Shown here one piece after another: positions 1 through 64,000 of a stretch of DNA of 64,000 bases. The notes below the pieces were generated by a model. It made no database searches, was not told the origin of the DNA, and worked only from the letters and a program-made list of their open reading frames with translations. Each line of letters starts with the position of its first letter. Within the stretch, counting starts at the first letter, position 1. The position numbers were made by a program, and so were the translations under genes. The DNA comes from Oculina patagonica. Lineage: Eukaryota. The DNA is taken from NCBI RefSeq assembly GCF_052425735.1, contig NC_135758.1:47926001-47990000 (forward strand), written 5' to 3'.

Positions 1-39
1 AATTAGTAATTGCATTCAAATTTCTGTTTGGGTGAGGAC

Positions 40-1296
40 CATATGCATGCTTCATGCTTGACGTAGTGTCAATGGCAATCTATCAACTGCTCGTACCTTA
101 AGTTGCGGCGTGCCCCAGGGCAGCATATTAGGTCCATTGTTATTTTTAATTTACATTAACGATCTTCCAAACTCCCTGCAGAACGCTGTACCAAGGATGT
201 TTGCCGATGACACCAATCTTACGTTATCTGCTAAGACTTTAACTGAGCTTAAATTGGCTTTAGCCCCTGAATTAAATAGTCTTAGTTGTTGGCTGAAAGC
301 TAACAAGCTCAGCTTAAATATCGCCAAAACAGAGTTAATGAAAATTGGATCAAGGCAAAGACTATCTGTTCAATGTGACGACGTAGAAATCAGAATTGAT
401 GACCAAATTATCGAGAGAGTTGATTATACCAAATCTTTGGGTCTTACCATTGATGCTCATCTCTCTTGGTGTAAACACGTTGAAGAGATTTGCAAAAAAG
501 TGTCCTCGGCTATAGGCGCCCTTAAACGAGTGCGTCCCTTTATATCGAAAGGAACTGCAATTCAAATTTATAACGCTTTAATTATGCCACATTTCGATTA
601 TTGCAGCCCCGTTTGGGACTGTATGAGTGCTTATTTCAGGGTGTTCATTAGGCATAGGGGATCGGAGAATTCTCCGGCTAAATTTCAAACGCCTGTACCT
701 ATTTTTTTTATTAAGATGCAGAACCTTTAAAAATCATTCTCCGGTTACTTTACACTATTCTCCTGCTATTACAATTCTTAATGAAAATCCTGTTATTTAA
801 GTGACAAGCTCCAAAAATTACAGAACCGTGCAGCCAGAGTTATAACTAAATCACCTTTTGATATGAGTTCAAACCACCTCCTTTCCACACTCGACTGGGA
901 GAGGCTATTTTCTCGAAGAAAGAAACAGAAAGCCTTAATAATGTATAAAACCATGAATGGACTTACCCCAGATTACCTACAAAACCTTTTCTCTCAGCGT
1001 CACTCTGTTTATAACTTGAGAGACTCTGAGGGAAAGCTGACGCTACCCAAACCAAATACCAACTATTTAAAATGAAGCTTTTCTTACAGCGGCGCTATGC
1101 TCTGGAATAACATGCCCAAATGTCTTAAAAATGCCGCATCAGTTAATAATTTTAAGAAAATTATCAAGAAGGTAGCTGACGTATCGGATTCCCACATGGC
1201 AATCATGTAAAGCAGTTTTAGTTTCTTTAATACTTGAGCTTATTGTAACTGATGATTTTTCGTGTTTAAATAAAGTTTTACATTACATTTTTACAT
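40..1296 (+). mobile_element. 5'-truncated non-LTR retrotransposon (CR1/L2-group LINE), RT C-terminal part plus 3' tail, in a MIGA intron
   Basis: ORF 110..730 has PQGSILGPLLFLIYINDLP and MFADDT RT motifs. After removing the 637-792 insert the frame continues (DCMSAYLSDKLQKLQNRAAR...YNLRDS...LPKPNTNYLK). It ends in AATAAA and a TTACA-type tail near 1270-1296. The 5' boundary is approximate. Confidence 0.9.
637..792. mobile_element. 156-bp MITE with CAGG...CCTG ends and 6-bp TSD (hAT6-like) inserted in the LINE RT
   Basis: TIR cagggtgttcatta / taatgaaaatcctg (2 mismatches). TTATTT direct repeat at 631-636 and 793-798. Removing it restores the LINE reading frame. Confidence 0.85.
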
Positions 1297-1658
1297 CATG
1301 TCATGTAGTCAAATTTTGGGTTTTTTGTTAGTTTTACCTCTTGCTTGTTGTTGCCAACTGTCTGACCTACCGACCAACTGACGGACCGGTCGACTGGTCG
1401 ACCAACCAGTCTACCGACCAACCGACCGACCAAAGCATCTTTATTGTGAGAAATTGCATGTCATTTGACATTATACTCATTTGTAGAGGGACGTTATCCC
1501 TCCACCCTTCAGTAGTTTCTAAGCTAATAATCATGGGGCAACAAATTTAAGTATTTGACAGGGCAATTGTTGTGATCTGCGCATGTAATGAAGTGTAGCA
1601 GAAATTAACTTTCAGGTACTATACTGTATATAGTGTAATGTTGTATTGTTGTCAACAG

Positions 1659-2918
1659 GCCCTTACCACAGCTATCTGGGGCGTTCTAAAGGCCAAAGCT
1701 TCTTATCTTCAGGTTAGAACATGAATAAAAGTTTAAACTATAACAGCATCAATTGCAACAACTGTTTTTTCCCTTTGAGTACTTTGATTACAGTTACAGT
1801 GTAGATCCGTGTGTTTGAATTCCGTGTTGTGTACCCTAATAGTCCATTTTACAGTTGTCTACCAAGTGACCAGGCCTTTGAATGGTAGCGAGGCTGGAGG
1901 TGACCTTGCATTGATACAAACCTCTTTGCTTTATTATTTAAATGTAACCTAGTTAGCATCAAAACAACGTGATTTACACAACAAAAGCAGTGAGGTCTGT
2001 ATCAAAACAAGGTCACCTTCAGCCTCACTTTCAGTCAATGGCCAGGTCACTGAGCAGACAACTGTAAAATGGTCTATTCTTTTGATTATATTGAGATTAC
2101 GTAGAGCTTCAACTAGGTCAGGAGAGGTCTTTGTCTAGCATTTCTTTTAGCTGAACTATCAGATGGTGGCTATTTGTTAGACTCCATGTGCATGTACATG
2201 TATTAAATGATCCCAAATTTTTATTTGTCTTCCATACAGGATCCGTATGGTTTCATGGCACATTTCTATGTAGTGGCACAGTATGTGTCGCCAGTTCTTG
2301 CCTGGGGTTTCTTAGGATCAGACGAAAAACTGAAAGAAGTGTGTGAATTTTTCAAGGTAAAGTACATAATATTGTAACTTGACATTATTTACCGTTGCTG
2401 ATTATGTGCCTCGTGTAGCATGCAGGCGACAGGGAAACTTATCTTTCCATTTTTTCCTTTCTCTTGTAATTTATAAGAAAAGGGTTTACATTAAAGATTA
2501 CGTTCATTGAAGATTACGTGCTACAGTTCACATCCTTATAAGAGAAAGAAAAAAAATGGAAAGATAAGTTTCCCTACCGTCTGCATGTAACACAAGGAAC
2601 ATGCATGTTATCGTTGGAAAAGCTATCTCATCTTTGTTTTACATGCACTCCTTACCAAGTGATTTTTCCCCTTCTCTTCAGAATCACATTCTTGGTTACA
2701 TCCGGGACATATTTGATTTCAACACGTCAGATTATACATCAATTGGAAGCTTGTGTGAGTCAATCGTCAGACTAGCTAAACAACGAAGCGAACTGTTGCT
2801 AAGAAGCGATGTTGGTGAAACAAAGATGGCACAAGCAGCAGCTTCTTTTGACGAAACGCTGAATTTGACAAGCCAAGAACTACAAGAAGTTGGAAAGTCC
2901 TCAACAGAGACGCCGTGA
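1659..2918 (+). CDS. MIGA: Mitoguardin (MIGA/FAM73) - last three coding exons; 5' part lies upstream of the window
   Basis: Exons 1659-1712, 2240-2356 and 2682-2918 with ag/gt boundaries in phase 0 translate to ALTTAIWGVLKAKASYLQ-DPYGFMAHFYVVAQYVSPVLAWGFLGSDEKLKEVCEFFK-NHILGYIRDIFDFNTSDYTSIGSLCESIVRLAKQRSELLL. This matches the recalled mitoguardin C-terminus (W.VLKAK...GF..HFY.V...VSPVLA.GFLG). Confidence 0.92.
1838..2078. mobile_element. Palindromic MITE in MIGA intron
   Basis: aatagtccattttacagttgtct... and ...agacaactgtaaaatggtctatt form long imperfect inverted arms. Confidence 0.8.
2408..2598. mobile_element. Palindromic MITE-like element in MIGA intron
   Basis: catgcaggcgacagggaaacttatctttccatttttt and aaaaaatggaaagataagtttccctaccgtctgcatg are inverted arms. 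Confidence 0.7.
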
Positions 2919-3899
2919 ATTTTGAAATTTTTATTGTATATAAGAACAGTGGACATTTGGCCCTAATTTACAGTTAACATGTACATAATATTATTTGTAA
3001 CAAAACATAGAGCCGAATTTGGGACTTAGAAGAATGCACTAGCTTTAAGCACTCTTAAAAAGAATTTGGAATCATTTCCACACAAGAGTACTGTATTATG
3101 TATTTTGGTTTTCCATTTTTAATCAAATCGTGAGTTTTATTTAAAGTCGTTTACAAAATGAACTTCTTTTCGGGAAAAGCCCAGTTAGGAAATTTTATCG
3201 TTTGTTACTGGAGGACCTATTTTTAGGCGAGGACGTTAGTCTCGAGACTTATGTTATGAAGCGATAAATTGGTTGGGTTTACAACGGGCGATGTGATGAT
3301 TCGAACCGAGGGGGATTGGTAACTAAGAATATGGCTTGAGATTGTTTTCCTCCGCCATCTTGGTTATTCGAGACTTTTTCGCAGCCAGAAGCCTTGACTC
3401 GAAGTAAGATTTATAGTAGCTGATATTTTTTTGCGCTCACTTACAAACATATTGAGATATCATAGTACACAAAAACCTTATCGACACACCGAACTAAATT
3501 GTGGTTTACGAGCTGGGAGTCAGCTGGCGAGTGCTGTTTCGGCAGACCTTTGCCTTTCAAGACTAAAGTTGAACTGGATATAAAGCATTGAAAGCAATAT
3601 AAACACGGCTAATTAAACATCAGGATTGATATATTTGTGATCTGAACTACTGGCGACATTGTAACCTGAGCTTTAACTGAAGAGGAGAAGTGCAGAAGAA
3701 TATATTACCACAACTGCTGAGGTGAGCTATCAAAAATTTATATCAGTTTGCTTGTACATGTACTTTATTGAATAACATAATGGACAAAGTATTTATGGAA
3801 TCGAAATAACGATTTTAAAAGGCTAAATATCTGCTAGATGTTGTTATATTTAATTTGCTGGAATTTATAGATTACTAAGCATTGAAAGAGCTTCATTCG

Positions 3900-4175
3900 C
3901 GATCCCTTCTGTCAACAGAACGTTTTCGTATACTACTAGGTCAGATTTCAACATTGATTTTAATAATGGTGTGCAAAGCATCAAAGCAGCAGTAAATATA
4001 AACAAGTGATTGTAAAATATGGATACAAACAAACTTATTTCAGGCTTTACCACCGATAAAAGAACTACAATTGATCACATTTATACAAATCTAAATAAAT
4101 ACTGATAAATCAAGAGTCCAAACTGGTGTTCTCAAGACACACTAAAGTGACCCTAAAGCTGGGTGGTTTAATAGC
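3900..4175 (+). pseudogene. Decayed apurinic-type endonuclease fragment resembling the C-terminus of Helentron/Helitron proteins
   Basis: Frameshifted, stop-containing translation GYKQ/LISGFTTDKRTTIDHIYTNL...TGVLKTH*SDPKA resembles the EEP-family motifs T.IDHIYTN and SDH. Confidence 0.5.
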
Positions 4176-5302
4176 AACCAAAAAAGAGTATAATAACTAG
4201 TAAATGATTTAAGAAGCATAGTGTACATGTAGAAAGATGTGTTTCAGAAAAAAGAAAATTTTAAGTAACAACTTATGTTGCAATAAATTGTTGCAATGTT
4301 GCAATCAATTTTAACAATTGATTCTTTCTTTTATTATGTTTACAGAACAGAATTAAAAAACAACAGAAAACATCCAAAATACAGTTTTCAAAGAATCCAC
4401 TGACAGCTGTGTTTTGTCCTAATTGCTTCAATATGTTTAATCTGCACTTTGTCCGGCAAGAAGCAGCATGAATGTGCGAATGTGGCTATTGCATTGGAAC
4501 TGCTTTGACTGGAACTGGTTATTGGCCTCTATTCTGCCTCTATGCAATATATAGAAAGCCCAATCCTCACTATGAATGGCAGATATATTTAAACAAAACA
4601 CAGCGAAAACCATGTAGCAATAACACCTAAGTTAAAAAAATAAACTGTGTAAAACATCTCTGGATTTGCTACTGAACTGAGATCCTCAATTCAAATTCAT
4701 TACTGGCAAACCACTGTATCAACTCTACTTCCTAGACTCCACATGTACTGTACCAAGATGTTGGACTTATTGGACTAACTTGCATCACAAATTGTACAGA
4801 AAGTGCAAACAACTTTCAGCCCCATTTAAATTAAACAAGAGTAAATCAAGCTGCTATATCAACTTTACTTCCTGGAAACTTGCACTACAACATTACAGAT
4901 TGTACAGTCAGTGCAGACAACTTTAAGCCACATTTAAACAAGAGGCAATCTAGATACATTATTTCAAGACATTTTATTCTTGCCAAAGTTGTGGAAGTTT
5001 CTTCGCTGTCTAGTAAAGTTACAAAATATGTTGCCTTCCATTGTGAAAAGTCGTGATAAAAGACATCTTATTAGAGTTGTACGAATTAAATCGTGCCAAT
5101 TTTGTGATCAAAGCAGCTTACAATTTGCCTTTTATTAATTACAGTAACATTGGTTAGAAACTAACCTTTCCTTGGAATGCACAACTAAAAACACCACCGG
5201 AAACAAAGTACTGTATTTTAAAATTTTATTTACCTGACAAACCCATTCCCCCCCCCCCCCCCCTTTTATAGCAAATGTCTTAGTGTCTCAACTTTCGACT
5301 TA

Positions 5303-6339
5303 CAGTGAGGAGCCCAAAAGGGTGACCACTTTTAAGGTCGCGGGGGATACCTACAGCATGAATAAATTCATGAAGCGAAATTTTGCTTGACCTGCATCTT
5401 TTAAAACGCTTATTTCTCGGCCGTTATGGGTGCGATCAAGCTCAAATTTTACAGAGACATAAAGAAATGATAAAAGATTGTGTATGTCATCTTTTATTTG
5501 GTAGATTGTACTAAACGGCGATGTAATAGCCACGTAAGTGCCAAATTGGGAAGAACATGATTTTGTGGCAGAGTTTGCGGAACGAGTAGGAGACAGCACA
5601 CTGTGATCTCGTCAAAAACTAATCAGTCAATATCTCTAGAGTGTCATAACAGAAGCGGATTTTTTAATTTAAAATTTGCCAGCAAGTTATGGCGGTTTAA
5701 ATGCGCAAATTTTAATTTAATGCCTTCTGCCTCTTTCTAAAAGCGCTCTTTTAAAATTCCGCCTCTGTTATGACACACTACAATATCCATAGTTTACCTA
5801 TCTGCAGTGGCAAGACATGAAGGTCTGTATCCGCGCTGTATTCTCTGCCACAAAATTGTCGGAAAAGTCCAAACTTTGAGATTTCCGAAGGTGTCCCGAC
5901 CAAAACACGATCAGTTTCCAAAGGAGAGATGTAATTATGGTAATTTTATTCCACGCTTTTATTGTGAGAACAATGCGTTTTTATGAAGGACACGATTGTT
6001 TATGCCGAATATATATTCAAATTTGAATAAAAATTAGCTCATAGACTTCCTGCAATCTATATAAACTTATAACGCCAAGTGTTGTTTTAAATTGGTCAAT
6101 TATCAAAGAAACAGGATTTTTTTTTTTAAATCACGCGCACGCACCCATATTTTTATCCAGTCTATGAATATCTCGTAAAGTTGTCGACGTCAGTCGTTGC
6201 ACTTCGTGCATACGCTTTAAATAAATGCATAATGATGAGCCTAAGGTGTCCCCCGCGACCTTAATGTACTAACAATTTTTGCCTTGCACGAAAGAATGTG
6301 AATTAATTAAAAGTGGTCACACATTTGGGCTCCTTGCTG
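5303..6339. mobile_element. Tc1/mariner-type MITE (TA TSD) split by a nested insertion
   Basis: ta|cagtgaggagcccaaaagggtgaccactttt ... aaaagtggtcacacatttgggctccttgctg|ta. Confidence 0.75.
5336..6260. mobile_element. Non-autonomous TTAA-targeting DNA transposon (Kolobok-like, GG...CC ends)
   Basis: ttaa|ggtcgcgggggatacct ... aggtgtcccccgcgacc|ttaa; 925 bp with no long ORF. Confidence 0.8.
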
Positions 6340-7439
6340 TAAATCACACATCTTTTGGACTCGCATTTTCACTCAATAGACATTTTTGGCTTTGTCAGTG
6401 TAAATAGCCCATTTCAAAATCACATGATGCTGAATACCAAGAGAATTTTTCTGAATTTGAAAGTAGTGATTCTCAAGAGTGATGTCACAGTCTGAAATAG
6501 GACAACAAAAAAACGAAGCCCGAAAGGTCTCTTCTCAGTTCTTTGTCTGGAATTTTTAACATACTGTCTTGCTTTACTGGAACGTCCTCGCCTTAGTATG
6601 CATTGCATACCGGTTATTATATAGGTAAGAAATATATTAGACATTATTGGACTCCTATTTTTTGTTTTATTTTAAAGCTCCGTAACGGAGCTTGGAAGCA
6701 AATAAAAAAGGACATTACATGTATTTTGACTTCATATTGTGGAAGGCCCACCATACCGAAACAACCTTAGAAAACTTAACGACTGTTTTACGTAAATCTT
6801 AAGGAAAATACTCAACCAATACAAATGTGTGCGTGTTTCCCCACTACTCGAAACGTGTTAGGTAACGCTGCAAAATGATCTTCACAACAATAAGTGGTAA
6901 CTTCCATTCATCGTGGTGCTTGTCTTGTACAACTTGTTCTCCACTCCGGAAAGTTTTTTTATGGATGTGGCTCTTCTTGGAAATGCTTTGGCAAAAGAGA
7001 AAAATAGTACACGTGTTACCCTGCGGCAATTAAACCATGCGGAAAGCAGAAACAATGTACACGGAAGCAGATTGCCATGGGTACTTGTAAGTACCATTGT
7101 TTTGACCGTCCTTTAGTTCAGCTCACAAAGCGAATTTTAACCCTCAAAGCAAGCTCCTGAATTTTTTTTTTCAAAATGCCAGTTACTGATGACTTTATTT
7201 ATTGAAACTAATAAACAAATTAACAAACTAATAATAAAATTGAACAAATTTTCCCCGTGTATTTACGCGGTCCGGCTGCGTGGGGGGGGGGGGGGGTATC
7301 TGGAATGTCGTTTTTTTGCATGGATCAAGTACCAATGCTAAATACACATATTTGCTCCTGGTAAACTATTGGTACTAGCAAAAGACAACAAAATTGGTTG
7401 CGATTTTGTCTTGAATATATTTTTTTAATTACTTTTTAC

Positions 7440-9930
7440 CTTGCATTTTTGTTGTTGTTTGTTTGCCCGAGCATCTTGTTCGCAGAACAACTTGCTGTCA
7501 ATGACGCAATACTTGTCACCAGTCTTCAAGAGCCGCTTGCAAGTGGTACAAACGAAGCAGTTCTCGTGGTACACATTTCTACCAGCTCGTAGAACCATAT
7601 CTCTGGCAGGAATCTGTTTAGCGCAAGCTGTACACACTCTGGAAGCTCCGTATAAGCTGCAAAAGTACAATATCAGCATTTATACAGCCTAACTGGAACA
7701 AGCTTTTCAGATCACGACTGAGCTAATTAGAGGATTTATCAGAGACGATTAGGGCTTCGAAACAAGAAGTAAGTCCAGTTTCTGTGTCCTAACATTTCCT
7801 AACAGTGCCCACACCAAACCGTTCCCAGTTAGCAATCATGCATACATCCAGCTGAGTTGTTGTAGTCCCACATTTCCAACTTGGAAATTAAAATAAGATT
7901 ATTCGGTGTGGGTCGGTTGAAATAGAGTATTCCTAGGGGGGTTCACAAGAATGTCGCCTTTTTAGACAATGAAAAAAATTCCTCCTCTGAATATTTGTCC
8001 CCCCAGCCTCTTTTGAGTGCAAATACAGCAAATATTTGGAATCTGGAGGTCAGTCGCTCAGATAATCACCCCGCCACTAGCTGGATTTGTTCTCGGTAGT
8101 CCTGAGTCCAACTTCTCGGTCACACAAGCTAACAAGTCAGCTCTATACCAGTCGGGATTCTCGACTGCATGTTTCTGTTCTATTTGCAATATTTGTTTAT
8201 TTAACGTTGTCACCTGGGACACTGTGATTATTGTAAAAGGGCACAACATTTATACTAACAAAGCTGATTAGGGGGACTAATGGTGACAAATTGAGCTTGG
8301 TGGAGTGATCAGGTGATAGCCTCCCTCTGCTCTTATAAGGGTGAAATCCGGAAAGCTGGGGGTTGAGGGGTGGAAGGTAAAGAAGGCAGGCATGTTCATT
8401 TGTCCTCATAGCGGTGCCTGGATACAGTGACGAAATGCTGCCAATCAACCTGTTGCTTAGGATGAAATCTTTAAACAATGTTAAAGGATCCGTAATAGAA
8501 AAAAGGAAAAAAGTTGTTTACATTTCATCCCGGAGCAGTATTCGTTTTTTAATGTCACTCGGAAGTAACCCTTTTCAAAGATAACGTTTCGGCAGATAAC
8601 AGAAAATGCTCAACAAATACTGGAAATTGCACATCAGCATGTTAAAAATCCATAGGTTGGAAGGTAACCAGTTGGCTATTTACAAAGCACTATCGAGTAG
8701 TTCATCCCTCGACTACGACGAACAAATCCATTAAAACTTTATTCATGCGGTGTCTTGTAACTTAAGCTCTGGAGGGTGCTAATTGGGGACACAAATGAAA
8801 TGAAAGAAAAAGAAATAAATCCTAAATAGTATTCATTAAAACTAAAGATGTAACATGGTAAGGTAAGGTAAAGTCTGTCTCCGAGCCATGAGGCCCATAC
8901 AGCCGGAGCTTATCCCGGTTTCCGTAGCATTAAGCGACTAGGAGTATTGCTACTCCCCCCTGGATGGGATGCTAGTCCATCGCAGGGTTACCCCCCCCCC
9001 CCCCCCAGCAGTAAATTCGCCGGTACCCATTTATACACCTGGGTGGAGAGAGGCACTGTGAGAGTAAAGTGTCTTGCCCAAGAACACAACGCAGCGCCCC
9101 GGCCAGGCCTCGAACCCGGGCCGTTTGACTCGGAGTCGAGCGCGCTAACCATTAGGCCACCGCGCCTCCCTAAAGATGTAACATATTTGCCTAAAAAGTA
9201 AAAAGAAAAACTACGATTTACATCCAGAGCTCTAGTAGTAGGATGAAAGACCTGCACCTGAGTTAACCAGGGACCTCCATTGTTTAAAATCCAGCTTCCT
9301 AAACCACCCGCGCTTGTTATGTTGTATAAAAATAAAATCTACAGTCTACGCGCCGCAGACCTATACATTAGCAGCAAAAATTGTTTAATAACAATGTTTG
9401 ATTAATTAGTTCCTGTAACAAAGCCACAAGCTACTGAAAACCAAGTTTGACTTCATGCTAAAACTACGTCTTTACAAAGGTTTTGCAGCCAGTAGTCAAA
9501 AATACCTCGCTTCCAAGTATGCTATTATTATCATGTGAAGAGACGTACAATTGTAGCAATTCTTCATTGAATTAATCCATTGCTGTTTTTCTTTTAAAAA
9601 ATCATAATATAACCTTCTTGGTTTTCCGAAATGTACAACAGCTCGGTAAATCGCAACACCTACTGAAAGTTGCCTTTGCCATTTCTCGTAACTGAACTGA
9701 CTATCAAAACGACTAAAATATTTTTACCTCGTGTAATCATCTCTGCACAATATGGACGTGCCTTTAACAAAACACGACTTTCCCACTTTATCAAGAACCA
9801 TTCCACACTGAGAACACTTCAAGCAGGTCGTGTGCCAGTACTTATCTACCGCAAAAAGCAGATACCGTTCCTTGATTTCTCTTTTACACCCTGCACAACT
9901 TTCGGTAGTACTTAGCTTCGAAGCGCTCAT
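7440..9930 (-). CDS. LMO4: LIM-domain-only protein, LMO4-like (two tandem LIM domains)
   Basis: Exon 9930-9728 (CAGC..I.ERYLL.A.DKYWH..CLKCS.C...L...G.SCF.K...ILCRDDY) splices in phase 2 to exon 7656-7440 (LYG....CTAC...IPA.DMV.RA..NVYH..CF.C.TC...L..GD.Y..I...LFCEQD). No homeodomain follows. A short last exon probably lies near 6850-7020 (acceptor ambiguous). Confidence 0.85.
8857..9170 (-). mobile_element. tRNA-derived SINE with target-site duplication, in LMO4-like intron
   Basis: Minus strand starts GGGAGGCGCGGTGGCCTAATGGTTAGCGCG (A box) ... GGTTCGAGGCC (B box) and ends in (TTACC)n. It is flanked by a perfect TAAAGATGTAACAT repeat at 8843-8856 and 9171-9184. Confidence 0.92.
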
Positions 9931-11027
9931 CCTTTCATTTGGTGGTGTATCAAGAAATATTACCGTTCAGGGAAAAACACTCAAGAGTCTAAATTTGTAT
10001 GAATCTATTTATATACCGAATGAGACATTACAAGCCCGTGGCACAGACTCAACAAACGACCACACCGACGAAAACAAAATTTGACTATAAACAAACAAAT
10101 AAGGTATTTTTCTAGGATGACTGATATGCTGAAGTGGTGAATTATCTTTCTCCATTTTTAATTTTTGTTACACAATGGCACAATGGCACAAGAATCAGGC
10201 ATGTCATACTGTTATCGTTTTCTTCACGATCGTATTGCGGCGAGAGTTAAAATACAAATTTTTTAAAAGATGAATCGGAAAAAAGAGTCAAAATAAATAC
10301 GTCCTAGAGTGTCTTCAACTGTCTCATCGGAAACGTATTGTAACCAGATAGAGTCGTCTGTCTCTTTCGTATAGAGCAAAAGGTCAAAGGTTGAACGCAG
10401 TGTGTGCAACTTCTCTGATCGCTTCCCTGAGGACACGAAAAAGTACCCAATCTCGTTCCCAGAGTCCACGTTGCGAGGACACCATTAATGGTCTTTCAAT
10501 TACTTTTAGAAGAAGCGCAAACTTAATGCGTGCAACTTCACCGATCGTTTATCGATGAATCCCTTAGGACACCATCAATTTTCTTTCGATAACTTTTAGA
10601 AGAAGCGCAAGCCCAATAAATGAACCATTTGTATGTACGTGCCAGTATACAGTGTACCTATGTGCCGGCGGCAGACATATGGCGCAGTATTGGTTATTAG
10701 CCAAAACAGTTCAGTTGAAATTAGAGCAAGATATGACTACTTCAGACACCAATTTTTTATTTTTATTTTCCCTTACCTTATTTGTCTGGCAGTTGACAGC
10801 TCACATTGTAGAGACTGATTACAATGTATAGTTAATTTTTCTAGAGAGTATTCATAATGTATCACTTCTTTCTATGGTGTTTTATGCGTGCCCACACTAT
10901 TTTAATGTGTAATACAAAACAATTTTAATTACAAAGATATGAACGTAACGTGTTTACTTTCACAGCTCCCACACGTAAGTTGCACCGTTTTTAAACAAAG
11001 AAGTGCAATTGACCAAAAGAAAAATAT

Positions 11028-14000
11028 TCACAAATTAAAGAAAGAATAGTAGTAAAGAGTTTCATCGCAAGCATCCCGAAAGAAATTCAGCTCATTAACC
11101 AGTCCTTCGTGGAAAATGAGAAGAGACTTTTCTTTATCCTCTGGAGTGAAGAAGTAGTCAACAAACTTCTCCAGCCGGCTTTTGTCGTCTGGGTCAGGCT
11201 TGTTGTCTTCAAGCCAGCCATAATAGGGGTTCTTCTTGTCAACTGAATCAATTAGCTCACCAGCAATCCAAGGCCAAAGCATGGTACATGGTAACATGGC
11301 TATACATAGGAACTTAGCATCTCGACGACTCAGAGCAGACTCATAGCCCACGTACATTTCTGCTGCAGGTCCCATTACCACGCTTTCAGTATTCTTGAGT
11401 CGCCAGGTTTTAACAAACTCCTGGTTGTAGTTCTTGTAGCTCTCAGACTGGACTCGGTACAGCAAAGAAAATTCAGGTTTTCCTTGTACTTGCGTCTGCT
11501 GAGCAGCATAGTCAAATGCTTCCACTGCATTGAAGCAGTAGGCAGCATCTTGTACCATGTAGCCGCCGTAGTCGTCTGGGTCGAGAGTTCCTGTAGCCAT
11601 CCCTTGGATAAACTTGGATTCTTTGGCAGCATTGCGGATCTTCACACTTGTTTCATTGTTGAACAAGTCTTGGCTGAAGGAGCTTCGTCCTTGCAAATTG
11701 TCTTCTTGCGGAGAGAAGTTGAAGTTAAATTTGATCTTCCTCGGACTCTTGAGGTTTCGTTTACTTTCTGAAAAGGAATACAAAGTCAATTAAAAAAATG
11801 CGTCGAAAATTGCCACAACTACAATTTTTCTTTAATTTATTTGGTGTATGTTTAATAACGTTTAGAGGATTGCCATCAAAACCACAACTAATATCTACAC
11901 ACAGTTTTAGCTACAATCTCAAAGGTCTGTTAGAATTTTCTTTTAGGCTAGATCATAAAACGAACAATCATTTATGTAAGGAAAGTGATGTGTTGTGATG
12001 TCTTTCTGTATGCTATGTATATTGTCTGATCTGTAGCCGAATAACCAGCTTAAGAAAGACTTTTGGTCTAAAATAATAGCCGAAAAAGCACAAAAAAGGA
12101 GGGCAATACCGCAGGAACAGGTACCAATTCCTAAAAATAGCAAGACCACAGTGAGCTGAAAAAAACCCCAGGGTCAAAATGGTGCACTCTGGAAAGACAT
12201 ATAAAAGTGGGACTGACGCCAAGACGCAATCAGTTGTGTGTAACGAAATACCCACGATTGATTCACTAATGAGGGGAATGGACAACCCGCTATTAATTCA
12301 CCAGATGTGGTCGCGTTGCAATGCTGCGCGTGACTCAATTGCTACGGAACATTTCCGAGCGCAATCACTGCGCCTTTCAATAATACGCGAACACTGCTAA
12401 ATCACTGGTTGCGTTTCTGTGACGTGACAACCGTGACCATAATCATGTTCTCGGGCAGTCACGTGGCGAGCAGAGCCTCGTGTAATGACTTTTTGTGGAG
12501 CGTAAATGCTAACTCGGCATTAAAGTTCAGTTGTTGTTTCAAGTCAGAGATGTGATGAATTCCCTTCACAACTCTCTAGCTTCGTAACAGGACGATATGA
12601 TGAGAATTCGTGGCCACACCGGTGAGTAAACAGTCTACCGAAATAAAAAAAAGGACGTTTGTTTTTCGTGGCCGCCATCTTGGATTTGGCGAGATACCTT
12701 AGAAGGCGCTGAAGGATTGTCTGCCGTTGCTCCGTTGATATTACCTCTAATGTATCTGCCGCCACCAAAACCGCTTGTCGTAGACGATAATCTGGCTAGT
12801 AATTGGAAACATTGGAAAAAAGTATGGCAAAGGTACGGAATTGCGACTGGAATCATAGTTACTAACTATACTGGAATGGGCATGTACTAAAACCCGAAAC
12901 AACGAAACGAAACCACCGAAACGAAACGACCGAAACGACCGAAACGACCGAAACGAAACCGCCGAAACAACCGAAACGGCCGAAACGAGCGAAACGAGAC
13001 GAAATCACCGAAACAAGCAAAACCCATTACAATTATTGAGAGCTAACCGTAAACAGGCTAACCGGAGTGCATAGTAGGCTAACCTAAGTGAAACGTAGGC
13101 TAACCGGAGTGTGTAGTAGGCTAACCGGAGTGTGTAGTAGGCTAACAGGAGTGTATAGTAGGCTAACCGGGGTTTATAGTAGGCTAATCAGAGTGTATAG
13201 TAGGCTAAACGGGGTGTATAGTACGGTAAGTGGCGAAAATCTTGAAGTTTTGCTTGTTTCGGTGATTTCGTTTCGTTTCGCTCGTTTCGGCCGTTTCGGT
13301 TGTTTCGGCGGTTTCGTTTCGCTCGTTTCGGTGGTTTCGGTCGTTTCGTTTCGGTGGTTTCGTTTCGTTGTTTCGGGTTTTAGTATATGCCGCTGGAATG
13401 TACCAGCAAGACGATCTTATTCGAGTGTCAACTTTGCTTTCAGTCATCGGCGAGGATGCCGTCAAAGCGTTTGATACGTTTGCTTGGGGTGAAGAGGAGC
13501 CAAAACAGTATTACGGATGTCTTAGCCAAATTGACGAATATTGCGAACCTCACACTCAAGTGATTTACGGACTCTTCCATTTTAATTATCGTAAACAGGA
13601 GCTAGGCGTAAGTGCGTACGTGACCGAGCTGCGTGTGATTGCGAAGAACTGTGCTCACGACGAAATCATACCCGACAACAATTTACGCAGTAGCTTGGTC
13701 CTTAGAGCCCGAGATGAGAAAGTACGCGAACGCCTTTAACGAGTAAACGACCTGACCTTGTCTAAAGCCATCGACATTTGCAAAGCGGCCGAACAGACCA
13801 GAAAGCAAGGTGATTGCCAGCGGAACAGAGGAGTCAGTTGGTGCAGTTAGAACAGAACAAAAAATGGCCTAAAGAATGAGCCACCTCAGAACACACGACG
13901 GGTACAGCTGTACGTGACCCACCCATCCAGCGACCAGATCGTAGATTCTGTGGATATCACTATGGAAATCGCCAGTGCCTTGCAAAAGGGCAAACTTGCC

Positions 14001-17000
14001 ACAAGTGTGGACAAAACAACCACTTTCAGTCAATGTGCCGATCATCCAACCCGATGGTTACACACTTAGAAGAAGTACCTGAAGAAGGTTTTCGCATAAG
14101 TAAAGTTTGAATTGGATCGCGTGCTTTAATTACTATGGAAGTCGGCATGCAAAGCAGTCAAAGATAGGTGACATTCCAACTGTGCGCAGGCGTGGCATGC
14201 AGCCTCCCGTCGCTGGACGATCATCTGCGTGCCACGGGTGATGTGGATTTGGCACAAGTCAAGCAGTGCTCACACAAGTTTATTAAAACTTACACAAATG
14301 AACGGTACAAGATAATAGGGACGACAGAGCTTCCTCCATGGCGCCATAGGAAAGAAGTGTGTTGCAGTTTAACACTACAGGAGATGACCTTGCCCCACTG
14401 TTATCATATACAGTAAAAACCCGCGTGTAAGAACCTAGGGATTTAAGAAGGACTTTAAATAAAAACCGCGCTTGCATTGGAAGAAAATTGAAAAATCAAA
14501 TTCCTTCATTATTTTGCTCATTAATAGCTTTTAGGTAGATAAGAAACCTGATGTATTTTGTTCCCCCCAGAAGTCTTCTAATTTCGAGAAAAAAACCAAA
14601 GTCAGTTTTCGTGATCGGAGCCTCAAAGTGACACAATTTTCAACCCGAAATTCGCTATCGTTAACTCTCGTCGCGTTCACAAACAAAGCCACATTGAAAA
14701 CTTTGGATGCTTTCTATCAACAGAGAAACTCTTTTCCATTCGCTAAAATATAATTTCAGGGCTTAAGCAAAACTCTTCGAACTGAAATAATTAAAAAGGT
14801 GGGGAATACTTTTCACGATACTAGAAAGTCGAATTAAACGGCAGTTTTCAACGGAATTATTTATTATGTGGTATAACTCCAAATTTCCTCAATTGTCGTT
14901 TAAACACACATGTAAATGTTTATCTAAGACATACCTGAGAATTTGCTTGGGTTGTTGAAGGCAACATATTTATCAATGCATCGTAGTCCCACAAAATGTT
15001 GTGATATCGATCAAAATAGCCTAACTTACAGCTAAACATTTCTTGGCTCCAAAATGCAACAAAGCAACTGTTAAGCGCGAAATTCCTTTTGCATCTTCAT
15101 CCTTAGCAATTGTCCTTTATCGTGGTTCTTTTCTCTTGACGAAAGTGTGTACAGAACGCCAGAACGCTCAATTTGCTTCCTCAAACTGCGTTGTCGGTGC
15201 TGGAGAATTGTTTTGCGTTATTTTAACTCCGTGACATTCTCGACCCCAGAGCTCTTACTGCGCAGACTCAATTACGTCACAATATCGTGTTTCATGTCAC
15301 GTGTATTATGTCACGTAAGTCACAAATCTAATCTTGTAGCAAAATGGCGAAGAGGTTTTGCGATCAAAATGGACCTTAATTGACCCAGGTTGGCTTTTTT
15401 ATCTCACTCTTTCGTTGAAAAGGGAATTTTGCAATGGAACATTCGGCAAGAAGAAGGAAAGACGAGCATTTGGGGTTAAAACATTCATTATCGTGGCGTT
15501 TGGCAATTAGAAGTATTTACACAGTTTACGGTCATGCTGTGAAAATTTGCCGAAGTTTGATGCCCTCTAAGTGAGAATCTTTCCAATAACCCGAGCCAAT
15601 TCTCAGGTATGTTTAATAAGAATATCTGTATGCATGTTTGAGCGAGAATTGAAAAAATTTAATGTTATACCACATGCTAAATACTGCCGTTGAAAATTAC
15701 TATTTCATTCAAATTTTTGTTATGGTAAAAAGCATTCCTCGTCAGTTCATTTTTTTCAGTTGGAAGAGTTGCGATAAAGCCCTGAAATTATATTCTAGCG
15801 AAAGAAAAAGAGTTTTTATGTAGATAGGTAGTGACAAAATTTCTCTGCGCGGTTTTGTAAGCGAACGCGAGGAGTGTTCATAATAGCTAATTTCGGGTTT
15901 AAAAGTTAGGAAATTTGTGACTTCGACCACCGAAATCGATTTTCTTTGTTTTCTCAAAATTAGAAGACCTCTAGGGGAAACAAACTACATCAGGTTTCTT
16001 ATCTACCTTAAAGCTAATAATGAGCAAAAAACGAAGACAAATCGATTATCCAATTTCTGCCAGGAAATCAAATTCTTGCTCGGCCGTTCGTAAAAGTCAC
16101 TCTTAAGAACCTTCTGGCAGAAATTTGCTTTTTTAATACCCCAAAACATAAGAACCTGTTTAGCCAAATAAATTCCAACAGGTTCTTATATGTAGAGTTT
16201 AACTACTTAATTTATATATTTTTTTACCAAAAGCCAGAAAGGTCATGTTACCGGGGTATATACAGTATGTTGTTGGACTTTTGGCAACATGGGTACATTA
16301 ATAAATATTTATAATGAAGAACAGACCAGATTTTATACTATTTTCTGATAATCAACAACAATGTCTACTCTGTAGAAATTAAGAACCTGGTTAAGAACCT
16401 ACTTAGCCTAAACTGTCAATAAGTACCCCATAATACAAGAACCTGTTTTGCCAAACTCTGGAAAAGTAGGTTCTTACACGCGGGTTTTTACTGTATCACA
16501 TGTATTGGACTGGCCTCGTCACAATTATTGACTGTGATAGCCCAGCAAACTCCAGTGGTCTCGAGGATACCCCCAGCGTAGCTGTAACAATAGGGATTGC
16601 CGACCTTCTAGAGGAATACAAATATGTCTTTGAAGGCTTGGGTAACCTCCCAGGCGAACACCACATCGTCACCGGTGACACAGTTCCACCTGTAGTACAT
16701 CCTTCCCGTCGTGTATCAGTCGATTTACGAAACCAGATCAAGGAGAAACTGGATGAGATGGTTGCATCTGTAACTGAACCAACCGAGTGGGTTTCCAGTA
16801 TGTCGGTCCTTGTCAAGCCCAACAATCTGCGCATATGTCTTGACCTGCGCGATTTGAACAGAGATCAATACCAAATGCCAACAGCGGAGGAAGTCGCGAC
16901 CCGCGTTTCACAAGCAAAAAAGTTCACTGTCGTAGATGCCTAGAATGGCTTTTGGCAGAAATGTCATGACAGTGAGTCTGGCTACAAGACCACTTTAAAC

Positions 17001-17971
17001 ACGCCGTTTGGGCGTTACAGATGGAAGAGGATGCCATTCGGCATCTCCTTAGCACCAGAAGTCTAGCATCGTACAATGCATGAGTTTGTCGAAGACATGG
17101 AAGGAGTGCAAGTGATTGCAGACGACTTGAAAGAAATGAGCGCGCTTTTCTCGAAAAATGCCGTTTGTTGAACTTGAAGTTGAATCGAGCGAAAGTGAAA
17201 TGGCACCAGCAAAGTGTAAAATTCATGGGCCATCTCCTCAGTTCTCAGGGGCTAATGCCTGACCCCGAGAATAATGCAGATGCCTGAACCTGAAGATGTC
17301 ACTGCATTGAAGCGATTCCTGGGGATGGTGACCTATCTTGCGAAATTTATGCCCCACCTATCGGAGATAACAGAGCCACTTAGACGTCTGGAAGACAAGA
17401 ATGTGGAGTTCCAGTGGTTAGAACAGCAATCTCTTGCCATGGGAACAACCAAGAAGTTTCTGACAGAGGCAACTGTCTTCCGCTATTATGACGTAACAAG
17501 CCCATCACTGTACAATGTGACGCAAGCCAGTCTGGCTTAGGAGCAGTACTCCTGCAAGATGGTCAGCCTGCCTGTTATGCTTCCCGTGCCCTCACGGACA
17601 CAGAGTCTCGATATGCGCAGATCGAGAAAGAGATGCTCGCCATCACTTGGGCATGTGGCAAGTTCGACCAATACCTTTATGGGAGATGGCACTGAACGTC
17701 TAGTCCAAGATATCCAGTCTCAGATTTACTATTCTATAGCCCTATTGTTTGGCACGACAGACAAGAGACCAACTAAACAATGTGGTGGGTAATAAATTCG
17801 GATTAGTTTAGAGTCAATTGGAGCCGCAGAAAGGATTCTTTGTCCCTTTTTTGAACACGTTGCCTTAGTAGGAGAGCAAAATACAGCTTATACACTCTTT
17901 TTTTTTATAAGAATCTAGTTTATAAGAATATCGAGGCTGAAATTTGCGATTTTTTAAGAATATCTTAAGAA

Positions 17972-18002
<31 letters not shown>

Positions 18003-18670
18003 AAATTTTGAGTTGAAAATTTGTAAATACAATACAATTAAATATATTTTTAGTTGAAACAAAATCAGGTGTTTTCATTTCCCTCTTAGCATCACTGTGA
18101 GGAATGCTTTGTTTAAAGCCAAACGGCCAAGTGTTATGTGACGCGACATCTTGATCTTGCTGGCTGCAACGAAAAGCGATGAAGCACGAGCACAATGTAA
18201 CATGATACAGAATGTTCATAAGAAATATTTTCAGCCTAAAATCAGCAGAAAAATAAGAATATCCAGCCTGGGTCGGAAAAACTGTATTCTTATAAAAAAA
18301 AAGAGTGTATCACATTTGCTACAACTTCTAGATATACTGCAAAATAGCACCAGTAAAATTTTAGTAAGGCAGTTGAAGTAAGCTTGTCTATCAGGTCTTC
18401 TCTATCAGGTGAAACAACAATTTTATTAGTGGCTCTACATGAAGTCCAATATTTCAGAAAAAAAGAGTGGTGAATGGGCCGACGCCCCGCTCCAAAATTA
18501 TCGGAGTAAGCTTCTAATTTGATTACGTCGTGCAGACTTCTGATATACACTGATTTCGTTCTTGTGTTACACTGATTTCAGTTGTTTGTCACGGCCCGGA
18601 CCAATCGTGACTTGCAAAAGAAATTTGCATATATGGATCGGAATAGGCACTTACCTTTAACACGACTCAT
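11028..18670 (-). CDS. tenA: TenA/THI-4/PQQC-family protein (thiaminase II / aminopyrimidine aminohydrolase-like), copy 1, ~251 aa
   Basis: Coding exons 18670-18655 (ATGAGTCGTGTTAAAG|gtaagt) and 11767-11028 (ttttcag|AA AGT), phase 1. Motifs SKFIQGMATGTL, YMVQDAAY, IAMLPC..LW, NPYYGW and NELNFF are collinear with TenA (HPFV.G...GTL, Y..QD..Y, AA.LPC..LY, Y..W, E..FW). Confidence 0.88.
12879..13391. mobile_element. Foldback-type non-autonomous DNA transposon (GG ends, ~9-bp TSD; MULE/FB-like) with modular TIRs and a central 21-bp tandem array
   Basis: ~140-bp TIRs ggcatgtactaaaacccgaaac(aacgaaacg...)n mirrored at 13250-13391. Eight copies of a 21-mer (aggctaaccggagtgtatagt consensus) at ~13055-13222. 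Flanks actggaatg / gctggaatg. Confidence 0.85.
14411..16493. mobile_element. Tc1/mariner-pogo-type non-autonomous element (TA TSD)
   Basis: ta|cagtaaaaacccgcgtgtaagaaccta ... taggttcttacacgcgggtttttactg|ta, a perfect 27-bp TIR. Removing it rejoins Gypsy pol (PLLSY|ITCIG). Confidence 0.9.
14447..16102. mobile_element. TTAA-flanked element with long (~500 bp) imperfect inverted arms (Kolobok-like), nested in the TA element
   Basis: ttaa|gaaggacttt ... aaagtcactc|ttaa. Internal arms include taggtagataagaaacctgatgta (~14532) versus tacatcaggtttcttatctacct (~15986). Confidence 0.7.
17893..18307. mobile_element. MITE (TA TSD)
   Basis: ta|cactctttttttttataagaat ... attcttataaaaaaaaagagtg|ta. Confidence 0.8.
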
Positions 18671-20202
18671 CGCAACAGTTATGTTTATACCACAGATGGA
18701 ATCAACTGAAAGAGAACAAATATCATTTAATTGGTAAAATTCATGCCTTTATGGAATCGCGATTTACACAATGCTCTTTACTTTACTGCGATGGGCCCTG
18801 TTCCGTACTGATGTACGTTCTAATGTATGTTCCTAAGTTGTGTCTCATTCAGTTTAATCACAGAAACATAAAAGCTTAAAGCTCAACTTTGCAGGTGTAA
18901 GTATGATTCGATACATACAGCATCTAAATGTTAAGAATGCCGCCAGTGCATCTTTTATACGACGATCATTAAGTACCATGGATATCGTGCAGTAAATTAA
19001 AGCTGCATAAACACTGCATAAATTAAATCTATCAGAATATAGTTCGTTTACTTACTTTGGATTGTTATCTGTCCGCTTTTCTCTGAAATGTACCTGCTTT
19101 TCAGGCTGATATAATTTTGTGAGGCAGCAAGGATGGAAACTTCAGGTCGCGAGCGCTGTCTGAAGTGAATATTCCGTGTTGCTAAGAACAATAGAAGTCG
19201 AACCTGACTGACGTCACTCCATTTGATAAATGACCGTCGGTCACGCAACAGGGCGTTTATAATCACATGTATAATCGTCTGGATTTTGTCTTTTTGTGTT
19301 CTTCAGAAATATTTAGCACAGCCTATTTTAGCACAGACTCGAGCTGACAACGTTGTTGTCAAGTTTAAAGGTAGATAACACTCATATTAAAAGTATACGT
19401 CCCCGGAATTGGATAACAAGGCTGAGAAGACCCCGGCCACAAACTTTGGGCTCTTTCGAAGTAGAAACAGATTACTCATTTAAAGAGTCATATCCAAGTG
19501 AATACTATTTAATATAAAAAATGCTTGCATATTAGTTAAATACACCTAAAAGGTAACATAAAAAAAGAACATGCATATCAGTTTTATTTTGGACACGAAA
19601 TATGATCTCTTATTACAACAATTGCGTTATTACTGCTTTAATAAGTAGTTGGCTCACAGCAAAACAAAAAAAATTACTCCGAAACTGACACAGGCTAATT
19701 AACTTTCCTTAATGTTCACTAGCAGTTAACATATTATATATCGTTTAAAAGAAGAAACAGTTGGAGCGTGCATATATGTCACCCATAACGCAAAGCGTTA
19801 ATACTCAGAACCAATCAAAATTCAATTTCCTCTTTGTAAGATTCATGTAACAACTGTGACATAACGCAAACTTTCCTTGCCTTCCGCCACGAATAGCGAG
19901 CACTATTTTATTCAGTACTTCTTACCCAAAGCCGATTCCACTTAATTTTGAACTATAGAAAATCATGAGCTAGATAACACGATTACACTGAAATGCAGGA
20001 CATTTAAATTGCATTACCTTAACCTTAAACAATGGCGCAAAAAAAACGTCCTTGCCTTGTTTGGGTTCAAAACCGGCATAACAAAAAATCCGCTTAACAG
20101 CTTAAAAATTACCAGCAAGATCTGGATCAATGCACAATAATTCTCAGACTCCAAAGACTGATCATGGCTGATCTCACATTGAAACAAAAAATATTTATGC
20201 AG

Positions 20203-22060
20203 TTACACATTGAAATACGAGTAGTAATACAGAGTTTCATCGCACGCATCCCGAAAGAAATTCAGCTCATTAACCAATCCTTCGTGGAAAATAAGAAGGG
20301 ACTTCTCTTTATCCTCTGGAGTGAAGAAGTAGTCAACAAACTTCTCTAGCCGGCTATTGTCGTTTGGGTCAGGCTTGTTGTCTTCAAACCAGCCATAATA
20401 CGGGTTCTTCTTGTCAACTGAATCAATGAGCTCACCAGCAATCCAAGGCCAAAGCATGGTACACGGTAACATGGCTATACATAGGAACTTGGCGTCTTGA
20501 CGGCTCAAGGCAGACTCATAGCCCACGTACATTCCGGCTGCAGGCCCCATTACCACGCTGTCAGTACTCTTTAGTCGCCAGGATTTTACAAACTCCTGGT
20601 TGTAGTTCTTGTAGCTCTCAGAATGCACCCTGTACAGCAAAGAAAATTCAGGTTTTCCTTGTAGTTGCATCTGTTGAGCAGCATAGTCAAATGCGTCCAC
20701 TGCATTGAAGCAGTAGGCAGCATCTTGCACCATGTAGCCTCCATAGTCGTCTGGGTCGAGAGTTCCTGTAGCCATCCCTTGGATAAACTTGGATTGTTTG
20801 GCAGCATTGCGAATCCTCACACTTGTCTCATTGTTGAACAATGTATGGCTGAATGTACCTTCTTTCTTCAAACGTTCTTCAGGAAGGAAGTTGAAGTTAA
20901 ATCTGATCTTCCTTGGGGTTTTGGGGTATCGTTTCACAACTGAAAATCAAAAAGTCTGTCATGTCCATGGCATATCCTTATTGAAGACTTAGATAAGGGG
21001 CCTGAAGGGGTAAAATGGAAACTGGTATTTGGACAAATGTTCACTGAGTTAATGGGATTTAGGTCACTGATACTGGCAATCACAAACAAATAACCAATAG
21101 AACTTGGACTGGACTTTGAAATAACGGAAAAACAAGAGGCCTGGAAATGGGATTTGAGCAAAATTTGGGCTGGGAAACGGGGATCTTATTTCCCCCTTCA
21201 GGACCCTCTTTTATTGGTTGATACACCATGTAGATAATTTAGATTTCCCGCGCGTCCTTGGATGCGATCACGTGCTCGAAAATTGATCTAAAAATATCGC
21301 TTATTTTTTATATTTGGGAAACTGAAGCACTAGGTAATTGCCATGTCATGTTTGGACATGGAGAAAAAAGGTTGAACAACCGCAAAACCGCATTGAATAA
21401 TCATGTCCAAAGTGGGTTTTGTATGCAGAGCACGTACGTTCAGTTGATTTAGCAAACGTCATCAAATAAACAAACTGAAACTATAAAAGAGGCATGGAGC
21501 CAAGAAATTAGTTCGTGACATAACTGGTCTTTGTATGAGCTGAACGTTTTTGCATTTTCTTTTCTCCTTTTTGCTTTTTTTAAACAATTCTTTTTTTTTT
21601 TTTTCTTTTTTGTTTTTTAAAAAAAAAATCCGTCAGTAACGATCCTTATGCTAGTGCTATTGCTATAGTCCATCATCTTATAATTAAATTCACTGGGCAT
21701 TTATAAAAATTGGTACAGCATTTGACTTTTACACTTCTTCATGTCCCTATCTAAAGTATTTAAATACCCCGGGAAAAATTTTACTCTGTTTAGAGTTCAG
21801 ATGAAAAAAGCTTCACGTGATTCAGCCATGCAAGCTGTTGGTGGTAAACAACTCAGAAAAGTACGACAACGGTGTTTTATTCAGAATAATGTTGTCAGAA
21901 TTCGACAATGAAAAAACAAAACAAATGGGTCAAGTCTGCGTTTGGACTCGTAAACTATTGCCTATCATGAACTTCATGATCGGTTGTTCGACACTGTTCG
22001 CTGTGGACGAAATTTTATTGTTTGATATAGGTACTAACCTTGTAGCCCCGCACGATTCAT
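20203..22060 (-). CDS. tenA: TenA-family protein, copy 2, ~252 aa
   Basis: Coding exons 22060-22039 (ATGAATCGTGCGGGGCTACAAG|gttagt) and 20939-20203 (ttttcag|TT GTG AAA). Same QD, LPC and NELNFF motifs. Confidence 0.88.
20995..21210. mobile_element. Small MITE in TenA copy 2 intron
   Basis: aagggggcctgaagggg ... cccccttcaggaccctctt inverted ends. Confidence 0.6.
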
Positions 22061-23170
22061 CACAGCAGTTTTGCAATATCAGGGAAGAAACAAACTGAAA
22101 ATGGAAGTATTAATAGCATTTAAGACGTATAAATTCATGAGTTTGTTTTTATTCATGATGACAAAATTTGTTAACTTATGTTACTCCGATTCACATCTCA
22201 AGTTATGTTTTATATACCTGTACAGCTAAGGCTGGGTTAGGAAGTGTAAATAAGAAACATTTTACTCGCCAATACCGTGCAGTGAAGCACGCCTGTGAAA
22301 AATGCTAAAATGTAGTTCCAAATTACCTTGTAATCCTCTGAGAAGTTTTCGTTGCACGAGCGCTAACAATTTGCGTCTCTTCACGCTGATATTTTTTGAC
22401 GACACAGCAGAAAGCTGAAATCAATATTCTTTTGTTAGTTCACAAAACTGCACGGGCAAGCCATAACATAACAACTGGCGTCACATCACTTGATTTAGCA
22501 TCCACCAGTCACGCAATAGCTGAAGCAGTTTTAGGTTAACTTTGAGTGAGAACTGCAAAATGGCTGTACTTTCCACGACTTTAAATGCTATTCCTCAGTC
22601 TCTCTTTCGCTGTAAGTAAACATCTAATACCGTTTTATTTTCTGCTTTTAATCCTTTAATTTATAGGCGGTACTTGTATTGGCAGCAAATCAATTTATAG
22701 CCAAATGTTGTTTTTTCAAGTGGTTTTTGGAAACAGTTCTTAAGACAGGCAGGATCAAAGAAAACAAACGATGAAATGCAGGAAGTATTTTTTGTTGGGG
22801 CTGGATCTTGTAAGAACCGGAATCTACAGGTTCGACTAAGAGATGTATAGTTCAATGCAACATATTTTATATGCACTTAATAATTAGCACCTATTCCAAC
22901 AAGTGATCTCTTTGGGTTTTTATATGGAATCTAAAAAATGCCATTGTTGGTACCTAGTGAAAGCTTGCGCTCAAAATGATGTCGATGAAGAAAAGAAGAG
23001 ATATAAATAAATGAGTTTGAAGTAATTAGGGGAAAGTATATACTAAGTGAAGAATTAAAATTCACATTGTTAGCAAGTGATCTAGAAAGTAATATATACT
23101 TCTGAATGAACAGATGTCACTGTACCATACACCATCTCAAAGAGTAGTGCGTTTCAGAGAGATAAATATA

Positions 23171-24264
23171 TTACATGTTGAAAAACGAGTAGTAATACAG
23201 AGTTTCATCGCAAGCATCACGAAAGAAATTCAGCTCATTAACCAATCCTTCGTGGAAAATGAGAAGGGACTTCTCTTTATCCTCTGGAGTGAAGAAGTAG
23301 TCAACAAACTTCTCCAGCCGGCTTTTGTCGTCTGGGTCAGGCTTGTTGTCTTCAAACCAGCCATAATACGGGTTCTTCTTGTCGACTGAATCAATGAACT
23401 CACCAGCAATCCAAGGCCAAAGCAAGGTACATGGTAACATGGCTATGGATAGATTTCTAGGATCTTGACGGCTCAAGGCTGCCTCATAGCTCACGTACAT
23501 TTGGGCTGCAGGTCCCATTACCACGCTGTCAGTATTCTTCAGTCGCCAAGACTTGACAAATTCCTGGTTGTAGTTCTTGTAACTCTCACATTGGACTCTG
23601 TAAAGCAAAGAAAATTCAGGTTTTCCTTGCAGTTGCATCTGCTGAGCAGCATTATCAAATGCACCAACTGCATTGAAGCAGTAGGCAGCATCTTGCACCA
23701 TGTAACCGCCATAGTTGTCTGGGTCCAGCGTTCCTTCAGCCATCCCTTGGATGAACTTGGATTCTTTGGCAGCATTGCGAATCTTCACGCTTGTTTGATT
23801 TTCGAACAAGTCTTGGCTGAAGGAACCTTCTCTCTGTGAGATTTCTTGCGGAAGAAAATTGAAGTTAAAGCGGATTTTCCTCGCCGTTTTTGGGAATCGC
23901 TTGAGAACTGAAATAGGAAAAAAAACGTGTAAGATACATATAATTCTTGCCAGCCAAGAGAAGATACCAAGAATAAGAGAATTGTGTAAGGATGGTCAAC
24001 GACTGAGGAAAACTGATAGAGAAGTATAACATTGTTCTTTGCCTCGTAGCGAGACTGTGCTAGCGGGGTGTGTGGCACATGTGTATTCGAAAAACTGCAG
24101 AAAATGAATGACTAAATGCCTATATTTGCTTTCATTTACATGCACTGCGAGTGTTCGTGACCAATATGTTTACTTGCGTTATGTCTGCGTATCAAACTTG
24201 TCACAAAAAGGACTTCATTTGCATTTGAAACTTTGAATATTGACCGACCTTGCACACGACTCAT
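23171..24264 (-). CDS. tenA: TenA-family protein, copy 3, ~250 aa
   Basis: Coding exons 24264-24249 (ATGAGTCGTGTGCAAG|gtcggt) and 23907-23171 (ctatttcag|TT CTC AAG). Same motifs. Confidence 0.88.
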
Positions 24265-24822
24265 CGCACCAGTTTTGTGATATCACAGAAATATGGCAGA
24301 TGGTCAACTGAAAAAGAATGATTAAGTTTTAGTGTATATATATATATTTTTTATTTTGGGGCGAGGATGCTGTTCGCGTTAAACCGTTTGTTATGATATT
24401 GATCAATATGTATTTAAGTATATAATAATCAAAACGGAAAATGGCGGCGCTGGACCGAAAAATGAATCATAACAGAAGTTAACTGCATTTGTCTTCTCTC
24501 GTGGAAATTAAATGTAGTCGTCTCTCCCAGGTACACATAAGTACACAGATCACATTCTATACATGGCAATAAGACGAAGCACTGTTTCCAAGAGCGTTTT
24601 CTAGCGAGACTGATCATGAGGATCCAATTATTCCCCCAAGATGAATTTTGGCGCTGTTGAGCAAAGCATTAACTACAAAACTTGATCATCTTACCTGTTT
24701 ACCTTTTGCGCCAGTGTGTTTGTCGCCCGCAACCTGTAAAATATCCTTGGTCAGCTAGATAGATTTGTGCAAGAATACAGAGATGTATGCTTTCAGATGT
24801 ATGCTTGTGTCTAGTGCAAGAA

Positions 24823-24888
24823 ATGAGGAAGTTATAAATGTCGGACGACAGGAAATGACGTCAGTAAACGGCAAAAGTTATACCGGAA
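24823..24888 (-). promoter_or_regulatory. Putative core promoter of TenA copy 3: overlapping ETS/CRE site, TATA-like box, further ETS cores
   Basis: Minus strand TGACGTCATTTCC...TTTATAACTTCCTCAT, followed ~130 nt downstream by splice donor cag|gtaaga at 24695/24694. Confidence 0.55.
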
Positions 24889-25099
24889 ACCGCAAATATG
24901 TCTGATAACCGTGAGTACGACAGCTTCGACTCCTGTTTGTAAATCACTTTCATCGTTCGTGCCAATTTACACGCGTTACAAATTAAATTCCAAACGATTA
25001 AATGCTGATAAATACACGACACAGGAACAACTATTATTTAAACACCGTTTGTGGACGATATCTCGTTGTAGAGAAGAAAACCCGTGGTACAACCTTTGG

Positions 25100-25111
25100 T
25101 CATTGTCGTCG

Positions 25112-25151
<40 letters not shown>

Positions 25152-26105
25152 AATTAGGATCACCACTATCATAAACATCAACCTTGCCATTACCGTTATC
25201 ACTACTGCCATCATAGAAATAAGCACCATTGTCATTGCGAATCGTCATCATCATCACCACCATCTCCCCTTCACCTTTATCATAATTTTAACCAACACGA
25301 TCACCGTTATCACCTATCACCATTATTACCATCACCATATGCATTTGCTGGCCATGATCATGACTAACACCGTCACCATGCCAACAGTGGCTATCACTGT
25401 GACTGATTTAAGAGGAGCAAGGAGAGTAAAAACCCTTCCCCTAGAACACAACACAGTGCCCTGGCCAGGGTACTGCAGAGTGAGTGCAGTACCCTGTGTG
25501 TACTACGTAAGTGCTACGTTTTATACATGAGCCTCTGGCTCGGACATTGAGGGAGACCTCGTCCCACGTATGGACATTAAAATTGCATTGTATTGTATTG
25601 TATTGTATTATGAGTATTACCAAGACTATCCTCAAGACTACCAGCGTCACCATTACCGTGACTATAACCATCACCATCACAACAATGGCCATCACCGTGG
25701 CTATCACCAAAGTCATCACCTTGGGCATTTCGTCATGAACATTATCACGGCCATCACCATGACTATCACTGTGCGAAACACCATTGGCATCACCACGACC
25801 ATCATCATGGCAATTGCCATTACTATCACCGCGACCATCGTCATGACCATGTCCTTGACCATCCGGCCACGAATATAACTGTGGGAATTACCATTGCAAT
25901 CACCATGTCAATCATTGTAACATTGGTCATGACTATTGTTACCTGACTAAACCCATGACTATTATCATGGCCATGACCGAGACTGTCACTGTGCGAAACA
26001 CCATTGGCATCACCACCATCATCATGGCAATTGCCATTACTATCACCGCGACCATCATCATGACCATGCCCTAGACCATCGGGCCACGAATATAACTGTG
26101 GGAAT
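25100..26105. repeat. (CAT)n microsatellite grading into degenerate CAT/CAC/ACC triplet low-complexity DNA with a ~220-bp internal duplication; continues at 30669-30885
   Basis: Pure (cat)n at ~25113-25151. 25760-25980 is repeated from 25981 and interrupted by the Gypsy insertion. Also a SINE fragment (~25425-25470) and an (attgt)n tail (~25581-25607). Confidence 0.85.
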
Positions 26106-29100
26106 TGTTATAATATGTGCATGTATATGCATTCCCTTGAGACGCTACTTGGCTATTTAGTATGCTGTTATCTTAGTTCGTTGTCAGTTGCAACGTAGAT
26201 TTGAAAGTAAACACTTGTTCGTTTACCCGTGTTGATCCTTGTGTTATTACATGGTAGCAGCGTGTGTGTAACTCTATTCATCGTTGACAACGTTTTAAAC
26301 CGTCTACGATGCCAGGAGGTGAAGCAGAATCCGCTTCAAGCGCCGTTGAAACTGCCGCGGCTCAGCCGCAAACCTCACAAGCGCCGATGTTTCATCAGGT
26401 TTCACCACCTCAACCTCTTTGTTTAAAACACAGTGGAGAAATCGCCGAAAACTGGAAACTTTGGAAGGAAAAGTACAACAACTATTTCATTATTTCTAGG
26501 TTGGATCGAGAGAACCCAGAATACCAGCTAGCGATGTTCAAACACACGATTGGCAATGATGCTTTGAAGCTTATCAAAACGTTCACTTACGCTGAAACCG
26601 AGAACCGGAATGATTGGCGCGTGGTGATGGGAAAAGTAGAGAAGCACTGTATTGGAGAGGTCAATGAGATCTATGAAAGGTACTGCTTTAACAAGCGGGA
26701 CAAGATCCCAACCGAGTCGGTGGATAGTTTTGTCTCCGAGTTGAAGACGTTGGCCAAGACGTGTAATTTTTGTGATTGTTTGCGGGACAGTCTGATCCGC
26801 GATCGAATTGTGCTTGGAATCAAAAACGAGCAAACTACAAAGAAGCTGCTGAGAGTAAGAGATCTTACCCTGAATCGGTGTATTGACATATGTCGCAGCG
26901 AAGAAGTTACGGAGTTGCAGATGAAATCTCTTTCGGAACCAGTAGACAACATTCATCAGTTCAAGTCAAAGAATAAGAAGCCTTCAGTTCCGACGCCGGA
27001 TGGACGGTCGGGAAAGAAAATTTCGTGCAAGTTTTGTGGCTACGATCATGCTCCAGAAAGAAAGAAGTGTCCTGCCTGGGGCAAGATGTGCAAGCGTTGC
27101 AAGAAGAAGAATCATTTTGCTAAAGCGTGCAAGGATCCCGCGGTTTACGCTATTGATAGCGATGAAGACTTGGAAGAGATAAGTGTTGTGAGGGTTCAAG
27201 CTATGAAGGATAAAGTCGTGTTTGCTGAAATGCTTGTCCAGCAGAAACCCGTTAAATTTCAAGTTGACTGTGGAGCTAGTGCTAACATTTTGCCATACAA
27301 ACATGTTGGAGGTGTGGATCTCGCTCCTTGTTCCCAATCCCTTGTTATGTGGAATGGCACCAGGGTCAAGCCGATGGGGACGTGTGCTCTGCTAGTTGTG
27401 AATCCTCGGAACAATACAAAGTACAAAGTGAGGTTCTTGGTCGTTAAGGAAAATCTAACTCCACTTCTGGGCTTAAATGCTACTGAGAAAATGGGTTTAC
27501 TGACAGTGCACAAGGAAAACTTTGTTAGTGTTGTGGAGAATTTGGAAGATGATCTGGTAGTCAAATATGCAGATGTGTTTGACAATGGTCTTGGAAAGCT
27601 TCCTGGCAAGGTTCATCTACAAGTAGACACAGCTTGTCAACCAGTAATTCTGCCTGCCAGAAAAGTGCCTGTCTTCGTCCGGGAGAAGTTCAAGGTGGAG
27701 CTTCAAAGGTTGCAGGACCTGAAGGTCATCGCCCCTGTCGATGAGCCAACTGAATGGGTCAGCCAGTTTGTCGTCGCTGTCAAGAAGTCCGGTGATTTAC
27801 GGGTCTGCATCGATCGTAAGCCGCTGAATGCAGCCCTCAAGAGAGAAAGATACCAGATTCCCGTGATCGACGACATGCTGCCCGATTTGGCAGGTGCTCG
27901 TGTGTTCACCAAAGTTGATCTCGCGTCCGCTTTTTGGCAATTGGAGCTTGACGATGAGTCCAGCCGGTTAACAACTTTTGCCACTCCTCGTGGGAGGTAC
28001 CGCTGGCTTCGTTTGCCGTTTGGTCTGTGTGTATCGAGCGAGATATTTCAGAAACATTTACACCAAGAATTGCTGGGCCTGCCAGGTGTGAAGTGCATTG
28101 CTGATGATGTACTTATTTATGGAACGGATGATGCTGATCATGACAGCAACCTGCAGAGTTTCATGAAGAGGTGTCAGGTGAAGGGAATAAAACTCAACCG
28201 CGCGAAGTTGGATTACAAGTGCAAAGAAGTTCCCTTCCATGGGCATCTTTTGACAGCAGAAGGCCTGAAGCCAGATCCTCAGAAAGTTAAGGCGATTACT
28301 GAAATGCCACGGCCTGAGAAGCCAGACGATGTGTCGCGTCTGAATGGTATGGCCAATTACCTCAGCCGTTTCCTACCAAATTTGTCTGCATGACGTGATG
28401 AAGCCGCTGCGTGACCTAACACATAAGGATGTAGAATGGTGCTGGTCCGACACGCAAGAACGGGCTTGGTGTGAAGTCAAGAAACTCATTGCATCTGCCC
28501 CTGTGCTATCCTACTGCAAGCCAGACGAGCCGCTAGAGGTGCAATGTGACAGCAGTTTGGCTGGTCTTGGCGCAGCCCTAATGCAAGGCGGTCATCCCAT
28601 TGCCTATGCGAGCAGAGCGTTAACGGAAACAGAGTCTCGTTACGCACAAATTGAGAAGGAAATGCTTGCGATTGTGTACGCTGTGGAGAAGTTTAACGAC
28701 TACACCTTTGGTAGAAAAACTGTGGTTTTCAGTGATCACAAACCATTGGAATCGATTCTTAAGAAGCCTTTGCATCGTGCCCCAAAACGTTTGCAAGGCA
28801 TGATCATTCACCTTCAGAAGTACGACTTGGAGGTGAAGTATGAGAAGGGCAACAAGATGTTCTTGGCCGACACCCTTTCAAGAGCATTCCTTCCAGCCGG
28901 TGAGCATGACGAGCAAGAGTTTGAAACCATCAATATGATCAAGTATTTCCCGGTGTCGGAAGAAAGGCTCCTGCAGATTCAGCGAGACACTGAAGCGGAC
29001 GAATCTCTTCAAGTATTGAAGGGTGTTATTCAGAAAGGCTGGCCAGAGCAAAAGAGTGAGGTGCCCAGAGTTATCTCCCCTTACTTCAACATGCGTGATG

Positions 29101-30668
29101 AAATGTCTATCCAAGATGGCCTCATCTTTAGGGGAGAACGAGTTGTGGTTCCGCGAGCTTCTAGAAGCGAGTTATTGAAGCGAATTCACAGCTCACATCT
29201 TGGGGTCAATGGCTGTTTAAACAGAGCGCGCGAGTGTTTGTATTGGCCTGGGATGACGGCTGATATAAAGAACTATGTGTCAACTTGCGAGGCATGTCGG
29301 GAGTATGAGCGCGGTCAACCCAAGGAAACAATGATGTCCCCTGAGACACCAAACCGTCCCTGGCAACGAGTTGCAGCCGATTTATTTGAGCTCGAAGGGA
29401 AAGTTTACTTAGTAACCTCGGATTACTACAGCGATTTCTTTGAGTTGGATCATTTGAGGTCTCCATCGTCGATCTCTGTTATCAGGAAGTTAAAGGCTCA
29501 TTTTGCGCGGCACGGCATTCCTGAGCAGCTGGTGAATGATAACGGCTCAAAATTTACGTCGCGTGATTTTCTCAGGTTCGCGAAGGAATGGGACTTTGAA
29601 CATCTCACGAGCAGCCCATACCACAGTCAGGGTAGCGGTAAAGCAGAGAGTGCAGTAAAAGAGGCTAAGAAGATTCTTAGAAAGTGTAAAGTGGGTGGAA
29701 CGGATGCTTTTCTTGCTTTGCTTCATCATCGCAACACCTCACCTGCCGGTGTCCAAGTGAGTCCTACACAGCGCCTTTTCAACAGAAGGACTAGGAGTCT
29801 GCTACCGATGACGGCCAGTTTGTTTGCACCACAGGCTGTCCCAGATAATGAGCAATGCAAGGCCAAGCTCGAACAGCGCAAGCAGCGACAGGCCAGGTAT
29901 TACAACATAGGGGCTGTCGATCTGGAGCCTTTGAAAAGAGGAGAAACCGTGAGGCTGAGACCTTTCCACCTGGGCAAACGGGAGTGGTCAAAAGGAGTGG
30001 TCCGAAATCGGCTGGGCGAGAGATCGTATGAGGTAGAGACGCCGCACAGCACTGTTCGTCGCGACCGTGTTCACTTACGGAAGATAAACGAGCCATCACC
30101 GCCACTTTCAGATGATCTGCCTGTTGAGTTACCTGCTTCCCCGGAGCCACAGTCGGATAGGTCGCAGAATGCCGTTCCCGTAGAAGCTGCTCCGCCTGCG
30201 TCAAGTTCAGGCAATGCGTCTCCGATTCAGCCGGAAGGTTCCCCGACTGTTGCAGAGTCTCCCAAGCCAGTGTGCTAAGGCGATCCGAGCGCCAACGACG
30301 GCCACCAAGGCACTTAGATGACTATGTGCTTACAAAGCCATAAACTGTTTTTTGCCAAAGACTGTTCTAGAGATTTCTAACGCGTGAACTTTAGGCTCGA
30401 GTACTTATCTCTAGAATGCGTGCTAAATTCATATATTGTATTTGTCAGCTCGTACGTTTGTTAGTTGTTTAGAGCAAAGCGTGTTTTGTTTTTCTTTCTT
30501 TTTTCATTTATAAAAGGGAGGGTGTTATAATATGTGCATGTATATGCATTCCCTTGAGACGCTACTTAGCTATTTAGTATGCTGTTATCTTAGTTCGTTG
30601 TCAGTTGCAACGTAGATTTGAAAGTAAACACTTGTTCGTTTACCCGTGTTGATCCTTGTGTTATTACA
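26106..30668 (+). mobile_element. Full-length, young Ty3/Gypsy LTR retrotransposon
   Basis: 146-bp LTRs at 26106-26251 and 30523-30668 (TG...CA, one mismatch seen). 5-bp TSD GGAAT. PBS TGGTAGCAG (iMet-like) at 26252. PPT aaaagggaggg at 30512-30522. Confidence 0.97.
26309..30343 (+). pseudogene. Gypsy gag-pol polyprotein (Gag-CCHC, PR, RT, RNase H, integrase) broken by two small insertions
   Basis: CKRCKKKNHFAKAC knuckle, VDCGA protease, RLPFGL and CIADD RT, CDSS/IEKE RNase H, H-H-C-C and D,D,E integrase. A 4-bp insertion (gcat, 28388-28391) and a 2-bp insertion near 30272 break one ancestral ORF ending ...RRPPRHLDDYVLTKP*. Confidence 0.92.
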
Positions 30669-31340
30669 GGAATTACCATAGGAATTGCCATGACTGTCAT
30701 CATAACAGTTGTTCTTACTTTTACCTGACTAACACCATGACCATTATCATCACCATGACATTGCCAATAACTATGATGATAACCATGATCATGGCCATGA
30801 CCTTTATTACCACAAGCATCGCCACCACCACCACCACCCCCCCCCCCCCATTACCATTATTATCAGCATCACCATTGCCAACATGAAGGTTATAACCCCC
30901 ATGAAAAAGGATGCATAGCATCGTCGCTAGGAACAGAAAGAAAGGCACTTTATTTATCAATAACAAGTTATGCATAGTAAGTAGTTTACTGAACAAGTCT
31001 ATCATTACTGCATGGTTTTGTCTTATGCGAAGCACTTCTACTGTCGAAGTTCACTTCTTGGTGAGGTGGATTAATATCTCGAGGGAAAAATTCACACAGA
31101 AAGGAAAATTTCTGTCAGTTATTGATGTATCATTTGAAACAATTGTAAACTAAAAAATTTGCTTAACACGTATCACGAACTTAGTACGAATCCAGCAAAA
31201 TATATAAATATAAATCCGTTACCTTGAATATATTCTCCTTATTCAAGAACGGGAATAGTTTGTAGGAGAGTGCCGGTAGAATCAGTCTGCTTGCCTAGAA
31301 ATGAAAACCGACTGAAGTGAAAATGCGTCTGAGACCGACA

Positions 31341-31410
31341 ATGAGGAAGTTATAAGTACGCCGGAAATGACGTCAATGCATCAAATCAACGAATCAAAAT
31401 TCGTCCGGAA
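31341..31410 (-). promoter_or_regulatory. Second copy of the ETS/CRE-TATA promoter module with its own downstream splice donor
   Basis: Plus strand atgaggaagttataa...ccggaaatgacgtca...ccggaa has the same motif order as 24823-24888. Donor caag|gtaacg at 31223/31222. Confidence 0.5.
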
Positions 31411-32153
31411 GCTACGAAATCGTGTTTCTTTTCAGGTTTATATTACTCAGTGATGCAGCAATGTCAAGTACTGCTTGTCGCAGCCTGAGGTAAATTTTCC
31501 GTGTTTCTAAGAACTAGGGGAAGTAAAATGTGACGATTGACGTCATTACATGTTGACGTTTGCCACCAACTGTCACGCACTCGGCAGGGCTTTCTATTTA
31601 GAACCTACAGAGAACCATACATTATGAAACATTGTGTTTAAGTCTTTAACAACGTTTGTCCAGTCGACAGTTATGTTGTCCACTCGTACGACTCGACAAC
31701 CCATGGCAGGTCCCTTGCTTAACAACAAAAATGTCCTTAATGAGATGCATTTCTCCATTTGACAATTCCGTTTATCCAGTAGACAATGATTTTGTCCACT
31801 CGTAGGACTCGACAACCCATCACAAGGTGAGTTTGTTCGTAGCACGAGTCAAGTTCGAGCCCGAGTCAAGTTCGAGTCACGAGTCACGTTCGAGTCAAGT
31901 TTATATTTTTCTTTATATCTTTTGGTTTTAATTGCTGGTGAAAATGATCTACCAGAGGCACAAGAACAGCAAGATTGGATTTTTTTACTGCCGACTGCGA
32001 GAGTTTATTCCTGCTGTTGGTTAGCAGCAGTTGCTTTTCAAAGAAGAAATATTCCTTGGCATCCAGTAATTTTCCTTACACATTCGTATCTGGACTAATA
32101 TATACACAACTGAAGCAGAGGTTCCATCTTCCCGACACAAAAATCAGGGGAAC

Positions 32154-35100
32154 TGTGGTGTATTTAATACAGAAAACAGTGTGTAAACTCCGAGTTACAA
32201 CACACACATGGCAAGAACTCAACTAACTCGATCGTACACGGCCTTCTTGTCACGTGACGACTCTACTAGTTCCAGGACTCCACATTCCTCCCCCCCCCCC
32301 AAGTTCTTAAACAAGCAAGAAAACAAACGTCAACGAGAAAAAAAAAATTAACGCCTCTGCCATAAAACTTAAAACTGTTCACGGGGGAGGGAATGAGTCC
32401 ATTAGTAAAACCGCTGCGGGGGGTTTCTATTCCTCGCTGGGTATCGCCTGACAGGGGTAGTTGGCCCCGAGTCCCGAACCATTGTTGCACTGGGTGGTTC
32501 TCTGTCTCCATGGGAAACCTCGGGGTCATTTACATCAGGTACGATTATCTCTGGATCCACACCTTCCTGCTGCAATGAGCTAGTAATTGGTAATGTGACA
32601 CCAGGGTTGAAACTTTCTGTGGGTCGAGCAACTAGTTGATCGTGGTGTCTTCGAACCACAGTTCCATCTTCCAACTCAATTCTCGCAGACAAAGGACCAG
32701 TTTCCTGGATGATAGTTCCTGGAATCCACTTGGGGCCTCTGGAGTAGTTTCGAACATTCACTGAATCGCCGACTTCCACTTGACGCATTCGGCTATGCTG
32801 ATCATGCTGTATCTTCTGTCTTGACTGTGCTGCATGTACCCTTGGCGCTACATCTGGTCGCAGCAGATCGAGATGTGACCTCAGACTTCGTCCCCAGCGT
32901 AACTGAGCAGGAGACTCACCCGTGGTGCTTTGGGGGGTAATACGATAACTTAATAGGAACCGAGCTAACTTGGTCTCGACAGTACCATCACCTTGCTTCT
33001 TCATCCCTTGCTTAAACGTCTGCACCGCTCGTTCTACGAGGCCATTTGATGATGGGTGATAAGGAGCAGAGGTAATGTGCTTGATGCCATTTTTCTGTAG
33101 AAATGACTTGAACTCGCTGCTAACAAAATTGGACCCATTGTCTGACACTACAATCTCTGGTAGGCCGTGTGAAGTGAAGGTTGTCCTCAGCTTTTCAATG
33201 GTTGCGCTGGAAGTGGCAGAATTCACACAATGGATATCCATCCATTTAGAATGCGCATCAATAATTAGGAGAAACATCTTGCCTATAAAAGGACCGGCAT
33301 AATCTACATGTACTCGAGACCAAGGGCGGCCTGGCCATTCCCAAGGGTGCAACGGTGAACTGGGTGGCTTCTTTTGGTGGCTTTGGCAGGTAACACAGCT
33401 TTTCACCTTTTCCTCCAAACGTGAGTCCATTTTCGGCCACCACACATAGCTCCTAGCTAGGCTTTTCATTCTAACAATACCGGGGTGGGACTCATGTAGT
33501 ATGTTCAACACTTCCTCTCTCCCCTGTGGGGGTATCACGACCCGGGATCCCCAAAGTAGGCAGCCAGCATGTACACTCAATTTCTCTCTTCTAGCAAAAT
33601 AAGGCTTCAGGGCTTCTTCTTCGACTGCCATGGGCCATCCGTGAAGGACGAACTGCAGAACTTGAGAAAGTACTGGATCACGGGCTGTCCACAACTTCAC
33701 TTAAGCGGCATTCACTGGGCTGGGGTTGATGGTCTCTAGAAGGTGTACAATGTCCCCTGGGATGGGCGTGGTCTCTGGAGCCACTGGAAGGGGTAGACGA
33801 CTGAGGGCGTCTGCGTTTCCATTCTATTTACCAGGGCGATAAATAAGCTCATACTCATACGCAAGCAAAGTCAATGCCCATCGCTGCATCCTACTTGAGG
33901 CCATTAGAGGTGTGGCTCGTTCAGGGTTAAGCAGCCCCAAAAGTGGTTTGTGATCTGTGTAGACCTTGAAATGACGTCCAAAAAGAAATTGATGGAACTT
34001 CTTCAGGGCAAAAACTACAGCTAGTGCCTCTTTATCTAGGTGGCCATAGTTCCTCTCTGCTGTGGAGAGTGTTCGTGAGGCATATGCAACTGGTTTCTCT
34101 GAGCCATCTTTCATAACATGGGCCAGCACTGCCCCAATACCATAGGGTGAAGCATCACAAGATACCACCAACTCTTTCTCAGGATCATAATGCACGAGTA
34201 CATCTGATGATTGAAGTCGATTCTTGGCCTTATCAAACGCCTCTTGTTGCTCTGTACCCCATTTCCGACAAATATCTTTCCTCAGAAGCTCGTGCAGTGG
34301 CTCCAGGGTGGACGATAGGTCGGGCATGAACTTGCCAAAGAAGTTAAGCATCCCTAGAAAGGACTTCAGCTCAGAGGGATTGGTTGGGGTTGGGACCTCC
34401 TTGATGGCCTTCACCTTTGCTTCAACTGGATGGAACCCTTCTGCGTCAATGCGGTGCCCCAGGCACTCCAAAACGGGCTTCATAAATTGGCACTTTTCAG
34501 CTTTGAGCCGCAAGCCGGCATCAGAAAGGCGTCCCAAAACTTTCTCGATGTTGTCTAGGTGCTCTTCCATGCTGGGACCTGTGATGAGGATATTATCTAG
34601 CAAGACTCCTGTCGAAGGTATTCCTTGCAGCAAACCTTCCATGGTTCTCTGGAAGATGCCGGGCGCTGAAGAGACCCCATATGGAAGGCGGTTATATCTA
34701 AAAAGGCCTTTATGGGTGTTAATTGTCAAAAACTCCCTTGAGTTCTCATCCACAAGCATCTGCTCATAAGCATGGCTCAAGTCTAACTCAGTAAACGTTT
34801 GACCCCCAGCCAACTTTGTGTATAGATCATCGAGCTTGGGGATAGGGTAGCCATTCAATTTCGAGACCTTATTGACGGTAAGCTTGTAATCTCCACAGAC
34901 TCTTACCGTGCCATCAGTTTTCATAACTGGGACAATGGGTGTGGCCCACTCGGAATATTGAACGGGTTCAATGGTTCCTGCCTTCTCAAGTCTTTCCAGG
35001 TCTTGCTAAATTTTCTCCCTGAGAGTATATGGCACTGGTCTGGCTTTATGGAAAATGGGGGTGGCTGTGGGGTCCACATGGATCTTGGCCTTTGTCCCCT

Positions 35101-36551
35101 GTAGGGTCCCCAGACCCTCCCCAAATAGCTGTGCATGTTTCTGCAAAATCTCTCCAAGTCGCTTGTCATGCGAAGTAAGTTGCTTAATCCTTGGCCAATT
35201 TAGCTTAATTTCTTCCAGCCAATTCCTCCCCAACAGAGCTGGGCCTTCTCCACTTACAACTAACAATGGCAAGGAGTATTCGCCCCCTTCATAATGTACA
35301 TCAACTGTACACACCCCTTCGGGCTTGACCTCTTCCCCAGTATATGTACGAAGGACAATTCCTGATTTCTCCAGTGGCGTGCCCCGTTTTGTGAGACAAG
35401 GTGTTTGTAGGTGCCTTCACTTATCACTGACAATGAAGCCCCTGTGTCAACTTCCATTTCTAGTGCTTGCCCACCAACACTCAGCTGTACTTTGTATGGC
35501 AAAGGTCGTTTACCGCCAAGGGTAAACAAAGAATATGCACCCACACCCTGTTCTCTCCCCATTGCCTCCTCTCCCCCCTCTAGGAGATGGGTATCCTGTG
35601 GGGTGTCTGACTTCTTATTAGTAGTAGCAGGTGGTACTTCCTTTCTTTTTGTTCTGGCACACTCGAGATAGGTGACCCAACTTTCCACAAGCATAACATT
35701 TCGCATCCTTAAAATGACAGCTTTTGGGGTAGTGATTACCGCCACAGCGATAACAATTAACTTCGCCACCCTTTTCCACTTTAAAATCGACTTTGTTGAG
35801 CGAAGTATCCCCTTCCTGAGGGTCCCCCTTTTGTATCTCCGAGGCATCCTTATCCGCGGCCTCAATGGCGAGAGCCAGATCGAGCGCTCGCTTCAGGGTT
35901 AATTTCGGTTCGGCTAGTAAACGACGCTGTATTCTGATGTCGTGAACACCACACACAAGCCGATCACGTAGCATTTCATCTAATGTTGCCCCAAATTCAC
36001 AGTGTTCGGTCAGGTGCCTCAACTCAGCTAAAAACATGGCAATTGTCTCACCTGGTTGTTGAGTGCGAGTGTTAAACTTGAATCGTTGTACAATAGCGGA
36101 AGGCTTTGGCATGACATGTTCCTGGGCGAGTTTCGCTAAATCCTCATAGGTTTTGGTCTTCGGGTCTTCCGGAGCGACCAGACTTCGTATAAGCTTGTAG
36201 GTTTTGGCTCCAACGCTAACCAGGAAAATGGATCTTTTTTTGTCCGGATCGGTTATCTCGTTTGCTTCAAAAAAGTGGTTAACACGCTCAGTGTAATGGC
36301 GCCAATCTTCCGTTTCGTTGTATTCGTCTAATTTCCCAAATGTAGGCATTTTCCGTGTAGACTTCGCTTCACTCTAGTCTACCTGGTCGTGGTATTCGAT
36401 CACGTTCCTCGTCGCCAAAAATGTGGTGTATTTAATACAGAAAACAGTGTGTAAACTCCGAGTTACAACACACACATGCAAGAACTCAACTAACTCGATC
36501 GTAAACGGCCTTCTTGTCACGTGACGACTCTACTAGTCCCAGGACTCCACA
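32154..36551 (-). mobile_element. Full-length but disrupted Ty3/Gypsy LTR retrotransposon
   Basis: LTRs at 36422-36551 (5') and 32154-32284 (3'), three differences seen. Flanks GGAAC / GGAAT. PBS TGGCGACGAGG (tRNA-Ser-like). G-rich PPT just before the 3' LTR. Confidence 0.96.
32402..36349 (-). pseudogene. Gypsy gag-pol fragments (Gag with two CCHC-type knuckles, PR VDTGA, RT, RNase H, integrase)
   Basis: Collinear ORF pieces 36349-35618, 35865-35260, 35314-35006, 34924-33824 and 33700-32402, separated by frameshifts and stops. Confidence 0.92.
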
Positions 36552-38244
36552 GGAATTGGCACGTCGCCTGCAATAGCGAACGGACAAGCGGCCGCCGAAA
36601 TAACAGATACCAATCGCGACAGCTTGAATTTGCATAACGTCTCAAGTTCACTGATAAAATTGTTTCCCGCATATCTGGGATTCCGAGACATACACCGACC
36701 GTAATGCTATGCTCCTTTTTTCTCAGTCAAGTCAAGACTGACGTCGAATTCAAATCTGAAGTTATTCTGAATCGGATAAAAATAATTTTGAACCAAATAA
36801 TATATGTAGTCTAACTGTGTGACAAAATCGTTGTGTGACAAAGTCGTTCGTGACAAAGTCGTTCGTTCTATTTTCGATGACTCGAAAAAATCTCGCGTGA
36901 AGGGAAAAATATATATTCCTCAGTCGCCCAAGACAAACCAAGATACTGCTGGTAAAAGCTGCCTCGTCCCCAGGCGCCGATTGGCCGGACGTTGAGGCGG
37001 TAAGGCGGGAAAACAGGGAGCGCGGGGATTGATGGTTAGGGAGCGAGCCGCGGAGCGCCTGGCAGATCTTGCATTCAATATAGCGGACCAAAATGTCATC
37101 AACCCTGAAATGTGTATTAAAAACAGCAAACGAGCCGTCTATTTAGCATTTTTACAGCACAGAGCGCCTTGGACACATCTTTTATGAAAAATATTCTTAT
37201 TAAGACGACGGACTTCACCACCATTTTCGCACGCTTCATGTCCCAGCTCAGCTTGAGAAGAGCCAGGAGGAGCATACGAGGCACTCTGTGAAGTTAAAAA
37301 AGCTTTAAATCCTTTACGGCAAAGAGACGTTGAAATTTCTAATGACATTTTCCGAACTCCAATAGAGACAGGTACTCATTTCCGTTTATCGAAGTTGTCT
37401 TGTAAATCCGAGTGTAAATGACAAGAAAATTAGTTATCCTTTCAATGTTATTTCTTTTGTTCTGGTAAACTTTTAAATACAAAGGCTTTATTTGCATTTT
37501 GTAAACGACAAATATCGCCATATTAAAATTAATTCATATGTTCTTGATTACAATGACTTTACTGCCGGGACGTGCAGTGATCTGAATTTTCATTTCATTT
37601 TATTTTGTCCACTCATCACGAAATTTTGCCCACTCCTCACGACCACCTAATGTTGCATCAAGGACAGGCGACGTTTGAGCTCACTTGAACCTTAAAAACA
37701 TTCTGGGCTGAGTAAACAGTTGTGATAAGGAACATGCCCATGCAGATCTCGTTTCCTCAAAAAAAAAAAAACAACAACAAGCAAAAAAGAAAATCAACAA
37801 ACGGTTTTCTCTCGTCATGTTTGCTTGTTTTTACTTTTAACTTCAAACATCCCACCTTTTCTCGGTCTGCACCCAATACGTTACTGAATTCTTTATGATT
37901 TTCCGCTCTAGATAAGCTGCGTCGGTAGCTGTATATTGCGTATGAGCGTGAGTATAGATAGGTCCTTCTGCGACTTCATCCTTATAGGCACCAAGAAAGG
38001 ATAAGAAATTTATGAGCACAATTTTGTTTCTAAATCTAACCTTTATTTTATTATTTTTTACACCAAGAATAACAATGACTACTTCCATTAGTTCCTATTA
38101 ACTATTTCTTTGTGGTACATATGCAACAGAATTAAATTTTTACAAGAAATGTTTGGAAAAAAAGTCATCTTGTAGAAGGTAATTCATAAAATGTTTCCTC
38201 AGCGAGGTTGTTATTTAAAACATATGAAGATTTACGAGGAAACT

Positions 38245-39399
38245 TTAAATTAGTTTACTGGGATATTTAAAAACTCTTCGACTCAAATTACTCATTTGTA
38301 TGTAAGTACCGTTCATTAAACCAGGAGAAACTTGTGCGATTCGCACGCGACCTCTCCGCCTGCGACAACATTGACGAAGACTTCTCCTGAAATTTGCATC
38401 ACCAAACGCGTAAATAAATGGGTTGAATATTGAGCTCGTTTGAGAGATGCATTCAAAAAGGGGCCTTAAGGGATACTTTCTGAATGTGATCTTGCCCCTT
38501 TTAGTGGGGTAGGAAGCACACACATCGAGAATCATAATGGGACCCCAGCTTATAAGAAAACTAACAACTACCAGGACAAGCGTTTGGACAGCTTTCAGCT
38601 TCGCCTTTGCTATGCTACTGTTCATGGCGTTGTTTGTCTTTGTTCTTTTCCACAGAAAGACTGTAATCTTGGTGTAGGCGAATGCAATCAACAGCAGCGG
38701 TGCCACAAATGCGAACACGAAATACACTGTAAAGGCAACCTTTCGCTCCACTGAACCCGAAGTTCCAGGAATGCAGTGAGTACGAAACGGTTTAAAACCT
38801 GTGAGATTAGTCCTCGTCACGTTTGATAAAGAATGTGAGGGCGGACGCCTTTGAGGAGGGGGTTTGAAATGAACAGGGGATATTGTAGCACTGGCAAAAA
38901 AGGCGGAGCAAATCATCATTGCATACAGCCAGATGGAAATTATAATGAAATATTTCCTGGTCTTCATTGTCAAACTTCGGAGTGGAAATAAAATGTGGAT
39001 GTAGCGATCAAAGGCAATTCCTGTCAGAAGCACAAACGTCACTGCGGCACATGTAAACTGTGAAAATATGGCCAGTTGGCAGTGAAGTGGGCTTAAATCC
39101 AAGTTCTGACGGTCAGTTGCCCGTCGCAGGGAAGTCAAAGTTCTGAACACCAGATCCGTGATGGCTAAATGGAGGATGAAGAAGTTGGATAATTTGGTAG
39201 ACGACCGCCCAATCCGACAGCGCGACAAAACACAGCAAACCAGAATGTTCTCCACTATTCCCAAAGCCACAAAGACCCAGTTAATAATAAACAGGGTCTT
39301 GTAGTATGTTTTTAAATCGCTCCTGAAAGCTTTTATCTGCGTCGAGTAATCATTGAACGTAGAAATGTTACGTTGATCTTTTAAAAGCAACTCGTACAT
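38245..39399 (-). CDS. Intronless class A (rhodopsin-like) GPCR, peptide-receptor-like, 384 aa
   Basis: Seven hydrophobic segments with GxxxN (TM1), HLAITD (TM2), C...IAFDRY (TM3), W (TM4), FVAP...Y (TM5), FLISWGP (TM6) and NPFIY...F (TM7/helix 8). Confidence 0.93.
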   Translation of the reverse strand: MYELLLKDQRNISTFNDYSTQIKAFRSDLKTYYKTLFIINWVFVALGIVENILVCCVLSRCRIGRSSTKLSNFFILHLAITDLVFRTLTSLRRATDRQNLDLSPLHCQLAIFSQFTCAAVTFVLLTGIAFDRYIHILFPLRSLTMKTRKYFIIISIWLYAMMICSAFFASATISPVHFKPPPQRRPPSHSLSNVTRTNLTGFKPFRTHCIPGTSGSVERKVAFTVYFVFAFVAPLLLIAFAYTKITVFLWKRTKTNNAMNSSIAKAKLKAVQTLVLVVVSFLISWGPIMILDVCASYPTKRGKITFRKYPLRPLFECISQTSSIFNPFIYAFGDANFRRSLRQCCRRRRGRVRIAQVSPGLMNGTYIQMSNLSRRVFKYPSKLI

Positions 39400-41971
39400 G
39401 CTGCACCGGACTGCCTCGTAACGGTTACTTAATGCCTCACTGCTTCGCTGTTTTCCTGTGATGGCAAACTGCGTGGTTTAAGCTCGTTGACTTTCGTTTT
39501 ATTATTGCGACGTTTACTTCGCTTCATTAAATGCATGGTACGCCTTACCTTAAAAACATACTGTACTGTATACTGAGGGTTATTTGCATAAGAATACTGC
39601 AAAACGCTTTTGGTTGATCGGGTAACAGATATATGTTCCTTTATTTTCTAAAAAAAATGTTTATTAATAAACTTATCTTAGATGGTCCTTAGGTGTTGGT
39701 TTTGCTTAAATTATTTCCCAGGATCGACATGCTATGCATATATACAAAAGTAGTTTAGTTCGGAGAACTGGAGAACTGGAGTCTTCGCACGTTTTGTCAA
39801 AACACAGCAGTAAAGATTTACCTTTCAGCTAGAATTAATTTGAACAGTGTTGGGCAAGTTGATATAGACTTAGGACTCACTCAATAAACACAAAGTAACT
39901 TGTCTTTTGTGAAGTTACCTTCGCAGTTGCAGCTGTTTATTTGTTAACTTTTCATCGATAAACAGAAGAACTCAATTTGAATGATATCACTTTACCGTCA
40001 CTCAAAAAAAGAGGCATTTCCTTAGACGGGTGTAAGAATATCACCTTACAATAAAAGTAACCGTTATATAGGGCATGGATCTATTAAAATAAAGCTGGTG
40101 CGCAAATAAGTCCAAAATGAGATTTGTACGTGTTGCAGAGATCGAGAAAATTAAAAAGTCAAATTGCAAAAAAGGGTTCTGAGCATGTTGTATTTAAAAC
40201 AATTCCTCTTGACAAAACTGAAACACTCTATCAGTAAAGGTTCAAAAAAGTTATCATTATCTTCAAGTTACAAAATTAAACGATATAAGATAAAATTGAA
40301 AATAAATTTAAAAGTTTCCTGCAAATTTAATTCTGGTTGTGTTATAATGGATTTATTGGATCACCAGCCCATTACGGTCTGGAACTACGGGAGTACAATT
40401 TACGACACAATTTCTAAAATAAATATATGGAAGAAACTGAATTTGTTAATAGCAAAACACAAATCTTAAGCAAATCAGGAGTAAAAACCTAAACCCTCTT
40501 GCAACATATGCCACATATGAAACCGTAATCACAACACCGGCCCTTGGGCGACGCAAGTAAAAATGTGGTTGAATTGATTGGGTGGGTAAAGGTAGTGACC
40601 ATAATTCTCACGAAGTAAATAAAATAAAAGATCATAAATATATTATCTTTATTTTGACAGGGTACTATTTAAAGCAAGAAGCTTTTGGGGCCATGTATTC
40701 CTGATCGAATTGGAATATTCCTGATCAAAGTGGTAGTAGTAACGCAGTGGGCGTAAGGAGGTGTTCCACTGTACTGATGACACGACACTACACAAACACA
40801 GGTGGATGATCTTGGTAATAGCTATGTGAGCGGGCAAGATACGCCTCAAAATGAAGTTTACTTTGGCCTTTATTTGTGGAGCAGAGAAAGAGTAAAGCGG
40901 GATGAGTGGATTTTCTTTTTTCTAGCCGGTAATTAGCCTACCGATATACGTTTTAAAGGGCACGCAAAATGCTCCAGGTATTTGGGGCGTGCAGAATAGA
41001 TTGACGGCCCGACTAATCCATCACAATATATGTCATCAATGCTCTCACGGAACATTTGCAACGATGAGATGGGTTTTTAAAACCGTGCAAACGAATTGCA
41101 AAGAACTTGCAATTATATTTCACCAAGTTGATTACACAAATATCTTTTTTTTTGTAGTTTGAAATATGTTTGCAATAGGCTTATGAGAGAAGGGGCCAAA
41201 TAAACGTGCGAACAAGCAAGGACGACTAAAAACAAGGCATGACTCACTTTGCCCCAACTCTCTCGCACATCGCCCCGAGTTTCAATTTACCCACGTAATG
41301 AACTCCTACCCGGGGAATATCAAGAGAATACCTTTTTTTCTCCAGGTGAATTTTGCACGAGAAAAGATTAACTGTCGGTGTTTGTACTTTGCTCCTAATG
41401 TTACGACGACGATTGTTTCACACATGTAGGGATAGACAAAAGTTGATCAAACAGATACGCGCGGGTTTTGGTTGGTCCAGCAGCTTCACAACTACGAACA
41501 CGCAAGACTCGCAATGCAACTAAACTAACTGACTCACTTCAGTCCGACAAAAAATGTACAACTGGAATTTAAACACAATATATTTGTTTATTTCACCTGT
41601 TTTGAGTCAGTCGATAATTATAATGTGTTAAATAAACTACAACTTAATATTATTTCGGATAATTTCGTTTCAAAATAATGATAACAACGATTAATGCGAT
41701 TGGACGTTTCAATGTATTATGTAACATGATTATAACGAAACTAGTGTCAATATAATACGATGTTTAAAATGGATGTGATTACATGTAGCACAAAAAGCGG
41801 GAATCCTGCGTGCAAAAAGCTAACTTTAAAAACACTTTGGCGCAAATTGAATCACATTACACGCTCTTTTGTGAATAACATTTCGTCGACAAGACAGTAA
41901 AATTTGACGGCACATTCGAATTACCGAAAATGCAAAAATACAACAATACAATAAACAGCCAAGTCGTCGAA

Positions 41972-42795
41972 ATGGCTTTAACACTTGGATTACATATAAG
42001 TCGCCTAAATTGCAATCTATTTTTTCCAAAAAAGAAAAAGATTACACTTATTTCGATTCGATAGTTATAAACGTATGTTTCCATGGATAAATAAAATATG
42101 TGTACTGAAAGGGCGTAATAATACGGTATTGAGAAATAGAAATTCGATTCTGCAGAATAGTGGTAACGATTCCTATGATAGTCTATATATAAAAATATAT
42201 TGTTCATCATATAATTATATAAATATATAAAGTGTCTTGCATTCACAAAATCGAACAAGTTTTACAGAGAAAGCCTTCATATGTAACGAGAGTTTCTGCA
42301 TTTGCCTTGTCAATTTCTTATGCAAGTGGAAAAATATTCTAAATGTTAGGGTGGATTAAGCGTGGTTCATATTAGCGACATAATGGCTTTAACACTTGGA
42401 TTACATATAAGTCGCCTAAATTGCAATCTATTTTTTCCAAAAAAAAAAAGATTACACTTATTTCGATTCGATAGTTATAAACTTATGTGTCCATGGATAA
42501 AAAAAAAAATATGTGTACTGAAAGGGCGTAATAATACGGTATTGAGAAATAGAAATTCGATTCTGCAGAATAGTGGTAACGATTCCTATGATAGTCGATA
42601 TATAAAAATATATTGTTCATCATATAATTATATAAATATATAAAGTGTCTTGCATTCACAAAATCGAACAAGTTTTACAGAGAAAGCCTTCATATGTAAC
42701 GAGAGTTTCTGCATTTGCCTTGTCAATTTCTTATGCAAGTGGAAAAATATTCTAAATGTTAGGGTGGATTAAGCGTGGTTCATATTAGCGACATA
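41972..42795. repeat. ~411-bp tandem duplication
   Basis: atggctttaacacttgg...ttagcgacataa at 41972-42382 and 42383-42795, near identical. Most of the unit recurs at ~49357-49710. Confidence 0.92.
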
Positions 42796-42987
42796 ACATC
42801 GACAAAAAGGCAAGGTCACGCAGCGAAAATTTTGATGATTTTTTGTCACACCAGTGTGAAGATCATTAACGACACAGCAGGAACAATGACATAAGCATAA
42901 CTGAACGACAGAAGGAAACAAACATAGCTGATCTTTTCTTTATATTCTTATGTGCATGTTGTTATGTCGCTAGTGTGAACCAGGCTT
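42771..42987. mobile_element. MITE (copy also at ~49684-49897)
   Basis: aagcgtggttcatattagcgacataac ... gttatgtcgctagtgtgaaccaggctt inverted ends. Confidence 0.65.
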
Positions 42988-43141
42988 CACCTAATGAAGT
43001 GAGGCAGAGTTCAAGAAATTCGTGGTCTAGACTGGGTTCAAACGCAGTTCACAGGAACATTTGGCTGAACCACGTTTTTTACCGGGTCACATAGAAACAT
43101 CAATTCAGTCGGCCATTAAACAGTTTTTGACTGGATTGAGT

Positions 43142-45771
43142 TTAAGTTGAACATGTTCGACGAACAACCTTTTTCCTTTTTCTGTCGTCAATGACGTCAC
43201 TTCTCCCTGGCTGACTATCGTGACAAACGTCACCCACATACGTCACATCCACGTGTTTCCCTTTTTCCTTCCGGATGACAAATCGTACTTTCACATTGCA
43301 TTCTGGTCGCTTGCATTCCGCGCCTCCTCTGAAGAACACTGCTGAGTGGATTTTCCGAGAGTTTTCTGATCTCACGTGATTATTCTTGAAGCGCAGACTG
43401 CACCATGGGTTGCTTTCTTTAACTTTGCTGAGGAAGATTCGAGTCCAGTCCCCACTCAACAATCGGCCACCGCTCGGGAATGTGTTGATTGGAATTCTCG
43501 CCCAGTCCTCTTTGGACAATTTAAATCTTGCTGTAGTTCCATCGATGTTCTTTCGAAAATACTTTTTCTGTTTTCTGGTTTCGTCTTCATCGTCAGATGA
43601 ATCTGAATCATCCGAGTAATCCTAGAAACAATAACAAATTACATCTTAATAAAAAAATAATAATAATAATAACAAAAAAGACCCAACTGAAACAAAACGA
43701 TGGATACGAGAAGCCATGCACATAAACTAACTTTTCTATCAAAGTGAAGAACAGGACGGTGCAAAGGTATAAGGGTGTGCACAGAGATTAGTGAAATCAT
43801 ATCAAACAACTGAATAAATCAAGCCTTGGATGAAGAAAAAGATAATAGAAGAAAAAGATAATTTTTCTTTAGTATTACTTAATTTAGTTTTCAAATCTCG
43901 ATATATCACCTTCAAACACAATCGCGATTTCTTCGAAAACAAGGAAACAACAAATTAGTTAACAAACAAAAGTGATCTAACGAAAAAATGGAAATCAATA
44001 AGAGCACTTACCATTCTATTAGCAAAGTCCTGTCGTGCAAAATCCACATTTTGCGAGGACAGTGTGTACGAACTTGGATCAACCTGTTTTCGTGACGAAC
44101 AGAAAGTTTGGTTTAGGACAAATGTGAATTGAAGCTTCGTGTACATAGCCACAAACAACACCCAATACAACTGAACTGTATGAACGAATCTGTGTTCAGA
44201 ATGATTCTTTCTACAACTACATAGCTAATTTCAATATAATGTTACATTTTTAACTTAAATATAAAAGATGTTCTGGGGAATTACAAGTGTATACCTAAGA
44301 ATTGAAGCTTATGAAGACAAGAATAAAGTTGCGTGGCTTCGTTATTAGACTGGTCATTGTGAATAGTGATACCACAATATAACTACATTATAACACAATT
44401 CTGCTGTTCATATATTTGACACAATAAATCAACTCGGGAAAAAAGTTATTCTGTTTGGAGTTTTTGTTTCCGTATTTCTTTGCTTACTGTTAATTGGACT
44501 ATGAATGCTCCTGGAAACCTGCAGTTGTCTGATTCAACATTTAAAGGAACTTAAATCACTTAAATCACTTCAAAGTACTTTACCTTGAATGGCACATGGG
44601 ATGTGCTAGGAGAAGTATTGAAACGATTCACGGGCACCATGATAACAGAAGGACGTGGGGCTTCCACACCAAATGCAGGATAATGTGAAGATTCCTTCTG
44701 CGCATGACAACAACAGTTACAATTGTGGGCACTCCTCTGCTGGTTTGGGACCATGCCATGGGTTTCAGTCTGGGAGAATTGCTTTATATGTTGTGGATTG
44801 TAAGAATTGTAGCCACCATAGTAGGCAGGCATTTCTGTGTGGTGGTTCATCTGATAACTGGTATTTGTTTCAAAGTTTCCTGGTTGTGAAGCTGGTATTT
44901 CCCCCTGACTAGACATGTGGTAAAGTGGCGTACTCGTATAAACCGATGGAAGTGACATGTTGGTCTGGTTGGTGCTGATCTGGTAAGATGTCACAATCTC
45001 AGGAGAACCATTCTGATAAGATGACAATGTCCCATGCGTATCAACCTGGTAAGCTGACATAGTTCCATTAGTATTCATCTGGTACGCTGACGATGGGTAT
45101 TGGTTATTCATTTGCGAAATATCTGGCTGATGACTTAGATGGTAAGATGGCATTATCTCAGGCTCGTGGGAATTTAACTGGAACGGCAATTCCTTCTGTT
45201 GTTCAGCTGTCTTGTTTAACCCCTCTCCATTGTGAACACTTGATTGATTTACTGGTGATTGCACCTCAGGTTCCACTGGATACCTTTGCTCTGGCATGTT
45301 CTTGGACTGCTGTCCCCCTGGGAAACTTTCTGCTAATGGAATTTTTGTTTGGGGGTCAGCCTCAAATCTTGACTGCACTTCTTGGCCCAGTTTTTCCACG
45401 TGATTTGCTATCTGATTAACAGTCAACACTTTACCTTTGGCAGCATGGTTTTCTAACTGAACATGATTAACAGTGATAAGTTCATCTGTGGCAGCGTTAT
45501 GATCAGATGTTGCTCCTTGGACGTTACTTATTTGGATGCTGAGTACATCTTCATCGGGGTTGAGCGCTACTTCATAAATTGATTCTTGTGGCAATGAAAT
45601 TGTGTGGTGGTCGACTGTGGTGCAAGATGTGTCTGATTTTTCTGCCTTGAGGACAGGCATCCCGCCTATGGAGATAATTCCATTGCTTTGCCCATTGCAA
45701 CTTGACACTGTCGTTTCAATCTTGATTGGGCAGCCATTTGTGATGTCGTTTAAGGAGTACATCCCGGCCAT
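43142..45771 (-). CDS. Uncharacterised ~579-aa protein: low-complexity Q/S/N/Y-rich region, acidic linker, C-terminal putative WRKY/GCM1-like Zn DNA-binding domain; copy 1
   Basis: Exons 45771-44584, 44083-44012 and 43621-43142, all gt/ag phase 0, with an in-frame stop upstream of the ATG. The C-terminal domain reads WTRIF...NPWCSLRFKNNHV...SRK...FFRGGAECKRPECNVKVRFVI...VDVTYVGDVCH, followed by NLS-like RKRKK. Confidence 0.8.
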
Positions 45772-48700
45772 TATCTTTGCTTTATCCTTATCGATTGGTC
45801 ACATAGAGCAAACTTCGCGATGTCAATGCTTAACTTAGGAGAACAAGTAACAAAACAGCAAAAGGGAGTTAAGTCAAACTAGCATATTTAACTACATCAT
45901 AACACAACAAGACAACAAAAAATGGGAACTAAATTTCTTCATATCATGCTGATGCAACACAAAAACAATTTACTTGCTCTTTGTAACTCTTGCTTTTGCT
46001 ACAGCTCACAGATCCTCACACATTTGTGCCTACCACATAATCGTAAGTATTATAATTTAACCAATGTCCATGTGGCTGAATTAAACTCAACATGTCCAAC
46101 ACGGTCTAATACGAACTGATTATAAAGCCAACCACACAGCGCTTGTGATATCAAGGAAAGACCTCAGTGACGAATGGATAAATCGAGGCACCAGATGAAC
46201 CTCACCGTTGATTCCTACTGCGAATTAACCCTAGTCAAGTAACAAAACAAAACCACACGAGACAATATCTTTGTCTTCGGTGGCACTCCGAGTACCAACG
46301 TTATATTTGCTTCACAGAACCCCTTTCACAAGCATGTCATGTGAACTTTATTTCGGCCATCTTCCTAAATCGGATCCTAAACGTTACGACATAAGGCAAC
46401 CTTGAACTCTGAAAAGAGCATATAATCGGATATTTGTATTTTGTAGGACCAGTAATTCCCAATACCTGTTTTTAAAAATAACATATTCTCGGGGTAATAT
46501 GAACATGCCTGGCAGCGAGTGGGACTTGAGAGAGGTAAGTTTGTTATTAATAGAAACAAAATGGATATTAAAATAAAAGCCAAGACGCGGTTTTAAGACA
46601 CAGGGACACTGACTGATCATGCAAACTTTATTAAACTGATCTGTACGTGTTTACTCGTAGCGTCAATTGTTTGCTTAGAAGCCAGTTTAGCATAATTATG
46701 ATCTTAATCTCCACCTACGCGTTCTCGGACATGAACAGTCAGCATTTTGAATAAATTAATCAACACTTTAACACTTTTACTCATGTAGAAGCGAAATTCT
46801 CAGACACTTCAATAAAGTTATTCTTTCATTTCGTTAGTTCAATTTTGCAAACCTATTTTTGAGTCACAGTCGGTTTGACATGTTTAACAAATTTAGCGCT
46901 GGAGAATGTTGGTATGTACATGTTGAGTGTCACGACTTGAAACGCAATGACCTTTTTATTAAATAAAAGAATAACACATGTTTCTGCAAGTATCTTTACC
47001 TTTTGGTAAAACGAAAACAAATTGTAACATGTTTTTATCACATCTCTTTTGTTCCTTCCGCTCACAACCTACGAATTGGGGGCTGAATAAGTTGTCGACA
47101 GGAATAACATACAAACGCAGTCGTTATGGACACTTGAATTACTGGCATGTTCAAGAAAAAATACAGATAATGCACGAACGACAAAATCAACGCTCTTTTG
47201 AATAAAAAAACCTTCTATAATAGAGAAATAGTAGGACCATAATGTTGTAAAGTGAATTTGGACGTTCGAGAGAAGTTTTACAAAAGCCCGAATTGGCCAC
47301 ATGCTGAGGAACATGTATATGAGAAGAGTCAAATTTGAATCACGCAACACAACTTTAATTGCATCTAGTAAACGAAATCTACATTTCGCGGTTTACACAG
47401 TTGAACACAGCAAAGAGGGCAAATCTTTTACAAAGAAATCGTCACAGCGAGCGTTTTTGAGTGCATTTCAAGTAAGATATTAGTTAAACAACAGGGTCGT
47501 GGCCTCGGGGCCGTTTCTGCCTGCCCTCATATGTTGCCACGTGAGCTTCGAAAGTTACAAAAAATGTCGCCTCGTGTGTCACAAGTCCTGCCAGAACCTA
47601 AGTGCCCGGTAGAAACCATTCTAATATGCAAAAGGAAGAAAAGTTACGTTTTCAACAAAAATTCTCATAAAGCGGTAGTTTGCGCTCTTTGCATATTTAT
47701 TCGATACTGAGCGATCTTTCAATGAGTTTGAAAAGTCTATTGTTCTATTAGCCTTTTGACTTGCTAACCACAGCAAAATTAGTTGCCAATATTCCATACT
47801 CTTCGCACTCTTAGAGACCTCTAATCTACGCGGAATACTTGCTTTTTTGCAACTATTTGTTGACAAGCGAAGCACGATCGAGAGAGGTTGCTTCATCTTT
47901 GCCATTGCCTATCTTACTATGCGGCGTGACAAATTAGTATTCATGACAGTCGCGTCCTGTGTAATAATTACGTTTTGCATCACAAAACATGCGTTAACAC
48001 AGTGTTTTGAAATATCCTATCACCTTAACCAAGAAAGACACAATAAAGGCAAATTATTGTTGTTGGCTTCACAAACAAAACATTTCTCACGTCTTTTGGT
48101 TCAAAGGAATACGATTCCGCGCTTCATTCCGCTACTAGTGCCACAAACCATTCGAAGGGTCCGATAGTGTTTAAACCATCTTAATTGTCAATACACACAC
48201 ATGCATACATCATCTGAATCTGAGGAATTTTGCCTTCCCGTAAAACGTACCAGATTTGAGTTAAATCAGCAACATTGTTTAATAATTTAAGGGAACTGGG
48301 ACACTCCGACACAAGTTATAAACTCAGTTTGGGTTGTGATGTTGTTTACGCAGCATGTTCACTGTCAATTACTCAATAACACATGATGGTCACATTTGGT
48401 AATTTAAAATATTTGCAAGCATCATCCCCATTTGCTGGCAAAAAACTATTTCCCAAAGAAGTAGGTTGTTAGGTACTTTAAAATACTTAGGAAGTTTGTT
48501 TGTTGAAAGGGCAAAGCTCACAAACTCACCTTTCGTCTCGGAACGCGCTTGGTCGTGCGAGCAGAAATGTTGATGCGCTCCGCTGAGCACATGCGCGATG
48601 GGAGAGCTGGTGTAAATCAATATCTCGCGTTTGACTGGGACTCAAAGGTCAATGAACATGTTGATTGACACACATCTCAGAAAACCCCGTGAGTTATCGA

Positions 48701-50051
48701 GTTACAACTTTACTTCTGTTCGTTTTGTTTAGCGCGTTTTTAATACTTTGCGTGAACATAAACTAAAATTTAGCAATATCTCCAGGCCCCTTTCCACAAT
48801 AATACGTTTACGTTCAAAATACTGGTCGATTTGATAAACGAAGGAAAAAATGTCATTAAATATAAAAAGCTCAGACCATTGAAATCTTCTCCCAAAGTGG
48901 GGTGCAACACAGCTCTATTCGCAAGGCGTAGGCGGGTTGGAAAGTGGACCTTGGAGAAAATGACGCAATTCCGGTCCAATTTGTAAATGTCGTGTCAGTA
49001 ATGCTTGTGGTTCATTGCTCTTTTTAAATCGAACGTCAGCCGGACCGGGTACGTCAACACGTCACACCCCCATCTTTTTATGAAACTGTTTTGTGGACAA
49101 TAACATTATTCTGTTACTTTTAAAGCTTGATGAACGGAGGTTTTGAAGTCAAATTCGCGTCAAATAAATGACTCGCCTAGAACGATTATTCAGTTTATGT
49201 CTGGGAGCCCCGAGGGCGCAAGGGGAGGGGGGCATGTGGGAGTCCCCCAGGACCCTTGCTATTACGACGGACATGTCCATGTACACCTCTCTAAGATTGA
49301 AAGCTTCAGGTGGTTCCTGCTGCGACACCTCTCTAGAACGGACAACGGACACTTTGAAAAAAAAGATTACACTTTTTTCGATTCGATAGCTATAAACGTA
49401 TGTTTCCATGGATAAATAAAATATGTGCGCTGAAGGCGTATTTATACCGTATTGAGAAATAGAAATTCGATTCTGCGGAATAGTGGTAACGATTCTTATG
49501 ATAGTCGATATATAAAAATATATTGTTCATCATATAATTATATAAATATATAATGTGTCTTGCATTCACAAAATCGAACAAGTTTTACAGAGAAAGCCTT
49601 CATATGTAATAAGAGTTCCTGTATTTGCCTTGTCAATTTCTTATGCAAGTTTTGGAAAAATATTCTTAATGTTAGGGCCGGTTAAGCGTGGTTCATATTA
49701 GCGACATAACATCGACAAAAAGGCAAGGTCACGCAGCGAAAATTTTGATGCACTTTTGTCACACCAGTGTGAAGATCATTAACGACACAGCAGGAACAAT
49801 GACATAAGCATAACTGAACAACAGAGGGAAAAAGTAACTGATCTTTTCTTTATATTCTTATGTGCATGTTGTTATGTCGCTAGTGTGGACCAGGCTTCAC
49901 CTAATGAAGTAAGGCAGAGTTCAAGAAATTCGTGGTCTAGACTGTGTTCAAACGCAGTTCACAGGAACATTTGGCTGAACCACGTTTTTTACCGGGTCAC
50001 GTAGAAACGTCAATTCAGTCGGCCATTAAACAGTTTTTGTCTCGATCGAGT

Positions 50052-52691
50052 TTAAGTTGAACATGTTCGACGAACAACCTTTTTCCTTTTTCTGTCGTCA
50101 ATGACGTCACTTCTCCCTGGCTGACTGTCGTGGCAAACGTCACCCACATACGTCACATCTACGTGCTTTCCTTTTTCCTTCCGGATGACAAATCGTACTT
50201 TCACGTTGCATTCTGGTCGCTTGCATTCCGCTCCTCCTCTGAAGAACACCGCTGAGTGGATTTTCCGAGAGTTTTCTGATCTCACGTGATTATTCTTGAA
50301 GCGCAGACTGCACCATGGGTTGCTTTCTTTAACTTTACTGAGGAAGATTCGAGTCCAGTCCCCACTCAACAATCGGCCACCGCTCGGGAATGTGTTGATT
50401 GGAATTCTCGCCCAGTCCTCTTTGGACAATTTAAATCTTGCTGTAGTTCCATCGATGTTCTTTCGAAAATACTTTTTCTGTTTTCTGGTTTCGTCTTCAT
50501 CGTCAGATGAATCTGAATCATCCGAGTAATCCTAGAAACAATAACAAATTACATCTTAATAAAAAAATTAATAATAATAACAAAAAAGACCTAACTGAAA
50601 CAAAACGATGGATATGAGAAGCCATGCACTTAAACTAACTTTTCTATCAAAGTGAAGAACAGGACGGTGCAAAGGTATGAGGGCGTGCACAGAGATTAGT
50701 GAAATCATATCAAACAACTGAGTAAATCAAGCCTTGGATGAAAAGGATCTAGCTTTCAGAAGAAAAAGATAATGATTTTTCTTCAGCATTACTTGATCTA
50801 ATTTTCAAATCTCGATATATCAACTTTATATACAATCGCGATTTCTTCGAAAACAAGGAAACAACAAATTAGTAAACAAACAAAAGTGATCCAACGAAAA
50901 AATGGAAATCAATAAGAGTACCTACCATTCTATTAGCAAAGTCCTGTCGTGCAAAATCCACATTTTGCGAGGACAGTGTGTACGAACTTGGATCAACCTG
51001 TTTTTGAGACGAACAGAAAGTTTGGTTTAGGACAAATGTGAATTGAAGCTTCGTGTACATAGCGACAAACAACACCCAATACAACTGAACTGTATGAACG
51101 AATCTGTGTTCAGAATGATTCTCTCCACAACTACATAGCTTATTTCACTAGTAATGTTACATTTTTAACTTAAATATAAAAGATGTTCTCGGGGAATTAC
51201 AAGGGTATACCTAAGAATTGAGGCTTATGAAGACAAGAATAAAGTTGCGTGGCTTCGTTATTAGACTGGTCATTGTGAATAGTGGTACCACAATATAACT
51301 ACATTATAACACAATTCTGCTGTTCATATATTTGACACATTAAATCAACTCGGGAAAAAAGTTATTCTGTTTGGAGTTTTTGTTTCCGTATTTCTTTGCT
51401 TACTGTTAATTGGACTATGAATGCTCCTGGAAACCTGCAGTTGTAAGATTCAACATTTAAAGGAACTTAAATCACTTCAAATCACTTCAAAGTACTTTAC
51501 CTTGAATGGCACATGGGATGTGCTAGGAGAAGTATTGAAACGATTCACGGGCACCATGATAACAGAAGGACGTGGAGCTTCCACACCAAAAGCAGGATAA
51601 TGGGAAGTTTCCTTCTGCGCATGACAACAACAGTTACAATTGTGGGTACTCCTCTGCTGGTTTGGGACCATGCCATGGGTTTCAGTCTGGGAGAATTGCT
51701 TTATATGTTGTGGATTGTAAGAATTGTAGCCACCAAAGTAGGCAGGCATTTCTGTGTGGTGGTTCATCTGATAACTGGTATTTGTTTCAAAGTTTCCTGG
51801 TTGTGAAGCTGGTATTTCCCCCTGACTAGACATGTGGTAAAGTGGTGTACTCGTATAAACCGATGGAAGTGACATGTTGGTCTGGTTGGTGCTGATCTGG
51901 TAAGATGTCACAATCTCAGGAGAACCATTCTGATAAGATGACAATGTCCCATGCGTATCAACCTGGTAAGCTGCCATAGTGCCATTAGTATTCATCTGGT
52001 ACGCTGACGATGGGTATTGGTTATTCATTTGCGAAATATCTGGCTGATGACTCAGATGGTAAGATGGCATTATCTCAGGCTCGTGGGAATTTAACTGGAA
52101 CGGCAATTCCTTCTGTTGTTCAGCTGTCTTGTTTAACCCCTCTCCATTGTGAACACTTGATTGATTAACTGGTGATTGCACCTCAGGTTCCACTGGATAC
52201 CTTTGCTCTGACATGTTCTTGGACTGCTGTCCCCCTGGAAAACTTTCTGCTAATGGAATTTTCGTTTGGGGGTCAGCCTCAAATCTTGACTGCACTTCTT
52301 GGTTGCCCAGTTTTTCCACGTGATTTGCTATCTGATTAACAGTCAACACTTCATCTTTGGCAGCATGGTTTTCTAACTGAACATGATTAACAGTGATAAG
52401 TTCATCTGTGACAGCGTTATGATCAGAGGTTGCTCCTTGGACGTTACTTATTTGGATGCTGAGTACATCTTCATCGGGGTTGAGTGCTACTTCATAAATT
52501 GATTCTTGTGGCAATGAAATTGTGTGGTGGTCGACTGTGGTGCAAGATGTGTCTGATTTTTCTGCCTTGAGAACAGGCATCCCGCCTATGGAGATAATTC
52601 CATTGCTTTGCCCATTGCAACTTGACACTGTCGTTTCAATCTTGATTGGGCAGCCATTTGTGATGTCGTTTAAGGAGTACATCCCGGCCAT
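50052..52691 (-). CDS. Same uncharacterised protein, copy 2 (~580 aa)
   Basis: Exons 52691-51501, 50997-50926 and 50531-50052. Splice sites and frame are preserved. Confidence 0.8.
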
Positions 52692-55600
52692 TATCTTTGC
52701 TTTATCCTTATCGATTGGTCACATGGAGCAAACTTCGCGATGTCAATGCTTAACTTAGGAGAACAAGTAACAAAACAGCAAAAGGGAGTTAAGTCAAACT
52801 AGCATATTTAACTACATCATAACACAACACAACAGAAAATAAAATAGGAACTAAATTTAGTTCATATCATGCTGATGCAACACAGAAACAATTTACTTGC
52901 TCTTTGTAACTATTGCTTTTGCTATAGCTCACAGATCCTTGCACATTTGTGCCTATCACATAATCGTAAGTATTATAATTTAACCAATGTCCATGTGGCT
53001 GATTTAAACTCAACATGTCCAACACGGTCTAATACGAACTGATTATAAAGCCAACCACGCAGCGCTCGTAATATCAAGGAAAGACCTCAGTGACGAATGG
53101 ATAAATCGAGGCACCAAATGAACCTCACCGTTGATTCCTACTGCGAATTAACCCTAGTCAAGTAACAAAACAAAACCACACGAGACAATATCTTTGTCTT
53201 CGGTGGCACTCCGAGTACCAACGTTATATTTGCTTCACAGAACCCCTTTCACAAGCATGTCATGTTAACTTTATTTCGGCCATCTTCCTAAATCGGATCC
53301 TAAACGTTACGACATAAGGCAACCTTGAACTCTGAAAAGAGCATATAATCGGATATTTGTATTTTGTAGGACCAGTAATTCCCAATACCTGTTTTTAAAA
53401 ATAACATATTCTCGGGGTAATATGAACATGCCTGGCAGCGAGTGAGACTTGAGAGAGGTAAGTTTGTTATTAATAGAAACAAAATGGATATTAAAATAAA
53501 AGCCAAGACGCGGTTTTAAGACACAGGGACACTGACTGATCATGCAAACTTTATTAAACTGATCTGTACGTGTTTACTCGTAGCGTCAATTGTTTGCTTA
53601 GAAGCCAGTTTAGCATAATTATGATCTTAATCTCCACCTACGCGTTCTCGGACATGAACAGTCAGCATTTTGAATAAATTAATCAACACTTTAACACTTA
53701 CTCATGTAGAAGCGAAATTCTCAGACACTTCAATAAAGTTATTCTTTCATTTCGTTAGTTCAATTTTGCAAACCTATTTTTGAGTCACAGTCGGTTTGAC
53801 ATGTTTAACAATTTAGCGCTGGAGAATGTTGGTATGTACATGTTGAGTGCCACGACTTGAAACGCAATGACCTTTTTAATAAATAAAAGAATAACACATG
53901 TTTCTGCAAGTATCCTTACCTTTTGGTAAAACGAAAACAAATAACAACATGTTTTTATCACATCTCTTTTGTTCCTTCCGCTCACAACCTACGAATTGGG
54001 GGCTGAATTAGTTGTCGACAGGAACTACATTCAAGCGCAGTCGTTATGGACACTTGAATTACTGGCATGTTCAAGAAAAAAATACAGATAATACACGAAC
54101 GACAAAGTCAACGCTCTTTTGAATAAAAAAACCTTCTATAATAGAGACATAGTAGGACCATAATGTTGTAAAGTGAATTTGGACGTTCGAGAGAAGTTTT
54201 ACAAAAGCCCGAATTAGTCTCATGCTGAGGAACATGTATATGAGAAGAGTCAAATTTGTATCACGCAACACAACTTAAATGGCATCTAGTAAACGAAATC
54301 TACATTTCGCGGTTTACACAGTTCAACACAGCAAAGAGGGCAAATCTTTTACAAAGAAATCGTCACAGCGAGCGTTTTTGAGTGCATTTCAAGTAAGATA
54401 TTAGTTAAACAACAGGGTCGTGGCCTCGGGGCCGTTTCTGCCTGCCCTCATATGTTGCCACGAGAGCTTCGAAAGTTACAAAAAATGTCGCCTCGTGTGT
54501 CACAAGTCCTGCCAGAACCTAAGTGCCCGGTAGAAACCATTCTAATATGCAAAAGGAAGAAAAGTTACGTTTTCAACAAAAATTCTCATAAAGCGGTAGT
54601 TTGCGCTCTTTGCATATTTATTCGATACTGAGCGATCTTTCAATGAGTTTGAAAAGTCTATTGTTCTATTAGCCTTTTGACTTGCTAACCACAGCAAAAT
54701 TAGTTGCCAATATTCCATACTCTTCGCACTCTTAGAGACCTCTAATCTACGCCGAATACTTGCTTTTTTGCAACTATTTGTTGACAAGCGAAGCACGATC
54801 GAGAGAGGTTGCTTCATCTTTGCCATTGCCTATCTTACTATGCGGCGTGACAAATTAGTATTCATGACAGTCGCGTCCTGTGTAATAATTACGTTTTGCA
54901 TCACAAAACATGCGTTAACACAGTGTTTTGAAATATCCTATCACCTTAACCAAGAAAGACACAATAAAGGCAAATTATTGTTGTTGGCTTCACAAACAAA
55001 ACATTTCTCACGTCTTTTGGTTCAAAGGAATACGATTCCGCGCTTCATTCCGCTACTTGTGCTACAAACCATTCGAAGGGTCCGATAGTGTTTAAACCAT
55101 CTTAATTGTCAATACACACACATGCATACATCATCTGAATCTGAGGAATTTTGCCTTCCCGTAAAACGTACCAGATTTGAGTTAAATCAGCAACATTGTT
55201 TAATAATTTAAGAGAACTGGGACACTCCGACACAAGTTATAAACTCAGTTTGGGTTGTGATGTTGTTTACGCAGCATGTTCACTGTCAATTACTCAATAA
55301 CACATGATGGTCACATTTGGTAATTTAGAATATTTGCAAGCATCATCCCCGTTTGCTGGCAAAAAACTATTTCCCAAAGAAGTAGGTTGTTAGGTACTTT
55401 AAAATACTTAGGAAGTTTGTTTGTCGAAAGGGCAAAGCTCACAAACTCACCTTTCGTCTCGGAACGCGCTTGGTCGTGCGAGCAGAAATGTTGATGCGCT
55501 CCGCTGAGCACATGCGCGATGGGAGAGCTGGTGTAAATCAATATCTCGCGTTTGACTGGGACTCAAAGGTCAATGAACATGTTGATTGTCACACATCTCA

Positions 55601-56270
55601 GAAAACCCCGTGAGTTATCGAGTTACAACTTGACTTCTGTTCGTTTTGTTTAGCGCGTTTTTAATACTTTGCGTGAACATAAACTAAAATTTAGCAATAT
55701 CTCCAGGCCCCTTTCCACAATAATGCGTTTACGTTCAAAATACTGGTCGATTTGATAAACGAATGAAAAAATGTCATTAAATATAAAAAGCTCAGACCAT
55801 TGAAATCTTCTCCCAAAGTGGGGTGCAACACAGCTCTATTCGCAAGGCGTAGGCGGGTTGGAAAGGGGACCTTGGAGAAAATGACGCAATTCCGGTCCAA
55901 ATTTGTAAATGTCGTGTCAGTAATGCTTGTGGTTCATTGCTCTTTTTGAATCGAACGTCAGCCGGACCGGGTACGTCAACACGTCACACCCCCATCGTTT
56001 TATGAAACTGGACAATAACATTATTCTGTTACTTTTAAAGCTTGATGAACGGAGGTTTTGAAGTCAAATTCGCGTCAAATAAATGACTCGCCTAGAACGA
56101 TTATTCAGTTTATGTCTGGGAGCCCCGAGGGCGCAAGGGGAGGGGGCATGTGGGATTCCCCCAGGACCCTTGCTATTACGACGGACATGTCCATGTACAC
56201 CTCTCGATTGAAAGCTTCAGGTGGTTCCTGCTGCGACACCTCTCTAGAACGGACAACGGACACTTTGAAT

Positions 56271-57318
56271 CAGGCCCGGCCAGGGGTTTTGGGTATACGG
56301 TATCTTGGGTGTTTTTAACCAAGGTATTCAGTATCTTTTTGCCGAAATACGGGTATTCAGTATTTTTTCCTGAATATTTGGAATTCTTATTATAAGCGTA
56401 ATGTTGGTGTTTTTTTGTCCCTATCCTCAGTGCTTGTGTCACTTTTAAACAAATTACGAAAGATCTGCAATTCTTGCGTCACTAAACCCGCATACGAGCG
56501 CATGCTGCCAGTTGTCATGGTGGTTTTGACTTTGTCAAAGCTGTTTATTAGGGACGGACCATTATTTTTTGGAGGTGGGGAAGGGAACAAAAATCCTGAA
56601 AAAAAGTTGTTTGCAAGAGAAAAAAGGCTCAAATAAATTGTTGCAGACATGAAGAGGAGAAAATAGATAGTTTTATGATAATAGATAGTCAGCCATTTAT
56701 ATCATGATATATAATCAACAGCACTCTTTTTGATGCCCAGAATGCTGGAAATTGCATTTCCGATTTTCTAGATTTCAAAATTCTCTGGGGGAGGATGCCC
56801 CCAGACCCCCCCTAGGAAAAGGGGCCTCACAGCCCCTTCTGTGGTTACATCAACCTATTTCCAATCGGAATCGGCTTATAAAAAATGTCATTAAAAACCT
56901 TGAATTACTTTTTTGTATAACTGTAAAACTCCCTGATGAAATGAGGTGTACACTGGTCACACGAAACACGTAGTAGATAAAAAGTTCAACTAAAGTAGTT
57001 CATGCAGGTCCTTCTCACTGAAAAAATTACAAAAGGAGGAAAAAACATGTTTTGTTTTAAGTTCTATACGTAAATTACCAACCAAGGCCACTATCTGGAC
57101 ACCAAAGAAAAAATTGTCTGAAGGAAGATTTTGATCCCTCCCCTCAAATAAATAATGGTCCTTCCCCAAGTTACACCAGTCTTTGTTATCGAACATGGCT
57201 TTTGGTAATAATTTTAGGTATTTGGTATCAACGTTTTTGCAGTTTTTAGGTATATTGGTATCCCAGGGCAAAAAAATGGGGTATATTGGTATCCCACTAC
57301 CCCCCCTGGCTGGGCCTG
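56271..57318. mobile_element. 1048-bp non-autonomous DNA transposon, CAGG...CCTG ends, 6-bp TSD (hAT6-like)
   Basis: ttgaat|caggcccggccagggg ... ccccctggctgggcctg|ttgaat, with subterminal ggtat repeats. Confidence 0.88.
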
Positions 57319-57927
57319 TTGAATGAAGCAGTCAACGGAAACATGAGAAGTGTGTTTTTCGGTTACAACTGAGCGTACTTCAAAGCCAAGAACAGATGCT
57401 CAATATAACAGCAAATATCTTTTGGGAAAGCAATATTTGTATTACAGTAGCACTCGGGGAGGGACTCTTATATGAAAGGGACGGGATGGAGAAGACCAAT
57501 CTGTGAGTGGGTCAAGCTCTTTGGACCCCTAGCTAAAAGAACCCATTTTCCATGCCCTAATCGGTCTAGACCGCCAAAACAGTCTCACGGCGTTTTTTAT
57601 TTCTTCACGTGCAACCCTAAACGAGCTAAAAATAATAAAAAAATGGCTACAAATATTAAGCGTTTATTTTGTCCTAAACACTCCAATCCGTAATATACAC
57701 CGAAGAGAATCTCCGTCAGTTTTATACGGGAGCCCCCCCCCCCCCCCCACCTAGAGCAGCATATTTACTCTTAACTTCCTGGAAGCACTTAACTTTCGCT
57801 TGAAAAATTAAGTGTACCCTCTGATTTTATCAGTCTTGTTCCAGGTTGCAACTTGTAATTTAAATAAACGAGCTAAACTGATGTGAATTTAGTGAGCGCA
57901 CCTTACTTTTTTCATGTTAGGATTACT

Positions 57928-58353
57928 CCCGGGGGGGGGGGGGTACTCCCATATGTGGCCTATATAGGTATGTGCCGCCCGATAGTATCATTTTTGCTCC
58001 TTTTGGCAATGTGTTCCCAGTGTGATCCTTAGATAGGGTACCTAAATTCTAATAGCTAAAATAAACGCCCAGCTAAACGAAAAAAAAAAGGTTTCTTAAA
58101 ACTGAATTTTCTGTTCAGGTATTAGTAAAGCGATTTTATAAAGACTTGTGTCTTGCTGTGCGCGGTTAGCCGTTATTTGGGTCGTCACGGAGTGCTTCTC
58201 CTCCCCTTGAATAGGGTGTCATTTTTCGGTTTTGGGCCTTAAAAAGGGTATCAATTTTCGCTTTCTTTATCCTTAGATAGGGCCAGGGTTTAAGAACCTT
58301 GGCGGCACACCCCTATCCAAAATTTATGGGAGTACCCCCCCCCCCCCCTCGGG
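57928..58353. mobile_element. MITE with CCCG-polyG-TACTCCC termini and 7-bp TSD
   Basis: gattact|cccgggg...gtactcccata ... tatgggagtacccc...ctcggg|gattact. A degenerate relative lies at ~57453-57750. Confidence 0.85.
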
Positions 58354-58533
58354 GATTACTGTTGTCAGGCTACTTCCACTCTATAAGGTGTTGACCAAGA
58401 AAGGCTGATGTAAGAGCGCAATTCTTCGTACCTTGTGGTAAAAACCTCTATATAAGTTCCGCAACCTTGTGACCCTTGTTATTTTTGTCACTTTTTTCGT
58501 GACCTCGAAGCTCGTGGAAATTGTTGTTTGAAC

Positions 58534-58598
58534 CACAGGCGGCCCAAGCTCAAGAAAATTATTTCAACTCTTCACATCGTGAGCTTGGGCCGCCTGTG
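58534..58598. mobile_element. 65-bp mini element: 19-bp perfect TIR, 7-bp near-perfect TSD (P-element-like ends)
   Basis: tttgaac|cacaggcggcccaagctca ... tgagcttgggccgcctgtg|attgaac. Confidence 0.7.
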
Positions 58599-61069
58599 AT
58601 TGAACAGGTGAAATGAATAAACGAATGCTGTCACGGTTTGTTGTAATGCGTGACAACGTTGATCACTTGGGAAATCTTCTTTTAGAATACTTGCTAGTGG
58701 ACTAGCTACAAATAAGAATTTAGAGACAACTGAATAAATTCAGTGGGTGACATCCACCGCAACTCAGTCCAAACAAGCAGCTATTTCAAAAAGAAATAGT
58801 GTTTCGTTTCCAGATTGCGGAAGGGTGAGAATAGTGTAACACTAAGGAGAGATGGGTTTGTGGTTTACTTTAATTTGGAGAAGGTCCTAGTGTATGTTGA
58901 ATTTGCCGAATTTATGCACGAGTGAAGAATGAAAAGAAGAACTTCATATTCAGTTTAACACCTACTGTCCATTTTATGTAAAGGAGACATAAACTACGTC
59001 CTGATGCAGTTTGGCTTTCAAGAGTTCAAGTAACACACAAATATTTCTCTTTATAGAAATAGCATGTGTCTTTCTCTCCAAATTAAGTTAAGTGAAAGGA
59101 GCTTGTCTTTATCGTTTTTACTCATCCAGTGAAAATTAAAATGATTTTTTTTTTATTTCTGCAGAACACTTTTTGCTTAAAAATGGCACCTGATAGCATA
59201 ACTTTGAATGTTACATGAATGGAAAAATAACTTACAGAAAATATTTAAATATATTCCTATTAATGTGGGGAATGGTTTTTTTTTTAAAACAAACAATCCT
59301 AAAACAAATCAGTTACATAAATAAAGTGTTTTGTGACTACTGATCTCTGATAAAATGTAAAACAACACTTTAATCGTAGATTAAATTATTACCTTTTGAC
59401 AAAAAGCTTGAGGTATATACTTCTCTGAGTTGATCAAATGCTCAAATCAGGGGGGGGGGGGGGGAAGAAACGAGGTCTGGGACCGAGTAGCGATGCTGTC
59501 ACAACTTGCAAAGCGATCAATTCACGATGTAGTCAGCGGTTTTTGGACGATGATGCAACAGGCAATCTTTTCCCGCAAAATGGAAGCTGCTATGTCGTGG
59601 ATTCACTTATAATAAAGGGGTTCAATTCTCTTAACTAAAAATCTAAAAGCAGCGTGTTTAAATCCGAAAATTTCGTCATCGTCGTGTAGTTTTAAGAACG
59701 CAGAATTTTGTGATGCCGTGCTACTTTTCAGTGCTGAAATGCAAATGTTTGACATGTTTGTACCACGATTTTCAACTGGCCCACATGGGGATTGTAAATG
59801 AAGTAAAACAAAGAAAGACCAAGTCAACAAACAACCTCAAACAATAGAGCAAGAACAATAGCTCCGACCAGCGCGGGAATATTCGATCGCCACGTTTTCA
59901 TTACCATTCCCGTGATGGTTTTATTTCATAACAAACACCACATATTGACACCAAGAACCTTTCCGGAGAAATTTTCGCTGCTTTAAAGACAAAACTTAGA
60001 AAGTCTTTTTTATTACTACATATATAAAAAAATCGAACTCTCTCACTGGTCCCATGTTGCTTTTGTTTTGGCAAGTTCACAAAGAAAGGAGCTGCTCATG
60101 CGCCTTAGAGACATCCGCTGACTACCGCCCCGATGATTGCTTTGCAAGTTGTGAGAGCATCGCTCAGATTTCATTTAAGAGAATGTATGGGAAGTTGCTT
60201 CCCCCCCCCCCCCCCCCCCTGGCTCAAATAAATGCCAAATTCAAGACAAACCATAACCCCGGTCGACAAGAACAGAGATAAGCACACTGTTTCGAAGCCA
60301 TTTCTTAAGAATCAAATGCCTGTTGTCACTTTACAAAGACACGTAAACAACCAGGGCAAATTAATGTAAAAAAGCTACCATACACAGATTTTTAACCGGG
60401 ATTTTTAATTAAGCAAAATTGAAGTTTAAAGAAAGTTTTATGTTATATGTTATATGTAGTCATACCAGGATTGTATTTTGGTCGATCCGCGCTGCACGCT
60501 CTCCCGGCAAATATAAAATTATCTCCACAGAATAAGAGCTAATAAGACACAGCCAAGTTGCTTCTGTTGTCAGTGTAACACTGATAATAACGATTTGCAT
60601 TTTTGGCGATACTGTGGAGTTTCGATCAGACCGCGATGGCTTTGAATAATCCAAATAATGTTTATATCAATAATTTAATCTCAGAAATCTGCTCCAGCAG
60701 TTGCAACGGTAGTTAATGTTGAGCGTTACATCAACTAAGGAGACGAATGTAGTTCGACACGGCAGTTGCACACCTTGCTATACGATACTGTCCATACAAA
60801 ATTTAAACTTTGAACAGAACTTGACTGTCTTCTTTTTCGTTCTCAACTTTCCGTGCAAACTCGAATGTTTTTGCGACGCACGTGACACTGATCACGCAAT
60901 TCCGGGTACATCCACGCGAGAACCCACGCAATTTTGCGTGTATTTGCGCTGTTTGTGACGTCGACGATGCCGTGAATTTTCCTGTACAAATAGAGTAGGG
61001 CAATTTCCCACATTTATACATTCCTCTGTTACATGAAGTGAAATTAACTTTGTAACTCGCCTGTAAATA

Positions 61070-61725
61070 TGCGAGCAAACACGAGATACGCCAAGTCATC
61101 CCGGTTTTTTTTTCGCTTGCAAACACTGGTTGGTGGAAATTTACTTCCGTTTCAGAATAATATTAAACGCTACGAGAGCTTTCTCTTGTTTTCTTACAAT
61201 ACATCGCTTTAATCAAACTTAAAACAATTTCAGTCGTTAGATATTTCTATTTGCAACGAATCTCAATATTTTTGGTCATGCTGAGGAATATATTTGAAGA
61301 ACATGTTTTTACGAAATTAATTGCCATCGGTCGTACGTATTTACTTTGTGGTTACGACCGTTCTTGTGATTGGATAGCAGCCACCCGTGCGAGCAAACAC
61401 GACAAGTCATCCCGTTTTTGTTTTCGCTTTCAAACACTGATTGGTGGAAATTTACTTCCGTTTCAGAAAATCGCTAGAATGTTTACTTAACAATTAAACG
61501 CTACGAGAGCTTTCTCTAGTTTTCTTACAATATATCGCTTTAATCAAACTTAAAACCATTGCAGTCGCCAGATATTTCTGTTTGCAACGAATCTCAATAT
61601 TTTTTTATCATGCTGAGGAATATCTTTCCGATATTTGAAGAACATGTTTTTACGAAATTAATTGCCATCGGTCAAACGTATTTACTTTGTGGTTACGACC
61701 GTTCTTTTGATTGGATAGTAGCCCC
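61070..61725. repeat. ~320-bp imperfect tandem duplication
   Basis: tgcgagcaaacacga...gattggatag repeated at ~61070-61386 and ~61388-61725 with small indels. Confidence 0.88.
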
Positions 61726-64000
61726 CACTGTGTAAATAGTTCACATCGAAGCCAAAATAATACCGTATCGTTTCTGAGGAAACGAAACAAAAAACGGTCA
61801 GATAAACAATTTGTTAACTCTTGATGAATAATCGATTGTTATTAACTTTTTCCAATCGATAACAATCTATAGTAAAGATTGTTTTTGTGAGTTCGATTGT
61901 TACGTTGCCGATACCAATTGATATCAATCAGATCCATTGTTTTCCAGTATTGACTTCTGTCGATATGACGACGCGTGGCTTGAGTGATGTTTAACAACAA
62001 CAGAGGCGCGCAAAGGACACTGATTGACAGTGTCCTAACGACGACAAAATAAAACTGATGTGCCCCGTCTCCAATAACTTGAATGCATCTGTAGTCGTTG
62101 CTCCACAGTCACCAGGGTCTTTGTTCTATTTATAATCAGCGGTAGTCGTCACTTTCCAGTTCAATGCACATAGACTCCGATCTGCGAGATACATCAACAT
62201 GTTTAGAGGGCATAATTTTGAACTGTCTTGGTTCATACTCGTTTTGGATGTGTTTTTTTTTTTTTTTTTTTTATAATACAACAATGCATTAACTGCAAAC
62301 AGCCTCATTTTAACTGTCGATTTTAATTTAGTCTCGAAGTGTCGATGGAATGTCTTGCAGTCTAAACAAAACAACATTTTATTATCTTTTAAATCAATGT
62401 CAAAGAAATGTGCTATCGGCAAAACCGAAATGGGTGGTGTCACGTAATGATTAAGCAACAAAATAACTTTATGCTCGTATCTTGAATAAAACAGTCATAT
62501 GACTCTACGGCAAAGCTATTACAATGTTAGCTAACTTTAACATAAGACATGAAATCATGTACTTATTATGGCTTCAAAAAGGCATTACATTTCCACCAAA
62601 CCCCAGGGGCAATAATTTGAATATCTATTATTGTTCCGCTTGTGTTTGAGAATGTCAATTACACAGTGTAAGGAGAAATTCAACGCTGGTCATTCTAATA
62701 TAAAAGCCACACATTAACCGCTTAACGTCTCTAAGAAGATTTATATATTCAGCTCTCTCTATTTCCGATCAGCGCTTCAGATCGGCTATGCAATCAGTCA
62801 ACAGTCATTTGAACTCAATGCCCGGTTGCTAACTGAATGATTGATTTTTTGAAGACACCCCACTGCGCATGGATGGATTCATTGTGTCATTGGAAAGCAA
62901 ATACAACGCACTCAACCATGTGCGACAGCGCCTGTAACGCCGCGAGTCATCCGTCTTACTTCGACATTAAGGTGAGTTGGCAATTTTCAAGCAACGGTAT
63001 TTTTTCTTTTTTTCCGAAGAGAACAACTAAAGATAGCAATACTAAAAAGTAGAAATTTACAGAATTATTACCTGATCAGTTTAATTTCGATTGTGCAATT
63101 GTGTTATATTTTTACTCATCCAAGTGTATAAAGCCGTCAGCTACATGAAACTGAATTTGGAACTTTGCTCAACATCTTCGTAACCTAAACTTTAAATTAT
63201 TTATTTAGCGTCGCAGTTAGAACTGAAATCTAAAAGATTGTTCGAGGAGGTAAAATTCCTCAGATTCAGATGATTTTAGGTCAGTATGGACAGAAAGCAC
63301 AACAGAATGGTTTTTGTTGTAGTGGAATGACTCATGGAATCGTATTCCAGCGGGCAAATAGCGGTCCAGAAAGTTGCTCTGCGAAGGTTACAAGAATGTT
63401 TGCTCTTTATTGTGCTCTTGTCTGTAAAGGCGATGTTAATTTTCAAAACACGGTGTGCCTTCAAGCTTTGTTTAATTTTGTGATGCAAAACTAATTAATA
63501 CCATAAGTGGCGTGTTCCATGAATGTTAATGTGTTGAAATACGCAGAGCAGTCGATCTTTCAAATCAGGGTTACCTCCAAACGACTTACGCGTCAACAAA
63601 TTATCATTCAAAATTTTAGCGGAGCAAGCAGAAAATTGAACGTCAACTAGCAGGCAGATTCTTCAAATTATTAACACATCAATTCTTCTAGAAAGTGTTT
63701 TGTGACGCCCTTTGAAGCTTGAACAAAGACATCGCTGGTTCACCGATCCGCGACAGACTCGAATGTTCTTTCTTTTGTCCGGTTCTTTGCAATAGTAATA
63801 TTTTTGTCAGTCGTGAAGCTTGCGCAAAATGCGATAACGTGTTTTGTTTTCCTAGCTTTTCAAGCTCCGTGGTAACACCAACGAAGGCAAAGAATGCCCC
63901 GAGGCCATGAATTTTGACCTTTTTGTTTGAACCGATAACAAATTTTCGAAACCTAACCCGCAAGGAGCTGTTTTACTATTTGGTGCAGTGGAAGAAAATT

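Follow-up and report, generated by a model that had tools for sequence, protein, structure and literature searches.

Gene structure and transcripts of the trio

Three TenA-like paralogues lie side by side on the minus strand within the 64,000-nucleotide stretch of the Oculina patagonica genome that we analyzed (the window; all coordinates are positions in it). Their proteins are 250–252 aa long and ~85% identical. The open reading frames span 11028–11789 (gene 1), 20203–20937 (gene 2) and 23171–23809 (gene 3), and each gene joins a 16–22-nt ATG micro-exon in phase 1, through GT/AG sites, to an exon of ~740 nt. For genes 1, 2 and 3, respectively, the ATG was read at positions 18670, 22060 and 24264, the donors GTAAGT, GTTAGT and GTCGGT lie just below 18655, 22039 and 24249, and acceptors ending in TTTTCAG lie just above 11767, 20939 and 23907. 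A frame check showed that all three phase-1 joins yield open frames, of 251, 252 and 250 aa. Each gene thus combines a tiny ATG exon with a single large one, preceded by a probable non-coding exon that was seen for gene 2.

In gene 1, the coding part of the ATG micro-exon occupies 18655..18670 (16 nt, encoding MSRVK plus 1 nt), as judged from the sequence, the frame check and homology. The exon itself probably starts after an acceptor ending in CTTTCAG near 18706. A phase-1 intron of 6.9 kb (11768..18654), bounded by the GTAAGT donor and the TTTTCAG acceptor, separates it from the main coding exon at 11028..11767, which includes the stop codon and completes a protein of 251 aa. The predicted catalytic residues are Asp79 (11547–11549), Cys166 (11286–11288) and Glu231 (11091–11093). 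The intron also contains unclassified ORFs at 13088–13739 and 16496–17226; those at 13368–13739 and 16500–16943 had no match in Pfam and are therefore not called transposons.

Gene 2 begins with a non-coding first exon at 22327..22356, seen in spliced contigs, whose donor side is at 22327 and whose 5′ end is undefined. The second exon (22039..22094, 56 nt) is fixed by the joints on either side of it, and its coding part (22039–22060, 22 nt) encodes MNRAGLQ plus 1 nt. The main coding exon, including the stop codon, lies at 20203..20939 (252 aa), with a 3′UTR extending to ~19495; the predicted catalytic residues are Asp80 (20722–20724), Cys167 (20461–20463) and Glu232 (20266–20268). In gene 3, spliced contigs define the coding part of the micro-exon at 24249..24264 (16 nt, MSRVQ plus 1 nt). 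Its main coding exon, including the stop codon, is at 23171..23907 (250 aa), a 3′UTR contig extends to ~22374, and the corresponding residues are Asp78 (23690–23692), Cys165 (23429–23431) and Glu230 (23234–23236).

The original prediction of three head-to-tail genes, each with a tiny ATG exon spliced in phase 1, was upheld: the frames are open, and two of the three predicted junctions were borne out by spliced contigs from public runs. The gene 2 joint 20939->22039 was found in runs X1 and X15, which also contain an extra 5′UTR intron (22094->22327), and the gene 3 joint 23907->24249 in runs X1, X2 and X15. The joints of both genes have CT..AC ends, which correspond to GT..AG on the minus strand. 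The gene 3 splice was already present in the Oculina patagonica annotation, and the spliced product is identical to annotated protein P0002. The third junction, 18655/11767 of gene 1, is absent from the contigs because the runs have no depth over 18601–18800, and all of its support comes from homology. Transcript-derived orthologues (P0005, P0015 and P0023) begin MSRIRE|RS.., like the gene 1 model, and another coral (L010) has the same 16-nt micro-exon and phase-1 acceptor. The main exon of gene 1 occurs in many RNA-like runs.

Across the core of the trio, dN/dS was 0.10–0.15 and dS was 0.35–0.52, which shows that purifying selection acts on every copy. In a fine-scale scleractinian tree, the basal forks lack resolution and the duplications that produced the three genes could not be ordered relative to speciation.

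Fold, subclass and relatives

All three proteins scored above the curated 22-bit cut-off for Pfam TENA_THI-4 (PF03070), at 27.6, 28.3 and 31.6 bits (E 3e-6 to 2e-7). AlphaFold2 modeled the coral protein as an all-helical haem-oxygenase-like TenA fold (pLDDT 92, pTM 0.88). The best Foldseek match was Bacteroides BT3146 (TM 0.77–0.82, rmsd 1.9); yeast THI20 and B. subtilis TenA came next. TenA-family proteins made up all of the first 36 PDB matches, with haem oxygenases after them, and every structure match at E <= 0.001 belonged to one of these two groups. Both the profile search and the structural comparison agree with the original assignment to the TenA fold. The model has the same fold as B. 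subtilis TenA (PDB 1yaf, 1yak, 2qcx; TM 0.63–0.72), and the six conserved residues named below align with it, although identity is ~18%.

By phmmer, the coral protein is closer to BT3146 (2a2m; E 6e-29) than to B. subtilis TenA (E 1e-3), and a family profile reached the latter (1tyh, 1to9, 1yaf) at E ~1e-16. In that profile alignment, Asp44, Tyr47, Tyr112, Cys135, Glu205 and Phe208 (B. subtilis numbering) are kept, so the D44/C135/E205 equivalents that had been predicted are present in all three copies. Two further positions are replaced, Tyr139 by Trp and Tyr163 by Asn. These are the two pocket aromatics that had been noted as different; the substitutions are real, but they are common to the whole BtTenA-like subclass, BT3146 and zebrafish thiaminase I among its members, and not specific to corals. 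Among 71 family members, the Glu is present in all, and the Asp, the Pro-Cys pair, L162, W163 and W183 are each found in at least 90%.

By sequence, the trio belongs to the BtTenA-like subclass of TenA_C, the cysteine-type TenA proteins. All three copies have the subclass signature LPCxxLWxW(I/L)A together with Asn at the Tyr163 position, and in a tree built from members of the subclass the five Oculina copies all group in one cnidarian clade with 100/100 support. This family is already in the literature for corals, in two papers from 2023: Stentz 2023 (PMC10277260) described the BtTenA-like subclass of TenA_C, including a Cnidaria clade, and a supplementary BLAST table in Richter 2023 (PMC9839694) lists Acropora, Pocillopora, Orbicella and Exaiptasia. 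To this record the trio contributes a gene structure that was verified and includes a tiny start exon overlooked by gene callers, transcripts that directly support genes 2 and 3, evidence that purifying selection has long acted on all three tandem copies, and a contrast with secreted fish enzymes. The ESM Atlas contains a Cnidaria-rich TENA cluster, and an AlphaFold DB cluster search gave generic TenA-like matches only. Two scans of contigs from bacterial and archaeal genomes, one queried with the coral protein and the other with Stigmatella P0118, yielded no confirmed relative, so bacterial neighbors were named from cluster records and gene context; a word-based search with an amphioxus query returned few matches.

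BT_3146 (BtTenA, PDB 2a2m/2a2o) is the closest solved structure by both sequence (E 6e-29) and fold (TM ~0.8). It has in common with the coral proteins an LPCxxLWPWIA motif, the Asn at the B. subtilis Tyr163 position and an N-terminal arm. However, BtTenA comes from a bacterium, which packs it into extracellular vesicles, whereas the coral proteins are products of spliced nuclear genes arranged as a tandem trio; the two are only ~29% identical. The predicted link to a zebrafish TenA-like enzyme was also confirmed: BLASTP to zebrafish thiaminase I (P0332) gave 23% identity and E 1e-13, with the LPCxxLWxW motif in common. Zebrafish teni.1 (NP_001314821.1) belongs to the same subclass, has the Asp/Cys/Glu set, and is likewise a head-to-tail tandem duplicate with three exons, as in coral gene 2, although the intron positions differ.

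The N-terminus sets the fish and coral proteins apart. In fish, the proteins carry a signal peptide that is cleaved off but have no N-terminal [ST]PR arm; in the coral proteins the arm is present, and N-terminal hydropathy revealed no signal peptide in the trio. The 9-residue hydropathy maximum was at most 0.44 in the trio, indicating no hydrophobic segment, compared with 2.5–3.2 in relatives from fish, amphioxus, a bivalve and an octocoral (2.5–2.6 in zebrafish and alewife). A signal peptide characterizes the fish branch and not the subclass as a whole; it is missing from bacterial members too. The [ST]PR arm is conserved, common to coral and bacterial members, and so far undescribed.

The coral proteins are predicted to self-associate in the manner of B. 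subtilis TenA and other TenA proteins. A four-copy prediction gave an ipSAE of 0.43, against 0.00 for the best control, with partner pLDDT of at least 82 and at least 82% of contacts agreeing between runs. The mark used for this call is reached by 21 of 30 solved same-chain pairs and none of 23 solved single chains; the pass may nevertheless reflect memory of solved TenA tetramers by the model. Residues 58–74, 119–131 and 177–180 form the confident predicted interface. The N-terminal arm falls outside these residues, which is no evidence against its making contacts.

Origin of the cnidarian genes

The location of the enzyme core on one exon had been read as compatible with old horizontal acquisition. 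Under that scenario, a bacterial gene entered an early cnidarian and gave rise to the anthozoan clade separately from the genes of other animals. We regard this as possible but doubtful. The core is indeed intron-less in Oculina, but the Nematostella orthologue has a core intron. Amphioxus has phase-0 introns, one at a position in common with zebrafish and another in common with sea urchin, and it also has a 20-nt ATG micro-exon whose alignment column coincides with that of the coral micro-exon, although in phase 2 as opposed to phase 1. The Corticium gene model, which looks truncated at its C-terminus, was left out of these intron arguments.

The phylogeny that had been proposed as a check gave a single cnidarian clade (100/100) that is neither nested in nor sister to any bacterial clade, and six of the seven bacteria form a clade of their own (99/96). 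Animal groups did not form one clade in the free tree, a point in favor of transfer, but constraining all animals to a single clade cost 13.5 lnL and was not rejected (AU p 0.118). The eukaryotic distribution is patchy, yet the family is found in a sponge, anthozoans, echinoderms, bivalves, amphioxus and teleosts. Outside the cnidarians, the best bacterial match (Stigmatella, 4e-29) and the best animal match (amphioxus, 4e-25) score similarly, and Stentz 2023 (PMC10277260) argues for transfer within this TenA family. With a family that extends from sponge to fish, the one-exon core is weak evidence for transfer.

Candidate activity, role and genomic setting

For the trio, catalysis, substrate and location in the cell are inferred, as is the role in the animal. 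We consider it likely that the three genes form a tandem array and are functional paralogues within the BtTenA-like subclass of TenA_C enzymes. By analogy with B. subtilis TenA, the coral Cys (165–167) would attack the 4-amino-2-methylpyrimidine ring at C6, either in thiamine or in one of its breakdown products, while the conserved Asp and Glu would position and protonate the pyrimidine. The C5-methylene group (thiazole or amine) would then leave, and water or another nucleophile would finish the reaction, giving either hydrolysis (thiaminase II type) or base exchange (thiaminase I type). Within the subclass, thiamine-degrading activity has been demonstrated only for zebrafish teni.1 and BtTenA (PMC9839694, PMC10277260). 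The recombinant zebrafish enzyme has thiaminase I activity, measured as base exchange, and fish thiaminase uses pyridine or nicotinic acid for that exchange (PMC9839694). Recombinant BtTenA degrades thiamin, in an assay of crude cell-free extract that could be either type I or type II chemistry (PMC10277260). Counting against our preferred explanation, identity is only 23% to the zebrafish enzyme and ~29% to BT3146.

Classical thiaminase I of Paenibacillus thiaminolyticus and Naegleria gruberi, which may carry out the same base-exchange cleavage of thiamine, is an unrelated protein. It was absent from the sequence matches of the coral protein and from its structure matches at E <= 0.001, in line with the report of Richter 2023 (PMC9839694) that there is no sequence similarity to classical thiaminase I.

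A different use of the same catalytic set, which is fully present, would be salvage: the trio would act as aminopyrimidine aminohydrolases (thiaminase II), returning the pyrimidines of degraded thiamine to thiamine by way of HMP, in the coral or in its algal or bacterial partners. We think this unlikely. The Oculina genome does contain a spliced ThiM-like hydroxyethylthiazole kinase gene (C13:30.41 Mb; ~96–97 bits per exon in the genome search and ~89–90 bits when its two ORFs were scanned alone), and the trio proteins are predicted to be intracellular, like bacterial TenA. However, an exon-level genome search found no ThiE (PF02581) or ThiD (PF08543) domain while recovering thiamine pyrophosphokinase as the positive control, so the host itself seems unable to use HMP. 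In B. subtilis, TenA operates within a full pathway for HMP salvage, which seems to be missing from the coral genome. In addition, both assayed subclass members were tested for thiamine degradation only.

Returning to thiamine-degrading enzymes, the trio most likely stays inside the coral cell, given that it has no signal peptide. Fish enzymes are made as secreted precursors, unlike the predicted coral products, so the two may differ in location and role. A more specific version of this idea is that stony corals have a non-secreted, intracellular eukaryotic thiaminase I in three tandem copies that controls vitamin B1 in the holobiont, with the [ST]PR arm as a functional element; we consider this improbable as a whole. 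If true, it could mean, for example, that thiamine is rationed to B1-dependent symbionts or microbes, or that coral tissue is antinutritive to predators. Partners in marine symbioses trade vitamin B1 as a metabolite, and thiaminases in prey animals cause thiamine deficiency in consumers. Active intracellular coral thiaminases would therefore bear on coral–symbiont nutrition and on reef food webs.

It is very unlikely that the trio consists of regulators or binding proteins that merely keep the TenA fold. TenA-family proteins without an enzymatic role do exist, some of them acting in transcription, such as the LysR2 transcription activator (PMC12817078), and one further Oculina paralogue, located on a different chromosome, carries His at the position of the catalytic Cys. 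However, all three tandem copies have the Asp, Cys, Glu and pocket aromatics and are under strong purifying selection.

Although the main coding exon of every gene lacks an intron, bacterial contamination of the assembly or dead retro-copies can be ruled out with near certainty by the GT/AG introns in spliced contigs, the intact frames with dN/dS well below 1, a GC content (0.36–0.46) in line with the surroundings, and the animal GPCR and LTR elements that flank the trio on a 48-Mb contig. These neighbors are as originally described, with animal genes and transposable elements around the trio: LTR-retroelement pol ORFs nearby at 26309–30278 and 32402–34924, a rhodopsin-type GPCR at 38245–39399, and a reverse transcriptase fragment at 110–730 of the window.

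Gene models, transcripts and duplication

Three spliced minus-strand genes of the TenA family, head to tail, had been predicted in the window, and this observation on the locus is confirmed. Their large ORFs (11028-11789, 20203-20937 and 23171-23809, minus strand, for genes 1, 2 and 3) all exceed the Pfam cut-off for TENA_THI-4. Each is preceded by a short ATG exon with a GT donor, joined in phase 1 through a polypyrimidine-CAG acceptor. The models pair the coding part of an ATG micro-exon with a main coding exon: 18655-18670 with 11028-11767 in gene 1 (251 aa), 22039-22060 with 20203-20939 in gene 2 (252 aa) and 24249-24264 with 23171-23907 in gene 3 (250 aa). Joining the exons leaves an open frame in each gene, and the three products share 84.5-85% pairwise identity. 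The start exons and about 40 nt 5' of each are visibly paralogous, with an additional acceptor-like CAG 5' of the start exon in all three genes.

Contigs from four public sequencing runs (X1, X2, X15 and X16) were compared with window positions 18401-24400. Those from X1, X2 and X15 cover exons and UTRs with almost no intron sequence and include spliced contigs; those from X16 include introns as well, and this run behaves as DNA. The spliced contigs match exactly the junctions predicted for gene 2 (22039/20939) and gene 3 (24249/23907), and the CT..AC ends at both joints (20939->22039 and 23907->24249) correspond to GT..AG on the minus strand. Another joint, 22094->22327, reveals a non-coding first exon of gene 2, which therefore has at least three exons. 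This exon (donor 22327) lies about 20-50 nt from the end of the gene 3 3'UTR contig (22374-23215), a proximity that could reflect read-through or a very tight promoter.

The gene 1 junction, 18655/11767, is a sequence prediction, as its start exon falls outside the coverage of the contigs from these four runs. It has indirect support: the large exon of gene 1 is present in many small RNA-like runs from the same studies, and transcript-derived orthologues of other corals begin MSRIRE|RSRRNLKSPR, resembling the gene 1 model. A contig of another scleractinian (L010) has an ATG exon of identical length (16 nt) and a phase-1 acceptor. The gene 3 model is identical across 250 residues to "hypothetical protein ACROYT_G004140 [Oculina patagonica]" (P0002). 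Since the protein collection returned no 100% match for gene 1 or gene 2, the public annotation may lack these two or model them wrongly.

The three genes are old duplicates under purifying selection, with pairwise dS of 0.35-0.52 and an overall dN/dS of 0.16-0.21, which is 0.10-0.15 when the enzyme core is taken alone. On L010, two genes of this kind follow one another head to tail at a spacing of 8.5 kb. The scleractinian tree does not resolve the order of the duplications relative to speciation.

Fold, active site and family membership

Among solved structures, Bacteroides thetaiotaomicron BT3146 (BtTenA; 2a2m) gives the strongest sequence match (E 6e-29), with B. subtilis TenA far weaker (1e-3). 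An AlphaFold2 model built with 71 homologues as input (mean pLDDT 92, pTM 0.88) also had BT3146 as its top Foldseek match (TM 0.77-0.82, rmsd 1.9 A), followed by yeast THI20 and bacterial and archaeal TenA and only then by haem oxygenases, which agrees with the TenA fold originally proposed. The family profile matches B. subtilis TenA at E about 1e-16, and in this alignment the catalytic residues said to be retained (Asp44, Cys135 and Glu205) are indeed kept, together with Tyr47, Tyr112 and Phe208, while Tyr139 is changed to Trp and Tyr163 to Asn. All 71 family members compared have the Glu, and conservation is 90% or higher at the Asp, Pro-Cys, Leu-Trp, Tyr and Trp positions. The two differing pocket aromatics had been described for the coral copies; the substitutions are real, but BT3146 and the zebrafish enzyme have them too, so they are a signature of the subclass rather than a peculiarity of Oculina.

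The suggested link to a zebrafish thiaminase also holds: the characterised zebrafish protein (P0332) aligns with gene 2 over the whole core at 23% identity (E 1e-13). Thiaminase I activity has been shown for the zebrafish TenA-like protein NP_001314821.1, which has homologues in "diverse invertebrates" (Richter et al. 2023, PMC9839694), and the supplementary BLAST table of that paper includes Acropora, Pocillopora, Orbicella, Exaiptasia and soft corals. Stentz et al. 2023 (PMC10277260) found that recombinant BtTenA degrades thiamin and recognised BtTenA-like proteins as a new sublineage of TenA_C ranging over aquatic bacteria, red algae, cnidarians ("corals and sea anemones"), echinoderms, molluscs, lancelets and freshwater fish. 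Taken with the zebrafish alignment, these two papers place the Oculina trio as added members of a family already described in corals. We found no enzyme assay of a cnidarian BtTenA-like member in the published literature.

A four-copy prediction of the coral protein gave an ipSAE of 0.43 against 0.00 for the best control, with partner pLDDT of at least 82 and contacts agreeing between runs in at least 82%; among proteins of solved structure, 21 of 30 pairs of one chain reach the mark used, as do 0 of 23 single chains. The modelling supports self-association, with the proviso that solved TenA tetramers exist and the predictor may be reproducing them.

Relatives in fish, amphioxus, bivalves and octocorals have a hydrophobic signal peptide, whereas the proteins of genes 1-3 lack one. 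They have instead a basic N-terminal arm (codons at 11700-11767, 20880-20939 and 23860-23907, minus strand, in genes 1, 2 and 3) with a [ST]PR motif some 43-45 residues before the TenA core begins; gene 3 reads TAR where TPR is expected. The motif recurs family-wide (P0096-P0238), including members from bacteria, sponge, sea urchin, bivalves and amphioxus, in 42 of 120 proteins compared with 11.2 +/- 3.1 in shuffled N-termini (maximum 23 in 1000 shuffles). The arm is thus inherited, not a newly evolved targeting peptide. The arm is modelled with low confidence (pLDDT 53-72) and lies outside the predicted subunit interface. Neither PMC9839694 nor PMC10277260 mentions the motif.

Distribution and origin

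A profile-free exhaustive search of 1.84 billion cluster representatives returned only 307 clusters at E <=0.001. Named members come from bacteria (Stigmatella, an Acidobacteriota bacterium), chordates (Branchiostoma, many teleosts), molluscs (Mya, Mytilus), echinoderms (Strongylocentrotus, Amphiura), a sponge (Corticium) and non-animal eukaryotes (the fern Adiantum, the foraminifer Bolivina and the protist Gefionella). Three further members have gene neighbourhoods typical of bacteria, one of them being close to BT3146 (phmmer E 2e-105). Ferns, shellfish and fish, the groups in which thiaminase I activity is classically known, all have subclass members (P0194 from Adiantum; P0171, P0179 and P0219 from bivalves; P0291-P0346 from fish), which suggests that "eukaryotic thiaminase I" may come down to a single enzyme family.

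The one-exon core had been offered as compatible with old horizontal acquisition. That pointer is weak: the core of the Nematostella orthologue is interrupted by an intron, and gene structures show that an intron-less core is no family trait in animals. A phase-0 intron following the "LK" of W-x-LK is common to amphioxus and zebrafish (L019, L021), and another, before (N)D-x-N-(I/V)-Y, to amphioxus and sea urchin (L019, L020). In amphioxus the ATG micro-exon (20 nt) and its coral counterpart end at one alignment column, but in phase 2 and phase 1, respectively. In our trees, one fully supported clade holds every cnidarian sequence, including both distant Oculina paralogues, and lies outside every bacterial group. 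The backbone lacks resolution, and a tree constrained to a single clade of all animals could not be rejected (AU p 0.118). Vertical descent of old date with many losses fits no worse than separate transfers do; the data decide neither.

One distant paralogue, at G000:C1:42453666-42454397 (L004:1441-2286, plus), has 43% identity and keeps the Cys; it sits on the trio's chromosome at a distance of 5.5 Mb, and other cnidarians have orthologues of it (P0089, P0102). The other, at G000:C6:36443613-36444260 (L005:1453-2076, minus; 42% identity), falls inside the same cnidarian clade as the trio and has LPH for LPC, replacing the catalytic Cys with His; this copy may be non-catalytic or have an altered chemistry. 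A single-ORF PF03070 protein at G000:C5:33586218-33586823 (L006:1489-2214, minus; 53.8 bits), without the Cys motif, is of a different, more canonical TenA/PqqC-like branch unrelated to the trio.

Predicted chemistry, thiamine pathway and surroundings

The coral enzymes most likely perform TenA-type chemistry, in which the Cys would attack pyrimidine C6, the C5-methylene substituent would depart, and water or another nucleophile would then attack to complete the reaction. Sequence cannot tell apart thiaminase I, thiaminase II and action mainly on degraded pyrimidines. A host salvage role is disfavored: an exon-level search of the whole Oculina genome found no ThiE (PF02581) or ThiD (PF08543) domain, while the positive control, thiamine pyrophosphokinase TPK (PF04263), was recovered at C7:32383120-32383371. 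Rebuilding thiamine from HMP and thiazole therefore seems beyond the host. An unexpected find was a spliced ThiM-like hydroxyethylthiazole kinase gene of at least three exons at G000:C13:30410378-30412166 (L016:6349-7684; L017:1050-1166), minus strand, with two ORFs matching Pfam HK at about 89-90 bits each and a BAF-like gene a few kb away. A thiamine-salvage kinase is unusual in an animal genome; the HK domain appears in the domain-distribution table of a robust versus complex coral comparison (PMC6214176). The ecological roles first proposed for the enzymes, such as antinutritive defence, are hypotheses, and the original interpretation as a whole is partly supported.

The trio was described as embedded among animal genes and transposable elements, and the window bears this out. 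Beside the cluster are two LTR-retrotransposon-like gag-pol regions (26309-30278, plus; 32402-36349, minus; RT, RNase H, integrase and one zinc-knuckle gag) and an RT fragment (110-730, plus), and a single-exon rhodopsin-family GPCR (7tm_1, E 4e-32) lies at 38245-39399 on the minus strand. Two minus-strand ORFs with no Pfam match, of 403 aa (44560-45771) and 404 aa (51477-52691), look like duplicated genes.

Follow-up and report, generated by a model that had tools for sequence, protein, structure and literature searches.

The window, a 64,000-nt stretch of the Oculina patagonica genome that was analyzed as a whole, contains a gene at positions 45771 to 43142 on the minus strand (Table 1). The gene has three exons, is spliced and transcribed, and specifies a product of 579 amino acids (aa). 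Both introns are in phase 0 and have GT..AG ends. Exact skipping of both introns was observed in contigs assembled from three runs of three studies (X1, X3, and X4, for which the RNA label is only a guess), and all three exons were spanned by one 1375-nt contig. The sole run that was certainly of the poly-A type gave two reads. The normal introns proposed in a preliminary description of this DNA were thus borne out by precise joints in contigs from three runs, and every feature named in that description was present at its position. Exon 2 is identical in a second copy of the gene (copy B) and was also found in the locus of another coral (L020, a metagenome-style contig), which has the same three-exon structure. 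Over exon 1, the product agrees at 100% identity with an NCBI entry, "hypothetical protein ACROYT_G004144 [Oculina patagonica]," whose total length is likewise 579 aa.

Table 1. Features of the locus, with positions in the window and the basis of each assignment
Feature	Position	Strand	Description and basis
Exon 1	44584..45771	-	ATG at 45771; 396 codons; S/Q/N/P/T-rich low-complexity N-terminal region; ORF, donor site, spliced contigs
Intron 1	44084..44583	-	GT..AG, phase 0; contig joint 44081>44582 (cut +2), three runs
Exon 2	44012..44083	-	24 codons; spliced contigs
Intron 2	43622..44011	-	GT..AG, phase 0; contig joint 43620>44011 (cut +1), three runs
Exon 3	43142..43621	-	159 codons and stop; acidic linker, zinc domain, basic tail
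Four 11-residue repeats with (S/A)YQ (residues 227-270)	44962..45093	-	Motif spacing
Cys cluster HNCNCCCH (residues 349-356)	44704..44727	-	Product sequence
RPSVIMVP signature motif (residues 373-380), candidate peptide docking site	44632..44655	-	Ortholog and paralog conservation
Acidic Ser/Asp linker DYSDDSDSSDDEDE	43580..43621	-	Opens exon 3; pI 4.1
Predicted WRKY-GCM1-like domain (exon-3 residues 20-135)	43217..43564	-	pLDDT, structural and profile matches
Cys74 codon (exon-3 numbering), proposed fourth metal ligand	43400..43402	-	Cys in 94/95 aligned homologs
Cys103-x4-Cys108 (CKRPEC), WRKY-type core C-x4-C	43298..43315	-	Cys in 94/95 and 90/95 homologs
His134 codon, only conserved C-terminal ligand	43220..43222	-	His in 90/95 homologs
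Basic tail RKRKK, candidate NLS	43169..43183	-	Exon-3 sequence; tail pI 10.9
Conserved noncoding block, 1.7-3 kb upstream of ATG	47497..48733	.	72% identical in another coral's locus
Tandem unit A, holds gene 45771-43142	42442..49356	.	blastn of window against itself
Tandem unit B	49357..56269	.	blastn of window against itself
Intact twin gene in unit B (exons 52691-51501, 50997-50926, 50531-50052)	50052..52691	-	Same splice sites, open frame

Comparison of the window with itself by blastn indicated that the gene lies in a 6.9-kb unit that has been tandemly duplicated, with 42442-49358 aligning to 49357-56269 at 97.0% identity. The twin genes differ in exon 3 by nine synonymous and no nonsynonymous changes and in exon 1 by 12 synonymous and 8 nonsynonymous changes and one codon indel. 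Across 529 Mb, the domain encoded by exon 3 was detected at 8 places, and host copies account for five of these. An apparent broken frame in a paralog at C1:47.785 Mb was dismissed, as the flagged TAG is an intron acceptor. The reported absence of a DDE region and of terminal inverted repeats was confirmed: the product ends 25 residues past His134; a profile of the transposase core found nothing on C1, the chromosome of the gene, and matched only contig C4 in the Oculina genome; and no flanking terminal inverted repeats of 25 nt or longer were found around the gene. On the 3' side of the gene is a short inverted repeat of 28 nt, its arms 161 nt apart. NOF-like elements are represented in Oculina by a handful of degraded copies. 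The possibility of a high-copy gene internal to a transposable element was rejected on the basis of the 8 domain sites, with only five host copies, and the lack of flanking inverted repeats.

Purifying selection on the exon that encodes the domain is very strong. The dN/dS ratio for exon 3 was 0 versus copy B and 0.034 versus another coral; the corresponding values for exon 1 were 0.17 and 0.36. Against L012, the ratio was 0.24 over the whole exon. Orthologs were present in Orbicella, Montipora, and Nematostella, the last with LOC116606246 and LOC125556674, and one AlphaFold DB cluster entry is probably the Pocillopora ortholog. Judged by similarity of sequence, the gene is conserved across Hexacorallia, from reef corals to sea anemones. 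A search of the literature found no description of the gene family, and the LOC identifiers of the orthologs are mentioned in no paper. As there is no Pfam match and every ortholog is named "uncharacterized," this is not an already characterized family, in agreement with the view that the gene was undescribed. The conserved block upstream of the ATG aligns with the L020 locus, at which other noncoding DNA fails to align. Its copies in units A and B agree at 99% identity; the block is otherwise essentially unique in the genome, lacks a long open reading frame, and is possibly a promoter or enhancer.

Exon 3 begins with the previously described acidic linker DYSDDSDSSDDEDE, of which the DSDSSDD stretch is kept across coral orthologs. 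This linker is followed by a basic domain of ~115 aa (pI 10.3; 28 K+R in 122 residues); the motifs by which a compact basic domain had been recognized (CKRPEC, VTYVGDVCH, and RKRKK) are all located in this last exon. A profile search aligned Cys103 and Cys108 to both cysteines of WRKY1 and WRKY4 and His134 to the second histidine of the WRKY HxH. The ligand pattern previously quoted for the superfamily, C-x4-5-C...H-x-H, applies only in part to this domain: C-x4-C is present, but instead of H-x-H, one His and an upstream Cys are conserved. The position two residues before His134 is V, I, or L in 79 of 95 homologs, which does not agree with an HxH or HxC ending, and the Cys just before His134 occurs in only 24/95. 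The conserved metal-ligand pattern is C-x28-C-x4-C-x25-H, and Cys74 may replace the missing pair member as the fourth ligand.

For this domain, which is without a Pfam model, a WRKY-GCM1 fold is predicted confidently, as proposed from the initial inspection; the prediction draws on an AlphaFold model, structural matches to WRKY and Aft2, a profile search topped by WRKY, and language-model neighbors. The AlphaFold (AF2) model of the exon-3 domain had a mean pLDDT of 87.8 (~96 over the core) and comprised an N-terminal extension (20-55), a helix (59-70), and five strands within 76-135 (76-83, 97-103, 111-116, 123-129, and 131-135) that form an antiparallel core. The helix directly precedes the first strand, and a helix in this position is common to the MULE-associated families (Babu et al. 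2006, PMC1702500). The best seven VIA-align matches, which covered as many as 79 of the 80 residues of the target, were all WRKY or Aft2, with Z scores of 6.5 to 5.0, values that are middling in absolute terms: WRKY18 (6.5; 79 residues aligned, rmsd 3.2), WRKY18 with W-box DNA (6.3), Aft2 (6.0), WRKY1 (5.9), RRS1-WRKY (5.7), WRKY33 (5.2), and WRKY11 (5.0). The first unrelated fold had a Z score of 4.7. An unbiased search of fold representatives (48,161 chains) also placed Aft2 (Z 5.8) and WRKY33 (5.2) on top. In a Foldseek search of the PDB, WRKY entries led with probabilities of 0.96 to 0.98 and E values of ~0.1 and no match reached an E value of 0.001 or lower; hence, the fold call is based on the VIA-align Z scores and the sequence profile. 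Six of the nine matches of this profile to PDB sequences were WRKY, with marginal E values of 0.0024 for WRKY1 and 0.017 for WRKY4 over the C-x4-C...H part. A phmmer search of PDB sequences with the domain gave no match, and WRKY was reached by the profile only. The Pfam WRKY model matched 3 of 95 family members (best E value, 0.026), and the ESM-feature neighbors carried GCM, FLYWCH, FAR1, and DBD_Tnp_Mut.

Relatives of the domain were, as anticipated, the N termini of MULE/NOF-like transposases. The domain was matched by 167 representative proteins at E<1e-3, and at least 25 homologous animal proteins of greater length carry it ahead of a core of 500 to 700 aa. The core shared by the 25 long homologs contains conserved DATG, D, CxxH, and E residues, the last in a TN..EN.F..LK context. 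A model of this core matched Drosophila NOF (Foldback/Mutator) with an E value of 2.2e-23, followed by Alpha3, FAR1/FRS/FHY3, ZSWIM, and IS256 transposases; in the PDB, it matched the Hermes, ISCth4, Mos1, RAG1, and P element transposases. The Pfam MULE model detected two long homologs only, at an E value of 0.09, and the transposase nature of these proteins therefore rests on the fold matches and motif conservation. Names among the AlphaFold DB cluster matches included "in NOF-FB transposable element" and "Transposase MuDR." In a tree, the host clade was nested within transposase-linked domains, and in a relic on contig C4 of the Oculina genome, the domain lies directly ahead of a NOF-like core; NOF-like relics are located on C4 at about 29.29 and 31.90 Mb. 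It is very probable that the DNA-binding-type domain of the host gene was derived from the WRKY-GCM1 domain of NOF/MULE elements. The earlier view of a domesticated transposase domain was well supported by these transposase-borne relatives and by a gene that is spliced, of low copy number, without terminal inverted repeats, and under purifying selection.

Residues 1 to 396 consist to 43% of S, Q, N, P, and T, and the region encoded by exon 1 has a pI of 5.5. No family was detected when the product of each exon was compared with Pfam at E<=10. The [SA]YQ motif occurs five times, the first four copies being spaced by exactly 11 residues (0-based positions 228, 239, 250, and 261), so that the ~400 aa of low-complexity sequence with recurring (S/A)YQ were found as described. 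These repeats are kept in part in the Orbicella ortholog. The CNCCCH cluster was also recovered, within HNCNCCCH; the consensus among coral orthologs is CxCxCH, with C351 nearly invariant, and the cluster is absent in the Nematostella homolog. Only one element is invariant in this region, the short hydrophobic motif RxSVIMVP, in which R373, V376, I377, and M378 are identical in 11 orthologs and paralogs, including that of Nematostella. Among 221 retrieved proteins, the motif was present in 53, every one of the host-gene family, and in none of the transposase-linked homologs; all host copies possessing the N-terminal region have it. The label "activation-type" that had been given to this region was not supported by these results, and the invariant motif looks more like a docking site of the SUMO or HP1 type.

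Comparison with known systems indicated both shared and distinct properties. The N-terminal domain of NOF/Foldback-type MULE transposases (Drosophila NOF, P16320; metazoan relatives with PHD, USP, or Ulp1) is homologous to that of the coral protein, with E values down to 1e-10, 25 to 45% identity, and shared conserved W, C, C-x4-C, and H residues. In contrast to these transposases, the coral gene lacks the catalytic core, PHD finger, and inverted repeats, is present in few copies, carries the zinc domain at the C terminus rather than the N terminus, and has gained a disordered region of ~420 aa with conserved motifs of its own. Plant WRKY proteins (PF03106) gave the best profile and structural matches and have in common with the coral domain the C-x4-C, four to five antiparallel strands, and 19 to 25% identity over the core, but the coral domain lacks WRKYGQK and HxH and has an extra 55-residue N-terminal extension and helix. 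Aft1/Aft2 (Rcs1) and Rbf1 of yeasts took the same route from a MULE DNA-binding domain to a stand-alone regulator (PMC1702500), but did so independently and in another kingdom. Aft2 (Aft2-DNA structure 4lmg) was among the top structural matches (74 residues aligned; rmsd, ~3; identity, 7 to 8%), whereas the two-Cys spacer is 4 residues in the coral domain and 20 to 70 residues in the insert-containing family to which Aft belongs (Babu et al. 2006, PMC1702500). FLYWCH and GCM belong to the same superfamily, have the same presumed transposon origin, and were weak ESM-feature neighbors; they differ in that the coral domain has no Pfam match and another ligand pattern and its family is, as far as seen, restricted to Hexacorallia. 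FAR1/FHY3 and ZSWIM, which were domesticated from the same transposon superfamily and match the core of the long relatives of the domain, retain the transposase core and SWIM finger, whereas the coral gene retains the DNA-binding domain only. The variant with the C-x28-C-x4-C-x25-H pattern and 55-residue extension fits none of the families compared.

The joining of a disordered region to a transposase-derived zinc domain suggests that the product is probably a DNA-binding gene regulator. We infer both DNA binding and a transcriptional function and consider it reasonably likely that this host gene with a NOF/MULE-derived domain specifies a protein that regulates transcription or chromatin by binding to specific DNA sequences; an activator role is not supported. 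The protein would bind one zinc ion through Cys74, Cys103, Cys108, and His134, and an edge of the beta-sheet would enter the major groove of DNA, as in WRKY and Aft2. The RKRKK tail would direct nuclear import, and the disordered N-terminal region would recruit chromatin or transcription cofactors via conserved short motifs, chiefly RxSVIMVP. The Ser/Asp acidic stretch beside the basic domain is a possible modulator of DNA binding.

Other explanations of the locus were weighed against this one. That it forms part of a mobile element, or did so recently, as either a transposase fragment or a captured gene fragment, is highly improbable. The transposase origin of the domain, the tandem-duplicated unit, and the 28-nt inverted repeat 3' of the gene could be read in this way, but flanking inverted repeats are lacking, the duplication is a simple tandem one, and there are only five host copies. 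Furthermore, the exon structure and upstream block are shared with another coral, orthologs extend to Nematostella, and purifying selection is strong. The mobile-element reading is already largely refuted, and the gene is a host gene. It is also quite unlikely that the domain has lost DNA binding and become a protein-interaction module, as has been proposed for some FLYWCH domains of Mod(mdg4). Some FLYWCH domains have been reported to mediate protein contacts instead of DNA binding (PMC3169594), and a noncanonical ligand pattern and the large N-terminal extension (20-55) on the WRKY core would be in keeping with such a change. However, the domain is strongly basic and is followed by a basic tail, conserved F-K-x-N and S-R-K residues lie on the strand/loop equivalent to the DNA-contacting WRKYGQK strand, and the same domain fills the position of the DNA-binding domain in transposases.

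A role as a genome defense or chromatin-silencing factor would retain DNA binding, with the domain recognizing the ends or relics of NOF-like elements and RxSVIMVP recruiting silencing machinery of the SUMO or HP1 type. The domain is transposase derived, and such N-terminal domains normally bind the ends of their own element (Babu et al. 2006, PMC1702500). NOF-like relics are present in the Oculina genome, and RxSVIMVP is both invariant and family specific. VIMV would fit the psi-psi-x-psi SUMO-interacting pattern, and PSVIM would fit PxVx[LM]. However, the Pro of PxVxL is not kept in Nematostella, and the acidic stretch lies ~45 residues from RxSVIMVP, whereas it is adjacent in typical phospho-dependent SUMO-interacting motifs. 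In addition, few degraded NOF-like copies are left in Oculina, and the domain has been almost frozen over several hundred million years, for which fixed host targets provide a better fit than an arms race. Overall, a silencing function appeared unlikely.

The DNA-binding regulator remained the preferred interpretation. A more far-reaching proposal, which we put forward only tentatively, is that the gene represents a hexacoral-specific class of sequence-specific regulators in which the WRKY-GCM1 fold has a variant set of zinc ligands. In this proposal, the domain would be the previously unassigned DNA-binding domain of NOF/Foldback transposases across animals, RxSVIMVP would be a new docking site for cofactors, and binding sites in coral gene networks would come from the ends of ancient NOF elements.

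There is ample documentation that DNA-binding domains of transposases have been recruited as regulators (WRKY, GCM, FLYWCH, Aft1/2, and FAR1), and the coral gene would add an ancient and very strongly conserved case in reef-building corals and sea anemones. In addition, the domain that fronts NOF/Foldback-like transposases in many animals now has an assigned fold and a profile. To our knowledge, lineage-specific regulators of corals and sea anemones are almost unstudied; the function of this gene would be directly testable in Nematostella, a genetically tractable sea anemone in which orthologs are present.

The interval 43142-45771, flagged in the preliminary description, was found to coincide precisely with the coding span of a gene on the minus strand. 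An open reading frame of 403 codons begins at position 45771, and three exons joined at GT..AG junctions, every one in phase 0, gave a spliced product of 579 aa. Exon 1 was 100% identical to a 579-aa 'hypothetical protein ACROYT_G004144 [Oculina patagonica]' in a search of the protein collection. The sequence elements listed earlier were all present in the product: (S/A)YQ five times, with four occurrences spaced by exactly 11 residues, the DYSDDSDSSDDEDE linker, HNCNCCCH, CKRPEC, VTYVGDVCH and RKRKK. In three runs, each from a different study, assembled contigs skipped both introns at the predicted boundaries, and a single 1375-nt contig spanned all three exons. As the RNA labels of these runs are guesses only and the one certain poly-A run provided two reads, these data are only a qualitative indication of expression.

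Coordinates of the gene and associated features (window positions unless a contig is named)
Feature	Position	Strand	Remark
Exon 1	45771-44584	-	sequence reading
Exon 2	44083-44012	-	sequence reading
Exon 3	43621-43142	-	sequence reading
6.9-kb unit with gene	42442-49356		
Tandem repeat of unit	49357-56269		
~413-bp repeat	41971-42796 and 49357-49709		
28-nt inverted repeat	42771-42798 / 42960-42987		
1.24-kb block	47497-48733		
1.24-kb block, twin	54418-55654		
Paralog L013	C1:47785724-47786185		outside window
Relics L015, L016	C4:29285834-29287968		
Further relic	C4 ~31.90 Mb		

In all three contig runs, the depth over the last-exon core was ~8 to 15 times that over exon 1. The high-depth contigs had ~10 differences and departed from the reference at position 43566 into an exact match of the acidic linker of L013, a paralog outside the window; L013 therefore seems to be much more highly expressed than the window gene, with contig depth being a poor measure of expression.

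The ~115-aa domain encoded by exon 3 was not recognised by any Pfam family and was unmatched in a single-sequence search of PDB sequences; 167 representative proteins matched it at E<1e-3 in an exhaustive HMMER search. Five residues (W40, C74, C103, C108 and H134, exon-3 numbering) were nearly invariant in an alignment of 95 domains, and an AlphaFold2 model from this alignment had a mean pLDDT of 87.8 (~96 over residues 20 to 135). The alignment profile matched the structures of WRKY1, WRKY4, WRKY18, WRKY33 and WRKY17 (WRKY in six of nine matches; best E, 0.0024) over the C-x4-C...H segment. WRKY domains occupied the top Foldseek ranks (probability, 0.96-0.98). The absolute Z values of WRKY/Aft2 matches were middling, both in a Foldseek-independent search of 48,161 fold representatives, headed by DNA-bound Aft2 (Z 5.8) and WRKY33 (Z 5.2), and after re-alignment of the Foldseek candidates, where seven WRKY/Aft2 rows (Z 6.5-5.0) preceded the first unrelated fold (Z 4.7) and the small WRKY/Aft2 targets were almost completely covered. 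Language-model neighbours carried the Pfam families GCM, FLYWCH, FAR1 and the MuDR DNA-binding domain, all of them under the tool's reliability line. These four independent lines point to a WRKY-GCM1 fold, as had been proposed, and the agreement of sequence and structure gives confidence in this prediction. Unlike described WRKY-GCM1 members, the domain is without the HxH or HxC pair, H134 alone being conserved at the C-terminal ligand site and the residue two before it being aliphatic. It also has an invariant Cys 28 residues ahead of C-x4-C and adds a 55-residue N-terminal extension, together with the pre-core helix described by Babu et al. for MULE-associated versions (PMC1702500).

Long homologs (n = 25; 570-2100 aa) shared a 500- to 700-aa region downstream of the domain, in which DATG, another D, CxxH and an E within TN..EN.F..LK were conserved, the signature of the Mutator superfamily. 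The Pfam MULE model matched two of them, at E 0.09 only. One downstream region was modelled (pLDDT 77.9), and its best match was the Drosophila 120.7 kDa NOF protein of the FB transposon (E 2.2e-23), followed in order by K. lactis Alpha3, FAR1/FRS/FHY3, ZSWIM proteins and IS256-family transposases; solved-structure matches were the Hermes, ISCth4, Mos1, RAG1 and P element transposases. The domain thus precedes a NOF-like core in the 25 long homologs, bearing out the suggestion that its matches would be transposase N-termini, and entries named for NOF-FB and MuDR were among its AlphaFold DB cluster matches. Some relatives additionally carry PHD-finger, USP or Ulp1 protease domains, the PHD architecture of animal MULEs having already been reported by Babu et al. 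(PMC1702500). In two very long predicted proteins of other animals, P0034 and P0067, the domain occurs together with a NOF-like core and a protease domain of the Ulp1 type. It is present twice in P0034, alongside a ubiquitin hydrolase (USP) domain, and PHD fingers were matched weakly in P0067; these proteins may be genuine fusions encoded by elements or chimeras of gene prediction. NOF-like transposase relics are also present on contig C4 of the same genome, with a homologous domain (34% identity) directly followed by the DDE core, presumably the ancestral architecture.

In a quick maximum-likelihood tree, host-gene domains formed one group (SH-aLRT 86-91) with short branches, nested among transposase-linked domains; this is consistent with, and the alignment is too short to prove, a single capture. 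Copy number was low, the last-exon domain occurring just eight times across 529 Mb: five host-type copies, four within ~210 kb on the window's chromosome and one on contig C3, and three on C4 that adjoin transposase-core remnants. A search for inverted repeats flanking the gene found none, in line with the earlier reading. The 6.9-kb unit and its tandem repeat were 97% identical, and the twin gene was intact, with 9 synonymous and 0 nonsynonymous changes in the last exon and 12 synonymous and 8 nonsynonymous changes plus one codon indel in the first.

Orthologs annotated as uncharacterised, in which a variable N-terminal region is followed by RxSVIMVP, then by an acidic stretch and finally by the domain, were found in Orbicella faveolata, Montipora capricornis, M. 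foliosa and Nematostella vectensis. Judging by consecutive accession numbers, the Montipora copies are adjacent paralogs; another ortholog, a cluster entry, is presumably from Pocillopora. RxSVIMVP was present in all host-family proteins covering the region and in no transposase-linked protein. The three-exon structure recurred on another coral's contig, where the last exon was 95.6% identical in protein (dN/dS 0.034 at dS 0.48) and the first 58% identical (dN/dS 0.36). The transposase-linked relatives, few copies, orthologs as far as Nematostella and low last-exon dN/dS all support domestication of a transposase domain, and derivation of the host gene from a NOF/MULE WRKY-GCM1 domain is very likely.

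The boundary of the 6.9-kb duplication lies within a ~413-bp unit that is tandemly repeated just 3' of the gene, and a 28-nt inverted repeat in this region suggests a small MITE-like insertion. A non-coding block of 1.24 kb, 1.7 to 3 kb upstream of the ATG, shared 72% identity with the corresponding position of the other coral's locus, with the surrounding non-coding DNA unaligned. It was 99% identical between the tandem units versus 97% overall, was otherwise essentially unique in the genome and could act as a promoter or enhancer or represent a 5' untranslated exon.

The domain is strongly basic (pI 10.3) and is followed by a basic tail; together they would form a zinc-stabilised, sequence-specific DNA-binding module with a WRKY- or Aft2-like mode of action. 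The N-terminal portion, acidic and 43% S/Q/N/P/T, would be a disordered platform recruiting partners via conserved short motifs. Its sole invariant motif, RxSVIMVP, resembles SUMO-interacting or HP1-binding peptides, a likeness that would suggest, if anything, chromatin or repressive functions. The activation-type character proposed earlier for this region was not supported. Overall, we lean towards the protein being a sequence-specific DNA-binding regulator.

The route from transposase DNA-binding domain to regulator is established in the WRKY-GCM1 superfamily (PMC1702500), and hence the coral gene is not new in kind. No description of this family was found in the literature; with no Pfam model and uncharacterised orthologs, it does not belong to an already characterised family. 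What is new in the family is a distinctive ligand pattern and extension, outside any Pfam model, and deep conservation across Hexacorallia.
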